Shown piece by piece: positions 1-55,246 of a stretch of DNA of 55,246 bases. Position 1 is the first letter of the stretch. The number at the start of each line of letters is the position of its first letter. The position numbers and the translations under genes are program-made. Source of the DNA: an uncultured Muribaculaceae bacterium (GTDB taxonomy: Bacteria > Bacillota_I > Bacilli_A > RF39 > UBA660); assembly GCA_964371745.1 (NCBI GenBank), contig CAYJNS010000001.1, positions 1 to 55,246 on the forward strand, read 5' to 3'. A model generated the notes under the pieces. The model ran no database searches and was not told the origin of the DNA. It worked only from the letters and a program-made list of their open reading frames with translations.

Positions 1-338
1 TTGCTGATTCAATTGCAATGCAAATTGAAAACAGAGCGCATTTTAGATCAGCTCAAAAAAGAGCTATTAGAAACACTATGAAATCTGGCGCAAAAGGAAT
101 TAAAACTTTAGTATCTGGAAGATTAGGTGGCGCTGAAATAGCTAGAGGAGAAGGTTATACTGAAGGTACAGTTCCTCTTCACACAATTAGAGCAGACGTT
201 GATTATGCAACTAGTGAAGCTGATACAACTTATGGAAAAATTGGTGTTAAAGTTTGGATCTACAAAGATGAAATACTTCCTGCAAAGAAAAAAAGCGTAA
301 AGGAGGAAAAAACTCATGTTGATGCCAAAAAGAACTAA
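1..338 (+). CDS. rpsC: 30S ribosomal protein S3, C-terminal part (5' end outside window)
   Basis: Frame is open from the window edge. [31 protein letters not shown] matches the conserved S3 C-domain, and the gene lies directly upstream of rplP. Confidence 0.9.
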
Positions 339-747
339 ATATCGTAAAAGTCATAGAGTTAGTTATGATGGTAAGGCTAAAGGTAATTTAGAACTTCATT
401 TAGGTGATTATGGGCTTAAAGCTATGAATGGTGGATGGATTTCTGCTAGACAAATAGAAGCTGCTCGTATCGCTATGACAAGATATATGAAACGTGGTGG
501 AAAAGTTTATATTAATATTTTCCCACATTTACCACTAACAAAAAAACCTCTTGAAACACGTCAAGGTAAAGGTAAAGGTGGAATTGACAGATATGTAGCA
601 GTTGTTAAAACTGGTAAAATTATGTTTGAAGTTAAAGGTGTATCTGAGGAAATTGCTCGTGAAGCACTTAGACTTGCAGCTCATAAGTTATCTGTTAAAA
701 CAAAAATAGTAGTAAGAGAAAAGGATGGTGATTCACTTGAAAATTAA
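316..747 (+). CDS. rplP: 50S ribosomal protein L16
   Basis: [11 protein letters not shown]...[18 protein letters not shown] is near-identical in pattern to Bacillus L16; operon order fits. Confidence 0.95.
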
Positions 748-949
748 TGATATAAGAAAATTATCAAGCGAAGAGCTAGAAAAGAAAATTAAAGAAACAA
801 AAGGTAATTTATTTACTAAAAGAATGCAACAAGCAAATGGTACTTTAGAAAAACCATTCGAACTTAATGTTTTAAGAAAAGATGTTGCAAAAATGAAAAC
901 TGTACTTAAAGAAAGACAGTTAGAAGAATTAGCTGGAGGTGTTAAATAA
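737..949 (+). CDS. rpmC: 50S ribosomal protein L29
   Basis: [25 protein letters not shown]...[13 protein letters not shown] matches L29. The track ORF starts at 725, but TTG 737 with AAGGATGGTG about 7 nt upstream gives the canonical N-terminus. Confidence 0.85.
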
Positions 950-1206
950 TGGAAGCACGTAAACAAGAATTTGTTGGTACTGTAGTAAGCGCTAAGAATG
1001 ATAAAACTATCACAGTATTAGTTGAAACTCATAAAAAACATAAATTATATGGAAAAAGATATACTGCATCAAAAAAATATGCTGCTCATGATGAAAAAAA
1101 CACTGCTGGTGTAGGAGACACAGTTAAAATTAGAATGACTAGACCTATTTCTAAAACTAAGAAATATGAATTAGTTGAAGTTCTAAATAAAGCTGTTGTT
1201 CTTTAG
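949..1206 (+). CDS. rpsQ: 30S ribosomal protein S17
   Basis: [20 protein letters not shown]...[22 protein letters not shown] matches S17. Confidence 0.95.
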
Positions 1207-1217
1207 GAGGCGATATT

Positions 1218-1586
1218 ATGGTAATGCAAGAATCAAGATTAAAAGTTGCAGATAATAGTGGAGCTAGAGAACTTTTAGTAATAAGAGTTGAAGGCGGATC
1301 TAAAGTTAAAACTGGTAATATCGGTGATGTTGTAGTAGGAACTGTTAAAAAATCACTACCAAATGGTAATATTAAAAAAGGTAAAGTTGTTAGAGCTGTT
1401 ATAGTTAGAACTGTTCATGGTATTAAAAGACCAGATGGATCTAATATTAAATTTTCTGATAATGCATGTGTTTTAATTAAAGATGATAAATCACCACTTG
1501 GTACTCGTGTATTTGGTCCTGTTGCAAGAGAGTTAAGAGAAAAAGAATATAATAAAATCGTTTCTTTAGCTCCAGAGGTTTTATAG
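1218..1586 (+). CDS. rplN: 50S ribosomal protein L14
   Basis: [22 protein letters not shown] is the L14 signature; GGAGG RBS upstream. Confidence 0.95.
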
Positions 1587-1594
1587 GAGGATAT

Positions 1595-1900
1595 ATGAAA
1601 GTAAGAGTAGGAGATAATGTTTTAGTACTTGCTGGAAAAGACAAAGGTAAAGAAGGTAAAGTAGTTAAAACTTTAAAACAAATCGATAAAGTTGTTGTTG
1701 AAGGTGTAAATGTTGTTAAAAAACATTCTAAGCCAACAAACAATAATGATAAAGGTGGTATTTTTTCAATAGAAATGCCAATTCATGTATCTAATGTAAA
1801 AGTTGTTAAAGAAACAAAAAAAGAAATTAAAAAGGATACAAAAAAAGAAGTAAAAGAAGTTAAAGCGACAGCTAAAACTACTAAGAAAGAGAGTAAATAA
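1595..1900 (+). CDS. rplX: 50S ribosomal protein L24 (Lys-rich C-terminal tail)
   Basis: [22 protein letters not shown]...[13 protein letters not shown] is the KOW core of L24. The C-terminus is a KE-rich low-complexity tail. Confidence 0.9.
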
Positions 1901-1902
1901 TT

Positions 1903-2442
1903 ATGAGTAATTTTAAAAAGTTATATACTGAAGAAATAGTACCTGCTTTACAAAAAGAATTTAATTATTCATCAATTATGGCAGTGCCAAAACTTGAAAA
2001 AATAGTAGTTAATATGGGTGTTGGTGAAGCTTCTAAAGATGAAAAATTTATTACTGCAGCAGTTGCTGATTTAGCAATTATTACTGGTCAAAAACCTGTA
2101 ATTACAAAAGCAAAAAAATCAATTGCTGGATTTAAACTTCGTGAAGGACAAAGTGTTGGTGCTAAAGTTACACTTCGTGGAGAAAATATGTATGATTTTT
2201 TAGAAAAATTAATCAGAGTTTCACTTCCGCGTGTTAGAGACTTCAGAGGAGTTTCTGCAACAGCATTTGATGGAAGAGGTAACTATACTTTAGGTATTAA
2301 AGAACAATTAATTTTTCCGGAAATTGATTATGATAACGTTGTTAAAGTAAGAGGTATGGATATCATTATCGTAACAACTGCAAAAACAAACGAAGAGGCA
2401 AAAAGTTTATTAAAAAACTTCGGGATGCCTTTTAAGAAGTAA
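1903..2442 (+). CDS. rplE: 50S ribosomal protein L5
   Basis: NMGVGEA...[23 protein letters not shown]...RDFRG matches L5. Confidence 0.95.
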
Positions 2443-2451
2443 GGAGGATCT

Positions 2452-2637
2452 ATGGCAAAAACTAGTTTAAAAGTTAAAAATAAAAGAAAACCTAAATTTA
2501 GTACGAGGGGCTATACACGTTGTGAAAGATGTGGTAGACCACATTCAGTACTTAAAAAATATGGTATTTGTCGTATTTGCTTTAGAGAATTAGCAAATCA
2601 AGGTCAAATTCCTGGTGTTAAAAAATCAAGTTGGTAA
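2452..2637 (+). CDS. rpsN: 30S ribosomal protein S14, type Z (zinc-binding, 61 aa)
   Basis: 61 aa with [23 protein letters not shown] (CxxC...CxxC). Confidence 0.95.
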
Positions 2638-2653
2638 GAAGGAGGAAAAATAG

Positions 2654-3052
2654 ATGTTTGTACAAGATAAAATAGCAGATATGCTTACAAGAATCAGAAA
2701 TGCTAATCAAATGAAGTATAAAACAGTTGATGTTATTGGAACTAAAATGACTTTAGCTATCGCTGAAATACTGAAAAAAGAAGGTTACATTGCTGAATAC
2801 GTAAATGAAAAAAATATAACTGGCGATAAACTTACTCTAACACTTAAATATGGTGAGAAAAAAGAAAGAGTTATTGTTGGTCTTAAAAGAATTAGTAAAT
2901 CTGGATTAAGAGTTTATGCTAAATCAACTGAAATTCCTCGTGTTCTTAACGGACTTGGAATTGCAATTATCTCAACTTCTGCTGGTCTAATGACTGATAA
3001 AGAAGCTAGAGAAAAAGGGTTAGGAGGCGAAGTACTTGCCTATATTTGGTAA
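2654..3052 (+). CDS. rpsH: 30S ribosomal protein S8
   Basis: [11 protein letters not shown]...[33 protein letters not shown] matches S8. Confidence 0.95.
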
Positions 3053-3062
3053 GTAAAGTATT

Positions 3063-3599
3063 ATGAGTAGAATCGGAGAAAGAAGATTAACCCTTCCTGC
3101 TGGTGTTACAGTTACTTGTGAAAACAATGTAGCAACTGTAAAAGGACCTAAAGGAGAATTAAAACTTGACTATAATCCACTTGTTGAGATAGTAGTTGAA
3201 GAAAGTGTTGTATTAACTAAAAAAGTTAAAGACACAAAACTTGCAAATGTTATGCAAGGAACAACTAATTCACATATTAGTAACATGATAAAAGGAGTTA
3301 GTGAAGGATATGAAAAAGGTGTTGAAGCAGTTGGTGTTGGATATAAATTTAATGTTCAAGGAACTAAAATTACTGTTTCAGCTGGTTATTCACATCCAGT
3401 AATTAAAGATATACCTGCTGGTTTAACTGTAGAACAAGTAAGTAATACAGAAATAACTATTAAAGGTATTGATAAACAAAAAGTAACTGAATTTGCGGCA
3501 ATTATACGTAAGATAAGAAAACCAGAACCATATAAAGGTAAAGGTATACGTTATAAAGGTGAAATAATCCGTCGTAAAGAAGGTAAGAAAGCTGCATAA
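3063..3599 (+). CDS. rplF: 50S ribosomal protein L6
   Basis: MSRIGERRLTLPAGVTV...PEPYKGKGIRYKGE matches L6. Confidence 0.95.
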   Translation: MSRIGERRLTLPAGVTVTCENNVATVKGPKGELKLDYNPLVEIVVEESVVLTKKVKDTKLANVMQGTTNSHISNMIKGVSEGYEKGVEAVGVGYKFNVQGTKITVSAGYSHPVIKDIPAGLTVEQVSNTEITIKGIDKQKVTEFAAIIRKIRKPEPYKGKGIRYKGEIIRRKEGKKAA

Positions 3600-3613
3600 G
3601 GAGGTAAAAAGTT

Positions 3614-3964
3614 ATGATAAAAAAAGAAGCAAATAATGTTGGACGTGTAAGACGTCATAAAAGAATTCGTAAAACTTTAAGTGGTACAACTGAAGTTCCA
3701 AGACTTGCTGTATTTAAATCAAATAGTGCTATATATGCGCAAGTTATTAATGATCAAACTGGAACTACCTTAGCGGCTTCATCAAGTTTAGAATTAAAAC
3801 TTGGAAGTAATGTTGAGGCTGCAAGTGCAGTTGGTAAAAGTATTGCTGAAAAATGTAAAAAATTAAAAATTAGTAAAGTAGTATTTGACCGTGGAGGCTT
3901 TGCATACCATGGAAGAGTTTCTGCTTTAGCTGATGCAGCTAGAGCTGCAGGACTAGAGTTTTAG
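3614..3964 (+). CDS. rplR: 50S ribosomal protein L18
   Basis: [10 protein letters not shown]...[15 protein letters not shown]...[27 protein letters not shown] matches L18. Confidence 0.95.
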
Positions 3965-3973
3965 GAGGCAAGT

Positions 3974-4498
3974 ATGGATAACAAGAATTTTAAAAATAAC
4001 AGAAGAAATAATGAGCCAAAGAAAAAACTATTAGAAGATAAAGTTATTTCTATTGGAAGAGTTACTAAAGTTAATAAAGGTGGACGTCGTTTTAGATTTT
4101 CAGCTACTGTTGCTGTAGGTAACCGTAAAGGACTTATTGGAATCGGTACTGGAAAAGCAAATGAAGTAGCTGAGTCTATTGCAAAAGCTATCCAAGCCGC
4201 TAATAAGAATGTTGTTAAAATAGCTTTAATCGATAATAGAACTGTACCACATGAAGCTACTGGTAAAACAGGTAGAGCACAGGTTCTAATCAAACCTGCT
4301 AAAGTAGGTCGTGGAATAGTTGCTGGTGGAGCTGCTCGTGCAGTTTTAGAACTAGCAGGTGTTAAAGATATAATGGCTAAATCACTTGGTGCTAATACAA
4401 AAATCAATGTAGCTAAAGCAACAATGAATGCGTTAATCGCGCAAAGAACTCCAGAACACGTTGCTGCTCTTCGTGGTAAGAAAGTTGAGGAGTTATAA
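3974..4498 (+). CDS. rpsE: 30S ribosomal protein S5
   Basis: [42 protein letters not shown] matches S5. Confidence 0.95.
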
Positions 4499-4499
4499 T

Positions 4500-4943
4500 A
4501 TGAAATTAGAAAATTTACCTAAAAGTAAAGAATATAAAGAAATCAAAAGAGTTGGTCGTGGACCTGGTTCAGGTATGGGTAAAACTTCAACTCGTGGAGA
4601 AAAAGGACAAAAAGCAAGAAGTGGTTCATCAATTAAACCATGGTTTGCTGGAGGACAAACTCCACTTTATAAAAGATTACCTAAAAGAGGATTTAGTAAC
4701 AAATTATTTGAAACTAAATATGCTTGTATTAATCTAAGTGATTTAAATAAATTCTTTAATGATGGAGATGTAGTAACTCCAGAAGTACTTAAAGAAAGAG
4801 GTATAATTAAAAAGGAACTAAGTGGTATTAAGATTTTAGGAAATGGGGAACTTGAAAAGAAATTAACTATTAAAGCTAATAGATTCTCAAGCTCAGCTAT
4901 TACTAAAATAGAGAGTGCTGGCGGAAAAACTGAGGTGATCTAA
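4500..4943 (+). CDS. rplO: 50S ribosomal protein L15
   Basis: [37 protein letters not shown] matches L15. ATG 4500 follows GAGGAG; the track start at 4461 lies inside rpsE and was rejected. Confidence 0.9.
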
Positions 4944-4944
4944 A

Positions 4945-6213
4945 ATGTTTAAAACCTTTTCCGGACTTTTTAGTAAATCTGGTAAAGATTTGCGGAAGAG
5001 ATTATACATTACATTTCTATTCTTAGGAATCTTTTGTTTAGGTACTCAAATAACAGTTCCATTTATTGAAGGAGTTGAAATTGGTTCCCTTGGTGTTCTT
5101 GAAATATTCAACTTAATGAGTGGTGGAGGTTTATCGCAATTTTCAATATTTGCGCTAGGTGTTTCACCATACATTACTGCATCAATTATAATGCAAATAC
5201 TTCAAATGGATATCATACCTTATTTTAAAGAACTTAAAGAACAAGGTTATGTAGGAAAACAAAAAATTAATAGAATAACAAGATATCTAGGAATAGGTCT
5301 TGCATTTATTCAAGCTTATATGTTTTCAATTTACTTTTTAGAAGGAACTACTTCATTAACAATGCTTAGCGTAGTTATAGTAATGACTGCAGGTACAGCT
5401 TTTTGTTTATGGATGGGTGATCAAATCACTAAAAAAGGAATTGGAAATGGACAATCTATGTTAATTATGGCTGGTATTATTCAAAGTATGCCAACTATAT
5501 TTACTGGAGCATATGACTCATTTATTACAAATAGTACAAGCTCAGAATGGATTGGTATAGCGCTATTCTTAGCATTTATATTAAGTTATGTTTTAATTAT
5601 TGTAGGAATTATCTGGATGCAACTAGCTGAAAGAAAAATACCAATACAACAAGCAAACAGAACTGCAAGTGCTATGAATTCAAAACAAAACTTTTTGCCA
5701 ATTAAAATTAATTCGGCAGGGGTTATACCAGTAATTTTTGCATCAATAATAACTACTATACCAGCAACAATTGTTGCCTTTACAGGTAATGAGGCTGCAA
5801 TAGATTTTGTTGATAAATATATATCTTATACTTCTTGGAGTGGATTTGCAATATATATTATATTCATATTCTTATTTGCATATGTTTATACATTTATGGC
5901 AATGAACCCAGAAAATATGAGTAAAAATTTAAATAAAAATGGTGGTTATATTCCAGGGGTTAGGCCTGGAGTTGATACAACTAATTACATATCAAAGGTA
6001 TTATCAAGACTTACATTTGTAGGAAGTTTATTTTTAGTAATTCTTGCTGCACTTCCTTTACTAATATCTGCTGTAACAGATCTTCCTGATAGTGTTACAT
6101 TAGGTGGTACAGGAATCTTAATCGTAGTAGGTGTTGCTATTGAAACTTACAAACAAATTGAAAGTGGAGTAGTATCAAGAAGCTATGCTTCAAAAAGGAA
6201 AAAATTAAAATGA
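4945..6213 (+). CDS. secY: Preprotein translocase subunit SecY
   Basis: 422 aa, about 10 TM segments. SGGGLSQFSIFALGVSPYITASIIMQIL and GGYIPGVRPG are SecY motifs; position after rplO fits. Confidence 0.95.
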   Translation: MFKTFSGLFSKSGKDLRKRLYITFLFLGIFCLGTQITVPFIEGVEIGSLGVLEIFNLMSGGGLSQFSIFALGVSPYITASIIMQILQMDIIPYFKELKEQGYVGKQKINRITRYLGIGLAFIQAYMFSIYFLEGTTSLTMLSVVIVMTAGTAFCLWMGDQITKKGIGNGQSMLIMAGIIQSMPTIFTGAYDSFITNSTSSEWIGIALFLAFILSYVLIIVGIIWMQLAERKIPIQQANRTASAMNSKQNFLPIKINSAGVIPVIFASIITTIPATIVAFTGNEAAIDFVDKYISYTSWSGFAIYIIFIFLFAYVYTFMAMNPENMSKNLNKNGGYIPGVRPGVDTTNYISKVLSRLTFVGSLFLVILAALPLLISAVTDLPDSVTLGGTGILIVVGVAIETYKQIESGVVSRSYASKRKKLK

Positions 6214-6851
6214 AAAATATAATATTTATTGCTCCCCCTTCATCAGGGAAAGGGACTCAAAGTGAGCTATTAAAAGATAAGTATGGTTATGAGCATATTT
6301 CAACTGGAGATATTCTAAGAAGTGAAGCTAGTAAAAATACTAAAGAGGCAAATGAATTAAAAGAAATTTTAAAATCGGGTCATCTTGTGAGTGATGAATT
6401 AATTATAGAAATTTTAAATAAAAAAATATTAAGTTTAATGGAAAAACCATTTATTTTAGATGGTTTTCCAAGAACACTTAATCAAGCAGAAGAACTTAAT
6501 AAAATATTTAATAATATTAACATGGATAATTACATTGTAATTCATCTAGAGTTAGACAAAAATTTAGCTATGCAAAGAGCATTAGGAAGATTAGTTTGCT
6601 CATGTGGTAAATCATATAATATATATGATGAAAAGTTAAAACCGAAAAATCAAAATAAATGTGATTCTTGTGGAAAGACACTTTTAAAAAGATCTGATGA
6701 TACAGAAGAACATTTTTTAGATAGATTTGAATCTTACTTAAAAGAAACAAAACCGGTTCTTGACTTTTATGAAAGTATGAGCAAAGTAAAACACGTTGAT
6801 GCATCTATTAACAAAGAAGTAACCTATAAACAAATTGAGGAAAATATTTAA
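6210..6851 (+). CDS. adk: Adenylate kinase (zinc-lid type)
   Basis: P-loop SSGKGTQ, STGDILR, LDGFPRT, and lid CSCG...CDSCG. ATGA overlap with secY. Confidence 0.9.
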   Translation: MKNIIFIAPPSSGKGTQSELLKDKYGYEHISTGDILRSEASKNTKEANELKEILKSGHLVSDELIIEILNKKILSLMEKPFILDGFPRTLNQAEELNKIFNNINMDNYIVIHLELDKNLAMQRALGRLVCSCGKSYNIYDEKLKPKNQNKCDSCGKTLLKRSDDTEEHFLDRFESYLKETKPVLDFYESMSKVKHVDASINKEVTYKQIEENI

Positions 6852-7591
6852 TGATTGTTAAAAATAATAAACAGCTTGAATGCTTAAAAGAAGCAGGAAA
6901 AATTAACTACTTAACACATAAACATTTAGAAAAACATATAAAAGTTGGAGTAACTACATCATTTTTAAACGAAATAGCAAATGAATTTATAAAAATGCAT
7001 AACGCTTCTCCTTCATTTTTAAACTATAATGGTTTTCCAGCAAGTATATGTTGTTCGCTAAATGATGAAGTAGTTCATGGTATTCCATCTAATAAGAAGT
7101 TAAAAGATGGTGATATTATTTCAATTGATATAGGAGTGTGCTATAAAGGATATCATTCTGATAGTGCAAATACTTATATCGTAGGTAGTGCAAGTAAAGA
7201 AATAAGCGATTTAGTTGAAAATACTAAAAAGAGTTTATATCTTGGGCTTGATAAAATAAAAGATGGAGTAAAAGTTAGTGAAATTGGAAAAGCAATTGAA
7301 GGATTTGCTCATAAAAATAATTTGAGTATTATTAGAGAACTTGTTGGCCATGGTGTTGGCACTAAAGTTCATGAGTATCCAGATGTCCCTAATTACTATA
7401 CAGATTCTAAAGTAACGCTCGTTACTGGTATGGTAATTGCTGTTGAACCAATGTTAAATTTAGGTAAAAGAGATATTTATTTAGATGATGATGATTGGAC
7501 AATTAAAACTAAAGATAAAAAACCATCAGCTCATTTTGAACATACAGTTATGGTAACAAAAGACGGATGCGTTATATTGACGGGAGAGTGA
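6851..7591 (+). CDS. map: Methionine aminopeptidase type I
   Basis: [43 protein letters not shown] and AHFEHTV are metal-ligand motifs. Confidence 0.9.
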
Positions 7592-7869
7592 AGAAAATAG
7601 CAAAACGTAATTACAAAAAGGATTTTGTAAAAAGAGAAGAAAAAAAAGATACTACTAGTAGTGATAAAATTGAAGTAGAAGGCAAAGTTGTGGAAGTAAC
7701 AAAAGGAATGCAATATATTGTAGAACTTCCAAATAAACACAAAGTAACAGCCCACATTTCTGGTAAAATGCGTTTAAATAATATACGTATTTTACCAGGC
7801 GATACAGTTACGCTTGAACTAACGCCCTACGACTTAACATGTGGGCGAATAACATGGAATAAAAGATAA
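7567..7869 (+). CDS. infA: Translation initiation factor IF-1 with basic N-terminal extension (start uncertain)
   Basis: [10 protein letters not shown]...[34 protein letters not shown] is the IF-1 S1-fold. The only in-frame starts upstream of the core are ATG 7567 and GTG 7588, which would add about 21-28 residues. Confidence 0.85.
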
Positions 7870-7881
7870 TGGAGGTAAGTT

Positions 7882-7995
7882 ATGAAAGTTAGACCATCAG
7901 TTAAAAAAATTTGTAAAAAATGTAAAATTATAAGAAGAAAAGGTAGAGTTATGGTTATTTGTAATAACCCTAAACACAAACAAAGACAAGGATAG
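7882..7995 (+). CDS. rpmJ: 50S ribosomal protein L36 (37 aa, below ORF-track cutoff)
   Basis: Read by hand: [42 protein letters not shown] lies 6 nt upstream; the gene sits between infA and rpsM. Confidence 0.95.
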
Positions 7996-8005
7996 GTGTT
8001 AAAAA

Positions 8006-8380
8006 ATGGCAAGAATAAAGAATATTGAATTACCAAAAAATAAACATGTAGTTATTGGTTTAACAGAAATACATGGAATTGGTAGAAGTTTAGCTAAAAC
8101 TATTTGTAATGGTGCAAAGGTAGATGAAACTAAAAAAGTTAAAGATTTAACAGATGCTGATGTTACTGCTTTAAGAGCGGAAATTGATAAGTGTACTGTT
8201 GAAGGTGACTTAAGACGTGATGTACAATTAAGTATCAAAAACAAAATGGAAATTAACAGCTATGAAGGAACTAGACATAAAAAAGGTTTACCTGTAAGAG
8301 GACAAAGAACTAGTAGAAATGCTAAGACTCGTAAAGGTAGAGGAAAAACAGTTGCTAATAAAAAGAAAGCTGGAAAGTAG
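8006..8380 (+). CDS. rpsM: 30S ribosomal protein S13
   Basis: MARIKNIELPKNKHVVIGLTEIHGIG matches S13. Confidence 0.95.
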   Translation: MARIKNIELPKNKHVVIGLTEIHGIGRSLAKTICNGAKVDETKKVKDLTDADVTALRAEIDKCTVEGDLRRDVQLSIKNKMEINSYEGTRHKKGLPVRGQRTSRNAKTRKGRGKTVANKKKAGK

Positions 8381-8390
8381 GTAGATAAGT

Positions 8391-8774
8391 ATGGCATATA
8401 ATAATAGAAAAAAGAAAGTTAAAAAGAACGTACCTGAAGGTGCTGCTCATATCCATTCAACTTATAATAATACAATCGTTACTATCACAGATAAAGATGG
8501 ACACGCAATAGCTTGGTCATCAGCTGGAAGATTAGGTTATAAAGGAAGTAAAAAGAAAACTCCTTTTGCTGCAGGATTATCTGCTGAAGCTGCTGGTAAA
8601 GCTGCTATGGAACATGGACTTAAAAAAGTTGATGTTTACGTAAGAGGTTTAGGACCAGGTAGAGAAAATGCAATTAGATCTCTTCAAGCTGCAGGACTAG
8701 AAATTTTATCTATAGTAGATGAAACACCAGTTCCACATAATGGATGTAGACCACCAAAAAGACCAAGAAAATAA
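8391..8774 (+). CDS. rpsK: 30S ribosomal protein S11
   Basis: [42 protein letters not shown] matches S11. Confidence 0.95.
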
Positions 8775-8793
8775 TTAAGAGGGAGATGAACAT

Positions 8794-9738
8794 ATGATTA
8801 AATTTGAAAAACCAGATTATAAAATCGTTGAAGCTGTTGAATCAAACTGTTTCGCAAAATTTGAACTTGATCCTTTAGAAAGAGGATTTGGAACAACTAT
8901 TGGTAATGCACTTAGACGTGTAATGCTTTCTAGTTTACCTGGTAGTGCAATTACTAGTGTTAAAATAGATGGAGTTATGCATGAATTCCAAAAGATTGAT
9001 GGAATTGTTGAAGATGTAACTTCAATTATCTTACAATTAAAAAAAGTTGTTCTAAAAAACTTTACTAAAGAAAAAAAATTACTTAGAATATCTGCTTCAA
9101 AAGAAGGTGCAGTTACTGCAGCTGATATTGAAAAAGATGCTGATATTGAAATATGTAATCCTGACTTAGTTATTTGTAACTTAGTTAAAGGTGGTAAAAT
9201 AGACATGGAACTTACTGTTGAAAATGGTAATGGATATGTTGATGCTGCTACTAATAAATTACTTTTAGCAGATGCTAAAATTGGTGTTATTGCAATTGAT
9301 TCAAATTATTCACCAATAGAACTTGTAAAATATGAAGTAGTTGATACTCGTGTTGGACAAAATGAAAATTATGATAAATTAATTATGGAAATAACTACTA
9401 AAGGTAGTATGTCTCCAGAAGAAGCAATGGCTTTAGCTGCTAAAATTTTAATTGAACATTTTCAAATAGTTGCTGATTTAAATGAAATTAGTAATGTAAG
9501 TGAACTTATGCAAGAGAAAAAAGTAGATACAATGGCTAAAAAGTTAGAAACACCAATTGAAGAAGTAGAATTTTCAGTTCGTGCTTATAACTGTTTAAAA
9601 AGAGCTGGAGTACACACAGTACAAGATTTAGTAGATAAAACAGAAATAGAAGTTACTAAAATTAGAAACTTAGGTAAAAAATCTTTAAAAGAAGTTATCG
9701 ACAAAGTTTTTGAATTAGGACTTAAGTTTAAGGAGTAA
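8794..9738 (+). CDS. rpoA: DNA-directed RNA polymerase alpha subunit
   Basis: GFGTTIGNALRRVMLSSLPG in the NTD and SVRAYNCLKRAGVHTVQDL in the CTD. Confidence 0.95.
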   Translation: MIKFEKPDYKIVEAVESNCFAKFELDPLERGFGTTIGNALRRVMLSSLPGSAITSVKIDGVMHEFQKIDGIVEDVTSIILQLKKVVLKNFTKEKKLLRISASKEGAVTAADIEKDADIEICNPDLVICNLVKGGKIDMELTVENGNGYVDAATNKLLLADAKIGVIAIDSNYSPIELVKYEVVDTRVGQNENYDKLIMEITTKGSMSPEEAMALAAKILIEHFQIVADLNEISNVSELMQEKKVDTMAKKLETPIEEVEFSVRAYNCLKRAGVHTVQDLVDKTEIEVTKIRNLGKKSLKEVIDKVFELGLKFKE

Positions 9739-9741
9739 AAA

Positions 9742-10080
9742 ATGTATAGAAAATTAAATAGAGAAGTAAGAATTAGAAGAAGTATTTTAGCAGGGTTAAC
9801 TAAAACTGTTATTACTAACGGGTTTGTAGTAACAACTGATGCTAGAGCTAAAGAAGTTAGAAAATTTGTTGAAAAGATGATTACTCTTGGTAAAAGAGGA
9901 ACATTAGTATCTCGTAGAAATGCTCTTGCATTTTTACATAATGACAAAGATGTAGTTAAGAAAATTTTTGATGAATTAGCTCCTAAATATGCTGAAAGAA
10001 ATGGTGGATACACTAGAATTATTAAACTTAAAGAACGTCGTGGAGATGACGCTTTAGAAGTTAGATTAGAATTAGTATAA
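9742..10080 (+). CDS. rplQ: 50S ribosomal protein L17
   Basis: MYRKLNRE...TTDARAKEVRKFVEKMITLGK...GGYTRIIKL matches L17. Confidence 0.95.
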   Translation: MYRKLNREVRIRRSILAGLTKTVITNGFVVTTDARAKEVRKFVEKMITLGKRGTLVSRRNALAFLHNDKDVVKKIFDELAPKYAERNGGYTRIIKLKERRGDDALEVRLELV

Positions 10081-10101
10081 CGTAATGTTATACTTTTTTT
10101 T
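10075..10101 (+). terminator. Intrinsic terminator of the alpha operon
   Basis: gtataac-gtaat-gttatac hairpin overlapping the rplQ stop, followed by T8. Confidence 0.6.
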
Positions 10102-10180
10102 AAAATGAAAGAAAAAACTTTTAATAACTTATGAATTATGGTAAAATAGTTATACGTGTTAAATATTAAGGAGTGTTAAG

Positions 10181-10966
10181 ATGTCAAAAATAATATCGCT
10201 TGTAAATCAAAAAGGTGGAGTTGGAAAAACAACTTCTAGTATAAATTTAGCTGCCGCTTTAGGGCAATTAGGTCAAAAAGTATTAGTTATAGATATGGAT
10301 CCTCAAAGTAATGCTACAACAGGACTTGGTTTATCATCATCAGATTTTAATAGTGATATTTATGAAGTTATAACTGGACAAACTGAAATAAAAAAAGGTA
10401 TTAAGAAAACTAAATTTAAAAATTTAAGTATTATACCTGCAACTTTAAATTTAGCGGGTGTTGATGTTGAGTTTGTAAAAAAAATGCTTGAAGATAAAAC
10501 ATTTAAACAAAATGAGCAATTAAAAATGCTATTAGAAGATGTTAAAGAAAATTATGATTATATTATAATAGATTGCCAGCCGTCCTTAGGAATAATTACA
10601 ATGAATGCTCTTGTAGCAAGTGATTCAGTTATTATACCAGTGCAGTGTGAATACCTTGCTTTAGAAGGTATAACTCAGTTATTAAATTCAGTTATTATGG
10701 TTCAAAATAATATGAATCCTAACTTAAGAATTGAAGGAGTCCTTCTTACTATGTTTGATGGAAGAACCAATATAGCTCTTGAAATAGTGGAAGAAATAAG
10801 AGGATACTTTAAAGATAAAGTGTTTAATACAATAATTCCGAGATTAGTAAGGTTAGTAGAAGCACCATCACATGGTAAACCAATAAATGAATATGATCCA
10901 TCGTGTAGAGCATCTGAGGCTTATTCAAATTTAGCAAAGGAAGTGGTTGAAAGAAATGGACAATAA
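10181..10966 (+). CDS. parA: ParA/Soj chromosome partitioning ATPase
   Basis: NQKGGVGKTT deviant Walker A, DMDPQ.NAT, and IIIDCQPSLG. Confidence 0.9.
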   Translation: MSKIISLVNQKGGVGKTTSSINLAAALGQLGQKVLVIDMDPQSNATTGLGLSSSDFNSDIYEVITGQTEIKKGIKKTKFKNLSIIPATLNLAGVDVEFVKKMLEDKTFKQNEQLKMLLEDVKENYDYIIIDCQPSLGIITMNALVASDSVIIPVQCEYLALEGITQLLNSVIMVQNNMNPNLRIEGVLLTMFDGRTNIALEIVEEIRGYFKDKVFNTIIPRLVRLVEAPSHGKPINEYDPSCRASEAYSNLAKEVVERNGQ

Positions 10967-11828
10967 GAAAAAAGCTTTAGGTAAAGGTTTAGAACAATTA
11001 TTTGCCAATAATGCTATTAATTTTGAAACAGTTGAAAATAAAATAATAGAAGATGCAAATGAAAGTGATATAACAGAAGTTAATTTAGGGGAAATAAGAA
11101 GTAATCCATATCAACCTAGAAAAGTATTTGATGAAGTGGCGTTAAATGAGCTTGCCCAATCAATAAAAGAGTTTGGAGTAATACAACCAGTTATTCTTAA
11201 AAAAAGTGTTAAAGGTTATGAACTTATTGCCGGTGAAAGAAGATGTAAAGCATCTAAAATAGCTGGTAAGGAAAAGGTTCCGGCAATTATTAAAGATTTT
11301 ACTGATGGAGATATGATGGAAATTGCTCTTTTAGAAAATGTTCAAAGAGAGGATTTAAATCCTATTGAAGTAGCCAATTCTATAAATGAAATTATTAAAC
11401 TACGTAATTTAACTCAAGAAGATTTTGCAAAAAAATTTGGTAAAAGTAGAAGTTATATAACAAATTTACTTGGACTTCTTAGGTTACCTGATAATGTAAA
11501 AGATTTAGTATCAGATAAAAAAATATCGATGAGTCATGCTAAAATATTAAGTAAGATTGATGATAATGAAAAAATACAAGATTTAGCAAAAAAAATAATA
11601 AGTGAAGATCTAAGTGTTCATGATTTAGAAAAGTTAATTAATACTCAAAGTTCTAAAGTAGTAAGTTATAAAGAAGTGTTTGAAAAATATAAATTATATG
11701 AAAACCTAGTTAGTGATCATTTAAATGAAAAAGTAAAAATTTCTAAAAATAAAATTGAAATTAAATTTGCTGACGAAGAAGATTTACTTAGAATATTAAA
11801 TATTATGAGTGTAAAGGTAGATGATTAG
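10956..11828 (+). CDS. parB: ParB/Spo0J chromosome partitioning protein
   Basis: LGKGLEQLF, NPYQPRK.F, GVIQPV..K....YELIAGERR and the HTH region match ParB. ATG 10956 is preferred to the track TTG 10947 on RBS spacing. Confidence 0.9.
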   Translation: MDNKKKALGKGLEQLFANNAINFETVENKIIEDANESDITEVNLGEIRSNPYQPRKVFDEVALNELAQSIKEFGVIQPVILKKSVKGYELIAGERRCKASKIAGKEKVPAIIKDFTDGDMMEIALLENVQREDLNPIEVANSINEIIKLRNLTQEDFAKKFGKSRSYITNLLGLLRLPDNVKDLVSDKKISMSHAKILSKIDDNEKIQDLAKKIISEDLSVHDLEKLINTQSSKVVSYKEVFEKYKLYENLVSDHLNEKVKISKNKIEIKFADEEDLLRILNIMSVKVDD

Positions 11829-11830
11829 AA

Positions 11831-12022
11831 ATGGATAAATCATTTTCATTATATGATAAAGTAATAATGAAAAAACCACATGCTTGTGGTGAAAATATGT
11901 GGACAATTACTAGAGTCGGTGCAGATATCAAAATTAAGTGTGATAATTGTTCTCGTGAAATTATGTTAGATAGATTAGATTTTATAAAAAAACTAAAGAA
12001 GGTGATTATAAATGAAAAGTAG
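11831..12022 (+). CDS. DUF951 family small protein (YyzM-like)
   Basis: 63 aa. KKPHACGENMWTITRVGADIKIKCDNCSR fits my memory of the DUF951 pattern. Position next to parB/ychF is as in Bacillus. Confidence 0.7.
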   Translation: MDKSFSLYDKVIMKKPHACGENMWTITRVGADIKIKCDNCSREIMLDRLDFIKKLKKVIINEK

Positions 12023-13544
12023 AAAAAAAATAAGTATTCATCCAGTAATGACATATATTCTATTATGTCTTATAGTTGTTTTAATTAGTTTTGTATTATC
12101 AATATTTAATTCACAATCTACTTATAGTGTATATTCGTTAGTAACTGAAGATTATTCGCCAGTTACTGAATCTGTTTTATCGCTTTTTAATTTAAGTGGT
12201 ATTAAATATGTATTTACTAATTCTGTATCTAATTTTGCAAATTTTACAGTACTAACTAATTTAATTATTATATTAATAGGTATTGGAATAATGGACAAAA
12301 GTGGGTTTTTACAAACATCAGTAACATTACTTACTAAAAGAGCTAAAAAAACAACTGTTACCTTCGGTATAATATTAACTTGTTTAATAGCGAGTATAAT
12401 AGGCGACTTAGCCTATATTATATTTATACCATTAACTGCTTTGTTTTTCTATTATGGTAAAAGAAATCCTTTTATTGGTATAATCGCATCATTTGGTGCA
12501 CTTACATGTGGAACAGGACTATCTGTTGCATTTACTGCAATAGATTCAACACTTAGAAATAGTACATTATTAAATGCTAGTTCACTTCACCCTAATTATA
12601 GTTTTGAAGTATGGTCATTAATTATTATAAATGTACTATTAATATTAGTAACAGCATTTTTCTTAACAAGAGTTACAGAAAATTATGTTGCTAAAAAATT
12701 ACCAAAATATGAATTTAGTGAATCAGCTTTAGAAGAAGATATAGTTACAAGAAAAGAATCAAAAGGAATGCTTTTAGCATGTATGGCTGGTATAGGATAT
12801 ATTTTAATTATTGTTTATAATATAATACCAGGATTACCTTTTTCAGGTAATTTACTAGATAATTCACAACTTTTATATATTGATAAGTTATTTAGTTATG
12901 AATCATTTTTCTCTAATGGTTTTGTATTTATAGTAGCTATTTTATTTATAGTATTAGGTTTAGTATATGGCATAGGATCTGGATCAATTAAAAATAATCG
13001 TGATGTAGTTGATGGACTTGGACATTCTCTTGATGGAATTGGTAAAACCCTTTTACTAATATTTATAGCGGCTACATTTATTAGTATATTTAAACAAACT
13101 AATATTGGTAATATGATTGTTGTATCATTATCAAATGTAATAGTGGACTCAGGATTTACTGGTCTGCCGCTTGTACTACTGTTATTTTTCATATCTATAA
13201 TAGCAACACTGGTAGTACCATCATCTATTATCAAATGGCCTATAATAGCTTCAACTGCAATACCCGCATTTATGAACTCTGGTTTAACACCTGAATTTGG
13301 ACAAATGGTATTTAGAATGGGTGAATCAGTATCTATGGGTCTTACTCCACTTTTATCATATTTTATAATATATTTAGCATATGTTGAAAAGTATGATCAA
13401 ACAGGTAAAGGAATAAGCATATTAAAAGCAATTAAATTACAGCTTCCATATTCGCTAGTAATGTTAGCAATATTCTTAATAATAATTATTTTCTTCTTTG
13501 TTACTAACTTACCATTAGGAATAGGTGGAACTGTGGCTTTATAA
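12012..13544 (+). CDS. AbgT-family (p-aminobenzoyl-glutamate-type) transporter
   Basis: 510 aa polytopic protein. It is colinear with E. coli AbgT as I recall it: HP..TYILL N-terminus, a GxGxxxKSG-like block, G.RNP..GI.A.F....G, and a PLGIGG tail. Confidence 0.7.
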   Translation: MKSRKKISIHPVMTYILLCLIVVLISFVLSIFNSQSTYSVYSLVTEDYSPVTESVLSLFNLSGIKYVFTNSVSNFANFTVLTNLIIILIGIGIMDKSGFLQTSVTLLTKRAKKTTVTFGIILTCLIASIIGDLAYIIFIPLTALFFYYGKRNPFIGIIASFGALTCGTGLSVAFTAIDSTLRNSTLLNASSLHPNYSFEVWSLIIINVLLILVTAFFLTRVTENYVAKKLPKYEFSESALEEDIVTRKESKGMLLACMAGIGYILIIVYNIIPGLPFSGNLLDNSQLLYIDKLFSYESFFSNGFVFIVAILFIVLGLVYGIGSGSIKNNRDVVDGLGHSLDGIGKTLLLIFIAATFISIFKQTNIGNMIVVSLSNVIVDSGFTGLPLVLLLFFISIIATLVVPSSIIKWPIIASTAIPAFMNSGLTPEFGQMVFRMGESVSMGLTPLLSYFIIYLAYVEKYDQTGKGISILKAIKLQLPYSLVMLAIFLIIIIFFFVTNLPLGIGGTVAL

Positions 13545-13552
13545 ATTAGAGT

Positions 13553-13580
13553 AGTAAGTGCATATGCACTTACTATTTTT
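13553..13580 (+). terminator. Intrinsic terminator after the transporter gene
   Basis: agtaagtgca/tgcacttact perfect 10-bp stem followed by aTTTTT. Confidence 0.7.
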
Positions 13581-13647
13581 AATTAAACAAAAACACTTTA
13601 AAAAACTGTAATTTTAAAGTATAATAATAAAGAAAAGAGGAATTAAT

Positions 13648-14748
13648 ATGAGTTTACAAGCAGGAATAGTAGGTTTGCCTAATGTTGGTAAGTCAACACT
13701 TTTTAACGCTATTACTAAAAAAAATATATTGGCAGCAAATTATCCATTTGCAACTATTGAACCAAACGTAGGAGTAGTACCAGTACCAGATAAAAGACTA
13801 GACTATTTAAAAGAAATGTATAATCCAAAATCATTTGTACCAACATCTTTTGAATTTATTGATATAGCAGGGCTTGTTGAAGGAGCATCTTCTGGTGAAG
13901 GTCTTGGTAATAAATTTTTATCACATATTAGAAATGTAGACGCTATAGTACATGTTGTAAGATGTTTTGATGATAAAAATATTACTCATGTAACAGGTAC
14001 AACTAATCCTATAAAAGATATTGAAATAATAAATGTAGAACTTATATTATCAGATTTAGAAATAGTAGATAATAGATTACAAAAGATAGAAAAAAAAGCT
14101 GAAACTACAAAAGATAAAGATGCCTTAGCAGAAGTTAAAATACTTAAAACATTTAAAGTGTGTCTTGAAAAAAATTTATCTTTAAGAACACTAGAACTAA
14201 GCACTGATGATTTAGAACGTATTAAAAACTTTAATTTTATCACACTAAAAAAAGTAATATATGCAGCTAATGTAGATGAAGATACTATAGCACTAGGTGA
14301 TAATGATTATACTAAAGAAGTAAAAGAATACGCTAAAGGCGAAAACTCTGGAGTAATTGTAATGTGTGCAAAATTAGAATCAGATTTAGCTTCACTTGAA
14401 GAAGATGAAAAACAAGATTTCTTAGACTCGCTAGGTATTACTAATAGTGGATTAGACAACCTTATATTTGCTAGTTATGACTTACTAGGTTTAGCAACAT
14501 TTTTCACATCAGGTACTGATGAAGTAAGAGCTTGGACATTTATTAAAGGATCTAAATCTCCAAAGTGTGCTGGTATTATTCACTCAGATATTGAAAGAGG
14601 TTTTATTAGAGCTGAAGTAACATCATTTACAGATTTAGAAAAATATGGTTCTGAAAAAGCTGTTCAAGAGGCAGGAAAACTTAGAATTGAAGGAAAAGAA
14701 TATCTAATGCAAGATGGAGACATATGTTATTTTAGATTTAATGTATAA
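13648..14748 (+). CDS. ychF: Redox-regulated ATPase YchF (Obg-family GTPase)
   Basis: GIVGLPNVGKSTLFNA, DIAGLV.GAS.GEGLGN.FL, and C-terminal TGS/YchF motif RAWT...G..AP.AAG.IHSD-like. Confidence 0.95.
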   Translation: MSLQAGIVGLPNVGKSTLFNAITKKNILAANYPFATIEPNVGVVPVPDKRLDYLKEMYNPKSFVPTSFEFIDIAGLVEGASSGEGLGNKFLSHIRNVDAIVHVVRCFDDKNITHVTGTTNPIKDIEIINVELILSDLEIVDNRLQKIEKKAETTKDKDALAEVKILKTFKVCLEKNLSLRTLELSTDDLERIKNFNFITLKKVIYAANVDEDTIALGDNDYTKEVKEYAKGENSGVIVMCAKLESDLASLEEDEKQDFLDSLGITNSGLDNLIFASYDLLGLATFFTSGTDEVRAWTFIKGSKSPKCAGIIHSDIERGFIRAEVTSFTDLEKYGSEKAVQEAGKLRIEGKEYLMQDGDICYFRFNV

Positions 14749-14750
14749 TA

Positions 14751-14778
14751 AATTTTGTGTTTTGTAGAACACAAAATT
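14751..14778. repeat. Hairpin repeat copy 1 (aattttgtgtt-ttgtag-aacacaaaatt)
   Basis: 11-bp perfect inverted repeat with a 6-nt loop, 3 nt after the ychF stop. It is followed by an A-run rather than a T-run. Confidence 0.8.
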
Positions 14779-14790
14779 ACAAAAAAAACT

Positions 14791-14817
14791 AATTTTGTGT
14801 TTTGTAGAACACAAAAT
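14791..14817. repeat. Hairpin repeat copy 2 (identical 27 nt)
   Basis: Exact direct repeat of copy 1, 40 bp downstream. It ends 2 nt before the -35 of the next promoter. Confidence 0.8.
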
Positions 14818-14819
14818 CA

Positions 14820-14848
14820 TTGACATATGTTATTTAATATTATATAAT
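14820..14848 (+). promoter_or_regulatory. Perfect-consensus sigma-A-type promoter (TTGACA-17-TATAAT)
   Basis: TTGACA at 14820-14825, a 17-nt spacer, and TATAAT at 14843-14848. GAGGGA RBS and ATG 14872 lie downstream. Confidence 0.7.
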
Positions 14849-14871
14849 ATTTTTATAAAAGAGGGATCATT

Positions 14872-16071
14872 ATGATTAAAAGAGAATTATATTTAAATAA
14901 AATACGTGGTTTTTATGATAAAGATTTAATTAAAGTTATTACTGGTATAAGGCGTTGTGGTAAATCACTTCTTCTAAAACAAATAATGGAAGAATTAACT
15001 CAAAATGGCGTAGAAAAAAAGCAAATAATCTATATTAATTTTGAATTTAAAGATTATTCATTTATTAAAAATGATGATGATTTACATGAATATATTAAAA
15101 AACTTATTATAACTGATAAAAAGTATTATTTATTATTTGATGAAATTCAAATGATTGAAAATTTTGAACGAGCTATAAATTCATTTAAAGCATCGTTAAA
15201 TGTTTCGATTTTTATAACCGGATCTAATAGTAATTTATTATCAGGAGAACTTGCTACACTTCTTTCTGGTAGATATGTAAGTTTTAATATGTACCCATTT
15301 TCTTTTAAAGAAGTAACTTTATTAAAACCAAATGATAATATAGATAAATTATTTGAAGATTTTATTACTTGGGGATCTTTACCTCAAAAATATGATATGG
15401 ATGATGAATTTCAAACTAGAACATATTTACACGATGTTTTTAATACAATAATTATAAAAGATATTATAAATAGATATAGTATAAAAGATATTGATTTATT
15501 TAATAAAATAGTAGAGTACATATTTACAAATCCATCACAGATTTTCTCAGCAGAAAATTTAACAAAATATTTATTAAATAATGATAATAAAGAGGTATCT
15601 AACAAGACGATATATAACTATTTAGAATATATGAAGCATGCGTTTTTAATTAATAAAGTGGATAGATATGATGTTAGGGGAAAACGTATATTAAATGGAA
15701 AATATAAATATTACCTAACAGATTTAGGTTTAGGACAAATATTAAATTCTTCAAAAAAAAGACAAAACGGTGCTTATTTAGAAAATATTGTGTATAATGA
15801 ATTATTAATTAGAGGTTATGATGTTAAAATAGGAACACTTATTAATGGAGAAATAGATTTTATAGCCACAAAATTTGATAAAAAAATATATATTCAAGTA
15901 GCGTATATATTAACAGATGAAAATGTTATTAATAGAGAATTTGGTGCATTTGATAATATTAATGATAATTATGATAAATACGTATTAACACTAGATACAC
16001 TTAATTTTTCTCAAAATGGTGTTATACATAAAAATGTTATAGATTGGTTATTAGAAGAAGAATTATACTAA
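14872..16071 (+). CDS. AAA_14 + DUF4143 family ATPase
   Basis: Y....I..........I.GIRRCGKSLL Walker A, LLFDEIQ Walker B, and a C-terminal DUF4143-like region with a restriction-endonuclease-like tail (GEIDFI...IQV). Confidence 0.8.
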   Translation: MIKRELYLNKIRGFYDKDLIKVITGIRRCGKSLLLKQIMEELTQNGVEKKQIIYINFEFKDYSFIKNDDDLHEYIKKLIITDKKYYLLFDEIQMIENFERAINSFKASLNVSIFITGSNSNLLSGELATLLSGRYVSFNMYPFSFKEVTLLKPNDNIDKLFEDFITWGSLPQKYDMDDEFQTRTYLHDVFNTIIIKDIINRYSIKDIDLFNKIVEYIFTNPSQIFSAENLTKYLLNNDNKEVSNKTIYNYLEYMKHAFLINKVDRYDVRGKRILNGKYKYYLTDLGLGQILNSSKKRQNGAYLENIVYNELLIRGYDVKIGTLINGEIDFIATKFDKKIYIQVAYILTDENVINREFGAFDNINDNYDKYVLTLDTLNFSQNGVIHKNVIDWLLEEELY

Positions 16072-16086
16072 GTATAGTTCTTTTTT
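16058..16086 (+). terminator. Intrinsic terminator of the ATPase gene
   Basis: aagaattatac-taa-gtatagttctt stem (one G-U pair) overlapping the stop, then T-run. Confidence 0.6.
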
Positions 16087-16242
16087 CATTTACGATTAAA
16101 TTTCTTTCAACTTAATCGTGATTGAAAAACCAAGTATAAATAGATATTTTTTGTTTACACTTATATATTCGTATGGTTAACAAGTTAATATATAATAAGT
16201 AAATTTATATGTAATTAGTTAATAATCATATTTTATAATCCG

Positions 16243-16272
16243 AAAGTTATTTTGATACATCAAAATAACTTT
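16243..16272. promoter_or_regulatory. Perfect 30-bp palindrome (aaagttattttgat-ac-atcaaaataacttt), candidate operator
   Basis: 14+14 perfect inverted repeat lying 23 bp upstream of the -35 of the 16351 gene. No flanking U-tail in either orientation. Confidence 0.5.
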
Positions 16273-16294
16273 ACACTAAAAAAAGATAATTTGC

Positions 16295-16323
16295 TTTACA
16301 AAAATTATCTTTTTTTGTATAAT
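16295..16323 (+). promoter_or_regulatory. Candidate promoter of the 16351 gene (TTTACA-17-TATAAT)
   Basis: The hexamers and 17-nt spacing were read directly. They are embedded in the loop and 3' arm of the hairpin aagataattt/aaattatctt (16283-16311). AGGTAGGAG RBS follows. Confidence 0.5.
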
Positions 16324-16350
16324 TATTACATAAGGTAGGAGACTAATACT

Positions 16351-17850
16351 ATGAAAAATATATTTAAATCTAAAAGAAATATTATGTTATTTATATTAGG
16401 TATACTAATAATAGGATTAGTGGCATTTACTATTACATATGCTTATGTTTCAGCAAATGCATCAGAACCTACTAAAACAGATGTAAATGTTACAGGTGAA
16501 GCATTACATGATTTATCATTTACTAGTGGTGATCCTCTTAATATATCACCTGGATCGCATAATTTAAATGATGCAAGCGGTAACTTAGTATCAACAACTA
16601 CAACTACTGCTACTCTTGTTAATAATGCATTAGAAGAAAGTGTAGTAGCGCAGGCTAACTATAGTTTATATTTACAAATAAATACTAATACATATGAATA
16701 CTCTACAGGTGATAGAAAAATACCCGAAATGATTTTAACTATTACAGATCCAAATGGAGACCTAGTAACAGAAAATGATTATTTTGATTATGTTTCAACA
16801 GCAAACTATGGAGATTATTTAGTACCAAATAATACTGAAGGCTTTGCAATAACAGGTTTTGATATAACTGAAGGAACAATTATTATACCAATAGTAGAAA
16901 ACTATCAAATAGATGCAGCAACAACTACTAATCATGAATGGACTATAACACTATCATTTATGAACTTAGATGAAGATCAATCAATTAATGCAGAAAAAAC
17001 ACTTGATGCAGAAATATTAATTCAAAAAACACCTATACCAACACTAGCATCTACTTTAATAGATACTCATTATCATGATACAGGTCTTTATCAACATACA
17101 ACAGAACTTGCTAATGGAGCAGGCGATGACAACTATAGATATTCAGGAAGTAATTCTATAGTAAATAAAAACTGGGTATGTTTTGGTAGTGATGCAGATG
17201 TTTGTCCAGATGCTAATAAATATAGAATAATAGGCATATTTGATGGAAATGTAAAATTAATTAAACAATTATCTATTGGAGCTATGAAGTGGGATTTAAA
17301 TGATGCGAAATGGGAAGGTGCCAATACTTCTTCTTTAGCAGTGGGTGTTGCAGATGATGCAGATATAAATAAATATTTAAATACAACTTTTTATAATAGT
17401 TTTAGTGATAAATATAAAGAAATTATATATCAGCAAAAACTATACATAGGTTATAATACAAATTTTCAATTATATGTGAAGCAGTATTTTGATTTAGAAA
17501 TTGTTGATCAAACTGTAAATAAATATAATATAGGATTAATGTATATTAGTGATTATGCTTGGAGCACAACAAAAAATTATTGGAAAACCACATTAAATTA
17601 TTATGGTGATGCGACATTAAGAGCTAATAATTGGCTATATTCAGGGATAACAGAATGGACAATTATTCCTAGAGGTTCTCAATTTATGATGCGTATAAAT
17701 TCTAATGGGTATCTTGATGCTTGGAATAGTCATGCTACCAATATTGGATATGCAGTCGGAGTTAGGCCATCATTTTACCTCAAATCAAACACAAGAATTG
17801 AATCTGGAACGGGAACATCTTCTGATCCATTTAGACTAATGTCTTGGTAA
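16351..17850 (+). CDS. Family-A anchored protein, copy A1: shared N-module + DUF6273-like head
   Basis: K-rich N-terminus and a TM helix ending TYAYV. N-module motifs are PEMILTITDPNGDLVT, ITGFDIT, HEWTITLSFMNLDEDQ. The head has YRIIGIF.GNVKLI, INKYLNTTFYNSF and GVRPSFYLK...GTGTSSDPF. Confidence 0.7.
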   Translation: MKNIFKSKRNIMLFILGILIIGLVAFTITYAYVSANASEPTKTDVNVTGEALHDLSFTSGDPLNISPGSHNLNDASGNLVSTTTTTATLVNNALEESVVAQANYSLYLQINTNTYEYSTGDRKIPEMILTITDPNGDLVTENDYFDYVSTANYGDYLVPNNTEGFAITGFDITEGTIIIPIVENYQIDAATTTNHEWTITLSFMNLDEDQSINAEKTLDAEILIQKTPIPTLASTLIDTHYHDTGLYQHTTELANGAGDDNYRYSGSNSIVNKNWVCFGSDADVCPDANKYRIIGIFDGNVKLIKQLSIGAMKWDLNDAKWEGANTSSLAVGVADDADINKYLNTTFYNSFSDKYKEIIYQQKLYIGYNTNFQLYVKQYFDLEIVDQTVNKYNIGLMYISDYAWSTTKNYWKTTLNYYGDATLRANNWLYSGITEWTIIPRGSQFMMRINSNGYLDAWNSHATNIGYAVGVRPSFYLKSNTRIESGTGTSSDPFRLMSW

Positions 17851-17859
17851 ATAACATAA

Positions 17860-18468
<609 letters not shown>

Positions 18469-18552
18469 CTTATAAAAATGATTCATCTCAGTTTTATGAA
18501 AATAAAATTACTGAAAAAGATGTACCGTTTGTACATTTCTTTGTTGTTTTAC

Positions 18553-18581
18553 TTGCTATTAAAAGTATTATTTGTTATAAT
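18553..18581 (+). promoter_or_regulatory. Candidate rpsF operon promoter (TTGCTA-17-TGtTATAAT)
   Basis: Hexamers, 17-nt spacer and extended -10 TG were read directly, about 70 nt upstream of rpsF. Confidence 0.6.
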
Positions 18582-18649
18582 ACTATCGAGTAATTACATT
18601 ACTCCTTGCTTTATTTTCATATAAAGCCAAATGACCAAAAGGAGGTGAA

Positions 18650-18943
18650 ATGATGACTAAATATGAAATCATGTTCATTGTTAAAACTAATATGGAAGAT
18701 GATGCAATTAAAAAGATTGCTGATAATGCTAAAGCTTTAATTAATGGGGATTCTAAAGTTATCGAATTTAAGGACTTAGGTAAGAAAAAACTTGCTTATG
18801 AAATTAAAAAAGAAGTTCAAGGTGCATACTATTTAATGATAGTTGAAGCTAGCCATGAAGTTATCAAAGAATTCGATCGTAAATGTTTAATAAATGAAAA
18901 CATACTAAGACACTTAGTAATAAAATTAGAAGGTGAAAAATAA
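18650..18943 (+). CDS. rpsF: 30S ribosomal protein S6
   Basis: YEIMFIV...W(D)LGKKKLAYEIKK...GAYYLM matches S6; AAGGAGGTG RBS. Confidence 0.95.
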   Translation: MMTKYEIMFIVKTNMEDDAIKKIADNAKALINGDSKVIEFKDLGKKKLAYEIKKEVQGAYYLMIVEASHEVIKEFDRKCLINENILRHLVIKLEGEK

Positions 18944-19410
18944 TGAATAAAGTTATATTAATGGGAAGATTTACTAGAGATCCTGAATCAAGAACAACAT
19001 CAGCAGGTTTAGAAGTAGCAAGGTTTAGTCTTGCTTGTAATGGAGAATTTGTTAATAAAAATGGAGAAAGAGAAGCAGAATTTATAAATTGTGTAGCCTT
19101 TGGTAATACTGCAAGCACACTTAATAAATTTTGTCATAAAGGTGATTTGATTTCTGCTGTAGGTAGAATTCGTAATGGTAGTTATGATGCTCAAGACGGA
19201 AGTAAAAGATATACAACTGATGTAATAGTTGAAAACTTTGAATTTACTTCATCAAGAGGTGGTAATAATAATCATTCACAAGCATCTAATTATGATAATC
19301 CATCATTTGATGTTCCAGCTCCTAAAGTTGAAACTACTGATGTGTCAAATGATCCATATAAAGATTTTAGTGAAGAAATTACACTATCTAGTGATGATTT
19401 ACCATTTTAA
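18943..19410 (+). CDS. ssb: Single-stranded DNA-binding protein
   Basis: MNKVILMGRFTRDPE OB-fold N-terminus, a low-complexity linker, and an acidic DDLPF tip. Confidence 0.95.
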   Translation: MNKVILMGRFTRDPESRTTSAGLEVARFSLACNGEFVNKNGEREAEFINCVAFGNTASTLNKFCHKGDLISAVGRIRNGSYDAQDGSKRYTTDVIVENFEFTSSRGGNNNHSQASNYDNPSFDVPAPKVETTDVSNDPYKDFSEEITLSSDDLPF

Positions 19411-19435
19411 TTAATTAAAGAAAGGAAGATTAATA

Positions 19436-19651
19436 ATGGCTGAATTTTATCGTAAAAAGAAAAAAATATGTCAAATGTGTGCTGGAAAGTCACTTAATTA
19501 TAAAGATGTACCTATCATATTAAAATATGTTAGTGAGAAAGGTAAAATATTACCTAGAAGAATGAGCGGAGCTTGTGCTAAGCATCAAAGACATATTGCA
19601 ACTCAAGTTAAATATGCAAGATTTATGGCTTTAATACCATATGTAAAGTAG
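19436..19651 (+). CDS. rpsR: 30S ribosomal protein S18
   Basis: YKDV..L.KYVSEKGKILPRR.SG.CAKHQR.IA..VK.AR.MAL.PY matches S18. Confidence 0.95.
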   Translation: MAEFYRKKKKICQMCAGKSLNYKDVPIILKYVSEKGKILPRRMSGACAKHQRHIATQVKYARFMALIPYVK

Positions 19652-19672
19652 TACTTAGTACTATTTTTTTTT
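19649..19672 (+). terminator. Short hairpin plus T9 after rpsR
   Basis: tagtact-t-agtacta followed by nine T. Confidence 0.5.
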
Positions 19673-19682
19673 GCTTTATTTT

Positions 19683-19704
19683 ATTTCGGTATTCCAAAAT
19701 AAAA
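19683..19704. repeat. 22-bp motif copy B (atttcggtattccaaaataaaa)
   Basis: 18/22 identical to copy C and related to the core of the palindrome at 16250-16271. Confidence 0.5.
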
Positions 19705-19721
19705 CTTAAAAAAAGAAATTA

Positions 19722-19743
19722 GTTTCGATACACCAAAATAAAA
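19722..19743. repeat. 22-bp motif copy C (gtttcgatacaccaaaataaaa)
   Basis: 17/22 identical to 16250-16271 (attttgatacatcaaaataact). Lies 39 bp from copy B, upstream of the 19832 gene. Confidence 0.5.
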
Positions 19744-19831
19744 TTTTGTAATAATATATAAGATAAATAAGTATTTTTCTTGCATTAAATAGATACAAAT
19801 GATATTATAATTTATAATTACTGGAGGCATT

Positions 19832-21007
19832 ATGAACAAAGTTTGGATATATAAAGTGAAAAAAGAAATAACAAAATATTTAGTTGATTATTTTGGTGAA
19901 GAATACAAAAGTAAAATAGTAAAAGTAATTGATAATTTTATATGGATTCCAATATATCAAAACTTAGAACTTATTAATTATATTGAAGTAAAAAAGTATA
20001 AAAATGAATATATAGATGAGGGATCATTTTTATATAAATACTATATTGATTTAAAAGATAAATATAATTCAGAAAAAGATATAAGTCATAAACTAAAAGA
20101 AAGTAATGATATAAAACTATTTAAAGAATATATAAATAGTATACTTAAATTTTTAATTGAAGAAGATAAAGAAGTGATACTTAATACTACTTTTGAAAAT
20201 ATAGATTTTTCTAAATTAAAAGGCTATAATATATTTTTTGGTAAAGATATGGACGAAACATATATTTTATTAGAAAATAATAAATCATTTAGCCAAATTA
20301 AAAATAAATATATTAAAAATAATATGCAACAATATCTTCATTTTTTAGATATTACATCTTTTAAAGAAGTTTGTTTTCATTTAGGTAAAAGTTTAAAAAA
20401 AAATGATTTAGAAGAAATTTTTGAAAAGATTATGTATTATTATCAAGAAAATACTACATATGATAATATATCTTTTATTAAAAAAGATAATACGACTATA
20501 CTTTTATACAATCCATTTAATTCCACTCATTCAATTCAAAGTTCAGTAATATCCACTATTATTAATGAAGTGTTTTTTAAAACTTTATATAATGAGAATA
20601 ATAAAGTTGGTTACATAAAAACATTAGTTTCTAATGCATATGCAACTGAAATATTAGAAAAAATGTATGAAGATAATTTTATAATTATAGATAAAGAAGA
20701 TTTTGCCGAAGATAAACTTAAAAATAGTTTATTAGTTAACTCTAAATATATTAAAGAAGTTTTAGATATAGATAAGGATTATTTTATCAAGATGATTATG
20801 GAGTATTCGAATGGGGAAAATAATAGTTATAGTGATTTGAATTTTTATTTATATATTTTTGGCGATGAAGGAATGGATTATTTATTTGATTTAGTAGATG
20901 TAATAAGAAATCCTTATTGTACTAGAGACATTAAATTATCTCAACTAACTAAAACTGTAGAAAAAGTAAAAATACGCGTAAATGAATTAAATCATGAAAA
21001 AATATAA
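19832..21007 (+). CDS. Hypothetical cytoplasmic protein (391 aa, no family recognised)
   Basis: Long ORF with GGAGG RBS and typical codon usage. No TM segment or signal peptide and no recognisable motifs. Confidence 0.6.
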   Translation: MNKVWIYKVKKEITKYLVDYFGEEYKSKIVKVIDNFIWIPIYQNLELINYIEVKKYKNEYIDEGSFLYKYYIDLKDKYNSEKDISHKLKESNDIKLFKEYINSILKFLIEEDKEVILNTTFENIDFSKLKGYNIFFGKDMDETYILLENNKSFSQIKNKYIKNNMQQYLHFLDITSFKEVCFHLGKSLKKNDLEEIFEKIMYYYQENTTYDNISFIKKDNTTILLYNPFNSTHSIQSSVISTIINEVFFKTLYNENNKVGYIKTLVSNAYATEILEKMYEDNFIIIDKEDFAEDKLKNSLLVNSKYIKEVLDIDKDYFIKMIMEYSNGENNSYSDLNFYLYIFGDEGMDYLFDLVDVIRNPYCTRDIKLSQLTKTVEKVKIRVNELNHEKI

Positions 21008-21103
21008 CAAGATTATATTTTTTTTGTTATTTTACATTAATTATATATATTATTATTAAGTTTTTATTAAAAATGATGTATAATGGTTATAGTGGTGAAA
21101 TAA

Positions 21104-22108
21104 ATGAAGAAAAAAAGAAAATTAAAAATAATACCTTTATTAACTATTTTAGGTATAATAGGTGCAGCTGCATATTTAACTATAACAGAGTTAAATGCTC
21201 AAAAAGCTTTAGAAGCAGAATATGCTGAGGCAGAAAAGTTAAGGATTTTGGAAGAAGAAAGATTAGAAAATGTAAATAATTGTCTAATTGATACAGCAAG
21301 TGGATTTAACCCAACAAGTGAATATAATATAGGTGTTACTAACTTAACTAATAGTGCAGGTACGTATTCAGTTATATATAAAGAGTTAGTAGATGATAAT
21401 TTAATACTTGGAACTAATTTAGAGCATCTATTTTATGGTGAAAGTACTGTAAAATTACCTTTTGCTATATATATATATGAGCTTGCTAAAAGTGATCCAA
21501 GTATATTAACAAAAGAGTTATATTTTAAAGAATCTAACAGAGTTGGTGGCTCAGGTATTATGCAAAATATGGATTTATCTAGAAGCTTTAGTGTTAAAGA
21601 ATTAGTTAAATATATGGTTGAAGAAAGTGATAATATAGCGTTTTATATGCTCCTTGATGAGTTTCCAAAAGTTGGTGCTCAAGAATTTTGGGAAGGAAAA
21701 GGCGCTTACTCTACATTTGATGGAACAGATAAATTTGGCCATTTAAAAGCTAATGATGCTTTGATATATATGCAGTATGCTTATAATTTAATTAAAGGTG
21801 AAGATTCTTTTTATGATGAACTTTTAACTAATATGATAAACGCTAATAAGTCGTGTGTTAATTGTTATTTTAATGATAGTATAAGTACTGATATGTATTT
21901 TAAATATGGAGGTCCAACATCTGCATATCATGAACTAGCAATAGTAAATGATGAAAAGCCATATATATTAATAGTTTTAACCGAAATTGCAAATACTAAT
22001 TATGCATCAGTATTACCAAGTATAAGTTTAGAAGTAAGTAAGTTACATGATATGTACTGGGATGAAAAAAATGAGTTTTGTGAAAATAAATTTCCTAAGA
22101 AAGGATAG
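21104..22108 (+). CDS. Membrane-anchored serine hydrolase, class A beta-lactamase-like fold
   Basis: N-terminal TM helix. S-x-x-K (ESTVK), SDN (EESDNIAFY), and KYG in place of KTG near the C-terminus. Confidence 0.55.
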   Translation: MKKKRKLKIIPLLTILGIIGAAAYLTITELNAQKALEAEYAEAEKLRILEEERLENVNNCLIDTASGFNPTSEYNIGVTNLTNSAGTYSVIYKELVDDNLILGTNLEHLFYGESTVKLPFAIYIYELAKSDPSILTKELYFKESNRVGGSGIMQNMDLSRSFSVKELVKYMVEESDNIAFYMLLDEFPKVGAQEFWEGKGAYSTFDGTDKFGHLKANDALIYMQYAYNLIKGEDSFYDELLTNMINANKSCVNCYFNDSISTDMYFKYGGPTSAYHELAIVNDEKPYILIVLTEIANTNYASVLPSISLEVSKLHDMYWDEKNEFCENKFPKKG

Positions 22109-22110
22109 TA

Positions 22111-23751
22111 ATGAAAAATAAGATAAAAAAGTATATTAAAAAAGTAGTTAAATGGGATGAAAATATGGAAGTGGGTTCATTTGATGAAAAAAAGTTTCCT
22201 AAATCTTTGAAAGAATATTGTAAAGAAAATCCAGAAATTTTATCTGAACATAGAAGTATTGGAAAAAGATATGATAGAAAAGAGTTTTCTCCTGAAATAA
22301 AAAAAATAGGTGAAGCTTTTGACTTTTTTTCTAAAGATGTACATGCTTTTGCTGATAAAAGTGTAAAAAGCAGAACAGAATATGATAATTTTCAAAGCGG
22401 TACACCAATTGATTTTTACCCATTTCCCCCAGCGCTTGCTGCTGTAAAAAAAGGATTAAATAGTAAAAAGTTATATATGTATCCAACTGGTACTGGTAAT
22501 GCAAGAAGTAAAAAGAAATTTTTAGAATATTTACTGCGTGAAGGATTTAAAAAAGAAAAAAGTGATAACTATGATGGAGTAAGCATAGATAATATAGCTT
22601 TTACAGCATCAATCAGTTTAGCTTACTCTATGATTATAAAACTAATAGCAAGACCGGAAGATGTTATTATTTTAACTGGACCTAATTATGGCCTTTTTGC
22701 TATTGAAGCAGATAGATATGATGCAAGAGTAGAAATTTCACCTTTAAAAGAAGAAGATAATTGGTATGTTAATAGCAAAGACTTAGCAAAAAAAATAGAT
22801 GATGTAAATAAATCATTAAAGAAAAAGTTTTCGGGTAAACTTGATTATACACCTAAAGTAGTTGCTTTTTTAAATATGAATCCTCATAATCCAATAGCTA
22901 CAGTTATGAACAAAAAAAATGAAGAGTTATTAAATGCAATAGGTGATGTATGTCTAGATAAAGGTGTATTTGTAATAGATGATTTAATATATAGGGATTT
23001 AGGATATGATAGAGAGGCTTTAGCTCTTCCTATGGCAATGAATCCAAAATATTTTAATAATACTATTTCTTTGTTTGGAATATCTAAATCTTTTGGTTTA
23101 GCATCACTTAGGTCTGGCGTGATTGTTGCACCAATACCTTTAATTAGAAAGTTTAGTGATGTGACATTTCAAACAATACTTTCGATGCCAACACCACAAG
23201 TTGATGCATGCATAGGTGCATTTAATGGAAGTAATTCAAGATATAAAGCTTACAAAAAATATATGGATAAATTAATACCACTTTATAAATACCAATATTA
23301 TTTATTTAGAGTGTTATTAAATGGACTAGATGACTTAGATAATTTAGTTAATGAAGGTTATAAAAAAAGAGATGTTAAGTATTTAAAAAGTATTATAAAA
23401 AGCGATATTATAATAAATATCCCTAATAATAAAATTAAAAATAAAGAAAAGTATTTAAAAGGTATACCGAATGTTGACATAAGAAAAAAAACAGATCCGG
23501 TTTCAGGTTTTTTTGCTGTACTTGATTTTACAAAATTAAAAGGTATGAAAAATAATGATATTGTTATTAACTCTGATAAAGATTTATTAAAATATTTATA
23601 TATAAAAGGAAAGGTTCAGTTTATTATGGGTAGTAGTATCTCTTGGCCTTATGAAGATGAAATAATAGCTAGAATCAGTTTTTCATTAAGTTTAAAAGCA
23701 TTAGTTGAAGTAATGTGTATTATAAACGATGCTGTAAGGGAATTAAAATGA
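22111..23751 (+). CDS. PLP-dependent aminotransferase class I/II (long form, 546 aa)
   Basis: NMNPHNPIATV, VFVIDDLIYRDL, and SKSFGLASLRSG (PLP lysine motif). Starts 2 nt after the upstream stop. Confidence 0.75.
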   Translation: MKNKIKKYIKKVVKWDENMEVGSFDEKKFPKSLKEYCKENPEILSEHRSIGKRYDRKEFSPEIKKIGEAFDFFSKDVHAFADKSVKSRTEYDNFQSGTPIDFYPFPPALAAVKKGLNSKKLYMYPTGTGNARSKKKFLEYLLREGFKKEKSDNYDGVSIDNIAFTASISLAYSMIIKLIARPEDVIILTGPNYGLFAIEADRYDARVEISPLKEEDNWYVNSKDLAKKIDDVNKSLKKKFSGKLDYTPKVVAFLNMNPHNPIATVMNKKNEELLNAIGDVCLDKGVFVIDDLIYRDLGYDREALALPMAMNPKYFNNTISLFGISKSFGLASLRSGVIVAPIPLIRKFSDVTFQTILSMPTPQVDACIGAFNGSNSRYKAYKKYMDKLIPLYKYQYYLFRVLLNGLDDLDNLVNEGYKKRDVKYLKSIIKSDIIINIPNNKIKNKEKYLKGIPNVDIRKKTDPVSGFFAVLDFTKLKGMKNNDIVINSDKDLLKYLYIKGKVQFIMGSSISWPYEDEIIARISFSLSLKALVEVMCIINDAVRELK

Positions 23752-24638
23752 GTACATTTAGTAAGCTTAAAAAAGCAAAATTTATTATGCATGGTAAATA
23801 TTTTGATCTGATCAATAAAAATAAATATACAAAAAAAGTTGCTTTAATAACTAGTAAAAAATATAAAAATAAACTTTATGAAGATTTATATGTTAAAAAA
23901 GCACTTAATAAAGAACACATTTTATGTGATATTTTAGCATATGAAGATAATTTATCTTTAGAAAAGTATGATTTAGTGATAATAAGAACTATATGGGGTT
24001 ATCAAAATAATCTAACTAAATTTTATAAATTCTTGGATATGCTAAGAGATAATGATATTAAAGTATATAATGATATTAATATTATTAGAGATAATGTTAA
24101 TAAAGAACTTCAATATAATTTATTTTTAGAAAATAATATTAAAACAATGGGAAGTACATTTTATAATGATGTAAGAGAAATAAAAATGAATGGGAGATTT
24201 GTTGTAAAACCAGTTATATCAGCAAGTGGTAATAATACCTATTTATGTAATAATACATGTAATCATGATATTAAAGGTAGAGTCATGGTTCAAAAATATT
24301 TCGATGCAATAAAAAATGGGGAGTATTCTTTAATATATTTTAATAATAAATTTAGCTATGCTATCAAAAGATATCCTGGTATAATTTTTAACAAAAAAAG
24401 TTTAGAATACATTGATAATATTGATGAAGATTTACTTATCTTTGGTAATAATATATCTAAGCTTTATCCAAATAATTTATTTTTAAGAATTGATATAATA
24501 GATGATGATAAAAATTATTTGGTACTTGAAACTGAAGCAGTTGATCCAAGTTTCTTCCTTGACTCTATTAAAGATAAAACCATATTAAATGAAAAACTAA
24601 CTGAATACGTTACAGCAATTAAAAATAAAATGGAGTAA
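23748..24638 (+). CDS. ATP-grasp domain protein (RimK/GshB-like)
   Basis: FVVKPVISASGNNTY, VMVQKYFDAIKNGEYSLIYFNNKFSYAIKR, and LFLRIDIIDDDKNYLVLETEAVDPSFFL. ATG 23748 forms an ATGA overlap with the aminotransferase stop. Confidence 0.7.
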   Translation: MSTFSKLKKAKFIMHGKYFDLINKNKYTKKVALITSKKYKNKLYEDLYVKKALNKEHILCDILAYEDNLSLEKYDLVIIRTIWGYQNNLTKFYKFLDMLRDNDIKVYNDINIIRDNVNKELQYNLFLENNIKTMGSTFYNDVREIKMNGRFVVKPVISASGNNTYLCNNTCNHDIKGRVMVQKYFDAIKNGEYSLIYFNNKFSYAIKRYPGIIFNKKSLEYIDNIDEDLLIFGNNISKLYPNNLFLRIDIIDDDKNYLVLETEAVDPSFFLDSIKDKTILNEKLTEYVTAIKNKME

Positions 24639-24640
24639 CA

Positions 24641-25138
24641 ATGAGAATATCTTTAAAAATTATTAAATATATTATGTTTGCGGTTATGCTGTTTATTTTA
24701 GCTATTGCTATATATTTATTTTATCAAAAACAAACAAATCCTCATGAAATGACTAAAGTATTTGGATATAGTTATGCAACTATATCAACTGATAGTATGG
24801 AGCCTACTATTATGATTGGTGACTTTTTAGTATATAAAAAAGAAAAAATATATTCCATAAATGATATAGTAGTATATATGCATGGTGATATTTCTATTAC
24901 TCATAGAATTGTGGGTATAGAAAATGATTTATATATAACAAAAGGCGATAATAACGATATAGTAGATGAAGTATCTTTAGATAATAGTGATATTATAGGA
25001 AAAGTAATTTATCAAAACAGTGATTTAAGTATATTACTTGTTAGAGCTATTTCCCTATGTGTATTTATATTTGGAATTGTAATTGCGCTTGATATATTAG
25101 TTTCTAAAAAAGTAACAAATGATAAAAAAAGTATCTAA
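24641..25138 (+). CDS. sipW: Signal peptidase I, archaeal/ER (SipW) type
   Basis: FGYSYATISTDSMEPTIMIGDF (Ser), ITHRIV (His), TKGDNNDIVD, GKV, plus N- and C-terminal TM helices. Colinear with B. subtilis SipW as I recall it. Confidence 0.8.
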   Translation: MRISLKIIKYIMFAVMLFILAIAIYLFYQKQTNPHEMTKVFGYSYATISTDSMEPTIMIGDFLVYKKEKIYSINDIVVYMHGDISITHRIVGIENDLYITKGDNNDIVDEVSLDNSDIIGKVIYQNSDLSILLVRAISLCVFIFGIVIALDILVSKKVTNDKKSI

Positions 25139-25160
25139 TTTTCAATAAGATACTTTTTTT
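25126..25160 (+). terminator. Intrinsic terminator after sipW
   Basis: aaaaagtatct...agatacttttt stem overlapping the stop, then T-run. Confidence 0.65.
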
Positions 25161-25188
25161 ATGAATTATTAAAGACTAATATTTTTAT

Positions 25189-25218
25189 TTGTAATAAGAC
25201 TACTTGTTATGATATAAT
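25189..25218 (+). promoter_or_regulatory. Candidate rplI-dnaB promoter (TTGTAA-18-TGaTATAAT)
   Basis: Hexamers and extended -10 were read directly, about 28 nt upstream of the rplI start. Confidence 0.55.
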
Positions 25219-25245
25219 ATTAACACACTTAAGGAGGTAATAATT

Positions 25246-25686
25246 TTGAAAGTTATATTACTTAAAGATGTTAAGGGACAAGGGAAAAAAGACCAAATAA
25301 TAGATGTTAGTGATGGATATGCAAATAATTTTTTAATTAAAAATAAATTTGCTGTGCCATATTCTAAAACTGGTGTTAAAAAACTAGAAAATGAGTTAGA
25401 TGATAGAGCTAAAAAAGAAGAAAAATTAGTTGAAGAGTTAACTTTAATAAAAAATAAACTTAATAATAAAGAAATTAAATTTAAAGTAGCTGTAGGAAAA
25501 GATGATAAAGTCTTTGGGACAGTTTCAAATAAGCAAATAAATGAAAGTATACATAAATTAGGATTTAAAATAGATAAAAAATGTATTCAAACTAACCATG
25601 ATTTAAACACACTAGGAGTACATTTAGTAGATGTTAAACTACATAATAAAGTTAGTTTTAAAATAAAAATAGTATTAGAAAAGTAG
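25246..25686 (+). CDS. rplI: 50S ribosomal protein L9 (TTG start)
   Basis: KVILLKDVKGQGKKDQIIDVSDGYANNFL matches L9; AAGGAGG RBS. Confidence 0.95.
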   Translation: MKVILLKDVKGQGKKDQIIDVSDGYANNFLIKNKFAVPYSKTGVKKLENELDDRAKKEEKLVEELTLIKNKLNNKEIKFKVAVGKDDKVFGTVSNKQINESIHKLGFKIDKKCIQTNHDLNTLGVHLVDVKLHNKVSFKIKIVLEK

Positions 25687-25694
25687 GTGTAAGC

Positions 25695-27023
25695 ATGTCA
25701 AAAAAGATGCCTTTTAGTTTAGATGCAGAGCAAAGTGTATTAGGTGTTGCATTTTTAAATAGTTATGAAATTGATAGAATCTGTGAAGAAATGAACGTTG
25801 ATATGTTTTTTGATCCAAGAAACAAATTAATATATAACGCTATATGTGAACTTAATAGAAATAAAACTCCGTTAGATATTACAACTATTAAGTATGAACT
25901 TGAAAAAGTTAATGTTCTTGATAAAGTTGGTTTAGATTATTTAGTTGAAGTAATAGATTCAGTTATTACAAGTTCTAATATAGAACATTATATGAATATA
26001 GTTAAGTCAAATGCTATAAGAAGAAATTTAATTGAAAGTGCAGCATCGATAGCAGAAGAAGCGTATGTAGAAGATGATTTAAATACACTTTTAGATAATT
26101 CTGAAAAAGTAATTACTAATGTAGCTAAAGCAAGAAGTGTTGGTGATTTTTTACCAATAAGACATGTATTAAAAGATGCTCAGGAAAAGTTAGAAGAAAG
26201 GTCAAAAAATAAAAATTTAATCACTGGACTTGAAACAGGTTTTTATGATTTTGATAAAGTTACAACTGGCTTTCAAGGTGGGGAATTTATAATACTTGCT
26301 GCAAGACCAGGGATTGGTAAAACATCTTTATCACTTAATATGGCAACATATGCAGCATCAACTACAGAAAAAGCTATAGCAATATTTAACTTAGAAATGC
26401 CAGCAGAAATGTTAGTTAACAGAATGATATCATCTATTGGACAAATAGATTCATATAAGTTATCAACAGGTAATATGCATGAAAATGATTGGAAAAGATA
26501 CAATGAAGCAATAATGCAGTTAGGTGAAACTAATATCTATATTGAAGATAATGCAGGTATTACATCGCCGGAAATAAGAGCTAAGTGTAGAAGGCTTGCT
26601 AATTCTGAAAAAGGCTTAGGATTTGTTCTAATAGATTACTTACAGCTAGTTTCAACTGGTAATAAAAGAATCGAATCAAGACAAGTAGAGGTTTCTGAAA
26701 TATCTCGTAGTTTAAAAACTATGGCACTTGAATTAAATGTACCAGTTTTAGCACTTGCGCAGTTATCAAGAAATGCAGAAAGAAGAGAAAATAATAAACC
26801 AATGCTTGCAGATCTTCGTGAATCAGGTTCTTTAGAGCAAGACGCAGATATGGTACTGTTTATAAATAAAGATACTGAGACAGAAGAAACAGAAAATATA
26901 ATACCAGCGGAACTACAAATTGCAAAACACAGAAAAGGTAATACTGCAGGTATAAAATTATTGTTTGAAAAAAATACTACTACATTTAAAAATGTTTTAA
27001 ATGCTGGGAAAGGTGAAAATTAA
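25695..27023 (+). CDS. dnaB: Replicative DNA helicase (DnaB family; DnaC in B. subtilis naming)
   Basis: P.S.DAEQSVLG, ARPGIGKTS Walker A, IDYLQL, ALAQLSR, and LRESGSLEQDAD. Confidence 0.95.
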   Translation: MSKKMPFSLDAEQSVLGVAFLNSYEIDRICEEMNVDMFFDPRNKLIYNAICELNRNKTPLDITTIKYELEKVNVLDKVGLDYLVEVIDSVITSSNIEHYMNIVKSNAIRRNLIESAASIAEEAYVEDDLNTLLDNSEKVITNVAKARSVGDFLPIRHVLKDAQEKLEERSKNKNLITGLETGFYDFDKVTTGFQGGEFIILAARPGIGKTSLSLNMATYAASTTEKAIAIFNLEMPAEMLVNRMISSIGQIDSYKLSTGNMHENDWKRYNEAIMQLGETNIYIEDNAGITSPEIRAKCRRLANSEKGLGFVLIDYLQLVSTGNKRIESRQVEVSEISRSLKTMALELNVPVLALAQLSRNAERRENNKPMLADLRESGSLEQDADMVLFINKDTETEETENIIPAELQIAKHRKGNTAGIKLLFEKNTTTFKNVLNAGKGEN

Positions 27024-28537
27024 TGAAAGTTAAAAGTTATTTAGTAATATTTGCATTATTCTCTTTAATAATATTTTTATATGTTTTTGATACTAATAAA
27101 GTAAAAGTAGAAGAAGCACAAAGTCTTTATAAAGTATATTTAAAAGGTGCGGAAATAGGTTTAATTGAAAATGAAGAAGAAATATATGAACTTATTAATA
27201 ATTCGCAACAAGAAATTAAAGATGAATATAATGTAGATCATGTGTACCCTCCAGCATTTTTTGACATTTTAGAGGTTAATACTTATGATGAAAATATAAG
27301 TGATATTAACGATATTTATTCTAAAATAGAAGAATCTGATGATTTTACAATAAAGGGATATGAAATAACTATTCAAATTCCTATTGAAGATAGAGAAAAT
27401 ATAACAATAAATGTACTTGATAAACAAATTTTTGATGACGCAATATTAAAATTTATTTCAGCTTTTATAGATATGGAAGACTATAATAATTTTATTAATG
27501 ATACACAGGAAGAAATAGTTGATGAAGGTACAATTATTGAAAATATGTACTTTGCAGAAAATATAACTATAAAAGAAAGTTATATAAGTGTAAATGATAA
27601 AATTTATACAAATGTAGATGAGTTAACACAGATGTTAATATTTGGTTCAGATGCTGTTATGGATAGTTATGAAGTAAAAGCTGGAGATACTATTTTTTCA
27701 ATCGCAGATGCTAATAAATTAAATACTCAAGAGTTTTTAATAGCTAATCCAGATTATAGAGATCCAGATACTTTATTAGTTATTGGAGAAGAAGTAAATG
27801 TAACTCTTTTAAATCCAACAATTAATTTTGTTTATGAAGTTAATAGTATTCAAGAAGAAGAAATAGACTTTGTTAACACAACTATATATGATAATACAAA
27901 ATCATCTGGATATTCCGAAATTACTCAAATGGGAGTTACTGGTATAGAAAGATTATCGGAGCAATATAGGGTTACAAATGGACTTCCATCACAAGAAGTT
28001 ACCATCACTCCTTTAGAAGTGATACGCGAAGCTGTTAATCAAATAACAGTAAGTGGACCAGTAAATTATGGTGGCGGAACATCGTTTGGTACATTCATTG
28101 AAACAGGACTTACATTTGTCCCAGCTGTTACATCAGGGAACAGAATTACTTCACCATTTGGAGTATACCGTTCTGGAGACAGACATACTGGAACAGATTA
28201 CTCAGGGTCAGGTGAAGGATCAGCCATATATGCTATTGCAGATGGAGTGGTAACTCAAGCAGCTAATGCATGTTCAAACTGTTCAAGGTGGTCTAGTGGT
28301 ACACATGTTGTTATATCGCATGGTAATAATTTTTATTCAAGTTATTTACATATGGTATCAGGTTCTTTAAAAGTAAAAGTTGGAGATGTTGTTAAAGCAG
28401 GAGAAAGAATTGGTGGAATGGGTGATACAGGTTGGTCAACAGGAACTCACCTTCACTTAGGTTTTTCAGTAGGTGAGCCATATGTTGGAGCACAAGTTAC
28501 GTACTATGATCCACATCAGCTTATATATGGTAGATAA
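27023..28537 (+). CDS. Membrane-anchored LysM + G5-like + M23 family peptidoglycan endopeptidase
   Basis: N-terminal TM. LysM (YEVKAGDTIFSIADANKL), a G5-like segment, and M23 motifs HTGTDY...ISHGNNFYSSYLHM...GDTGWSTGTHLHLG. Confidence 0.85.
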   Translation: MKVKSYLVIFALFSLIIFLYVFDTNKVKVEEAQSLYKVYLKGAEIGLIENEEEIYELINNSQQEIKDEYNVDHVYPPAFFDILEVNTYDENISDINDIYSKIEESDDFTIKGYEITIQIPIEDRENITINVLDKQIFDDAILKFISAFIDMEDYNNFINDTQEEIVDEGTIIENMYFAENITIKESYISVNDKIYTNVDELTQMLIFGSDAVMDSYEVKAGDTIFSIADANKLNTQEFLIANPDYRDPDTLLVIGEEVNVTLLNPTINFVYEVNSIQEEEIDFVNTTIYDNTKSSGYSEITQMGVTGIERLSEQYRVTNGLPSQEVTITPLEVIREAVNQITVSGPVNYGGGTSFGTFIETGLTFVPAVTSGNRITSPFGVYRSGDRHTGTDYSGSGEGSAIYAIADGVVTQAANACSNCSRWSSGTHVVISHGNNFYSSYLHMVSGSLKVKVGDVVKAGERIGGMGDTGWSTGTHLHLGFSVGEPYVGAQVTYYDPHQLIYGR

Positions 28538-29304
28538 TGAAGATAGTAGTACTTGCATCAGGTTCTGATGGAAATAGTGTTTATATAGAAATAGGTAATA
28601 CTAAAATGCTTTTTGATGTAGGAAGGAGCTATAAATATATAGCTTCTTCTTTAGAAAAAATAAATGTAGAACCTAATCAAATAGATTATATATTTATTAC
28701 TCATGATCATAAAGACCATGTATCAGCATTAAAAACATTTTTAAAAAGAAATAGTGCAACACTTTGTATAACTCAAAAAGTATTTTATGAACTTCATGAT
28801 ATTAAAGATATAGAAACTATTAAAATATATGAAAAAGAAATAGAATTAAATAACATAGTAGTTAAAGCAATTAACTCTTCGCATGATGCTGAAGGTTCAC
28901 TTAATTTTGTTATTAGTTATAATGATAAAAAGCTTTCGCTTATAACTGATACGGGGTATATTAAACAAGTAAACTTTAAACATTTTTATAATTCGAATAT
29001 ATTTTTAATGGAAAGTAATCATGATATAGAAATGTTAGATAAATCACATTATCCACATTATTTAAAAAAAAGAATATTATCTGATGTAGGGCATTTATCT
29101 AATATACAAGCTGGTTTTTACTTATCGAAATTAATTGGACCTAATACTAAAAAAATTATGTTAATACATTTAAGTGATAACTCTAATACTCCGGAAAAAG
29201 CTTTGGAAACTGTTTATGAAAAACTTTTTGAAAATGATATAAAATTTTCTAATATATTAGTTGCAAAACCAGATGAAATAAGTGAGGTAATTAAAATTGA
29301 TTAA
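28537..29304 (+). CDS. MBL-fold metallo-hydrolase (YycJ/WalJ-like)
   Basis: LASGSDGNS, ITHDHKDH, and ESNHD...GHLSN. Confidence 0.8.
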   Translation: MKIVVLASGSDGNSVYIEIGNTKMLFDVGRSYKYIASSLEKINVEPNQIDYIFITHDHKDHVSALKTFLKRNSATLCITQKVFYELHDIKDIETIKIYEKEIELNNIVVKAINSSHDAEGSLNFVISYNDKKLSLITDTGYIKQVNFKHFYNSNIFLMESNHDIEMLDKSHYPHYLKKRILSDVGHLSNIQAGFYLSKLIGPNTKKIMLIHLSDNSNTPEKALETVYEKLFENDIKFSNILVAKPDEISEVIKID

Positions 29305-29734
29305 AATAATATGTTTTGGCAAAATAAAAGAAACTTATTTAAATGATTTAATAAATGATTATTATAAAAGAATTAATAAATATCACAAATTAGAAATAAT
29401 AGAAATAAGTGATGAAGATTCTTTAAAAAAGGAAACACTTTTATTAGAAAAAATATTTAAACAAAGTGATTATAATATTGTTTTAGATATTAAAGGGAAT
29501 AAATATACTAGTGAAGCTTTTGCAAATAAAATAAATAATATATTTAATCATAATTCTAATATTACATTTATTATAGGTAGTTCTTTAGGAATAGATCAAT
29601 CTATTAAAAATAAATCTAATGAACTTATATCATTTTCTGATAATACATTTCCTCATGGTCTTTTTAGAGGTATTCTTTTAGAACAAATATATAGATCATT
29701 TAAAATATTAAATAATGAGGCTTATCACAAATGA
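29297..29734 (+). CDS. rlmH: 23S rRNA (pseudouridine1915-N3)-methyltransferase RlmH (TTG start)
   Basis: SPOUT pattern I.CFGKIK...Y..RI........IGSSLG......S.S..TFPH...R..L.EQIYR. Confidence 0.85.
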   Translation: MIKIICFGKIKETYLNDLINDYYKRINKYHKLEIIEISDEDSLKKETLLLEKIFKQSDYNIVLDIKGNKYTSEAFANKINNIFNHNSNITFIIGSSLGIDQSIKNKSNELISFSDNTFPHGLFRGILLEQIYRSFKILNNEAYHK

Positions 29735-30381
29735 TAGGAAATGATTGGGATATAGTTTTAAAAGAAATTTTAGATAGTAAAGAATTTATTAAATTTTATA
29801 ATAAAATTATAAATCTATATAATGAAAAAACTATTTTTCCGCCCAAAAATCAAATATTTAGTTCCCTTATTTTAACGCCGTATAAGGATGTAAAAGTAGT
29901 GATAGTAGGTCAAGACCCTTACCATGGTTATAATGAGGCCCATGGGCTTTCATTTTCTGTAATAGATGGAGTAAAACTACCTCCTTCACTTAAAAACATA
30001 TATAAAGAGTTATATAATGACTTAAATATAGTTAAATCAACTGGTGATTTAACAAGCTGGGCTAAAGAGGGAGTATTATTACTTAATTCAGTTTTAACAG
30101 TAGAAAAAAATACTCCAGGAAGTCACAGGAATATGGGATGGGAAAAATTAACTGATTATATAATTGGAATGATTAACTTAAAAGATGACCCTGTAGTGTT
30201 TATTCTATGGGGGAACTACGCTAAAGAAAAGAAAAAATTAATAACTAATAAAAAACATTTAGTTTTAGAAAGTGTACATCCTTCACCTTTTTCAGCTCGT
30301 AATGGCTTTTTTGGAAGCAAACCTTTTTCAAAAACAAATATATTTTTAGAAGAAAATAATATTAAAACGATAAATTGGTAA
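29731..30381 (+). CDS. ung: Uracil-DNA glycosylase family 1
   Basis: VVIVGQDPYHG..EAHGLSFSV, GVLLLN..LTV, HPSPFSA. Confidence 0.95.
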   Translation: MIGNDWDIVLKEILDSKEFIKFYNKIINLYNEKTIFPPKNQIFSSLILTPYKDVKVVIVGQDPYHGYNEAHGLSFSVIDGVKLPPSLKNIYKELYNDLNIVKSTGDLTSWAKEGVLLLNSVLTVEKNTPGSHRNMGWEKLTDYIIGMINLKDDPVVFILWGNYAKEKKKLITNKKHLVLESVHPSPFSARNGFFGSKPFSKTNIFLEENNIKTINW

Positions 30382-30397
30382 TTTATCGTTTTATTTG
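30364..30397. terminator. Terminator hairpin between convergent ung and lemA
   Basis: aaaacgataaat-tggta-atttatcgtttt 12-bp perfect stem overlapping the ung stop, with a T-rich tail. Confidence 0.7.
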
Positions 30398-30436
30398 AAA
30401 ATTGTCCAATAGATAAAAACAATAAAAAAACAGTAA

Positions 30437-30973
30437 TTATAACTTAAAGTCATCAATTACTGCGTCTTGCATATTTTTATTATCAAAATAAGGTTTTATT
30501 TTAAACTTGTGATTATGAGCTACTATATTAGATGGAAACTTTCTAACAATTCCATTTAATTGAACAGTATATTTATTAAAAAAAGATTTTGCTCCATTTA
30601 ATTTTTCATCTATTTTATTTATTTCTTTTAATTTTTTTTCAAATTCATTTGTTTGTAACTTTTTATGATCTTCTTTAAGTTCCTTTATAATGTTAATAGC
30701 TTCAATTAACTTTCTATCAGTATCATAATTAGTTAATCTCTTATCTTTAAGTTCAATATATTCTTTTAAATAATCCTTATTTTTAGTGATTTTTTTAACA
30801 TCAATATTCATATCACATATTAAATCATACTTTTCTCTTAATGATTCATCAATAATGTTTTCTGATGCTTCAATTCTATTTCTATAGTATTGTAATTTAT
30901 TAAAGGTAATAACATATATAAGTAAAATAATACTTATAATAGTAATTCCTAATATTATTAACATAATTTCCAT
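30437..30973 (-). CDS. lemA: LemA family membrane protein
   Basis: N-terminal TM, then FNKLQYYRNRIE...ID..L..KYDLI and C-terminal FFNKYTVQLNGIVRKFPSNIVA....F....YF, colinear with the LemA pattern. Confidence 0.65.
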   Translation of the reverse strand: MEIMLIILGITIISIILLIYVITFNKLQYYRNRIEASENIIDESLREKYDLICDMNIDVKKITKNKDYLKEYIELKDKRLTNYDTDRKLIEAINIIKELKEDHKKLQTNEFEKKLKEINKIDEKLNGAKSFFNKYTVQLNGIVRKFPSNIVAHNHKFKIKPYFDNKNMQDAVIDDFKL

Positions 30974-31019
30974 AATAATTTATCCACTTCCTTTATTCTT
31001 ATGTAAGTATATCATATAC

Positions 31020-32615
31020 TTATTTTTTTTTCAAAAGCTTTCTAGCAAATTTACCACCAAATAAAGAATTTAATATATTTTTATTTAAAATAATATAAAT
31101 TCCAAGGGATATAACCGCAAATCCACCCAAGAAAACAAAATCAGCAATTCTGCCATATACATCTTTAGCTATAAAACTAAATATAATATTTATTGGAAGA
31201 ATAATTATTATATTTCTTATAATGCTTTTTAATATTTTTTTACTTTCATAGGATATTTTATCATCTTTTTTAAGTTTATACATTACATAAAGTGATGATG
31301 TAGTATATCCTATTAATGTAGCCGTTATAGCTCCATAATAAGGGTAACCAAAGTTTTCAAATAAAAGCATTAATGGTATATCTAAAGCAGCATTTAATCC
31401 AAGTCCTAACAGTATAGTTGTATATATTAGTTTGTTTTTATTCAAGTTTTGTAATATACAACCTAGTATTAAATACATACTATCAAAAAAGGCTAAGATA
31501 GCTAAATATCTAAATACTATGGGGCCAAAAAAGCTATTTCCATAAAATACATTCCACACATCATCTGCATGTATACTTAAAAATAATGATATTGGCATTA
31601 TAATATACAATAATACTTCGAAAGCTTTTCCATATTGTCTATTAACTTCTTCTTTTTCTTTTTTAGCAAATGCAGTAACCATAGATGGAATTAAACTTAT
31701 AACAAGTCCAGCACCAATTGAGGTAACAACTGTTATTAACTTAGCTCCCCATGTGGTAAATATACTGCTTATTTGTTCTATATCAGTAGCGGCATAACCT
31801 AAATGATCAAGTGTTCTAATTATTAAAATCATATCTACTGAGCTATATAAATAGAAAGCTAAATTAACAAGTATAAATGGAACTGCATAAGATATTAGTT
31901 TTTTTTGAATACTTTTCTTTTCTTTTTTAGAGATATTTATTTCTTCTTTATACTTTTCTATTTTTTTAGTTTTAAATAATAAATAGAAAAAACCTACTAA
32001 AGCTCCAGCTCCAGCTGCAATAACTGCAATACCAACAGCATATCTAAGTGGTAAATCAAATACATTCATTGCTAGATAACTACCAACTATAATAATAATT
32101 ATTCTAAATATTTGTTCTATAACTTGGCTAAATGATGATGCTGCAATATATTTATGACCTTGCAAATATCCTCTAAATATACTAAGTGTAGGTGCTATTA
32201 AAAGGGCAAAAGAAACACATCTGATAACAAATGTAACATCACTTATAGTGTTTCCGCCATTCATATCACCAAGAATAAGATTTGCAAAACTTTCAGCGCC
32301 AATAAAACATGTTAAAAATGTTATTATTGAAAATATAATAATAAATTTACCAGAAAATTTATACATATATTCTTTTTCTTTTAATTTATCTTTTGCTATA
32401 AATTCACTTGTTATTTTACTTACTGCAAAAGGAATTCCTGCTGCAGATATAATTAAAAATATATTATAAATATTATAAGCATAACCATATAAAGCTCCAC
32501 CTTCTTCTCCAATAATACTATAAAAAGGTACTACATATACTAATCCTAGTATTTTAGAAATAACAATAGCAAGTGTTGCAATAACTGCTCCATCTATAAG
32601 ACCACTTTTCTTCAA
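31020..32615 (-). CDS. MOP-superfamily flippase (MurJ/SpoVB/YtgP-like polysaccharide biosynthesis protein)
   Basis: About 14 TM segments; N-terminus KKSGLIDGAVIATLAIVISKILGLVYVVPF...GALYGYAYNIY. The track start at 32669 would place a TTGTTA-18-TATAAT promoter inside the ORF, so TTG 32615 is preferred. Confidence 0.75.
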   Translation of the reverse strand: MKKSGLIDGAVIATLAIVISKILGLVYVVPFYSIIGEEGGALYGYAYNIYNIFLIISAAGIPFAVSKITSEFIAKDKLKEKEYMYKFSGKFIIIFSIITFLTCFIGAESFANLILGDMNGGNTISDVTFVIRCVSFALLIAPTLSIFRGYLQGHKYIAASSFSQVIEQIFRIIIIIVGSYLAMNVFDLPLRYAVGIAVIAAGAGALVGFFYLLFKTKKIEKYKEEINISKKEKKSIQKKLISYAVPFILVNLAFYLYSSVDMILIIRTLDHLGYAATDIEQISSIFTTWGAKLITVVTSIGAGLVISLIPSMVTAFAKKEKEEVNRQYGKAFEVLLYIIMPISLFLSIHADDVWNVFYGNSFFGPIVFRYLAILAFFDSMYLILGCILQNLNKNKLIYTTILLGLGLNAALDIPLMLLFENFGYPYYGAITATLIGYTTSSLYVMYKLKKDDKISYESKKILKSIIRNIIIILPINIIFSFIAKDVYGRIADFVFLGGFAVISLGIYIILNKNILNSLFGGKFARKLLKKK

Positions 32616-32639
32616 AATAATCAACTCTCTTACTTTTAT

Positions 32640-32669
32640 ATTATATAATAAATAAGTGTCAAATAACAA
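32640..32669 (-). promoter_or_regulatory. Candidate promoter of the flippase gene (TTGTTA-18-TATAAT)
   Basis: Read on the minus strand. AGAGAG RBS-like element and TTG 32615 follow. Confidence 0.45.
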
Positions 32670-32725
32670 GTTTATTACTTGTATTTAATAAAAAAATTAT
32701 GTAATATTAAATCAGGTGATATAAA

Positions 32726-33226
32726 ATGGAAATAATAAATTTAAGAGTAGGATTACTTGATACTAATTGCTATATATTAGTTAAAGGAAACAAAGCACTA
32801 GTAATTGATCCAGGAGCTAATAAAAAATTAATACTAGAAACAATTAAAGATTTAGAGGTAGTAGGAATACTTCTTACACATAATCATTATGATCATACAG
32901 GTGCACTTAAACCCCTTTTAAAAAAATATAACTTAGAAGTTAATAAACCAGTAGATAATACATTTACCTTTGATATACTTAGTAATCCAGGTCATACCGA
33001 AGATTCAAGTACTTTTTACTTTAAGGAAGAAAAAGCAATGTTTACAGGAGATTTTATATTTCATGGTGCAATAGGAAGAACAGATCTTCCGGGAGGAAGT
33101 TTTAAAAAAATGCATGAAAGTTTAAAAAACTTCTTGCAATATCCAGATGAAATTACTATATATCCAGGTCATGGTATTTCATCTGTTCTAGGTATAGAAA
33201 AAGAAAATTACAGAAAATATCTGTAA
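32726..33226 (+). CDS. MBL-fold hydrolase (hydroxyacylglutathione hydrolase-like)
   Basis: TNCYIL, LTHNHYDHTG, GHT.DS, and TGDFIF.G.IGRTDLPGG. Confidence 0.85.
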   Translation: MEIINLRVGLLDTNCYILVKGNKALVIDPGANKKLILETIKDLEVVGILLTHNHYDHTGALKPLLKKYNLEVNKPVDNTFTFDILSNPGHTEDSSTFYFKEEKAMFTGDFIFHGAIGRTDLPGGSFKKMHESLKNFLQYPDEITIYPGHGISSVLGIEKENYRKYL

Positions 33227-33244
33227 TTCTTTTAATTTATATAA

Positions 33245-34840
33245 TTAGTTTATTGTATATGGATCATCCCAAGTTCCAGTGCCTGTGAATGCAGTTGTGT
33301 TTTTTAATGATAAAACTGGTCGTACTCCATAAGGAAAGTAATTAGAAGTGGCAGTTATTTGACCGCTTGTTTGTATAAAAAACGTAGTACTAGAACTTAC
33401 ATAAGAATAAGGGGAAATTGTCCAAAATGCATTTCCAGTATATAAATAATATTTTGTATTTGATGTATTAAATAAACCTCCAGCAAAAGCAACTTCATCT
33501 ACTGTTGTTAGTGTAACTGGATTAGTTAAAACGCCATTACCGTGTATTATATCATCAACAGTATATGAATCAATAATTCTTGAACACGTTAGCATTGGAG
33601 TTTTATTTTCTGTATTGAGTCTACCATATGCACCATAATATATATGTGATCCTGTTGTGCTATATACTGATTTATCGTTACAATATATTGTATCAGCAAC
33701 ATCATTTGATTTACCAGCGGCAATAATATTTGTGTTATACCAAGTATCAATGACATTTTTTATGGTGCTATTTATATTTTCTGCATCATATGTGTAACCT
33801 ACATATTTTGCATTGTTGTATATTGTATTAAATGCTGTTGAAGAGTGTATTTGCGTTCCAGCTCCTGCCATTACTGTTTTTGTTGTATTATTTGGTTCTG
33901 TCGTTCCACTATATATTAGTCTTACGCTTCCATCACCATTTATTCTGATAATTCTCCAATAAAATCCTGCCCAATAAACCCAGTTATTATCAACTGCTCC
34001 TCGAAAATAAAAACTTTTACCGTAATTATCAAAACTCATATACATGCCTTCATTTGTTGTTGCCACAGCATTAAAATTAGGTGTAGCTTTATTTATTATT
34101 TTATAAAACCCTTCATTATTATCTATTATTTGATCAGCTAATGAATTTTCAGCATATACGTAATTAATAGTTGATACTAATTTATCTTGACCTAATACTA
34201 ATGATGCATCTAATGTTTTCCCTTCATTTAATGTTTGATCATTTGGTAAATTTACAAATGTTATTTTAACTTTCCAATCTTGAGTAGTACCTGTTGAAGT
34301 ACTTGTTGTTGTTATATTATAATCTTCATATATTGGTATTATGCCATTAAAGTTAGTAATATCAAAACCAGTAATTTTAGAACCTGAATAAGAATCTGTT
34401 ATAGTGGTATATTCAAAACCTTTAAGGGCTGTTATTTCTTTTGCGCTAGGATTTGTTATAGTAAGCATTAACTCTGGGGTATCTTCATTTTGTGAATACT
34501 CAAATGTATTTGAATCTATTTGTAAATATACATTATAATCAAGTGTGGCACTACCTGTTTCGCTAGAGGCTACTAAGTGTGCTGTGGATGTTGTTTCATC
34601 GCTTAATGAACCAGTATTTTCGTTAAAATTATCATATATTGCATAAAGATTAATTGGATCACCTTCAGTAAAAGTAGCATTTTCAGATACTTCTGAAACT
34701 ATATCTAAATCAGTATTAGAAAAACCTCCAATACCCGCGAGGAAGAAGGCATAACCAACTCCAATTATAAGTGTAAGTGATAGTACTACACCAATTATAA
34801 TTATTAAAACTTTATGTTTAGATTCTTTTATTGTATTCAT
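33245..34840 (-). CDS. Family-A anchored protein, copy A2: N-module + DUF6273-like head
   Basis: TM helix ending GYAFF. N-module has TPELMLTITNP, ITGFDITNF, TQDWKVKITFVNLPNDQ. The head has NNWVYWAGFYWRIIRINGDGSVRLIYSG and GVRPVLSLK..GTGTWDDPYTI. Confidence 0.75.
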   Translation of the reverse strand: MNTIKESKHKVLIIIIGVVLSLTLIIGVGYAFFLAGIGGFSNTDLDIVSEVSENATFTEGDPINLYAIYDNFNENTGSLSDETTSTAHLVASSETGSATLDYNVYLQIDSNTFEYSQNEDTPELMLTITNPSAKEITALKGFEYTTITDSYSGSKITGFDITNFNGIIPIYEDYNITTTSTSTGTTQDWKVKITFVNLPNDQTLNEGKTLDASLVLGQDKLVSTINYVYAENSLADQIIDNNEGFYKIINKATPNFNAVATTNEGMYMSFDNYGKSFYFRGAVDNNWVYWAGFYWRIIRINGDGSVRLIYSGTTEPNNTTKTVMAGAGTQIHSSTAFNTIYNNAKYVGYTYDAENINSTIKNVIDTWYNTNIIAAGKSNDVADTIYCNDKSVYSTTGSHIYYGAYGRLNTENKTPMLTCSRIIDSYTVDDIIHGNGVLTNPVTLTTVDEVAFAGGLFNTSNTKYYLYTGNAFWTISPYSYVSSSTTFFIQTSGQITATSNYFPYGVRPVLSLKNTTAFTGTGTWDDPYTIN

Positions 34841-34854
34841 TTCTTACCTTCTTT

Positions 34855-36483
34855 CTAATTAGTGTGTACAAAATATGGATTATTCCATGTACCATTTCCA
34901 CTTGTAAGTGTATCACCTTTTAAATTTATTACTGGTCTTAATCCTTGTTCTACATAAGCTCCTCCGGAATACATTAAATAATGAGTCATCATATCAAGTG
35001 CTGAAGCACTCCAGTCTCCGTTCCCCACTATGTAATAAGTGTAATTTGATGAACTAGTTCCATTTCGAAGCATAGGAGTTATTGTGAAATAATTTAAATT
35101 TGTATGTAAATAAAATTTATTATTAGTTGTAGAAAGTTTACCTCCGGCCATATGCATTTCGTCATAACTTATCATTCCTATAGGATATGTTAGAGTTCCA
35201 GTTCCGTTAATTGTATCGTTTACTGTTAATTTACCAGTTTCATTTTCACAAGTTAATATTGGTTGGTTAGTGTACATTCTATCAACAGCAATTCTTTCTA
35301 AAACCCACCCTGAATTATTGTCGTTTACCGCAGGTCTATTATCTAAACAGAATATTGAATCTTGTAAATAGTTTTCATAATCTATTAATTTTGTATCCCA
35401 ACTCGCATAAGTATCAATTCCTTGATAAAAATTATCGTTAACTACGCTTGTAAAATCAGCTTTTGTACTAACATAAACTCCAAAATCAGTTGAAGCAGTT
35501 CCTATTTGTGTATCGTTTCCTGTTTTAACAACGGATTGAGATTCAGTTGGAGGTATAACTCCGCTATAAATCATTCTAACTGAGTTATCACCATTAACTC
35601 TTATTATTCTCCAGTAGTATCCAGCAAACTCTACCCAGTTATTATCAACCGCACCTCTAAAGTAATAACTTGTTCCGTAATCATCAGGTGCCGCAAACAT
35701 ACCTTCATTTGTAGTGGCTACTACAGCAAAATTAGGAGTGGCTTTTGCTACAATTTCATCTATTCCCCCATTATTAGTAAGAATAGTAGATGCTATTTGA
35801 GAAGTAGTTAAACCTAAGTCTAGTTTATCTTCTCCTAATATTAAGTTTGCTTCAATTGTTTTGCCTTGATTATCTATTTGATTTGCATCTAAATTAACAA
35901 ATGTTAATTTTATAGTCCACTCTTGAGTAGTACCAGTAGTAGTGCTTGTTGTAGATATATTATAATCTTCTTTTACTGCGATAAGTCCAGAAAAGTTAGT
36001 TATATCAAAACCTGTTATAGTTTCTCCAGTATAAGCATCAGTTACAGTTTTATGAGTATGTTCTCTTATCCATGTAACTTCATTACCATCTGGATCTATT
36101 ACTGTAAGAAGAAGTTCTGGTGTATCTTCGTTTTGTGTATATTCAAAAGTATTTGCAGTTATATCTACATAGACCTGATAATCAAGTGTAGCTGTTCCTG
36201 TATCAGTAGACGCTATTAAGTAAGCGCTTGAAATAGTTTCTTCAGTAATAGACCCTGCATATTCATGAAAATTTTCATTATCAGCATATAAAGAAATAGG
36301 GTCTCCACTTTTAAATGATGCTTTTTCAGCAACTTTAGAAACAACTTCTAAATCAGTGTTAGAAAAAGGTCCAATACCTTGAACAAAGAAAGCATAACCT
36401 ATGCCAAATAACAGAGCAACCGCTAAAAAGATACTTACAGTTATTATTAATATTTTATTTTTAGAATTTATTAAGTTTTTCAA
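34855..36483 (-). CDS. Family-A anchored protein, copy A3: N-module + DUF6273-like head
   Basis: Same architecture as A2 (YYWRIIRVNGDNSVRMIYSG; GLRPVINLK..GNGTWNNPY). TTG 36483 with AGGTGA 7 nt upstream is preferred over the track TTG 36531. Lies 14 nt upstream of A2. Confidence 0.75.
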   Translation of the reverse strand: MKNLINSKNKILIITVSIFLAVALLFGIGYAFFVQGIGPFSNTDLEVVSKVAEKASFKSGDPISLYADNENFHEYAGSITEETISSAYLIASTDTGTATLDYQVYVDITANTFEYTQNEDTPELLLTVIDPDGNEVTWIREHTHKTVTDAYTGETITGFDITNFSGLIAVKEDYNISTTSTTTGTTQEWTIKLTFVNLDANQIDNQGKTIEANLILGEDKLDLGLTTSQIASTILTNNGGIDEIVAKATPNFAVVATTNEGMFAAPDDYGTSYYFRGAVDNNWVEFAGYYWRIIRVNGDNSVRMIYSGVIPPTESQSVVKTGNDTQIGTASTDFGVYVSTKADFTSVVNDNFYQGIDTYASWDTKLIDYENYLQDSIFCLDNRPAVNDNNSGWVLERIAVDRMYTNQPILTCENETGKLTVNDTINGTGTLTYPIGMISYDEMHMAGGKLSTTNNKFYLHTNLNYFTITPMLRNGTSSSNYTYYIVGNGDWSASALDMMTHYLMYSGGAYVEQGLRPVINLKGDTLTSGNGTWNNPYFVHTN

Positions 36484-36538
36484 AATATTCTCACCTAGTA
36501 TAAGTTTATCAATTTTTACAACTTTTTTCAATAAATAA

Positions 36539-36567
36539 TTGATAAAAATGTTTTTTTTTGTTAAACT
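36539..36567 (+). promoter_or_regulatory. Candidate promoter of the A4-A7 operon (TTGATA-17-TAAACT) with a T9 tract in the spacer
   Basis: TTGATA at 36539-36544; a 17-nt spacer containing T9 (36551-36559) and TG at the extended -10 position; TAAACT at 36562-36567; AAGAGGA RBS before ATG 36589. Confidence 0.45.
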
Positions 36568-36588
36568 ATTTATAAGAGGATAAAAGTT

Positions 36589-38610
36589 ATGTTAGAAAAA
36601 TTTAAAGCAAATAAAAAAAGAAATATTCTTTTAATAATTATATTTTTGTTAATAGTTACATTATCAATTACTTTTGCTTACTATATTACAGGTGTTGGAG
36701 GTAGAGCAGAAACTGAAATAAAAGGTGATACCTTTTTAGCGGAGCAACTAGAGTTTACTTCGGGAACTCCAATAAGTATTGTTTCAAGCGATGATAACTT
36801 TAATCCAACAACTGGTTCTTTATCAGGTACTACAACAGCAACTGTTACACTACATCCTGGTGATGATACTGCATTAATGTCTAGAGGTTATGCTGCATAC
36901 TTTGAAATAACTAATAATGAATATGTTTATACAACAGTTGAAGAAACTCCGGAAATGGTTTTAACAATACTTGATCCAGAGGGTAATGAAGTAACAGATA
37001 TTCCTGGTCTTGAGCATGTAAGTGTATTTGATTTTAAAACAAATACTAATATAACAGGCTTTGATATAACGACTGTTACTGGTAAATATTTTGTTGGTTA
37101 TGATATGTTAGTATTAAATGATTTAGAAAATAGTGTATCTGAAACTTGGGATATAACTATAACATTTGTTAATTTAGATTCAGTACAAAACTCTAATGCA
37201 CAAAGGACCCTTAATTCTAAATTTACGTTTAATGAATATTATGACTTTACTGGTAATTATCAAACATTTACAGCTCCATATACTGGAACTTATAACATTG
37301 AACTTTGGGGAGCTCAAGGTGGAAAACACTTATTTAATGCATTAGATGAAGCTGGATCTGATAACTTTTTTGGAGCATACACTAGTGGCAATATAAACTT
37401 GTTGAAAGGAGATACAGTATACTTGTATGTCGGAGGTAAGGGCGCTGATGCTGTTGTTGGACAGATGGTTTCGGGCGGATATAATGGTGGAGGTCAAGGT
37501 AGTCATGACTTTGGTGATGATGAAGCTGCTGGAGGTGGTGGAGGAGCTACTGATATACGATATTTTACTAATTCTAATCTAGAGTTAGAAGATTTATATT
37601 GGAATTCAGAATTAGGTTTAAATAGCAGAATAATGGTCGCTGCTGGAGCGGGAGGAAGCTCAAGGATACCCGCTAACTTTACTTCCTACGGTGGAGGACT
37701 ATTAGGATATTCTTCAACAGCAAATAAAACTTCACAAACAAACGGATATGAATTTGGTTTGGGACAAAATGCTACATCTGGATGCCCTGGTTCTCAAGGA
37801 TGTGGAGGCGGAGGCGGAGGCTATTATGGTGGATTTTTGACATCTTTATCATCATATAATGGTGGAGGAAGTGGTTCATCTTTCATATCAGGTCATACAG
37901 GATCAGTTGCTATAACAAGTGAAAGTGATCAAAGTGCTAAATCTATACTGCAAGATACAGAAAACTTTCCAGTTAGATATATAGAAGTTGGAAGCAATGG
38001 TAATAGTACAAATGGTTATGGAGGATATAATCAAATAGTTGAATTGCAAGCCTATTTATCAGATGGTACAAACGTTGCATTAAATAAGTCTGTAGAGGGA
38101 AACGTGATAAGCGTTAGTGGAGATAGTAAACCTTTAGAAATGATTACAAATGGCGATATAACTTTAAGCAATTTTTCAAGACATGGGCAGATAATAAATG
38201 TAGATTTGGAGGACGAATATCATCTTGATGAAATTAAGTTGTGGAGATATTTTGATGGAAGGACATATTATGAAACATATGTAAAAGTATATAATGAAGA
38301 TAAAACTAAAAGTAAGTTTTTACATCATTATGAAATAGATGGAACATATGCTGAAACAAGTGATGGTAAAAGTATGAGTTTAGATTCAATTAATACAAAT
38401 TTATGTGTTACGGGAAATATGCATAATGCATGTTCAGTACATTATTCTAATAAAGTATTTACAGATACTAAAATGATAGATGGATCAGGTTATTTGTGGA
38501 CACATACTAAAGAAAGTCAAGAAAATATGAAAACACCGCTAGGATCATATTATGATATAGGTGAGGGTCACAGTGGTAATGGAGCTGCTAAAATAACACA
38601 TATTCCATAG
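36589..38610 (+). CDS. Family-A anchored protein, copy A4: N-module + glycine-rich (ALK-GRD-like) head with discoidin-like insert
   Basis: TM helix ending TFAYY and N-module motifs. Then YTGTYNIELWGAQGG, VYLYVGGKG, GGYNGGG, GGGGGATDIR, SRIMVAAGAGG, GGGGGGYYGG, GGGSGSSFISGHTG, an insert of about 150 aa, then CSVHYSNKVF...GHSGNGAAKITHI. Confidence 0.75.
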   Translation: MLEKFKANKKRNILLIIIFLLIVTLSITFAYYITGVGGRAETEIKGDTFLAEQLEFTSGTPISIVSSDDNFNPTTGSLSGTTTATVTLHPGDDTALMSRGYAAYFEITNNEYVYTTVEETPEMVLTILDPEGNEVTDIPGLEHVSVFDFKTNTNITGFDITTVTGKYFVGYDMLVLNDLENSVSETWDITITFVNLDSVQNSNAQRTLNSKFTFNEYYDFTGNYQTFTAPYTGTYNIELWGAQGGKHLFNALDEAGSDNFFGAYTSGNINLLKGDTVYLYVGGKGADAVVGQMVSGGYNGGGQGSHDFGDDEAAGGGGGATDIRYFTNSNLELEDLYWNSELGLNSRIMVAAGAGGSSRIPANFTSYGGGLLGYSSTANKTSQTNGYEFGLGQNATSGCPGSQGCGGGGGGYYGGFLTSLSSYNGGGSGSSFISGHTGSVAITSESDQSAKSILQDTENFPVRYIEVGSNGNSTNGYGGYNQIVELQAYLSDGTNVALNKSVEGNVISVSGDSKPLEMITNGDITLSNFSRHGQIINVDLEDEYHLDEIKLWRYFDGRTYYETYVKVYNEDKTKSKFLHHYEIDGTYAETSDGKSMSLDSINTNLCVTGNMHNACSVHYSNKVFTDTKMIDGSGYLWTHTKESQENMKTPLGSYYDIGEGHSGNGAAKITHIP

Positions 38611-38622
38611 GAAGGTTTTAAA

Positions 38623-40257
38623 ATGGATTTGAAAAAGAAAAATATTATAATTATAATTGCTTGCTCTTTAGCGTTAATTATCATAGGTGTTTCCTATGCC
38701 TTTTTTGCTATTAATGGTGGAAATAAAGCTGAAACTGATGTGGATGCAACAAGTGATTATAGTTCTAGTTTAAATTTTATTGAGGGAGAGCCTATAAGTT
38801 TATTAATGAATATAGATAATTTTAGTCAAGATCATGGTAGTTTAACAGATGAAACTAATCCTAAAGTTTTTTTAAGAAGTGAAGATGATGGAGTACTAAG
38901 AAGTATTGATTATCAAGTGTATTTTTATATTGAAAAAAACACATTTATTTATACAACTGATACAAAAGAACCAGAAATAATTTTAGAAATAACAAATCCA
39001 GAAGGAAATAAAGTGACAAGTTTAACTGGTTTAGAATATAAAACGGTTACCGATTATAAAACTAATACAGAAATTAGTGGCTTTGATATTACAACTGAAG
39101 AAGGTTATATTAATATATCTGAAAGTTATAATATATCATCAACATCAGCATCAACAGGTACAACACAAGATTGGATTTTTAAGGTAACGTTAATAAATTT
39201 AAATAGTGTTCAAACTGCTAATGAAGGAAGAGAATTTAAATCTAATATAATGATTGGTGAAATAGATTATGATTTTTGTGAAAATGAACATGAATTTATT
39301 TTTGAATATACTGGTGCAGAACAGACTTTAACTGTTCCGGAAACTTGTATGTACAAAGTAGAATTATGGGGAGCACAAGGTGGGAGCGATGGTATAAATA
39401 TTGGCGGTTATGGAGCATATGTTCAAGGAAATATTGTTTTAACTGAAACAGAAAATATATATATTCAAGTAGGACAACAAGGTAAATTAGCTACTGTTGA
39501 TAATGATGCAAACTCTGGAGGCTATAATGGTGGTGGAATTAGTGGTTTATCAGATAGTACACCTCCAAATAATGGAGGAGGAGGAGGTGCTACAGATTTA
39601 AGAATTAGTTCTGGAGCATGGAATAATGCTTTAAGTTTAAGAAGCCGTATAATGGTTGCTGGAGCGGGATCTGGAATTTCAAATTGGTATATTAGAATAC
39701 CAAATGCATCGCCTGCTGGTGGACTTATAGGGTATGCTGGACAATTTATGAGATCTAGTGGAAATTATACATATACAAATGCTATTGGCGGAACCCAAAT
39801 TGCTGGTGGTAATAGAGCTATTGGTGGTTCATGGTCTATTGCGTCTACAAATGGTGGTTTTGGATACGGAGGAAGAGCGCAATCAAGTTATGGTAGTGGT
39901 GGTGGATCCGGCTATTATGGTGGTGGAGGTGGTGAAGCAAACAGTGCTGTTGTTGGTTCTGGAGCTGGCGGTTCATCATACATATCAGGTCATACGGGTT
40001 CTGTAGCAATTACTAGTGAATCTAGCACTACTCCAAAATCAGGATGTACAACTGGAACAAGTAATAATGATTGTTCAGTGCATTATTCAAATAAGGTGTT
40101 TGCTGACACAATTATGATAGATGGAAATGGTTATTCTTGGTCAAATGTAAAAGAAAATCAAGTACAAATGCCTAATCCAGATGGTACACTGAATCCTATA
40201 GGTGTAGGTCATAGTGGAAATGGATATGCTAAAATAACCTCTATAAATTTAAAATAA
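38623..40257 (+). CDS. Family-A anchored protein, copy A5: N-module + glycine-rich head (no insert)
   Basis: Same motif series (YKVELWGAQGG, IYIQVGQQGK, GGGGGATDLR, SRIMVAGAGSG, GGGSGYYGGGGG, GAGGSSYISGHTG, GHSGNGYAKITSI). 12-nt gap and RBS after A4. Confidence 0.75.
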   Translation: MDLKKKNIIIIIACSLALIIIGVSYAFFAINGGNKAETDVDATSDYSSSLNFIEGEPISLLMNIDNFSQDHGSLTDETNPKVFLRSEDDGVLRSIDYQVYFYIEKNTFIYTTDTKEPEIILEITNPEGNKVTSLTGLEYKTVTDYKTNTEISGFDITTEEGYINISESYNISSTSASTGTTQDWIFKVTLINLNSVQTANEGREFKSNIMIGEIDYDFCENEHEFIFEYTGAEQTLTVPETCMYKVELWGAQGGSDGINIGGYGAYVQGNIVLTETENIYIQVGQQGKLATVDNDANSGGYNGGGISGLSDSTPPNNGGGGGATDLRISSGAWNNALSLRSRIMVAGAGSGISNWYIRIPNASPAGGLIGYAGQFMRSSGNYTYTNAIGGTQIAGGNRAIGGSWSIASTNGGFGYGGRAQSSYGSGGGSGYYGGGGGEANSAVVGSGAGGSSYISGHTGSVAITSESSTTPKSGCTTGTSNNDCSVHYSNKVFADTIMIDGNGYSWSNVKENQVQMPNPDGTLNPIGVGHSGNGYAKITSINLK

Positions 40258-40272
40258 AGAAAGGTAAGTATA

Positions 40273-42300
40273 ATGGATAAAGTAAAAAAGAAAAATATAA
40301 TTATTATAGTAATTGCATCACTAATTTTAATATCTAGTGGTATTACTTTTGCTTACCTTATAACTGGTGTAGGCGGCAATGCAGAAACTGACGTAGATGT
40401 TGCAAGTGGTGAAAATGAAAGGTTATCTTTTATACCAGGTGAGCCGCTAAATATAATATCTAATGTAGATAATTTTAGTTTTGAAGATGGTTCTTTAAGT
40501 GATACTACAACTTCAAAAGTAAAATTAGTTAGTGAAGTAGAAGGAGAAACTACTACTCATACATATAATGTATATTTTTCTATAGATGCTAATGAGTTTA
40601 TATATACAACTCCAGAAAAGACACCTGAAATAATATTAAATATAATAGATCCAACAGGTAATGAAATTAAAGATATAACTAATTTTAATTATGTAACAAC
40701 TACTGATAGAATTACTGGAGAAACTATAAAAGGTTTTGATGTAACAGAATTTAATAGTATAATAGATATAGCTCAAGATTATGTAATAAGTACTGATTCA
40801 GTTTTAGAAGGAGTTACTCATGAATGGATTTTTAAATTAACTTATGTAAATTTAGCTACTTCTCAGCTTGATAATGAAGGTAAAGTATTTAATGGTAATG
40901 TTATAATGCAAAATGAAGATAAGAATGTATTTGAGTTTGATTATACAGGTAGTGAACAAGTATTTACTGCCCTTAATACAGGAACTTATAAAGTAGAGTT
41001 ATGGGGAGCTCAGGGCGGAAATAATGATAGTAGATTAGGTGGTAGAGGAGCTTATACAAGTGGGTTAATAGAACTTAATCAAGGAGATACTTTTTTTGTA
41101 CAAGTAGGTGGACAAGGAAGTGTAGCTAATTCAACATATGCAGAAAATTCAATTGGTTATAATGGTGGTGGAGCCGGAGTTCCTTATACTGGACAAATTA
41201 ATGGTACTGGAGGAGGAGGAGCTACTGATATTAGGTTAACAAGCGGAGAATGGAATAATTTTGAATCTTTAAGCAGCAGAATAATGGTAGCTGGAGCAGG
41301 AGCGGGTCTTGCTAACTGGATGAATCCAGTATCTAATGCGGCTCCAGGTGGTGGTTTGATTGGTAACCCAGGAAAACAGTATCAATCAGGTTCTTTATAT
41401 TATAGAAATTCAACAGGTGGGACACAAGTTTCTGGTGGAGTTGAAGGTTATGGAGCTTACGGAGGATATCCAGGTGTATTTGGCATAGGTGGAAACCCAC
41501 AGTCTGGTCATGGATCAGGCGGAGGAGGAGGCTATTATGGAGGAGGAGGAGGAGGCTATAACGGTGGAGTTGTAGGCTCTGGTGCAGGTGGATCATCATT
41601 CATATCAGGGCATACAGGATCAGTTGCTATAGCTAGTGAAATTGATCAAAGTCCAATTGAATTATATCCTTTAGATTTTAATATAAGATTTATAGAAGTT
41701 AGAAGTAATGGTAATAGCGTTGATGGAACTAATAACTATGATCATACTGTAGAAATTCAAGCTTTATTAGAAAATGGAGATAATGTTGCATTAAACAAAA
41801 CAATTATTGGAGAAAATACAATGAGTCAATACCCATTAACAAATATTACAGATGGTATTACTGATACGTTTAATTATGGGGTTCATGGAAATGTTATTAC
41901 GGTTGATTTAGAACAAGAATATCAATTAAGTGAAGTGAAATTATGGAGATATTATAATGATTCAAGAACTTATTATGAAACCTATGTAAAAGTATATAAT
42001 GAAGATAAAACTAAAAGTGTATATTTACATAATTATGAAACAGATGGAACATATGCAGAAACCTCAAGTGGAAAGACAATGTCTTTTAATAGTTGTAATA
42101 CTGGAACTATTTATAATGAATGCTCAGTACATTACTCAAACAAAGTATTTACTGATACTAAAATGATAGATGGAGCAGGTTATTTATGGACACATGTAAA
42201 AGGTGATCAGGAAGAGATGCCAAACCCTACTGGAGAATTAAATGCAATAGGTGTAGGTCATAGTGGAAATGGATATGCTAAGATAACATATATACCTTAG
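40273..42300 (+). CDS. Family-A anchored protein, copy A6: N-module + glycine-rich head with discoidin-like insert
   Basis: Same architecture as A4. The insert has IRFIEVRSNGNS...VEIQALLENG...ITDG...VDLEQEYQLSEVKLWRYY. 15-nt gap after A5. Confidence 0.75.
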   Translation: MDKVKKKNIIIIVIASLILISSGITFAYLITGVGGNAETDVDVASGENERLSFIPGEPLNIISNVDNFSFEDGSLSDTTTSKVKLVSEVEGETTTHTYNVYFSIDANEFIYTTPEKTPEIILNIIDPTGNEIKDITNFNYVTTTDRITGETIKGFDVTEFNSIIDIAQDYVISTDSVLEGVTHEWIFKLTYVNLATSQLDNEGKVFNGNVIMQNEDKNVFEFDYTGSEQVFTALNTGTYKVELWGAQGGNNDSRLGGRGAYTSGLIELNQGDTFFVQVGGQGSVANSTYAENSIGYNGGGAGVPYTGQINGTGGGGATDIRLTSGEWNNFESLSSRIMVAGAGAGLANWMNPVSNAAPGGGLIGNPGKQYQSGSLYYRNSTGGTQVSGGVEGYGAYGGYPGVFGIGGNPQSGHGSGGGGGYYGGGGGGYNGGVVGSGAGGSSFISGHTGSVAIASEIDQSPIELYPLDFNIRFIEVRSNGNSVDGTNNYDHTVEIQALLENGDNVALNKTIIGENTMSQYPLTNITDGITDTFNYGVHGNVITVDLEQEYQLSEVKLWRYYNDSRTYYETYVKVYNEDKTKSVYLHNYETDGTYAETSSGKTMSFNSCNTGTIYNECSVHYSNKVFTDTKMIDGAGYLWTHVKGDQEEMPNPTGELNAIGVGHSGNGYAKITYIP

Positions 42301-42313
42301 GAAAGGAATTATT

Positions 42314-43834
42314 ATGGATAAAGTAAAAAAGAAAAATATAATTATTATAGTAGTAGCATCTTTAATAGTAGTAGCATCCGCTGTTACTTATGCTTTTGTA
42401 TACTCTAGAGTTGGTGGAACTGCTGAAACTGATGTGGACGTAGCAAGTGGAGAAGAAGAAAGATTAACATTTATTGAAGGTGAACCATTATATATTGAAT
42501 CATCTATAGAAAATTTTAGTTCAGAGCATGGAAGTTTAAGTGCAACTACTAAACCTAAAGTTAAATATGTAACCGATGTAGAAGGTGTTGAGACAACAAA
42601 TAACTATGATGTTTATTTAGTAATTGAAGAAAATGGATATATATATACTACTGCTGAACAAAAACCAGAATTAGTACTAACAATTATAGATCCAACTGGA
42701 AATCGGGTAACTAATATAGATGGATTAAATCCAGTTACAACTATAGATTATAAGACAAATACAGAGATTAGTGGTTTTGATATTACCACATTCAATGATG
42801 CGATAAATATTACACAACAATATCCTATATCAACAAATTCAGTTAATACAGGTGAAGTACATGAATGGGAATTTATTATAAATTATATAAATTTAGATTC
42901 TGTGCAATCAGAAAATGAAGGTAAAATTTTAAATGCAAAAATTGTTATGGGAGATTTTAATTGTAATAACGATTATGATATAAGTCAAAGATCTAGCGAT
43001 AGTGTTTATGTAAAAAATTATATATATACAGGAAGTACACAGGAATTAAACATTACAACTCCAGGCCAGTATTTATTACAAACATGGGGTGCAGAAGGTG
43101 GTTATGCTACTTCTGAGACATTTGGTGGAGATGGAGGATATTCGGAAGGCGTTTTAAATATAACTAGTGATACTAATTTATACATAAATGTAGGGAATAA
43201 AGGGTCTAAATTAACTGGTGGTTATAATGGTGGAGGTAGCGCTATAGATGATACTTATGATTCATATGGCGGTGGTGGTGCCTCTGATATTAGAATAACT
43301 ACAAATAGCCTATATTCTAGAGTGATAGTAGCTGGAGGTGGTGGAGGCGCAAATGGAACAAGGTCTAACACCTCAACTAGAGCAGGTGGTTTTGGTGGAG
43401 GATTAGTTGGTGGAACCGCAACTCAATATAGTAGTTATACACCAGCTGGTGGCGGCACTCAAACTGCAGGCGGAGCTCGAGGATATTTAAATAATAGTTA
43501 TTATGGCATCGCTGGAACATTTGGTAATGGAGCAAATGGAACAAGTAATTATTCTACATCAGGCGGAGGCGGAGGTGGAGGCTGGTATGGCGGAGGGAGT
43601 GGTCATCCAGGTTCTACAACGACTTCAATTGGCGGAGGAGGAGGTTCTGGATATGTTTATACTGAAGAAACAGCTATCTCTTACCCTAGTGGAGTTTTAC
43701 TTGATTCAACACACTATTTAACTCAAGCGAATACTTTTGCTGGAAATACAAATTTTGTATCGCCTACTGGAACTATTGAAAATGGACATAATGGTACAGG
43801 ATATGCTCGAGTTACAGCTATGTGTTTTTATTAA
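42314..43834 (+). CDS. Family-A anchored protein, copy A7: N-module + divergent glycine-rich head
   Basis: YLLQTWGAEGG, LYINVGNKG, GGYNGGG, GGGGASDIR, SRVIVAGGGGGA, GGGGGGWYGGG, GGGGGSGYVY, and GHNGTGYARVT. 13-nt gap after A6. Confidence 0.75.
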   Translation: MDKVKKKNIIIIVVASLIVVASAVTYAFVYSRVGGTAETDVDVASGEEERLTFIEGEPLYIESSIENFSSEHGSLSATTKPKVKYVTDVEGVETTNNYDVYLVIEENGYIYTTAEQKPELVLTIIDPTGNRVTNIDGLNPVTTIDYKTNTEISGFDITTFNDAINITQQYPISTNSVNTGEVHEWEFIINYINLDSVQSENEGKILNAKIVMGDFNCNNDYDISQRSSDSVYVKNYIYTGSTQELNITTPGQYLLQTWGAEGGYATSETFGGDGGYSEGVLNITSDTNLYINVGNKGSKLTGGYNGGGSAIDDTYDSYGGGGASDIRITTNSLYSRVIVAGGGGGANGTRSNTSTRAGGFGGGLVGGTATQYSSYTPAGGGTQTAGGARGYLNNSYYGIAGTFGNGANGTSNYSTSGGGGGGGWYGGGSGHPGSTTTSIGGGGGSGYVYTEETAISYPSGVLLDSTHYLTQANTFAGNTNFVSPTGTIENGHNGTGYARVTAMCFY

Positions 43835-43841
43835 AAATTAA

Positions 43842-43867
43842 AACCTAGAAAGTCTAGGTTCTTTTTT
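43842..43867. terminator. Bidirectional terminator between A7 and gerQ
   Basis: aacctaga-aag-tctaggtt stem, T6 downstream and an A-run upstream; sits between convergent genes. Confidence 0.7.
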
Positions 43868-44228
43868 ATTCTCTTGGCCTATCGTAAAAGATAGGTTCCA
43901 TAAATTCTATATAATCTAAATATAACATTTTTATTAAATACCAACTACCAGTCATTGAATCTTTTATGATTAAATGATCAATACTTGCTTCTTCAATAGT
44001 TCCAACGTATTCTTTATCCCTCCATTTTTCACTATCTGGAAAAGATACATAAGCTTTAACTGTTTTTCCTCTATTATCTCTAAGTATATTTTCTATATAA
44101 CTAACTTGTACATCTGGAAGTGGTATTTTAGGTGGAGGAGGAAAGTTAGTTTGATTTACTGTTTGATTATTAGCCTCTGGATAAGGATTATTTGGAAATG
44201 TTGGATTTTGATAATAATTTCCGTTCAT
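43866..44228 (-). CDS. gerQ: Spore coat protein GerQ-like
   Basis: N/Q/P-rich N-terminus, then SYIENILRDNRGKTVKAYVSF....W.....G.IEEASIDHLIIKD..TG.WYL....YLDYIEF, colinear with B. subtilis GerQ (YwdL) as I recall it. AAAGAGGTG RBS. Confidence 0.7.
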   Translation of the reverse strand: MNGNYYQNPTFPNNPYPEANNQTVNQTNFPPPPKIPLPDVQVSYIENILRDNRGKTVKAYVSFPDSEKWRDKEYVGTIEEASIDHLIIKDSMTGSWYLIKMLYLDYIEFMEPIFYDRPRE

Positions 44229-44304
44229 AATATAAATTACACCTCTTTCTAAATAATATTATGATTAAAAACTTTATTTATGTTAAAAATAATAATATAT
44301 ACTA

Positions 44305-44333
44305 TTGCAAATGTACTTTTGTAAGAGTATAAT
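44305..44333 (+). promoter_or_regulatory. Near-consensus promoter (TTGCAA-17-TATAAT)
   Basis: Hexamers and spacing were read directly, 28 nt upstream of ATG 44361. Confidence 0.6.
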
Positions 44334-44360
44334 TTATTTATAGGTAAGTAGGTGTTAATT

Positions 44361-44540
44361 ATGTTAAAAGATGAAATTATAAATAAGATAGTTACTATTA
44401 GTGGTTTTAATAAAAATAAAATAACTTTATTGGAATCTAAAAGAAGTAATAAAAATATATACATATTAGATTATCATATATTTGAATATGAAAAAGAATT
44501 ATATATATTAGATAATAATAAATTAAAAAAAGGAAAATAG
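44361..44540 (+). CDS. Small hypothetical protein (59 aa)
   Basis: ATG 44361 with AGGTG 6 nt upstream and a strong promoter. No family recognised. Confidence 0.45.
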   Translation: MLKDEIINKIVTISGFNKNKITLLESKRSNKNIYILDYHIFEYEKELYILDNNKLKKGK

Positions 44541-44633
44541 TTCAATTTGAAACTTGCTATTAGCAATATTGCTTTTTATATCTTTATAGAAGTATAATTT
44601 ATATAAATAAATATACTTTTTTTGGAGGTAGTA

Positions 44634-45938
44634 ATGAAAGAAAAAGATAAAGTTTTAATAGCTAAACTAATACTAAAAATAACAATTATTATGACCATTG
44701 TAAGTGTATTTATAAAACTATTAGGTTTTGATTTATTTGAAGCAGATTATAGTAATAAAATTCTTTTATGGTTTTCTAATTTAGTGGATAATAATTTTGT
44801 AAGTGGACTTTTTAGTATATTATTAATATTTATTCAATTATATATTATATATAGAATAACTACTAAAAATTCATGTATAAAAACCCATTTGCTCGTTACA
44901 AGTATCTCTACTTTGATTATAGTTTTAACACAAATATATATTTTTGATTATATGTTGACATCCAAATCTAATTTAATTTCGATTCTATATGCCGTTATAT
45001 CTCTAATTAATGTTATTTTGTGTCCTTTTTTAATTGATTATAAAGTTGAATATAAAATAAAATATAAAAGAAAAAATAACGTTGTAAAATTTATGCAAAA
45101 ATTTTGGGTTAGAATTAAGAAACCATTAATCATGTATATGGTAGTGTTATCTTATCAAATTATTGTATTATTTATTAGAAATTTACCATATAATAGTAAA
45201 TATGAAACAATATATAATTTTCTATTAAATTTTGACTACATAATTATTTTATTAATTACTTATTATATTTACTTGAAAAGGAAAGATAATTTAAAAATAA
45301 ATTCTGTTTTTAATTTTTCTTTAGCGCAATTTTTAAATGAAAAACCTGATAAAAAAGATATAAAATATTTTGTAATACAGTTAAAAAATGGGTATGCAGA
45401 TTTTAAAAAACAAAATAAAACTGATAAAATTGTCGTTTTATTATACTTATTATTTTTTATAATACAAGAGTGTTTAACTTTGGGATTGTTAATATACATA
45501 GCTAGCATTAATGATTATATAATTGAATGTTTATTTATATTAACATCTTTCATTATATCCAAGAGCGTTTTTGGAGCGTTTCATTTTAAATCATTTATAT
45601 TATGCTTTTTTGTTTCTAATTTGTCATTTTTTATTTTAAGTAGATTAACTATGAATGTAAATACAACATTTATAATACCTATTTTTTGTGGAATACTATT
45701 AGCTTATATTTCAAGTCGTTTTATTAATAAAAGTGACAGTTCATTATACCGCGGAGTACCTGTGGAAAAATTAGAAAAAATATGTGATGAAAAAAAATTG
45801 AATAAAATGGAGAAAGATATATTAATTGATTATTATTCAAATAGATATAATATTGATAAACTTGCAATTAAATATCATTATTCTGATCGAAGCATACAAA
45901 GAATTAAAACAAAAGCATTAAATAAAATTCAACTATGA
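44634..45938 (+). CDS. Polytopic membrane protein (about 10 TM) with C-terminal sigma-70 region-4-like HTH
   Basis: ATG 44634 after GGAGG. Hydrophobic helices run through about aa 370. The tail LNKMEKDILIDYYSNRYNIDKLAIKYHYSDRSIQRIKTKALNKI fits the region-4 pattern L..rE..i....y......eiA......S.r...r....Al.K. Confidence 0.6.
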   Translation: MKEKDKVLIAKLILKITIIMTIVSVFIKLLGFDLFEADYSNKILLWFSNLVDNNFVSGLFSILLIFIQLYIIYRITTKNSCIKTHLLVTSISTLIIVLTQIYIFDYMLTSKSNLISILYAVISLINVILCPFLIDYKVEYKIKYKRKNNVVKFMQKFWVRIKKPLIMYMVVLSYQIIVLFIRNLPYNSKYETIYNFLLNFDYIIILLITYYIYLKRKDNLKINSVFNFSLAQFLNEKPDKKDIKYFVIQLKNGYADFKKQNKTDKIVVLLYLLFFIIQECLTLGLLIYIASINDYIIECLFILTSFIISKSVFGAFHFKSFILCFFVSNLSFFILSRLTMNVNTTFIIPIFCGILLAYISSRFINKSDSSLYRGVPVEKLEKICDEKKLNKMEKDILIDYYSNRYNIDKLAIKYHYSDRSIQRIKTKALNKIQL

Positions 45939-45999
45939 TATCATTGTCATGTTTTGACATCTTTTTTATATTAATATTTAAATATAAGGAGGTGCTATA

Positions 46000-46098
46000 A
46001 TGAATTGGTGGGATAAATTGTTTGGCAGCATTATAATCTTTGGCCCAACAGATCATTTGAAAAAACTAGCAGAAAAAATTGCTGGTAAATCTAAGTAA
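46000..46098 (+). CDS. 32-aa peptide MNWWDKLFGSIIIFGPTDHLKKLAEKIAGKSK (below ORF-track cutoff)
   Basis: Read by hand. AAGGAGGTG lies 7 nt upstream of ATG 46000, with a TTGACA-containing upstream region. Hydrophobic core plus basic amphipathic tail. Confidence 0.5.
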   Translation: MNWWDKLFGSIIIFGPTDHLKKLAEKIAGKSK

Positions 46099-46109
46099 TT
46101 TATTTAGGT

Positions 46110-46337
46110 ATGAATGATCTAGAAGTTAGTTTAATTATTACAAGAATTAATAAGCTATTAAAAGAAAAAAACATAACTGCTTATAAAGTAAGTATAACAG
46201 GTAAGTTTAATCCTAGAACTTTAAATCATATTTTAAATGGTACTTATAATGATATAAAATTATCTACTATTAATAAAATATGTTTAGGATTTAATATTAG
46301 TTTAAAAGAATTTTTTAATGATGAAATATTTAACTGA
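46110..46337 (+). CDS. XRE-family helix-turn-helix regulator (75 aa)
   Basis: I..LLKEKNITAYKVS..TG......NHILNG......STINKIC.GFNISL.EFF fits the HTH_3 pattern. Confidence 0.75.
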   Translation: MNDLEVSLIITRINKLLKEKNITAYKVSITGKFNPRTLNHILNGTYNDIKLSTINKICLGFNISLKEFFNDEIFN

Positions 46338-46342
46338 ATTTT

Positions 46343-46369
46343 AAGCTGCATAGTGCAGCTTTTATATTT
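46343..46369 (+). terminator. Intrinsic terminator after the XRE gene
   Basis: aagctgca-tag-tgcagctt followed by ttatattt. Confidence 0.65.
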
Positions 46370-46418
46370 AGTATGGATTTTTTCCTTTTTTTTTGATACA
46401 ATTTAATTGGTGATTAGG

Positions 46419-47219
46419 ATGGAAGATTATAAAAAATTAATAGCAAATTTTGTAACTGTATTAAGTGAAGAAGATGCAAAAAAAATAGTTGGTGAAGCAG
46501 ATGAAAATACTGTTGATAATATATTTAATAAATATTTATTAGATAGTAAATCTGTTGTAAAAAAAATACAAGGTGAATTAAGTCGATTACAACCTAAAAA
46601 GGAATTATTAAAAAAAATAGAATTATTAGGTGAAGGTGCAAGCATTGAAATAGGAACTAAAATAATAAGTGGAGAAAAACTTGATAAATTAAAAAGTGAT
46701 CTAACTATTGAAGTTTCTGCTGGGTGGTTTTTCTTAGCAAATAAGTTAAATGAAATCATCGCAATAAGAGATTTTATTGGAAATAAATTTAAAGCATTAA
46801 AATTATTAAATAAAAGTGATAGTAGCCAATATTTTGATTATATGTATAGCTCAATAGTGGATTCATTTTTGGATAAAATATTAAAAATAAGAGCAGAAAT
46901 GGTAAAATATAAATATTTACTTAAATATTTAGCTTGTAAACATGGCGTGAATTTATCAGGCTATGATAAAAAAGAATATGGAATATATTTAAGTTCTAAT
47001 GAAAGAGATGTAAATAGTAATACAAATGAATTAGATGCCTTACTTAAACAAAAAGAATATTTTGATATATTAAATTCAGATATTAATTTTAAATTTATTA
47101 ATGGAGAAATAGTATCGTTAGATAGTGATATAAAGGAGGCAATAGTATTAGATATAGTTGCCCATGATTATTTTAAAATATTATATAGTGAAATTTGTAA
47201 TAAAAATATGAAAAAATAA
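46419..47219 (+). CDS. Hypothetical protein (about 266 aa, helical/coiled-coil-like)
   Basis: Long ORF; ATG 46419 with GGTGA 5 nt upstream. No family recognised. Confidence 0.55.
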   Translation: MEDYKKLIANFVTVLSEEDAKKIVGEADENTVDNIFNKYLLDSKSVVKKIQGELSRLQPKKELLKKIELLGEGASIEIGTKIISGEKLDKLKSDLTIEVSAGWFFLANKLNEIIAIRDFIGNKFKALKLLNKSDSSQYFDYMYSSIVDSFLDKILKIRAEMVKYKYLLKYLACKHGVNLSGYDKKEYGIYLSSNERDVNSNTNELDALLKQKEYFDILNSDINFKFINGEIVSLDSDIKEAIVLDIVAHDYFKILYSEICNKNMKK

Positions 47220-47266
47220 AAAGAAAGGACTATATTACTTGTCAATATGACTAGGATATAGATTAT

Positions 47267-48601
47267 ATGATAAATATGAAATACCATTTTATAGGAATAA
47301 AAGGAACAGGAATGGCTTCTCTTGCTCAAATAATGTTTGATTTAGGTTTTGATGTACAAGGAAGTGATAAAGAAAATCATTTCTTTACAGAAGATGATTT
47401 AATTAAAAAAGGAATTAAAGTTCTTGTATTTGATGAGGATAATATTACTCAAGATTTAATAATAGTTCAAGGCAATGCATTTGATGATAGTAATTGTGAA
47501 GTGAAAAAAGCAAAAGAATTAAATTTAAAAATTTATTCATATCAAGAAATGATTGGTAAAATTACTGATGAATTTAAAACAATTACAGTATCTGGTTGTC
47601 ATGGTAAAACAACTACATCAGCATTAATGAGTCATGTAATTAATAATATATGTGGCTGTAATTATTTAATTGTTGATGGAACAGGACATGCAACTAAAGA
47701 AAATGAATTTTTTGTATTAGAAGCTTGCGAATGGAAAAGACACTTTTTGGCATATACTCCATACTACGCTATAATTACAAATATAGAACTTGATCATGTT
47801 GATTACTTTAAAGATATAGATGATGTAATAAATGCTTATGAAGAGTATTCTAATAAGGCTAAAAAAGTAGTTATTGCATGTGGAGATGATTTATATACGA
47901 GAAAGTTAAAATGTAATAAACAAATTGTTTATTATGGTATAAATGAAGATAATGATGTAATTGCTAAAAATGTTAAGTTAACAGAAAAAGGAACTGAATT
48001 TGATGTATATATAAAAGGTGAACTATATGGTAATTTTAATTTACCATTATTTGGAAAACATATGTTACTAAACTCTTTAGCGGTTATTACGGTATGTTTT
48101 TATGAAAATATTGCTTCAGAAGATATAAATAAGTATTTAAAAACATTTAAAGGTGCTAAAAGAAGATTTAAAGAAAATATAATTAATGATATAGTTACGA
48201 TAGATGATTATGCTCATCATCCTACAGAAGTATCAGTAACAATAAATGCAGCTAGACAAAAATATCCAAATAAAAAGATTGTTGCTATATTTAAAGCTCA
48301 TACACTTTCAAGAGTTAAAGAGTTTTCTAAAGAATTTGCAGATGCTCTTAACTTAGCAGATAAATCATATATTACAGAAATTGGTGTTGATAGAGTAGAA
48401 ATTGGTTATGAAGGCGTTACACATGATTTGATACTTTCTAAACTTAACAATGGAGATTTAATAACACTTGATGATGCAAAAGAATTAATGAAGTATAAAG
48501 ATGCAGTTATTATATTTATGAGTAGTAAAGATATATATTTATTACAAGAAAAATATGAAAAGTTGTTAAAAGAAAATAATAAAATAGTAAAACTATTTTA
48601 A
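47267..48601 (+). CDS. murC: UDP-N-acetylmuramate--L-alanine ligase
   Basis: HFIGIKGTGMASLA, SGCHGKTTTS, ACEWKRHFL (E...SF-type), NIELDH.DYF, and DDYAHHPTE. Confidence 0.9.
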   Translation: MINMKYHFIGIKGTGMASLAQIMFDLGFDVQGSDKENHFFTEDDLIKKGIKVLVFDEDNITQDLIIVQGNAFDDSNCEVKKAKELNLKIYSYQEMIGKITDEFKTITVSGCHGKTTTSALMSHVINNICGCNYLIVDGTGHATKENEFFVLEACEWKRHFLAYTPYYAIITNIELDHVDYFKDIDDVINAYEEYSNKAKKVVIACGDDLYTRKLKCNKQIVYYGINEDNDVIAKNVKLTEKGTEFDVYIKGELYGNFNLPLFGKHMLLNSLAVITVCFYENIASEDINKYLKTFKGAKRRFKENIINDIVTIDDYAHHPTEVSVTINAARQKYPNKKIVAIFKAHTLSRVKEFSKEFADALNLADKSYITEIGVDRVEIGYEGVTHDLILSKLNNGDLITLDDAKELMKYKDAVIIFMSSKDIYLLQEKYEKLLKENNKIVKLF

Positions 48602-48612
48602 GTTTTACTTTT

Positions 48613-48649
48613 TTCAAATACATTATCTTTTTAATATAATGTATTTGAA
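48613..48649. other. 14-bp perfect-stem hairpin after murC (no U-tail)
   Basis: ttcaaatacattat-ctttttaat-ataatgtatttgaa, preceded by a T-run and followed by an A-run. Confidence 0.6.
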
Positions 48650-48672
48650 AAATATGAAAGGTATTAAAAATT

Positions 48673-49542
48673 ATGGAAAATAAAATAGATTTACATATTC
48701 ATACTAATATATCTGATGGTAAACACACTCCATTTGAAATAATAGATATGGCAGTAGAAAATAATGTTAAAACAATAGCAATAGCTGATCATGATTCAGT
48801 AGATGCGTATACAAAAGAATTTTTTGATTACGCTAATTTTAATAATATAGAAATAATTACTGCAGTTGAAATATCTACTAAGTTAAATAATATTAGTATT
48901 CATATATTGGGATATGATATTGATATTAATAATGAAGAATTGAAAAAAGAATTAGAAAAACAAAGAAATTCTAGATTTATATACTTGAAGGAAGTATCAA
49001 ATAAATTAAATCAATTAGGTTATGTTGTTAATTTAGAAAAATTGAGTAAAATAGATGGAGTTACAAAAAATCATATAGCTAAAGATGTTGTTTTTAATGA
49101 GTTAAATAAAGATGTTTTGTTTAAAAAATATTCATATATTCCTGCGGCAGGAGAATTTATAGAAACTATTTTAAATTATGGGTGCCCAGCTTTTGTTAAA
49201 AAACATACATTGACTCCAAAAAAAGCTTCTAAATTAATTAAAAATGCATCTGGAAAAGTAGTTTTAGCACATCCTGTTGTATATAATAGTAAAGATAATT
49301 TATCAGTCAATCAAATAAAAGAAATTTTAGTGGAAATTAATGCAGATGGAATAGAGGCTAATTATATTTATATTAATAAAAGAAATGAATTTATAAATCA
49401 AATATTTTTATGGAATAATGTAGCTAAAGAGTTAAATATTTTTACTACTATAGGTTCAGATTTTCATGAACTTGATAACATTAATGCAAATATAGGCCTT
49501 ATTAATTATGAAGAGGTATTTACTGAAAATAAATTAACATAA
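48673..49542 (+). CDS. PHP-domain metal-dependent phosphoesterase (TrpH/YciV-like)
   Basis: IDLHIHTNISDG, IAIADHDS, E.S......IHILGY, and AHP... Confidence 0.8.
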   Translation: MENKIDLHIHTNISDGKHTPFEIIDMAVENNVKTIAIADHDSVDAYTKEFFDYANFNNIEIITAVEISTKLNNISIHILGYDIDINNEELKKELEKQRNSRFIYLKEVSNKLNQLGYVVNLEKLSKIDGVTKNHIAKDVVFNELNKDVLFKKYSYIPAAGEFIETILNYGCPAFVKKHTLTPKKASKLIKNASGKVVLAHPVVYNSKDNLSVNQIKEILVEINADGIEANYIYINKRNEFINQIFLWNNVAKELNIFTTIGSDFHELDNINANIGLINYEEVFTENKLT

Positions 49543-49590
49543 ATTTTAAATATATATGTTATAATATATATTGTAAAGAGAGGTTAATAA

Positions 49591-51252
49591 ATGAATGTGA
49601 ACAAAATAGTTTTTACATCAATATTTTTAATTTTTATAGCTGTACTCAGTATTTCTATAGGTTATTCAGCACTTAATTCAACATTAACTATTAGTGGGGA
49701 TGCCACTGTAATAAATAAACAAAATATTAAAATAAATAATATAATATATAAAGATGTTGTCTCAAATGCAAAAGAAATTTATAATTCTAGTTTTTCTGAC
49801 AATGTAGGTAATATTGGAATAAATCTGCCTAATATAGATTCATCAATAACATATACAATAACAATTTTAAATGAAACAGATAGTAATTATTATCTGGGGA
49901 ATGTTGAAGGAATTACCAATACTAATCCTGATATAAGTTATGAAATATTAAATAAAGAAAATATTGTACTAAGTCCTAATACTAGTACAGAATTTGATAT
50001 TAAGTTTACTTATGATGGAGCTTTACCCGATAATAAAGATTTATCTATAAGTTTAAAGTTTAATTTCCATTTAAATTATCGTGAAGAAATATTAAATGGA
50101 GCTTATCCAATTTTAAATAGTGGATTAATACCTGTTACTATAGGTAATGATGGTACTGTAATGGTTGCTGATACAGAAGTTGAGTGGTATAGCTATGAAA
50201 GTAAAGTTTGGGCTAACGCAGTACTTGTAAAAGACCCTTCTGTTACTTATGAAGTTGGAACTATAATACCTATGAATGATATAAAGCAAATGTATGTATG
50301 GATCCCAAGGTATTCTTATGATGCATCTTCAATAGAAAATGATAAAAATGCAATTGATATAACTTTTGTAAATAATGAAACTGTTGCTCACCCTGCATTT
50401 ACATTTGGAACTGATGAACTAAATGGTTTTTGGGTTGGTAAATTTGAAACTGGTTATGAATTTGGTGAAGATATGACAAGTCCAACGTTAGATTACTCTA
50501 TAAAACCTAATGTATATTCTATTGGACCAATAGATATTTACTCGATGTATCAAGGTGTAATTAAAACTAATAATAAGTTTGGATTAGATTCTAGTAGTGA
50601 CTTGCATGTTATTAAAAATACTGAATGGGGAGCAGTTACTTATATTACTCACTCTATATATGGAATATGTACCAGTGATACTAATTGTCCAACAATGACT
50701 AATAATTACTATGCAAATAATTTAAATGATATTATAACAGGGTGTGGTGGAACAACACAACCCACTATTACATCTGGAATTAATGATATTAGTATTTGTC
50801 CTGCTGATTATAGATGGAATACTGTTAATGGATATAAAGCAAGTACTACAAAAAATATAAGTGGTATATACGATTTATCTGCAGGTAAATACGAATATGT
50901 AATGACATTTATGGAAAATCCTTCAGGAGGAGTTTATACTTCGAATAGTAAATTCACGCAAAGTAATCTTCCTGATGAAAAATATTATGATTTATATCCA
51001 GAAAATACTAATAATAAAAATTCTAATGGAGTTATTGGAGATGCTATTCTTGAAATCAAAGACCCAACGGCGACTTATTCATGGAATTATGATTATGCAA
51101 TATTTCACACAACAACATCACCGTTTATTGTAAGAAGTGCTCGTGTAGGAAGTTGGCATTATGCGGGAATGTTTGCTTATTATGGTGTTACAGGTACTTC
51201 CTCTGGTGGTGTTGGAGCTTTTGCTACTCGAAATGTTATAGCTCCAATATAA
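49591..51252 (+). CDS. Family-B anchored protein, copy B1: TasA/camelysin-like N-module + large head
   Basis: TM helix ending IGYSALNSTLTISGDATV. The roughly 160-aa N-module is shared with 53096. The head has WANAVLV, MYVWIPRYSY, HPAFTFG...GFWVGKFE, WGAVTYITHS, and ISGIYDLSAGKYEYV. Confidence 0.65.
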   Translation: MNVNKIVFTSIFLIFIAVLSISIGYSALNSTLTISGDATVINKQNIKINNIIYKDVVSNAKEIYNSSFSDNVGNIGINLPNIDSSITYTITILNETDSNYYLGNVEGITNTNPDISYEILNKENIVLSPNTSTEFDIKFTYDGALPDNKDLSISLKFNFHLNYREEILNGAYPILNSGLIPVTIGNDGTVMVADTEVEWYSYESKVWANAVLVKDPSVTYEVGTIIPMNDIKQMYVWIPRYSYDASSIENDKNAIDITFVNNETVAHPAFTFGTDELNGFWVGKFETGYEFGEDMTSPTLDYSIKPNVYSIGPIDIYSMYQGVIKTNNKFGLDSSSDLHVIKNTEWGAVTYITHSIYGICTSDTNCPTMTNNYYANNLNDIITGCGGTTQPTITSGINDISICPADYRWNTVNGYKASTTKNISGIYDLSAGKYEYVMTFMENPSGGVYTSNSKFTQSNLPDEKYYDLYPENTNNKNSNGVIGDAILEIKDPTATYSWNYDYAIFHTTTSPFIVRSARVGSWHYAGMFAYYGVTGTSSGGVGAFATRNVIAPI

Positions 51253-51287
51253 ATAAAATCTGGAAAATGAAAGGATCTTTGTAAAAA

Positions 51288-53042
51288 ATGAATGAACCAA
51301 ATATAATAAATAATGTAGAAAATAATCGTTCTTATCCAACAATAAATCGTATAAATAGGCAATTGTTTAATAATGGAAGAGAAGAAATTGATGAATTTGC
51401 AGCTTATTCATACTCACAAGGGTTTGACATGGTGGGTAATATGGTGTATCAAACTCTAATATCTATCCAAGAAAATTTTAAATTTAATAATTTAGCAAAA
51501 ATAGTTATATATGATATAACATCTAATGAAATACACAAAGAAGTTATACTTGATATTGGTCATGCTAATAGTATAACAGTTAATGAAAATAAAAAAGAGT
51601 TATATATAGCTGAATGTTATAGATATAATTCTGATAATACAAAAGCTTTATCAAATAAAATATTTGTAATTGATATTGAAACTTTATTTATAAAAGAAAG
51701 TTATAATGTTTTAGGTGTAGAAGCATTAGCTAGTTGTACGTATGATAAAATAACTAAAAAGCTTTATTGTAATTATGAAACTGAAGTTTATGAATTAAAT
51801 GATAATTTTGAAGTTGTTGATAAAATTATTTTACCAGAAATAGAGTTTGAGTATATAATGCAAACGATTAATATATTTGGTAATAAAATATTTAAAACGA
51901 TATATAATCCTAATGCTTTACTAGAATATAATATTAAAGGTCAATTAGTAAAAATATATAATTTTAATAGTTATAGTAGTGATGGATATTATATAGGTGA
52001 ATTTGAAGATTTTACAGTTATAGATAACGATATATACATAACGACATCACTTTTTCCTTGTAATAGTAGTGGATATAATATGAGTCAAATATTTAATATA
52101 AATATCAAAACTGATCAAATATCAAAAAATAAAAGCACAAACAATACGCAAACGATAAAAAAATATATAGTTGATAATAATTCTATTTGTGTAAATCCTG
52201 ATGGAAGTAAGAATAAACCATTTAAAGAAGTTTTTGAAGTAATACCTTTTATAAATAATTCTTCTTTTCCTTGTGAAATTAAAGTGTTAAAAGCAGAAAA
52301 CAGGTATTCATTTTTATATTTGACTCAAATTAATAATGTTAGATTTACAGCGGAAGTTGGAGTTGAAATTAATGGTATAAGATGTAATAAAATATCAAAT
52401 GTATTTATAAATAATTTTAATATCGGTTATAATAAAGCTTTTACAATTCCACTTAAAATTATTGAATCTTCTGTTACGATAAATAATTGTATTTTTAATA
52501 ATACAATAGGAAAGTTTAATAACTCAATAGAATTAGCAAACAGTGAACTAACTATTACAGGAACTTTTAAGGGCGTGGATAATATATGTGACATAGTATT
52601 AAATAGTGGTAGTAAATTAAATAATAAATTTCCAATAAATTTAGATTTTAGAGCTTCAGATATATTTTTAAATCCAAATAAATATATCATAGCAAAAGAT
52701 TTAGAAAGAATAGATATTGGAGATAGGATACCTCTAAATATCTGTTGTAAAAATAATTTTAATAAATTAAAATCTATATTTAAATATATTAATTTTGATA
52801 TAATTTATTTAGAAAATCAAGAAAAAACAATTACAATAGATATAGATGCTGATAAGTATAAATTTTATGTTAATTGTATAGATGATTATGAGTCATTATC
52901 GCTATTGGTATATAGTATAGAATTATCATTTGACTCTTCTGGGGAGTTGTATTTTAAATCGAGCAAATGTGCAAATATAAACGAAAAAAAATATAATGAA
53001 ATATCAAATTTAAAAATAAAAACTATATGGCTTTCAAATTAA
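51288..53042 (+). CDS. Hypothetical 584-aa protein without signal peptide; central right-handed beta-helix-like region
   Basis: YIVDNNSICVNPDGSKNKPFKEVFEVI resembles a beta-helix N-cap. It is followed by N-rich short repeats (NN..I...). Confidence 0.5.
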   Translation: MNEPNIINNVENNRSYPTINRINRQLFNNGREEIDEFAAYSYSQGFDMVGNMVYQTLISIQENFKFNNLAKIVIYDITSNEIHKEVILDIGHANSITVNENKKELYIAECYRYNSDNTKALSNKIFVIDIETLFIKESYNVLGVEALASCTYDKITKKLYCNYETEVYELNDNFEVVDKIILPEIEFEYIMQTINIFGNKIFKTIYNPNALLEYNIKGQLVKIYNFNSYSSDGYYIGEFEDFTVIDNDIYITTSLFPCNSSGYNMSQIFNINIKTDQISKNKSTNNTQTIKKYIVDNNSICVNPDGSKNKPFKEVFEVIPFINNSSFPCEIKVLKAENRYSFLYLTQINNVRFTAEVGVEINGIRCNKISNVFINNFNIGYNKAFTIPLKIIESSVTINNCIFNNTIGKFNNSIELANSELTITGTFKGVDNICDIVLNSGSKLNNKFPINLDFRASDIFLNPNKYIIAKDLERIDIGDRIPLNICCKNNFNKLKSIFKYINFDIIYLENQEKTITIDIDADKYKFYVNCIDDYESLSLLVYSIELSFDSSGELYFKSSKCANINEKKYNEISNLKIKTIWLSN

Positions 53043-53095
53043 TAATATTTTGATATTTCTTTTGTTAAAGTGATTAGGTAAGAAAGGTTGTTATA

Positions 53096-54163
53096 ATGAA
53101 AAAAGTAATGAATACTAAATTAGTAATTACAATTGTAATATTTACTTCTATTTTATTTATGACAATAGGTTATTCAGCATTAAACGTAAATTTAACAATA
53201 AGTGGTGAAGCTAGCGTTATTCCTCAATCTTTTATAGAAGTCACTAATATATCTATTAAAAGTCAAGAAAATGGTGGATTAGAAAATTATAATTCAGCTT
53301 TTATTGGAAATCAATCAAATATTCATGTTAGTTTACCAAATCAAAATTCAACTATTACTTATGAAATAGAAGTAACAAATGATACAATTAATAATTATTA
53401 CTTAAATAATATAGAAGAGTTATCAACAAATAATATAAATATTAAGTATGAAATAATAAATAAAGAATCAATATTTATTGCGCCAAATAGTGTTCAAGTC
53501 ATAGAAATAAAATTTTATTACGATTCTGTAATAACTTCTAATGTAGATTTATCATTATCACTTAGATATGATTTTATATCTGTACCATTTGAAAATTTAG
53601 AATATATAGTAAGTACAGGAACTCAATATATAGATACAGGGATTATGAATACAGGAGATTATACCTTTGAAAGTGAATATTGGTTTGAAACGAATTTAGA
53701 AAAAGATGGAGTATGGCTTTTCAGTGGACGTAAAACAACTGAGTACACACTAGGTTTTTACATGTTAAACGGCGGTACTATAATTAATAGTTATGGTGGA
53801 ACAACTTTAACATATTCTGGTAAATATTTTCCTATAGAAACTTGGCATGAATTATATTATTCACGTACTAAAGCATCTATAAATGGATTTAACGTTCCAG
53901 TTATAGCTCAAAAATTAGTGCCTGAGGAACACGGTGCATCTATATTACTTGGTGCCAATATTGTAAACTGGGATGGAGGAATAGATACAAGATATTTTAT
54001 AGGAAGAATACAATATTTTAAAATTACAGATGTTACGACTGGCAATTTAATTAGAAATTTTGTACCTGTTAAATTAAATGATACTAATGAAGTTTTATAC
54101 TGGGATACAGTAGAGAAACAATATTATAGTAATATAGGAACTGGAGCATTTACTTCACCTTAA
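53096..54163 (+). CDS. Family-B anchored protein, copy B2: same N-module + LamG/jelly-roll-like head
   Basis: MTIGYSALNVNLTISGEASV. N-module is colinear with B1 (LPN..S.ITY.I.V.N.T.N.YYL.N, I.YEI.NKE, LS.SL...F). The head begins LEYIVSTGTQYIDTG and ends YYSNIGTGAFT. Confidence 0.65.
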   Translation: MKKVMNTKLVITIVIFTSILFMTIGYSALNVNLTISGEASVIPQSFIEVTNISIKSQENGGLENYNSAFIGNQSNIHVSLPNQNSTITYEIEVTNDTINNYYLNNIEELSTNNINIKYEIINKESIFIAPNSVQVIEIKFYYDSVITSNVDLSLSLRYDFISVPFENLEYIVSTGTQYIDTGIMNTGDYTFESEYWFETNLEKDGVWLFSGRKTTEYTLGFYMLNGGTIINSYGGTTLTYSGKYFPIETWHELYYSRTKASINGFNVPVIAQKLVPEEHGASILLGANIVNWDGGIDTRYFIGRIQYFKITDVTTGNLIRNFVPVKLNDTNEVLYWDTVEKQYYSNIGTGAFTSP

Positions 54164-54199
54164 TAAATTGTTATAATTAAATAGAAAAGAGGCATTTAT

Positions 54200-54880
54200 A
54201 TGAAATTTATATTAAATAAAGACCCTTTGTCTTATGAGGTAAATGCGATTGTGATGTACTTAAAAAATTATAAGTTTTTTGAAAAATATAAATATAATGT
54301 ATCTTATCCTGAATATGAAGAATTTAAGGAGTTATTAAATAAAGCAAGAAATGGAGATATTGAGGATTCTGATTACGAAGAAGTTCAAAGTCAATTTAAA
54401 AAAATTTTAGATATTGATAAGTATAATGCGTTATATGAAAAATGTAAAAATGTTATTATAGAAAACAATAAAATTTTAGAAAAAACCAAAAGCTTATTTG
54501 AGCAACTTAGTTTAAATTTTGATTTTAAATTATTTGATAATTATTTAGTTAATATTACTAAATATGGTCCAGGTGGTTCTTATGATTCAAGTGATGGTAG
54601 TATATTAATAAAATATGGAAAGAATGGTATTAAATTTTCAACATTAATTCACGAATTGTTTCATATAGGAATAGAAGAATCTATAATTCAAAAGTATAAT
54701 ATAAATCATGGTACAAAAGAATATATTGTTGATACTTTTATGTTAACATATTTTAATACATATTTTGATAATTATGTATATCAAGCATTGGATGATAATA
54801 TTGATGAATATGTTAAAGAAAATATTAAAGTTGGTTTTGATTTTAATAAATTAGATTATGTAATGTCACTAAAGATATAA
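54200..54880 (+). CDS. Hypothetical protein with HExxH motif (possible zinc metallopeptidase)
   Basis: The only motif is TLIHELFHIGIEE. No signal peptide. Confidence 0.4.
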   Translation: MKFILNKDPLSYEVNAIVMYLKNYKFFEKYKYNVSYPEYEEFKELLNKARNGDIEDSDYEEVQSQFKKILDIDKYNALYEKCKNVIIENNKILEKTKSLFEQLSLNFDFKLFDNYLVNITKYGPGGSYDSSDGSILIKYGKNGIKFSTLIHELFHIGIEESIIQKYNINHGTKEYIVDTFMLTYFNTYFDNYVYQALDDNIDEYVKENIKVGFDFNKLDYVMSLKI

Positions 54881-54951
54881 AGACGTTTATAATTGTAATT
54901 ATATATCACAATAATTAGCCTATAACATATATTAATATAGGTGATGCGAAA

Positions 54952-55246
54952 ATGGCTAAAAAAGTTGTAATTGACGCTGGTCATGGTGGGGAAGATCCAG
55001 GGGCTATAGGTAATGGGATAACTGAAAAAGATTTAAATTTAAAAATTAGTGAATATATTTATGATAGATTATCAGATATGAATATAGAGTCTGCTATGAC
55101 TAGAACTAGAGATACAACGCTTGATCCAGATACAAGAACAGAAATTGTTCAAAGTTTTTACGGAGACGGAGAAGATGTAATAGTTTTATCTAACCACATA
55201 AATGCAGGTGGTGGTGATAAGAAGAATGTAGTCTACATAACAATTT
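54952..55246 (+). CDS. N-acetylmuramoyl-L-alanine amidase, Amidase_3 family (CwlD-like); 3' end outside window
   Basis: Read by hand: MAKKVVIDAGHGGEDPGAIGNGITEKDLNLKIS...TRTRD....D...R......D..V.LSNHINAG. The frame stays open to the window end, and the ORF is not in the track. Confidence 0.8.
   Translation, partial: MAKKVVIDAGHGGEDPGAIGNGITEKDLNLKISEYIYDRLSDMNIESAMTRTRDTTLDPDTRTEIVQSFYGDGEDVIVLSNHINAGGGDKKNVVYITI

Follow-up and report, generated by a model that had tools for sequence, protein, structure and literature searches.

Gene layout at the locus

The window analysed here, a stretch of 55,246 nt, contained exactly seven paralogous genes, six of them back-to-back at positions 33245-43834 and one apart at 16351-17850. 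When a profile of the seven N-termini was run against the six-frame translation of the window, only these seven ORFs were recovered (E 3e-81 to 5e-100), with the match N-terminal every time; the ORFs and the separate seventh copy are thus those that a sequence-only reading of this DNA had given. The genes and associated features are as follows.

16351..17850, + strand: A1, 499 aa; N-terminal module (N-module) aa 1-~226, then a weakly DUF6273-like head; N-module HMM E 3e-81
33245..34840, - strand: A2, 531 aa; N-module and weakly DUF6273-like head; distal gene of the minus arm; RBS GAAGG
34855..36483, - strand: A3, 542 aa from TTG 36483 (ORF open to 36531); N-module and head
36484..36588, no strand: divergent control region, 105 bp between A3 and A4
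36539-36567, + strand: promoter-like TTGATA-17-TAAACT with TG extension (consensus match only)
36589..38610, + strand: A4, 673 aa; N-module aa 1-~216
37282-38019, + strand: A4 GRD head, aa 232-477
38155-38343, + strand: A4 weak discoidin-like insert, aa 523-585
38623..40257, + strand: A5, 544 aa; N-module and GRD head, aa 242-540 (39346-40242)
40273..42300, + strand: A6, 675 aa
40273-40353, + strand: A6 signal or anchor, aa 1-27
40354-40413, + strand: A6 disordered conserved extension, aa 28-47
40414-40914, + strand: A6 jelly-roll-like sandwich, aa ~48-214
40969-41658, + strand: A6 GRD, aa 233-462
41845-42048, + strand: A6 weak discoidin-like insert, aa 525-592
42314..43834, + strand: A7, 506 aa; N-module and GRD head, aa 249-502 (43058-43819)
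43842..43860, + strand: terminator-like hairpin and T-run after A7, terminator-like on both strands and common to a convergent gerQ-like gene

Genes within the arms are separated by 14 nt (A3-A2) and by 12, 15 and 13 nt (A4-A5, A5-A6 and A6-A7), and a purine-rich RBS-like hexamer lies upstream of every start, in keeping with the 12-15 nt spacing and one RBS per gene noted before. The longest A3 ORF would start at TTG 36531 and leave a divergent gap of only 57 bp; TTG 36483 was accepted as the predicted true start, because it is preceded by the RBS GGTGAG and gives an N-terminus (MKNLINSKNK...) colinear with those of A1 and A2. The proposed control region of ~105 bp therefore stands with this start and fails with the longest ORF. 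Its plus-strand promoter-like site holds a T9 tract (36551-36559) in the spacer, which is one of five runs of at least 9 in the window and not distinctive, and the minus strand of the region also has promoter-like sites, likewise consensus matches only; the scan found no excess of such sites over shuffled sequence. A terminator was sought after A2 and none was found. Judged from this layout, the array probably forms two divergent operons.

As the DNA of the array paralogs is only 60-89% identical and no inverted repeats flank the promoter, phase variation by inversion, by a diversity-generating retroelement (DGR) or through recent gene conversion was ruled out. The GC content of the array (0.31-0.335) is above that of the immediate flanks, an excess which may come from the glycine codons of the heads, and equals that of the ribosomal-protein operon, so that horizontal transfer of the array is not indicated.

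A lineage-restricted N-terminal module

All seven proteins share an N-terminal module of ~215 aa and then continue into unrelated heads. Alignment of the seven N-modules gave 28 invariant columns and 51% mean column identity, and the colinear motifs listed in the sequence-only reading are visible in it. The module matched no family in Pfam or NCBIfam and no PDB sequence. An exhaustive profile search was needed to find its relatives, because a word-indexed homolog search missed nearly all of them, returning nothing with the seven-sequence profile and just five distant head-less relatives with one beta-domain. The exhaustive search retrieved 1145 cluster representatives with E<=1e-3, 512 of them with E<=1e-30; counted at 50% identity, the family comprises no fewer than 1145 clusters. 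Among the 150 matches listed, the module spans residue ~1 to 220 in all, in proteins of 209-1254 aa.

Genome loci were collected with a five-sequence alignment as the query. The fetched set of 84 loci, in which one place is represented four times, contained 122 copies, N-terminal wherever the gene start lies inside the locus. Tandem arrays reached 8 copies, and each genome had roughly 5-11 copies or more. All 79 genome loci belonged to uncultured gut MAGs titled Bacilli, Tenericutes, Clostridium sp. CAG:609 or Ca. Onthocola, from human, mouse, rabbit and chicken samples. The N-module was absent from the phage collections IMG/VR and INPHARED, and a phage origin was ruled out on this basis. This large, uncharacterised family occurs only in one clade of uncultured gut Bacilli that form spores and have a low GC content. 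Three earlier expectations are thus borne out: the module is lineage-restricted (79/79 loci), it is N-terminal (150/150 listed representatives) and fused to variable heads (DUF6273, DUF285/LRR, fn3, Ig and GRD) beside some head-less forms, and it has expanded by tandem duplication in other genomes as well.

Head domains

The domain search confirmed that the proteins switch to unrelated heads after the N-module. The heads of A4-A7, described before as glycine-rich, clearly matched PF12810 ALK_LTK_GRD (E 4e-39 to 1e-45; 135.6-156.8 bits versus a gathering cutoff of 24.5), and there was a weak direct match to the LTK chain 7nx0_C. An extra, weakly discoidin-like insert was found in A4 and A6 (E 0.016-0.032, below cutoff). 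By tblastn, the GRD head matched stretches inside tail-fibre genes of C. difficile phages or next to them.

The DUF6273-like heads claimed for A1-A3 fared less evenly: A1 and A2 gave partial matches to DUF6273 (PF19789) at 18.5 bits (E 0.0019), below the gathering cutoff of 23.5, and A3 gave none, while its head is 41% identical to that of A2. Among relatives elsewhere, 10/90 matched DUF6273 at E<=1e-3 (best E 1.6e-8), and others carry DUF285/LRR, fn3 or Ig heads. The head of A1-A3 is probably a C-type-lectin-like domain of DUF6273 type; DUF6273 is C-type-lectin-like and a target of DGRs in gut phages (PMC10743442, PMC11792537). By family resemblance only, the heads would be ligand-binding modules.

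Predicted export signal and candidate signal peptidase

Each of the seven proteins begins with a K-rich N-terminus followed by a ~20-residue hydrophobic helix, and no second hydrophobic segment occurs in any of the seven, which predicts export as proposed. The most conserved motif of the family, G-x-[TS]-[YF]-A-[YF]-F, lies at the end of this helix. The [ST][YF]A[YF] ending reported for all seven copies is present in five, whereas A2 and A3 read G-Y-A-F. Across 155 family sequences the Ala column is 94% conserved, [YF] at +1 99% and F at +2 81%, and a motif of this type was found in 132/150 listed representatives at median residue 28.

These features resemble the signal of TasA. The Ala follows the last K/R at a distance of 20 residues (IQR 19-21) versus 21 in 112 TasA-family proteins, it stands at residue 28 versus residue 27 in the TasA family, and hhalign puts the two signals in register; mature TasA cleaved by SipW begins at residue 28 (PMC9674648). 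Three head-less relatives matched positions 1-22 of the 34-position TIGR04088 profile at 13.7-16.1 bits (cutoff 19), and the seven window proteins gave no score, below the curated 19-bit cutoff. A Gly or Pro occurs within five residues before the Ala in 96/152 members versus 112/112 TasA proteins. The helix and motif are read here as a putative SipW/TasA-type signal peptide, most likely cut after the near-invariant Ala.

Other sorting classes were rejected. A type IV pilin or pseudopilin was ruled out by the lack of G/F-x-x-x-E at the helix start in any copy (PF07790 matched 1/23 members, E 0.73). A lipobox-like IIAC (Cys14) occurs in A5 only, in a column that is not conserved, which excludes a bacterial lipoprotein. 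The seven C-termini (...DPFRLMSW, ...DPYTIN, ...PYFVHTN, ...AKITHIP, ...KITSINLK, ...KITYIP and ...VTAMCFY) lack an LPXTG followed by a hydrophobic stretch and basic tail, excluding a sortase-dependent adhesin.

A candidate processing enzyme is encoded on the same contig, ~8 kb from the array and not adjacent to it.

24641..25138, + strand: ER/archaeal-type (SipW-like) signal peptidase I, 165 aa

It has the residues S52 (SMEPT), H88 (THRIV) and D103 (GDNN) and TM segments at both N- and C-terminus, and scored 60.9 bits against TIGR02228 (cutoff 51.85) versus 29 bits against the bacterial-type TIGR02227 (cutoff 47). No homolog of it was found by phmmer in 1.2 Mb flanking relatives elsewhere, and neighbour clustering revealed no conserved partner gene, as no neighbour recurs in >14/82 loci; a linked peptidase or partner gene was thereby ruled out, and the enzyme may be the housekeeping peptidase of the organism. 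The earlier description of these proteins as anchored is supported as to the hydrophobic helix and put in doubt by the motif that ends it: given the cleavage-like motif and the ER-type peptidase on the contig, the proteins may be processed rather than anchored, which would favour the second option of the sequence-only reading, fibre subunits carrying variable tips.

Predicted structure of the base module and its possible attachment to the cell

AlphaFold models (pLDDT 83-86.5 overall, >90 in the sandwich) consist of the K-rich stretch and helix, ~20 disordered residues, a confident jelly-roll-class sandwich and the head. The helix covers aa 6-31, running through the [TS][YF]A[YF]F motif, and aa 28-47 had pLDDT <50 in two monomer models. 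This extension is conserved with a beta-strand periodicity of two (1.95-2.43 bits at positions 37/39/41/43/45 versus 0.96-2.06 between them). The base, the hallmark of the family, is modelled as a jelly-roll-class beta-sandwich of ~170 residues. Foldseek, run twice against PDB and also against BFVD, returned nothing beyond generic jelly-roll or sandwich matches, the top one being Bd1399, itself of unknown function; the AlphaFold and Foldseek check suggested for the module thus yielded no convincing structural match, and its description as unrecognised holds.

One way for such a protein to stay at the cell is that the helix remains uncleaved as a permanent signal anchor, with the motif as an interfacial aromatic belt, the sandwich as a rigid stalk and the heads displayed at the membrane or wall surface. 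This was also the primary wording of the sequence-only reading. The ~20-residue stretch is long enough for a TM helix and is modelled as one helix through the motif; 4-8/23 members gave weak matches to the signal-anchor models FliL, Wzz and the SAG1386/EF1546 surface-associated protein, those of FliL/Wzz type being about as frequent as the TIGR04088 ones; and neither a dedicated peptidase or assembly gene linked to the family nor any other anchoring device in the sequences was found. However, the near-invariant small-aromatic-small triplet [TS]-[YF]-A, set at a constant spacing behind the basic region, resembles a signal-peptidase site and matches that of TasA, and the 20 residues behind it are strand-periodic yet unstructured, a conservation that a passive tether does not need. 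The organism also encodes a Mur ligase, M23/LysM and MurJ-like proteins and makes peptidoglycan, and one sandwich would seem too short to raise a head through a Gram-positive-type wall. We consider such an anchor possible but unlikely.

Alternatively, the N-module could represent a new branch of the TasA superfamily, in which the cleaved extension inserts as a donor strand into the next jelly roll, forming fibres or docking head-bearing subunits on fibres of the head-less 210-aa paralogs, which would display the heads along a filament or at its tip. Besides the TasA-like signal and the ER-type peptidase, the jelly-roll fold class is consistent with this, the TasA fibre 8aur_A appearing in both Foldseek lists and the first also containing CanA 9hdi (prob 0.80). 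The conserved amphipathic extension left disordered by AlphaFold would suit a donor strand, that of TasA being residues 28-38, right after the cleavage site, and that of AbpX having been reported as disordered in AlphaFold prediction too. Head-less family members of 209-236 aa exist elsewhere, with three in tandem in one fetched locus (L001) and two in another (L005), and archaeal Tafi loci have been reported to include tip adhesins. Against this, sequence-level homology to TasA was sought and not shown: PF12389 (Peptidase_M73), carried by all fetched TasA relatives as a control, was unmatched in the seven proteins at E<=0.1 and in 23 N-modules at E<=10, and hhalign gave Prob 9% for 23 N-modules versus 24 TasA sequences (last hairpin only) and 6% for 155 versus 111 (signal peptide only). 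The 8aur_A matches (TMq 0.33 and 0.37, prob 0.77-0.87, E 0.015-0.03, rmsd 11-12 A) were no better than those of viral capsids and lectins; in the ranking, both they and CanA stood between lectins and jelly rolls of capsids that scored about as well. Most members carry heads of 300-1000 aa, whereas known donor-strand fibre subunits have 100-350 aa; the six-frame profile search found no head-less copy in the window, and the neighbourhood has no conserved TapA-like or anchor partner. Neither a TasA-looking 371-aa protein of L001 nor the window's second protein family showed homology to TasA or the N-module. A donor-strand system is accordingly a doubtful, if possible, reading. The more specific proposal that the N-module is a highly divergent TasA-type donor-strand polymer, with swappable lectin-like heads, fused to most subunits unlike in all described members, decorating the fibres and the expressed paralogs setting specificity, is speculative and we hold it to be improbable.

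The neighbourhood of the array raised a further alternative, namely that these proteins belong to the spore surface or are specific to sporulation, for example as decorations of the coat or of an appendage, and are not vegetative-cell adhesins. Two genes adjoin the array.

31020-32669: Polysacc_synt/MurJ-family flippase gene, possibly SpoVB-like
43866-44228: gerQ-like spore-coat gene, convergent with A7

Moreover, a GRD protein in L001 adjoins cotJB and a Mn-catalase gene (cotJC-type), and TasA itself was first described as spore-coat-associated. Such adjacency is not conserved, however, given the neighbour clustering above; the window covers core genes close to oriC (ribosomal proteins, secY, rpoA, parAB, dnaB, ssb), a region with many unrelated neighbours, and a sporulation-sigma promoter was not found. 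Coat proteins that have been characterised are mostly synthesised in the cytoplasm of the mother cell and have no signal peptide. A spore role is thus very unlikely.

A probable modular repertoire of exported binding proteins

The modular display or adhesin repertoire put forward in the sequence-only reading is largely supported, every testable element (N-module, export signal, lineage, heads and duplication) having held. With modest confidence, we lean towards the explanation that the products of the seven genes are modular extracellular proteins exported by Sec, in which a base module is combined with interchangeable ligand-binding heads in a repertoire of specificities. The K-rich region and ~20-residue helix would act as a signal peptide cut after the Ala by the ER-type peptidase of the contig, leaving an extension of ~20 residues, flexible in the monomer and strand-periodic, ahead of the ~170-residue jelly-roll-class sandwich as the common base. 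On this base, A4-A7 would carry a TNF-like/polyglycine-II 'glycine-rich domain', with the discoidin-like insert in A4 and A6, and A1-A3 probably the lectin-like domain, so that the array would probably be a duplicated and diverged set of binding specificities expressed from the two predicted operons. The base would hold the protein at the cell in one of two ways: the helix is retained, or base modules dock or assemble by way of strands, the latter being somewhat more likely on account of the cleavage-type motif. A point against this explanation is that, if cleaved, the seven proteins have no device in their sequences, such as a wall-binding repeat or LPXTG, to hold them on the cell.

The N-module is a previously undescribed base module of ~200 residues with a TasA-like export signal, possibly part of a new kind of decorated fibre. 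It defines a large unannotated family in uncultured gut Bacilli and could plausibly be their main toolset for attachment to mucus, food particles or other microbes. As a defined domain it is fit for a new Pfam entry, and it would extend SipW/TasA-type signals beyond matrix fibres. If donor-strand assembly were true, this would make it the first TasA-like system whose subunits are modular and bear adhesins, and an attractive scaffold for display engineering.

Comparison with known systems

The N-module family shares with TasA/CalY/camelysin and the wider superfamily (TasA, AbpA, AbpX, CanA, archaeal threads) the signal length and its small-aromatic-Ala-aromatic-Phe end, an ER-type (SipW-like) peptidase in the genome, a jelly-roll-class core and a conserved N-terminal extension directly after the putative cleavage site that is unstructured in monomer predictions; at about 180 aa mature, its head-less paralogs also fit in size. 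It differs in that most members have large C-terminal heads and no sipW/tapA-type operon is linked; sequence or profile homology is undetectable, the structural match is not significant, and polymerisation is putative here.

Phage receptor-binding proteins with GRD or DUF6273 tips have the head Pfam families in common with the array; the N-module, however, does not occur in phage collections, the genes lie in a chromosomal core region, an export signal takes the place of the tail-attachment domain, and, unlike in phage DUF6273 systems, no DGR or template repeat was seen. The surface-protein arrays of Mollicutes and host-associated Bacillota (DUF285/BspA-LRR) are likewise large lineage-specific tandem paralog families in reduced AT-rich genomes, and some N-module relatives even carry DUF285 heads, but the array proteins are not lipoproteins and no phase-variation machinery is evident. 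The FimH-type two-domain tip adhesins of donor-strand pili similarly combine a constant base domain with a variable lectin-like binding domain; here, however, the base is N-terminal and the head C-terminal, the reverse of their domain order; the host is of Gram-positive type with no chaperone or usher, and most forms bear a head, instead of a single one per fibre.

Gene content and layout of the array

ORF calls bore out the positions that a sequence-only reading had assigned to seven paralogous proteins (A1–A7), of which A2–A7 lie back to back:

16351-17850, plus strand, A1
33245-34840, minus strand, A2
34855-36531, minus strand, A3 (longest ORF; accepted start TTG 36483)
36589-38610, plus strand, A4
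38623-40257, plus strand, A5
40273-42300, plus strand, A6
42314-43834, plus strand, A7

Full-length alignment of A1–A7 revealed a colinear N-terminal block of ~215 residues (the N-module), followed by two unrelated kinds of C-terminus (the heads); within the seven N-modules, 28 columns are invariant and column identity averages 51%. When the window was translated in all six frames, a profile of the N-module recovered A1–A7 and no other ORF (E 3e-81 to 5e-100), each time with the match at the N-terminus; this upholds the earlier count of seven paralogs.

The described 12-15 nt gaps within each arm were confirmed, and a purine-rich RBS-like element was present at every A-gene start, in line with the claim that each gene has its own RBS. 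The proposed 105-bp divergent spacer holds if A3 starts at TTG 36483 and fails if the first in-frame TTG (36531) is used; the former start was accepted because it has a GGTGAG RBS and yields an N-terminus colinear with those of A1 and A2. A hairpin and T-run lie 3′ of A7. Promoter-like hexamers were no more frequent than in shuffled sequence, so an operon organization of the array is a prediction. Homopolymer tracts such as T9 can mediate phase variation, and one T9 tract (36551-36559) falls inside the 17-nt spacer that separates the hexamers of the best promoter-like site before A4 (TTGATA-17-TAAACT); it is not distinctive, because the AT-rich window holds five runs of nine or more. The array showed no sign of an active switching mechanism, since identity among its DNA repeats is just 60-89% and the promoter is not flanked by inverted repeats.

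The N-module is a new domain family of gut bacteria

The base module defines a large domain family that is new and confined to its lineage. Neither Pfam nor NCBIfam contained a family that matched the N-modules of A1–A7 or, in a scan at E<=10, those of 23 diverse members, and the profile search against all PDB sequences was empty. Two AlphaFold models were built, one of the full module with a 7-sequence alignment (pLDDT 82.9) and one of the 'mature' module (A6 aa 28-222) with 12 sequences (pLDDT 86.5), which give a sandwich of ten strands after a ~20-residue extension, with the sandwich above 90 throughout in the latter. Foldseek searches of PDB and BFVD returned only generic jelly-roll/beta-sandwich matches (TM scores <=0.39), including viral capsids, lectins, CBMs and seipin, with the best E-value for Bd1399, an elongated sandwich whose function is unknown. 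The description of the module as unrecognized thus stands.

An exhaustive profile search yielded 1145 cluster representatives, 512 of them below 1e-30, relatives that a word-indexed search had missed; all of the 150 matches listed span roughly residues 1-220 of proteins that are 209 to 1254 aa long. Scanning one genome per species gave 79 loci, every one from gut MAGs (titled uncultured Bacilli, 'Tenericutes', Clostridium sp. CAG:609 or Candidatus Onthocola, and a set labelled Muribaculaceae, which is taken to be mislabelled), with human, rabbit, mouse and chicken as sample sources. The Hadza are among the cohorts that yielded assemblies of relatives. The fetched DNA contained 122 N-module copies in 84 loci (four of which are the same place); all copies whose gene start falls inside the locus are N-terminal. 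Arrays are common, with up to eight genes and at least ~5-11 copies per MAG, and head-less forms of ~210-236 aa occur in tandem. The largest array seen, in a rabbit-gut Bacilli MAG (L067, 452-16998), comprises eight tandem genes, seven encoding ~695 aa and one 607 aa, with 0-22 nt between them. The N-module was found neither in IMG/VR nor in GenBank phages, and no conserved neighbour gene emerged among the loci clustered.

Heads of the A proteins and their relatives

The heads of A4–A7, previously described as glycine-rich, match the ALK/LTK glycine-rich domain (GRD, PF12810) at 136-157 bits, with a weak direct match to LTK; A4 and A6 carry an extra, weakly discoidin-like insert. By tblastn, the GRD head also matched C. 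difficile phages, at positions inside tail-fibre genes or next to them. Of the A1–A3 heads, described earlier as DUF6273-like, those of A1 and A2 gave sub-threshold matches, and that of A3 shows 41% identity to the A2 head. DUF6273 is reported to have a C-type-lectin-like fold and to be often targeted by DGRs where it occurs in gut-phage receptor-binding proteins. Among 90 relatives, the heads included DUF6273 (10), DUF285/BspA-type LRR (7), fn3 (4), GRD, DUF4874 and Ig-like domains, most being unannotated. By sequence, the GRD heads belong to a known family and the DUF6273-like heads are probable relatives of another; both are of kinds used in ligand recognition, and the heads of A1–A7 may likewise bind ligands.

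Identity of A4 to A5 and A6 is 54-59% in the head but only 36-38% in the N-module, where A4 is roughly as far from them as it is from A1–A3. N-module and head differ in history, which domain shuffling or uneven evolutionary rates could explain. Across the plus arm (window 36001-44000), GC reaches 0.32-0.335, a level like that of the ribosomal-protein operon and above the 0.20-0.28 of the flanks; the Gly codons of the heads, rather than foreign origin, are the probable cause.

A predicted export signal and a SipW-like signal peptidase

The basic N-terminus, the single helix and the lack of any other hydrophobic segment make it a well-supported prediction that the protein is exported and lies mostly outside. 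In 155 family sequences, the best-conserved stretch of the first 50 residues was G(60%)-x-[TS](93%)-[YF](90%)-A(94%)-[YF](99%)-F(81%), closing a hydrophobic helix of ~20 residues that is preceded by a Lys-rich N-region. It is alike in shape to the SipW-dependent signal GGGT[WF]A[AY]F of the matrix fibre protein TasA and of CalY. The motif Ala lies at median residue 28, against 27 in the TasA family (n=112), and 20 residues (IQR 19-21) after the last basic residue, against 21 in TasA; mature TasA starts at residue 28 after the SipW cut (PMC9674648). In hhalign the two signals were in register, without significance, and three head-less relatives matched the SipW-dependent-type signal model TIGR04088 at 13.7-16.1 bits, under the cutoff of 19.

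Listing of N-terminal hydrophobicity led to a peptidase in the window:

24641-25138, plus strand, signal peptidase I of the ER/archaeal SipW-like type (TIGR02228), 165 aa

It scored 60.9 bits (cutoff 51.85) with TIGR02228 and 29 bits (cutoff 47) with the bacterial-type model, and has S52 in SMEPT, H88 in THRIV, D103 in GDNN and TM segments at both ends. Its gene is flanked by an ATP-grasp-like ORF and rplI and lies ~8 kb from both A1 and A2; the peptidase may be a housekeeping enzyme because it is not adjacent to the A genes and no homolog was found in the flanks of other N-module loci.

The A proteins would be exported and cut at the helix end (T-[YF]-A) by a signal peptidase. We consider such processing somewhat likelier than a permanent anchor, because no feature of the N-terminus is better conserved than the motif, which obeys the -3/-1 rule and matches the proven SipW site in position, and because a matching peptidase type is present. 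That the helix instead stays uncleaved in the membrane is a serious though less probable alternative: the AlphaFold helix runs through the motif, a helix breaker precedes the site in only 96 of 152 members as against all TasA proteins, and signal-anchor models give equally weak matches.

Two other protein types carry the motif without an N-module, which suggests that the lineage uses it as a general export signal. The first is a GRD protein of 656 aa (L001, 5925-7895; ...LIVTYAYY); the other is a 371/381-aa protein (L001, 8780-9895; L005, 133-1278; ...SYASFFTVKTNT..TTG.L.VSY), whose L005 copy has a CarboxypepD_reg match. In these loci of relatives, tandem head-less N-modules follow directly downstream of both.

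A conserved extension after the motif

If processed at T-[YF]-A, the A proteins would need retention by something, and the conserved extension is a candidate. These ~20 residues after the motif are disordered in both AlphaFold models (pLDDT <50) and have the consensus A-x-T-[DN]-[VI]-[ND]-[VI]-T-[TS], with a period of two (1.95-2.43 bits at positions 37, 39, 41, 43 and 45; 0.96-2.06 at those between). Conserved, amphipathic and disordered in the monomer, the extension resembles the donor strands of TasA (residues 28-38) and AbpX. Its place directly after the site, together with a core in the jelly-roll class that defines the TasA superfamily, would suit a TasA-like donor-strand fibre of A-type subunits. 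We nevertheless hold this to be less likely than not and keep it apart from the main reading, because TasA homology was looked for and not found, the structural match to the TasA fold is not significant, and the heads of most members are far larger than any known donor-strand subunit.

Surroundings in the window

The window is an origin-proximal part of the core chromosome (ribosomal-protein operon, secY, rpoA, parAB, dnaB, ssb) of an organism with 27% GC and with spore (GerQ) and peptidoglycan genes. A sporulation-specific role of the A proteins has in its favour only an adjacency to spore genes that is not conserved. Shortly downstream of the array and past a gerQ-like gene, a polytopic membrane protein of 438 aa (44622-45938, plus strand) has an AgrB-like region (aa 263-395) and, by eye, a C-terminal ~60 residues like a helix-turn-helix or sigma-70 region-4 segment; it could be a regulator. 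Between A1 and rpsF, a 137-aa adenylosuccinate synthetase (purA) ORF (17923-18336, plus strand) covers profile positions 1-133 of 416 and appears to be a truncated remnant.

A second modular family has the same design (49591-51252 and 53096-54163, both plus strand): a basic N-terminus, a hydrophobic helix ending IGYSALN..LTISG.A.V, a shared ~165-aa module (39% identity, E 2e-37) and unrelated C-termini. It had no Pfam or NCBIfam match, and homology to TasA or to the A-family module was not detected. The ORFs between and after its members (51288-53042 and 54200-54880) are also unannotated.

Comparison with known systems

Membership of the A proteins in the TasA family, LPXTG adhesins, pilins or lipoproteins was not demonstrable. 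The A-protein system probably works like other modular adhesin repertoires, and it may also work like TasA-type polymers.

Follow-up and report, generated by a model that had tools for sequence, protein, structure and literature searches.

ALK/LTK-type glycine-rich domains in a four-gene operon of an uncultured bacterium

In the animal receptors ALK and LTK the glycine-rich domain (GRD) is extracellular and ligand-binding, and it is accompanied by kinase, EGF-like, MAM and LDLa domains. Solved phage fibres with a TNF-like and glycine-rich tip recognise the host (PMC9608196, PMC12671077): a structural similarity to C. elegans ALK has been reported for the cyanophage fibre protein Pam3 gp24 (7YFW; PMC9608196), and in TFP_Y of a Klebsiella phage the glycine-rich domain is the site of adaptive mutations by which infection of the host was restored (PMC12671077).

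Here we compare these systems with a locus in a window of 55,246 nucleotides, the whole stretch of contig CAYJNS010000001.1 that was analysed. Four tandem genes of this window, A4 to A7, encode proteins with glycine-rich heads, which the initial annotation had related to the GRD of ALK and LTK on the basis of an ordered motif series.

Identity of the glycine-rich heads

The proposed membership in the Pfam family PF12810 (ALK_LTK_GRD) was strongly supported by the suggested HMM test for all four heads, with E-values of 4e-39 to 1e-45 and scores (Table 1) well over the gathering cut-off of 24.5 bits. The matches span profile positions 4-8 up to 204-242 of 243, those of A5 and A7 extending to position 242. 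Against an external GRD HMM, made of 49 GRD segments only from other genomes and viral contigs, the heads scored 168-266 bits, and the best of 200 composition-preserving shuffles per head scored -6.5 bits. Because the shuffles stay below zero, the GRD similarity is not an effect of low complexity or composition; together with the PF12810 scores they rule out the alternative considered at the outset, that the glycine runs are mere low-complexity similarity.

The series of eight ordered motifs described for A4 to A7 is present and colinear in the protein alignment. When the motifs are read as strict regular expressions, all four proteins contain motifs 1 and 8, and each of motifs 2-7 is found in two or three of them; where a paralogue misses a motif, a near-match occupies the corresponding columns of the alignment, so that the patterns are to be taken as consensus strings and not as exact ones. 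Colinearity with the animal domain was confirmed by HMM alignments to human ALK, LTK and C. elegans SCD-2, in which the bacterial WGAxGG pairs with YGAAGG, LYIxVG with LYILVGQQGE, GGGGATD with GGGGGGGAT, SRIxVAGGGG with LIIAAGGGG, GGGGGYYGG with GGGGGGYIGG, and GGSSYIS with GVSFIS. The motifs pair in order within single HMM alignments (query 9-219 with ALK 53-289, and query 331-546 with ALK 48-285), and the eighth motif (GH.G.G.A.IT) falls outside the ALK/LTK PDB alignments and inside the Pfam match.

Among 177,635 PDB sequences, ALK/LTK chains were the only significant matches to the bacterial GRD profiles: an 85-sequence bacterial profile retrieved ALK chains (E 1e-9 to 5e-8), and the small profile of the four heads retrieved ALK and, as the only profile to do so, LTK chains (E 5e-5 to 5e-4). 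The proposed structural comparison agreed, all of the best 21 Foldseek matches of the AlphaFold model in the PDB being ALK/LTK GRD structures (E 9e-6 to 1e-3, probability 1.0); the superposition is loose, with a TM normalised to target of 0.25-0.39 and an rmsd of 7-13 A. The GRD of the A6 model has a pLDDT above 90, and DSSP assigns the glycine stretches of the AlphaFold model to 'other' only. At the level of sequence profiles and predicted structures, these results establish the domain identities of A4 to A7 and confirm their heads as true homologues of the ALK/LTK glycine-rich domain, a TNF-like sandwich with a glycine-rich subdomain. The head of A7 is the most diverged and is without the Cys-containing CSVHYSNKVF segment common to A4-A6.

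The heads of A4 and A6 contain a nested module of ~130-145 residues inside the GRD. Taken singly, these inserts score 16.2 and 15.3 bits for CBM32/F5_F8 type C in Pfam, under the cut-off of 27.8 bits. A seven-sequence insert profile matches the CBM32 structures 4a3z (E 1.7e-6) and 7d29 (E 3.7e-5), and its members match PF22633 (7/7, best E 2e-5) and PF00754 (6/7, best E 4e-6). The insertion of a CBM32-like, sugar-binding module into the head suggests that A4 and A6, at least, bind glycans.

Operon structure and the stalk family

The initial annotation described four copies expressed from one operon on a common stalk, and the gene gaps, promoter-like site, terminator and stalk identity support this description. 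Genes A4 to A7 are separated by 12-15 nt, each has its own Shine-Dalgarno sequence, and the operon has one promoter-like site on its 5' side and one bidirectional terminator 3' of the last gene (Table 1); with 72 promoter-like matches against 70.6 expected, the region shows no enrichment of such sites. The neighbours of the cluster are ung, lemA, a murJ/spoVB-like gene, an MBL hydrolase gene, gerQ, an agrB-like gene and murC.

Table 1. Features of the GRD operon and of related genes in the window
Feature	Residues	Position	Strand	Remarks
A1, seventh stalk-family member in the window, head unassigned		16351..17850	+	stalk HMM E 1.3e-50
Archaeal/ER-type (SipW-class) signal peptidase I		24641..25138	+	TIGR02228 60.9 bits, E 1.3e-16
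A2, paralogue, same signal and stalk, other head		33245..34840	-	stalk HMM E 8.5e-100
A3, divergent paralogue, same signal and stalk, non-GRD head		34855..36531	-	stalk HMM E 1e-99
Promoter-like site, 5' of A4		36539..36567	+	TTGATA, 17 nt spacer, TAAACT, with TG; consensus match only
Shine-Dalgarno sequence of A4		between promoter-like site and A4	+	AAGAGGA
A4	673 aa	36589..38610	+	PF12810 E 3.7e-39, 135.6 bits, residues 232-477
A4 signal/membrane helix and stalk	1-215	36589-37233
A4 GRD, N-terminal part	~218-477	37240-38019
A4 nested CBM32-like insert	~478-605	38020-38403
A4 GRD, C-terminal strands	~606-673	38404-38607
A5	544 aa	38623..40257	+	PF12810 E 5.8e-43, 148.1 bits, residues 242-540, profile 8-242 of 243
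A5 signal/membrane helix and stalk	1-215	38623-39267
A5 GRD head, uninterrupted	~223-544	39289-40254
A6	675 aa	40273..42300	+	PF12810 E 3e-43, 149.0 bits
A6 signal/membrane helix and stalk	1-215	40273-40917
A6 GRD, N-terminal part	~218-466	40924-41670
A6 nested CBM32-like insert	~467-611	41671-42105
A6 GRD, C-terminal strands	~612-675	42106-42297
A7	506 aa	42314..43834	+	PF12810 E 1.3e-45, 156.8 bits, residues 249-502
A7 signal/membrane helix and stalk	1-215	42314-42958
A7 GRD head	~233-506	43010-43831
Bidirectional terminator-like hairpin, between A7 and convergent gerQ-like gene		43840..43862	both	8-10 bp stem, then T run

The stalk is an N-terminal beta-sandwich module of ~180 residues with 36-56 % identity among A4 to A7 over residues 31-215; in the AlphaFold model of A7 it has a pLDDT above 95 and follows a helix at residues 2-33. 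The same module occurs, without a GRD head, in three further genes of the window. The head of A2 is weakly DUF6273-like (E 0.0019, 18.5 bits, under the 23.5-bit cut-off), A3 has no match in Pfam, and A1 has none in Pfam or NCBIfam. The real start of A3 is probably the TTG at 36483, because the TTG at 36531 has no ribosome-binding site and GGTGAG lies 6 nt before the one at 36483. The wider stalk family comprises ~1,050 clusters with many head types, including fn3, DUF285 and BspA-type LRR heads; in the contexts inspected, its genes have housekeeping and surface-protein genes as neighbours. We regard the stalk as a previously undescribed N-terminal module with a weak link to camelysin/TasA.

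The proposed check for hypervariable heads gave a negative answer: identities and dN/dS values are 42-55 % and 0.32-0.62 for the heads and 0.32-0.88 (dN/dS) for the stalks, and the heads are not more diverged than the stalks. A ligand-binding repertoire of A4 to A7 may still be inferred, but the idea that it is diversifying is weakened by this lack of head-specific variability.

Distribution, export and proposed function

The family noticed in the initial annotation is real, but its abundance had been understated: we found more than 3,300 GRD homologues, the domain occurs in thousands of bacterial and phage proteins, and some homologues already carry the NCBI name "glycine rich domain-containing protein". 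A4 to A7 are new members of a family already known, though unstudied in function; they do not constitute a new family. Consistent with the earlier remark that the function of bacterial members is uncharacterised, a full-text literature search found no study of a cellular bacterial GRD member. Tandem arrays of at least two GRD ORFs occur in 16 of 79 genome loci and 26 of 77 viral loci, Segatella paludivivens having five GRD ORFs.

The heads of A4 to A7 match phrog_1589, phrog_5811 and phrog_7388 (E 1e-25 to 1e-36), many IMG/VR contigs encode GRD heads that are 42-45 % identical to those of the window over their full length, and 23 viral proteins match the GRD model, including one that carries the annotation of a virion structural protein. 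A prophage-like contig (L081) places GRD homologues in a phage tail module, with two tandem GRD proteins right after tail-fibre/tail genes and before endolysin and integrase genes. In BFVD, entries for phage GRD proteins are automatically named 'receptor protein-tyrosine kinase' or 'Glycine-rich domain-containing protein'. The Pam3 gp24 fibre (7yfw) was not detected by the bacterial GRD sequence profile in the PDB search, so that the phage analogy rests on the PHROG and IMG/VR homologues, which have no listed function, and on this one inspected prophage context. These matches and the tail module of L081 would also fit an origin of A4 to A7 as domesticated or decaying tail-fibre (receptor-binding) genes or as parts of a tailocin-like particle. 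We consider this highly improbable, given that the cluster has no phage gene nearby and is flanked by housekeeping and sporulation genes, that every protein starts with a signal/membrane helix instead of a baseplate-docking domain, that A2 and A3 have no PHROG match, and that the stalk family, in the contexts inspected, is surrounded by housekeeping and surface-protein genes.

All seven stalk-family proteins of the window begin with a lysine-rich segment and a hydrophobic helix. An LPXTG motif was not found in them, and the prepilin N_methyl cleavage/methylation motif (PF07963) is absent from A4 to A7, as judged from Pfam and the aligned N-termini; it does accompany a GRD in some homologues, P0037 among them. 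Typical surface modules to which the GRD is joined in other bacteria are prepilin N_methyl, InlB B-repeats, Laminin_G_3 and camelysin-like regions. Export and topology can be inferred along these lines, and the explanation that we favour, and hold to be somewhat probable, is that A4 to A7 are co-transcribed, Sec-exported proteins whose GRD head serves as an extracellular binding module of adhesin or lectin type. The genes come from a MAG of a spore-forming, low-GC member of the Bacillota. The lysine-rich segment and the hydrophobic helix ending in [ST][FY]A[YF] would act as a cleavable signal peptide or a signal anchor, the beta-sandwich would follow as a stalk, and the ALK/LTK-type head would be the distal, binding part. 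A binding role is suggested for the head because homologous heads appear to have it on phage tail fibres and because the GRD is the ligand-binding part of ALK/LTK. Binding is a predicted function of these heads, and the type of ligand and any sharing of tasks among the four proteins would likewise be predictions.

A refinement of this explanation, rather than a replacement, would place A1 to A7 in an extracellular fibre of the TasA/camelysin type, either as its subunits or as proteins of its tip: the SipW-class peptidase would cleave at [ST][FY]A|[YF], the stalks would polymerise, for example by donor-strand exchange, and the polymer would display GRD, GRD+CBM32 and other heads. We regard it as rather unlikely. 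Throughout the stalk family the hydrophobic helix ends in a conserved motif, [ST][FY]A[YF]F, and the peptidase, which exceeds the 51.85-bit cut-off of TIGR02228, is a candidate processing enzyme for the site [ST][FY]A[YF][FYLV]; it matches the Bacillus SipW model with E 4.8e-13, below that model's cut-off, and lies 8 kb from the nearest paralogue, and none of the five relatives' loci checked has an adjacent peptidase. By hhalign, the stalk profile aligns with residues 7-197 of P0116 (probability 94.8 %, E 5e-8), a region that passes PF12389 (Peptidase_M73/camelysin; 25.7 against 22.5 bits), but the window proteins themselves match neither PF12389 nor TIGR04088 at E up to 0.1, and relatives reach only 9.4-9.7 bits for TIGR04088 against a cut-off of 19. 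Against TasA, for which an approximate query sequence was used, the stalk profile aligns over the signal region only (E 0.064), and a sequence-profile search of the PDB found no TasA or CalY chain. The TasA fibre 8aur is among the weak Foldseek matches of the stalk (E 0.057, probability 0.63), the best of which by E-value (7e-3) is an unrelated Bdellovibrio protein.

Spore surfaces commonly contain glycine-rich proteins, and TasA was first described as spore-associated. Sporulation genes are present in the organism, the gerQ spore-coat gene is convergent and immediately downstream of the operon, and YqfD adjoins a related GRD gene at another locus (L160). On these grounds A4 to A7 might have a purely structural role as glycine-rich proteins of the cell envelope or of the spore surface, where they would belong to the exosporium or a coat appendage, and would bind no specific ligand. 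This seems improbable to us: the GRD is a conserved globular fold with ordered motifs, unlike a coat protein of repetitive, low-complexity sequence; homologues are present in phages, in non-sporulating Bacteroidota and in candidate phyla radiation (CPR) bacteria, for example Saccharibacteria and Nomurabacteria; and the nested CBM32-like module points to specific binding.

Comparison with known systems

TasA/camelysin (PF12389) with SipW signals (TIGR04088) resembles the window proteins in the order of its N-terminal parts: lysine-rich residues lead into a hydrophobic helix with a T-[FY]-A-[YF]-F-like site, and a beta-sandwich follows. The profile link to the stalk runs through P0116, and the window encodes a SipW-class peptidase, but not adjacent to the cluster; the Pfam and NCBIfam models miss the window proteins, and sequence and fold links to TasA itself are non-significant. 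Large heads at the C-terminus are not known to be usual in the TasA family.

Phage and prophage GRD proteins share the PF12810 head and often come as two tandem paralogues, but they are without the signal and stalk module, lie in tail modules near tail-fibre, endolysin and integrase genes, and belong to PHROG families whose function is listed as unknown. Pam3 gp24, TFP_Y and the T-even gp38 adhesins (S16 gp38, 6F45) expose variable loops on a polyglycine-II scaffold at the far end of a receptor-binding protein, a design principle that the bacterial heads would share. They have no sequence match to the bacterial GRD profile and are not among the top 50 Foldseek PDB matches; they form trimeric fibres, have N-terminal helices that dock to the baseplate and are served by dedicated chaperones, and A4 to A7 show none of these features.

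The ALK/LTK GRD (7LRZ, 7NX1, 7N00, 7LIR) is homologous to the bacterial head, with which it has the order of the glycine motifs and the TNF-like strands in common, and gives the best PDB fold matches to it, at about 20 % identity and with loose superposition. A4 to A7 have none of the additional receptor domains in Pfam, and we reject their reading as ALK/LTK receptor tyrosine kinases, since there is no kinase or EGF match and the proteins end with the GRD. Unlike in ALK/LTK, the bacterial GRD is a C-terminal head on an N-terminally anchored or secreted protein, and its ligand cannot be ALKAL. The nested CBM32-like insert of two bacterial copies has no counterpart in the ALK/LTK GRD. It shares the pattern ITDG...VDL...Y.L..(I/V).LW with the CBM32/F5_F8 type C (discoidin) modules of C. 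perfringens (4A3Z) and AlyQ (7D29); in these known cases the module is appended to a glycoside hydrolase, whereas in A4 and A6 it is nested within the GRD.

The glycine-rich heads of A4-A7

Among the seven proteins of the window that share a signal-plus-stalk N-terminus (A1-A7), A4-A7 carry a C-terminal head related to the glycine-rich domain (GRD) of ALK/LTK receptors (Pfam PF12810). Their genes were found as four plus-strand ORFs exactly within the interval 36589-43834 proposed in the initial annotation. The intergenic gaps of 12-15 nt, the Shine-Dalgarno sequence before every gene, a single promoter-like site and a single terminator-like hairpin are best read as the signature of one operon, as that annotation had suggested.

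Coordinates of the stalk-family genes and other features of the window
Feature	Position	Strand	Description
A1	16351-17850	+	499 aa; stalk HMM E 1.3e-50; no GRD; 15 kb upstream of main cluster
137-aa ORF	17923-18336	+	
Archaeal/ER-type (SipW-class) signal peptidase I	24641-25138	+	TIGR02228, 60.9 bits against a cut-off of 51.85
A2	33245-34840	-	Stalk-bearing; no GRD
A3	34855-36531	-	Stalk-bearing; no GRD; real start probably TTG at 36483
Promoter-like site	36539-36567		Single; ahead of A4-A7
A4	36589-38610	+	673 aa
A5	38623-40257	+	544 aa
A6	40273-42300	+	675 aa
A7	42314-43834	+	506 aa
Terminator-like hairpin	43840-43862		Single, bidirectional; 3' of A7
438-aa ORF	44622-45938	+	
Four consecutive ORFs	49591-54880	+	553, 584, 355 and 226 aa

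The cluster has ordinary chromosomal neighbours, including dnaB, rlmH, ung, lemA, a murJ/spoVB-like gene, an MBL hydrolase gene, the spore-coat gene gerQ, an agrB-like gene, murC, parAB and secY, and no phage genes were found among its flanks. The G+C content is 33 % inside the cluster versus 23-28 % around it. The host is a spore-forming, low-GC Bacillota MAG; the window proteins looked up, including DnaB and MurC, are singletons at 90 % identity from one NCBI contig. The Rfam search found no RNA gene.

Several other ORFs of the window deserve mention. The 137-aa ORF matches the adenylosuccinate synthetase model (416 positions) at positions 1-133 only, and looks like a truncated or frameshifted purA. 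The 438-aa ORF encodes a polytopic membrane protein that is AgrB-like at residues 263-395 (E 5e-11), and its C-terminal tail (…DILIDYYSNRYNIDKLAIKYHYSDRSIQRIKTKALNKIQL) resembles a sigma-70 region-4 or HTH segment, a combination that would be an unusual fusion. For the four consecutive ORFs, Pfam gave no match and NCBIfam nothing meaningful.

The proteins A4-A7 are alignable end to end, and the eight glycine-rich motifs listed in the initial annotation are all present in the alignment in unchanged order. Taken as literal patterns, motifs 1 and 8 occur in all four proteins, whereas the remaining motifs are exact in only two or three, with near-matches in the equivalent alignment columns of the other paralogues. 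All four proteins match PF12810 (E 3.7e-39 to 1.3e-45; 136-157 bits versus a cut-off of 24.5) over almost the entire 243-position model. As a composition control, 49 GRD segments, taken from unrelated genomes and from viral contigs, served to build an HMM. With it the real heads reach 168-266 bits, and the highest score among 200 shuffles per head is -6.5 bits. The PF12810 scores and this control rule out a low-complexity artefact. Among 177,635 distinct PDB sequences, ALK and LTK chains are the sole matches of the four-head profile below E 0.01 (E 5e-5 to 5e-4), and an 85-sequence bacterial profile retrieves ALK chains only (E 1e-9 to 5e-8). Such matches require profiles, as phmmer with the single A7 sequence gave none in the PDB. 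The HMM alignments pair the motifs with those of ALK exactly as set out in the initial annotation, whose identification of an ALK/LTK-type domain is correct.

The AlphaFold2 model of A6 has pLDDT above 90 across the GRD. In a Foldseek search of the PDB, ALK or LTK GRD structures take all of the first 21 places (E 9e-6 to 1e-3, probability 1.0), although they superpose only loosely on the model (TM normalised to target 0.25-0.39, rmsd 7-13 A). Sequence profiles and Foldseek matches together make the family assignment firm; the detailed fold, as modelled, is well supported but not proven.

The four paralogues share 36-56 % pairwise identity over the stalk and 42-55 % over the N-terminal portion of the GRD; over its C-terminal portion the figure is 61-69 % among A4-A6 and 27-28 % for A7. 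The NG86 dN/dS ratios, a comparison proposed in the initial annotation (0.32-0.88 for the stalk, 0.32-0.62 for the head), are only a crude indication since dS is near saturation (0.7-1.4), and they do not suggest that the heads are under positive selection. The heads conserve their glycine motifs and strands, with variable loops in between, and no feature singles them out as diversifying. From these identities and ratios A4-A7 are old paralogues that have diverged throughout.

A previously undescribed stalk and its possible relation to TasA

Residues 1-215 are shared by all four proteins, which bears out the common stalk proposed earlier. No Pfam or NCBIfam model covers this region. By exhaustive profile search the stalk family comprises 1,053 clusters at 50 % identity, compared with only 7 proteins obtained by a word-index search. 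The module is N-terminal in all of the 150 best-listed matches, proteins of 200-1,250 aa, and the heads of 81 sampled family members are mostly without assignment, the others being fn3, DUF6273, DUF285, BspA-type LRR and Ig-like domains. The stalk is a previously undescribed N-terminal export module that carries many types of heads. For A4-A7 themselves, readings as type IV pilins and as sortase-anchored wall proteins were rejected because the N_methyl and LPXTG motifs, respectively, are absent.

The three remaining stalk proteins of the window differ in their heads. The C-terminal head of A1 has no Pfam or NCBIfam match. The heads of A2 and A3 share the motifs W..F.G.YWRIIR.NGD.SVR.IY and RPV..LK...GNGTW..PY and are weakly DUF6273-like (E 0.0019, below cut-off); this type appears to be the commonest in the family of ~1,050 clusters. 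The start of the longest A3 ORF, TTG at 36531, lacks a ribosome-binding site, and the downstream TTG has GGTGAG 6 nt before it and agrees with the N-termini of the paralogues, so the true gene is probably 16 codons shorter, giving a divergent intergenic region of 105 nt. A headless family member of 197 aa (P0132) is encoded on a metagenome contig (L158 8001-8594, ERZ15610132 NODE_328) between mraY and ftsW, 3' of a PBP gene. Finding an adhesin stalk among cell-division and wall genes is unexpected.

The conserved motif [ST][FY]A[YF]F marks the end of the hydrophobic helix in the stalk family; we take it to resemble the signal peptides of TasA and camelysin, which depend on SipW. The signal peptidase gene of the window, flanked by an ATP-grasp-like gene and rplI/dnaB, encodes a possible processing enzyme for this site. 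A minority hypothesis is that A1-A7 build a TasA-like extracellular fibre, and the presence of an archaeal-type signal peptidase I above the TIGR02228 cut-off is in its favor. Further, the stalk profile aligns with residues 7-197 of the protein P0116 (probability 94.8 %, E 5e-8), in a region that passes the Pfam cut-off for PF12389 (Peptidase_M73). However, the window proteins are matched by neither PF12389 nor TIGR04088, the TasA sequence aligns with the stalk profile over the signal region only, no TasA was retrieved by the PDB profile search, and the five loci of relatives that were inspected have no adjoining SipW-class peptidase. The stalk model from a deeper alignment (helix 2-33, beta-sandwich 50-215, pLDDT above 95) has no significant Foldseek neighbour in the PDB, the best match being at E 7e-3 and the TasA fibre 8aur at only E 0.057. 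Were the hypothesis true, gut Bacilli not yet cultured would possess an adhesive fibre of modular build, made of undescribed stalk modules and displaying GRD, GRD with nested CBM32, DUF6273-like and other heads. The full proposal, by which A1-A7 would be interchangeable SipW-processed fibre subunits and the GRD an ancient prokaryotic/phage receptor-binding fold ancestral to the metazoan ALK/LTK domain, seems improbable to us.

A nested CBM32-like insert and the likely function

The heads of A4 and A6 are longer by ~130-145 residues, which lie after the ISGHTGSVAI strand and ahead of the C-terminal GRD strands, with 62 % identity between the two inserts. Local phmmer over the GRD sequences already collected detected the same insert in five further proteins, and the resulting seven-insert profile matches CBM32 structures (C. 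perfringens 4a3z, E 1.7e-6; AlyQ 7d29, E 3.7e-5) and, at E 0.011, chitosanase modules. Within this set PF22633 is matched by all seven inserts and PF00754 by six, the A4 and A6 copies alone being below the Pfam cut-off. By homology, the insert is a predicted sugar-binding module placed domain-in-domain in the GRD, and it provides the sole direct hint at the kind of ligand. A division of labour between two CBM32-bearing heads, one plain and one divergent head is plausible. Overall, we consider that A4-A7 probably function in extracellular binding as exported adhesin- or lectin-like proteins, possibly of glycans.

Distribution of the domain and its phage relatives

The GRD is far from rare among bacteria. 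A word-indexed search gave at least 3,332 homologues among 8,000 candidates; the 120 best-listed all contain PF12810, the listed proteins come from Bacilli, Mycoplasmatota and Oscillospiraceae MAGs, and some are named "glycine rich domain-containing protein" by NCBI. A scan of GTDB genomes found the domain in Bacilli, Bacteroidales, Muribaculaceae, Flavobacteriales, Saccharibacteria, Nomurabacteria, Myxococcota and others, with two or more GRD ORFs in 16 of the 79 genome loci. The cultured Bacteroidota strain Segatella paludivivens DSM 17968 has five tandem GRD genes (L017 642-12451, NZ_KB890640.1; PF12810 E 2e-39 to 5e-19 in the three scanned) and is a possible experimental system. In other proteins the domain is combined with prepilin N_methyl termini, InlB B-repeats, Laminin_G_3 and a camelysin-like region. 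The literature searched gave no paper on a cellular bacterial member, in line with the initial annotation, and A4-A7 are new members of a domain family already known to Pfam and named by NCBI but functionally unstudied. The newer points are the undescribed stalk, which may be connected to SipW and camelysin, the nested CBM32, and the position of homologous heads in phage tail modules.

In IMG/VR, 78 loci encode heads 34-47 % identical over the full length (best 42-45 %). One prophage-like contig (L081) has two tandem GRD proteins of 891 and 816 aa (PF12810 E 3e-139 and 6e-98), whose genes directly follow tail-fibre and tail genes and precede endolysin and integrase genes, a position where receptor-binding proteins are commonly encoded. 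Heads from the window match the same PHROG families, phrog_1589, phrog_5811 and phrog_7388 (E 1e-25 to 1e-36), all annotated as of unknown function. Among the viral proteins of BFVD the A6 model has 23 matches with E no higher than 1e-3, including one annotated virion structural protein. By tblastn against GenBank phages the A5 head had no match, probably due to the low-complexity filter, and an L081 protein had a single weak match in an unannotated record. Many phage GRD proteins (for example A0A8S5SE10, A0A385EC16 and A0A1D7SXD8) are automatically named 'receptor protein-tyrosine kinase' in UniProt, likely an over-annotation presumably carried over from ALK/LTK via the GRD signature.

The A4-A7 locus alters no textbook view. 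It points to surface proteins of a widespread and unstudied class, present in gut Bacilli, Bacteroidota and the candidate phyla radiation, and offers small, kinase-free, single-domain versions of a medically important ligand-binding domain suited to structural and binding studies. That the same GRD forms the distal head of proteins exported by bacteria, with homologous heads in phage tail modules, supports the view that it is a general fold for extracellular recognition whose reservoir includes prokaryotes and viruses. A comparable design is known from the cyanophage Pam3 fibre gp24, whose TNF-like plus glycine-rich tip is similar to C. elegans ALK and is considered to be the part that recognises the host (PMC9608196). 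The 85-sequence bacterial profile did not detect gp24 in the PDB search, and its link to the bacterial GRD is therefore a structural analogy or a very remote homology. In a Klebsiella phage fibre of like design, adaptive mutations that restore infection map to the glycine-rich domain (PMC12671077).
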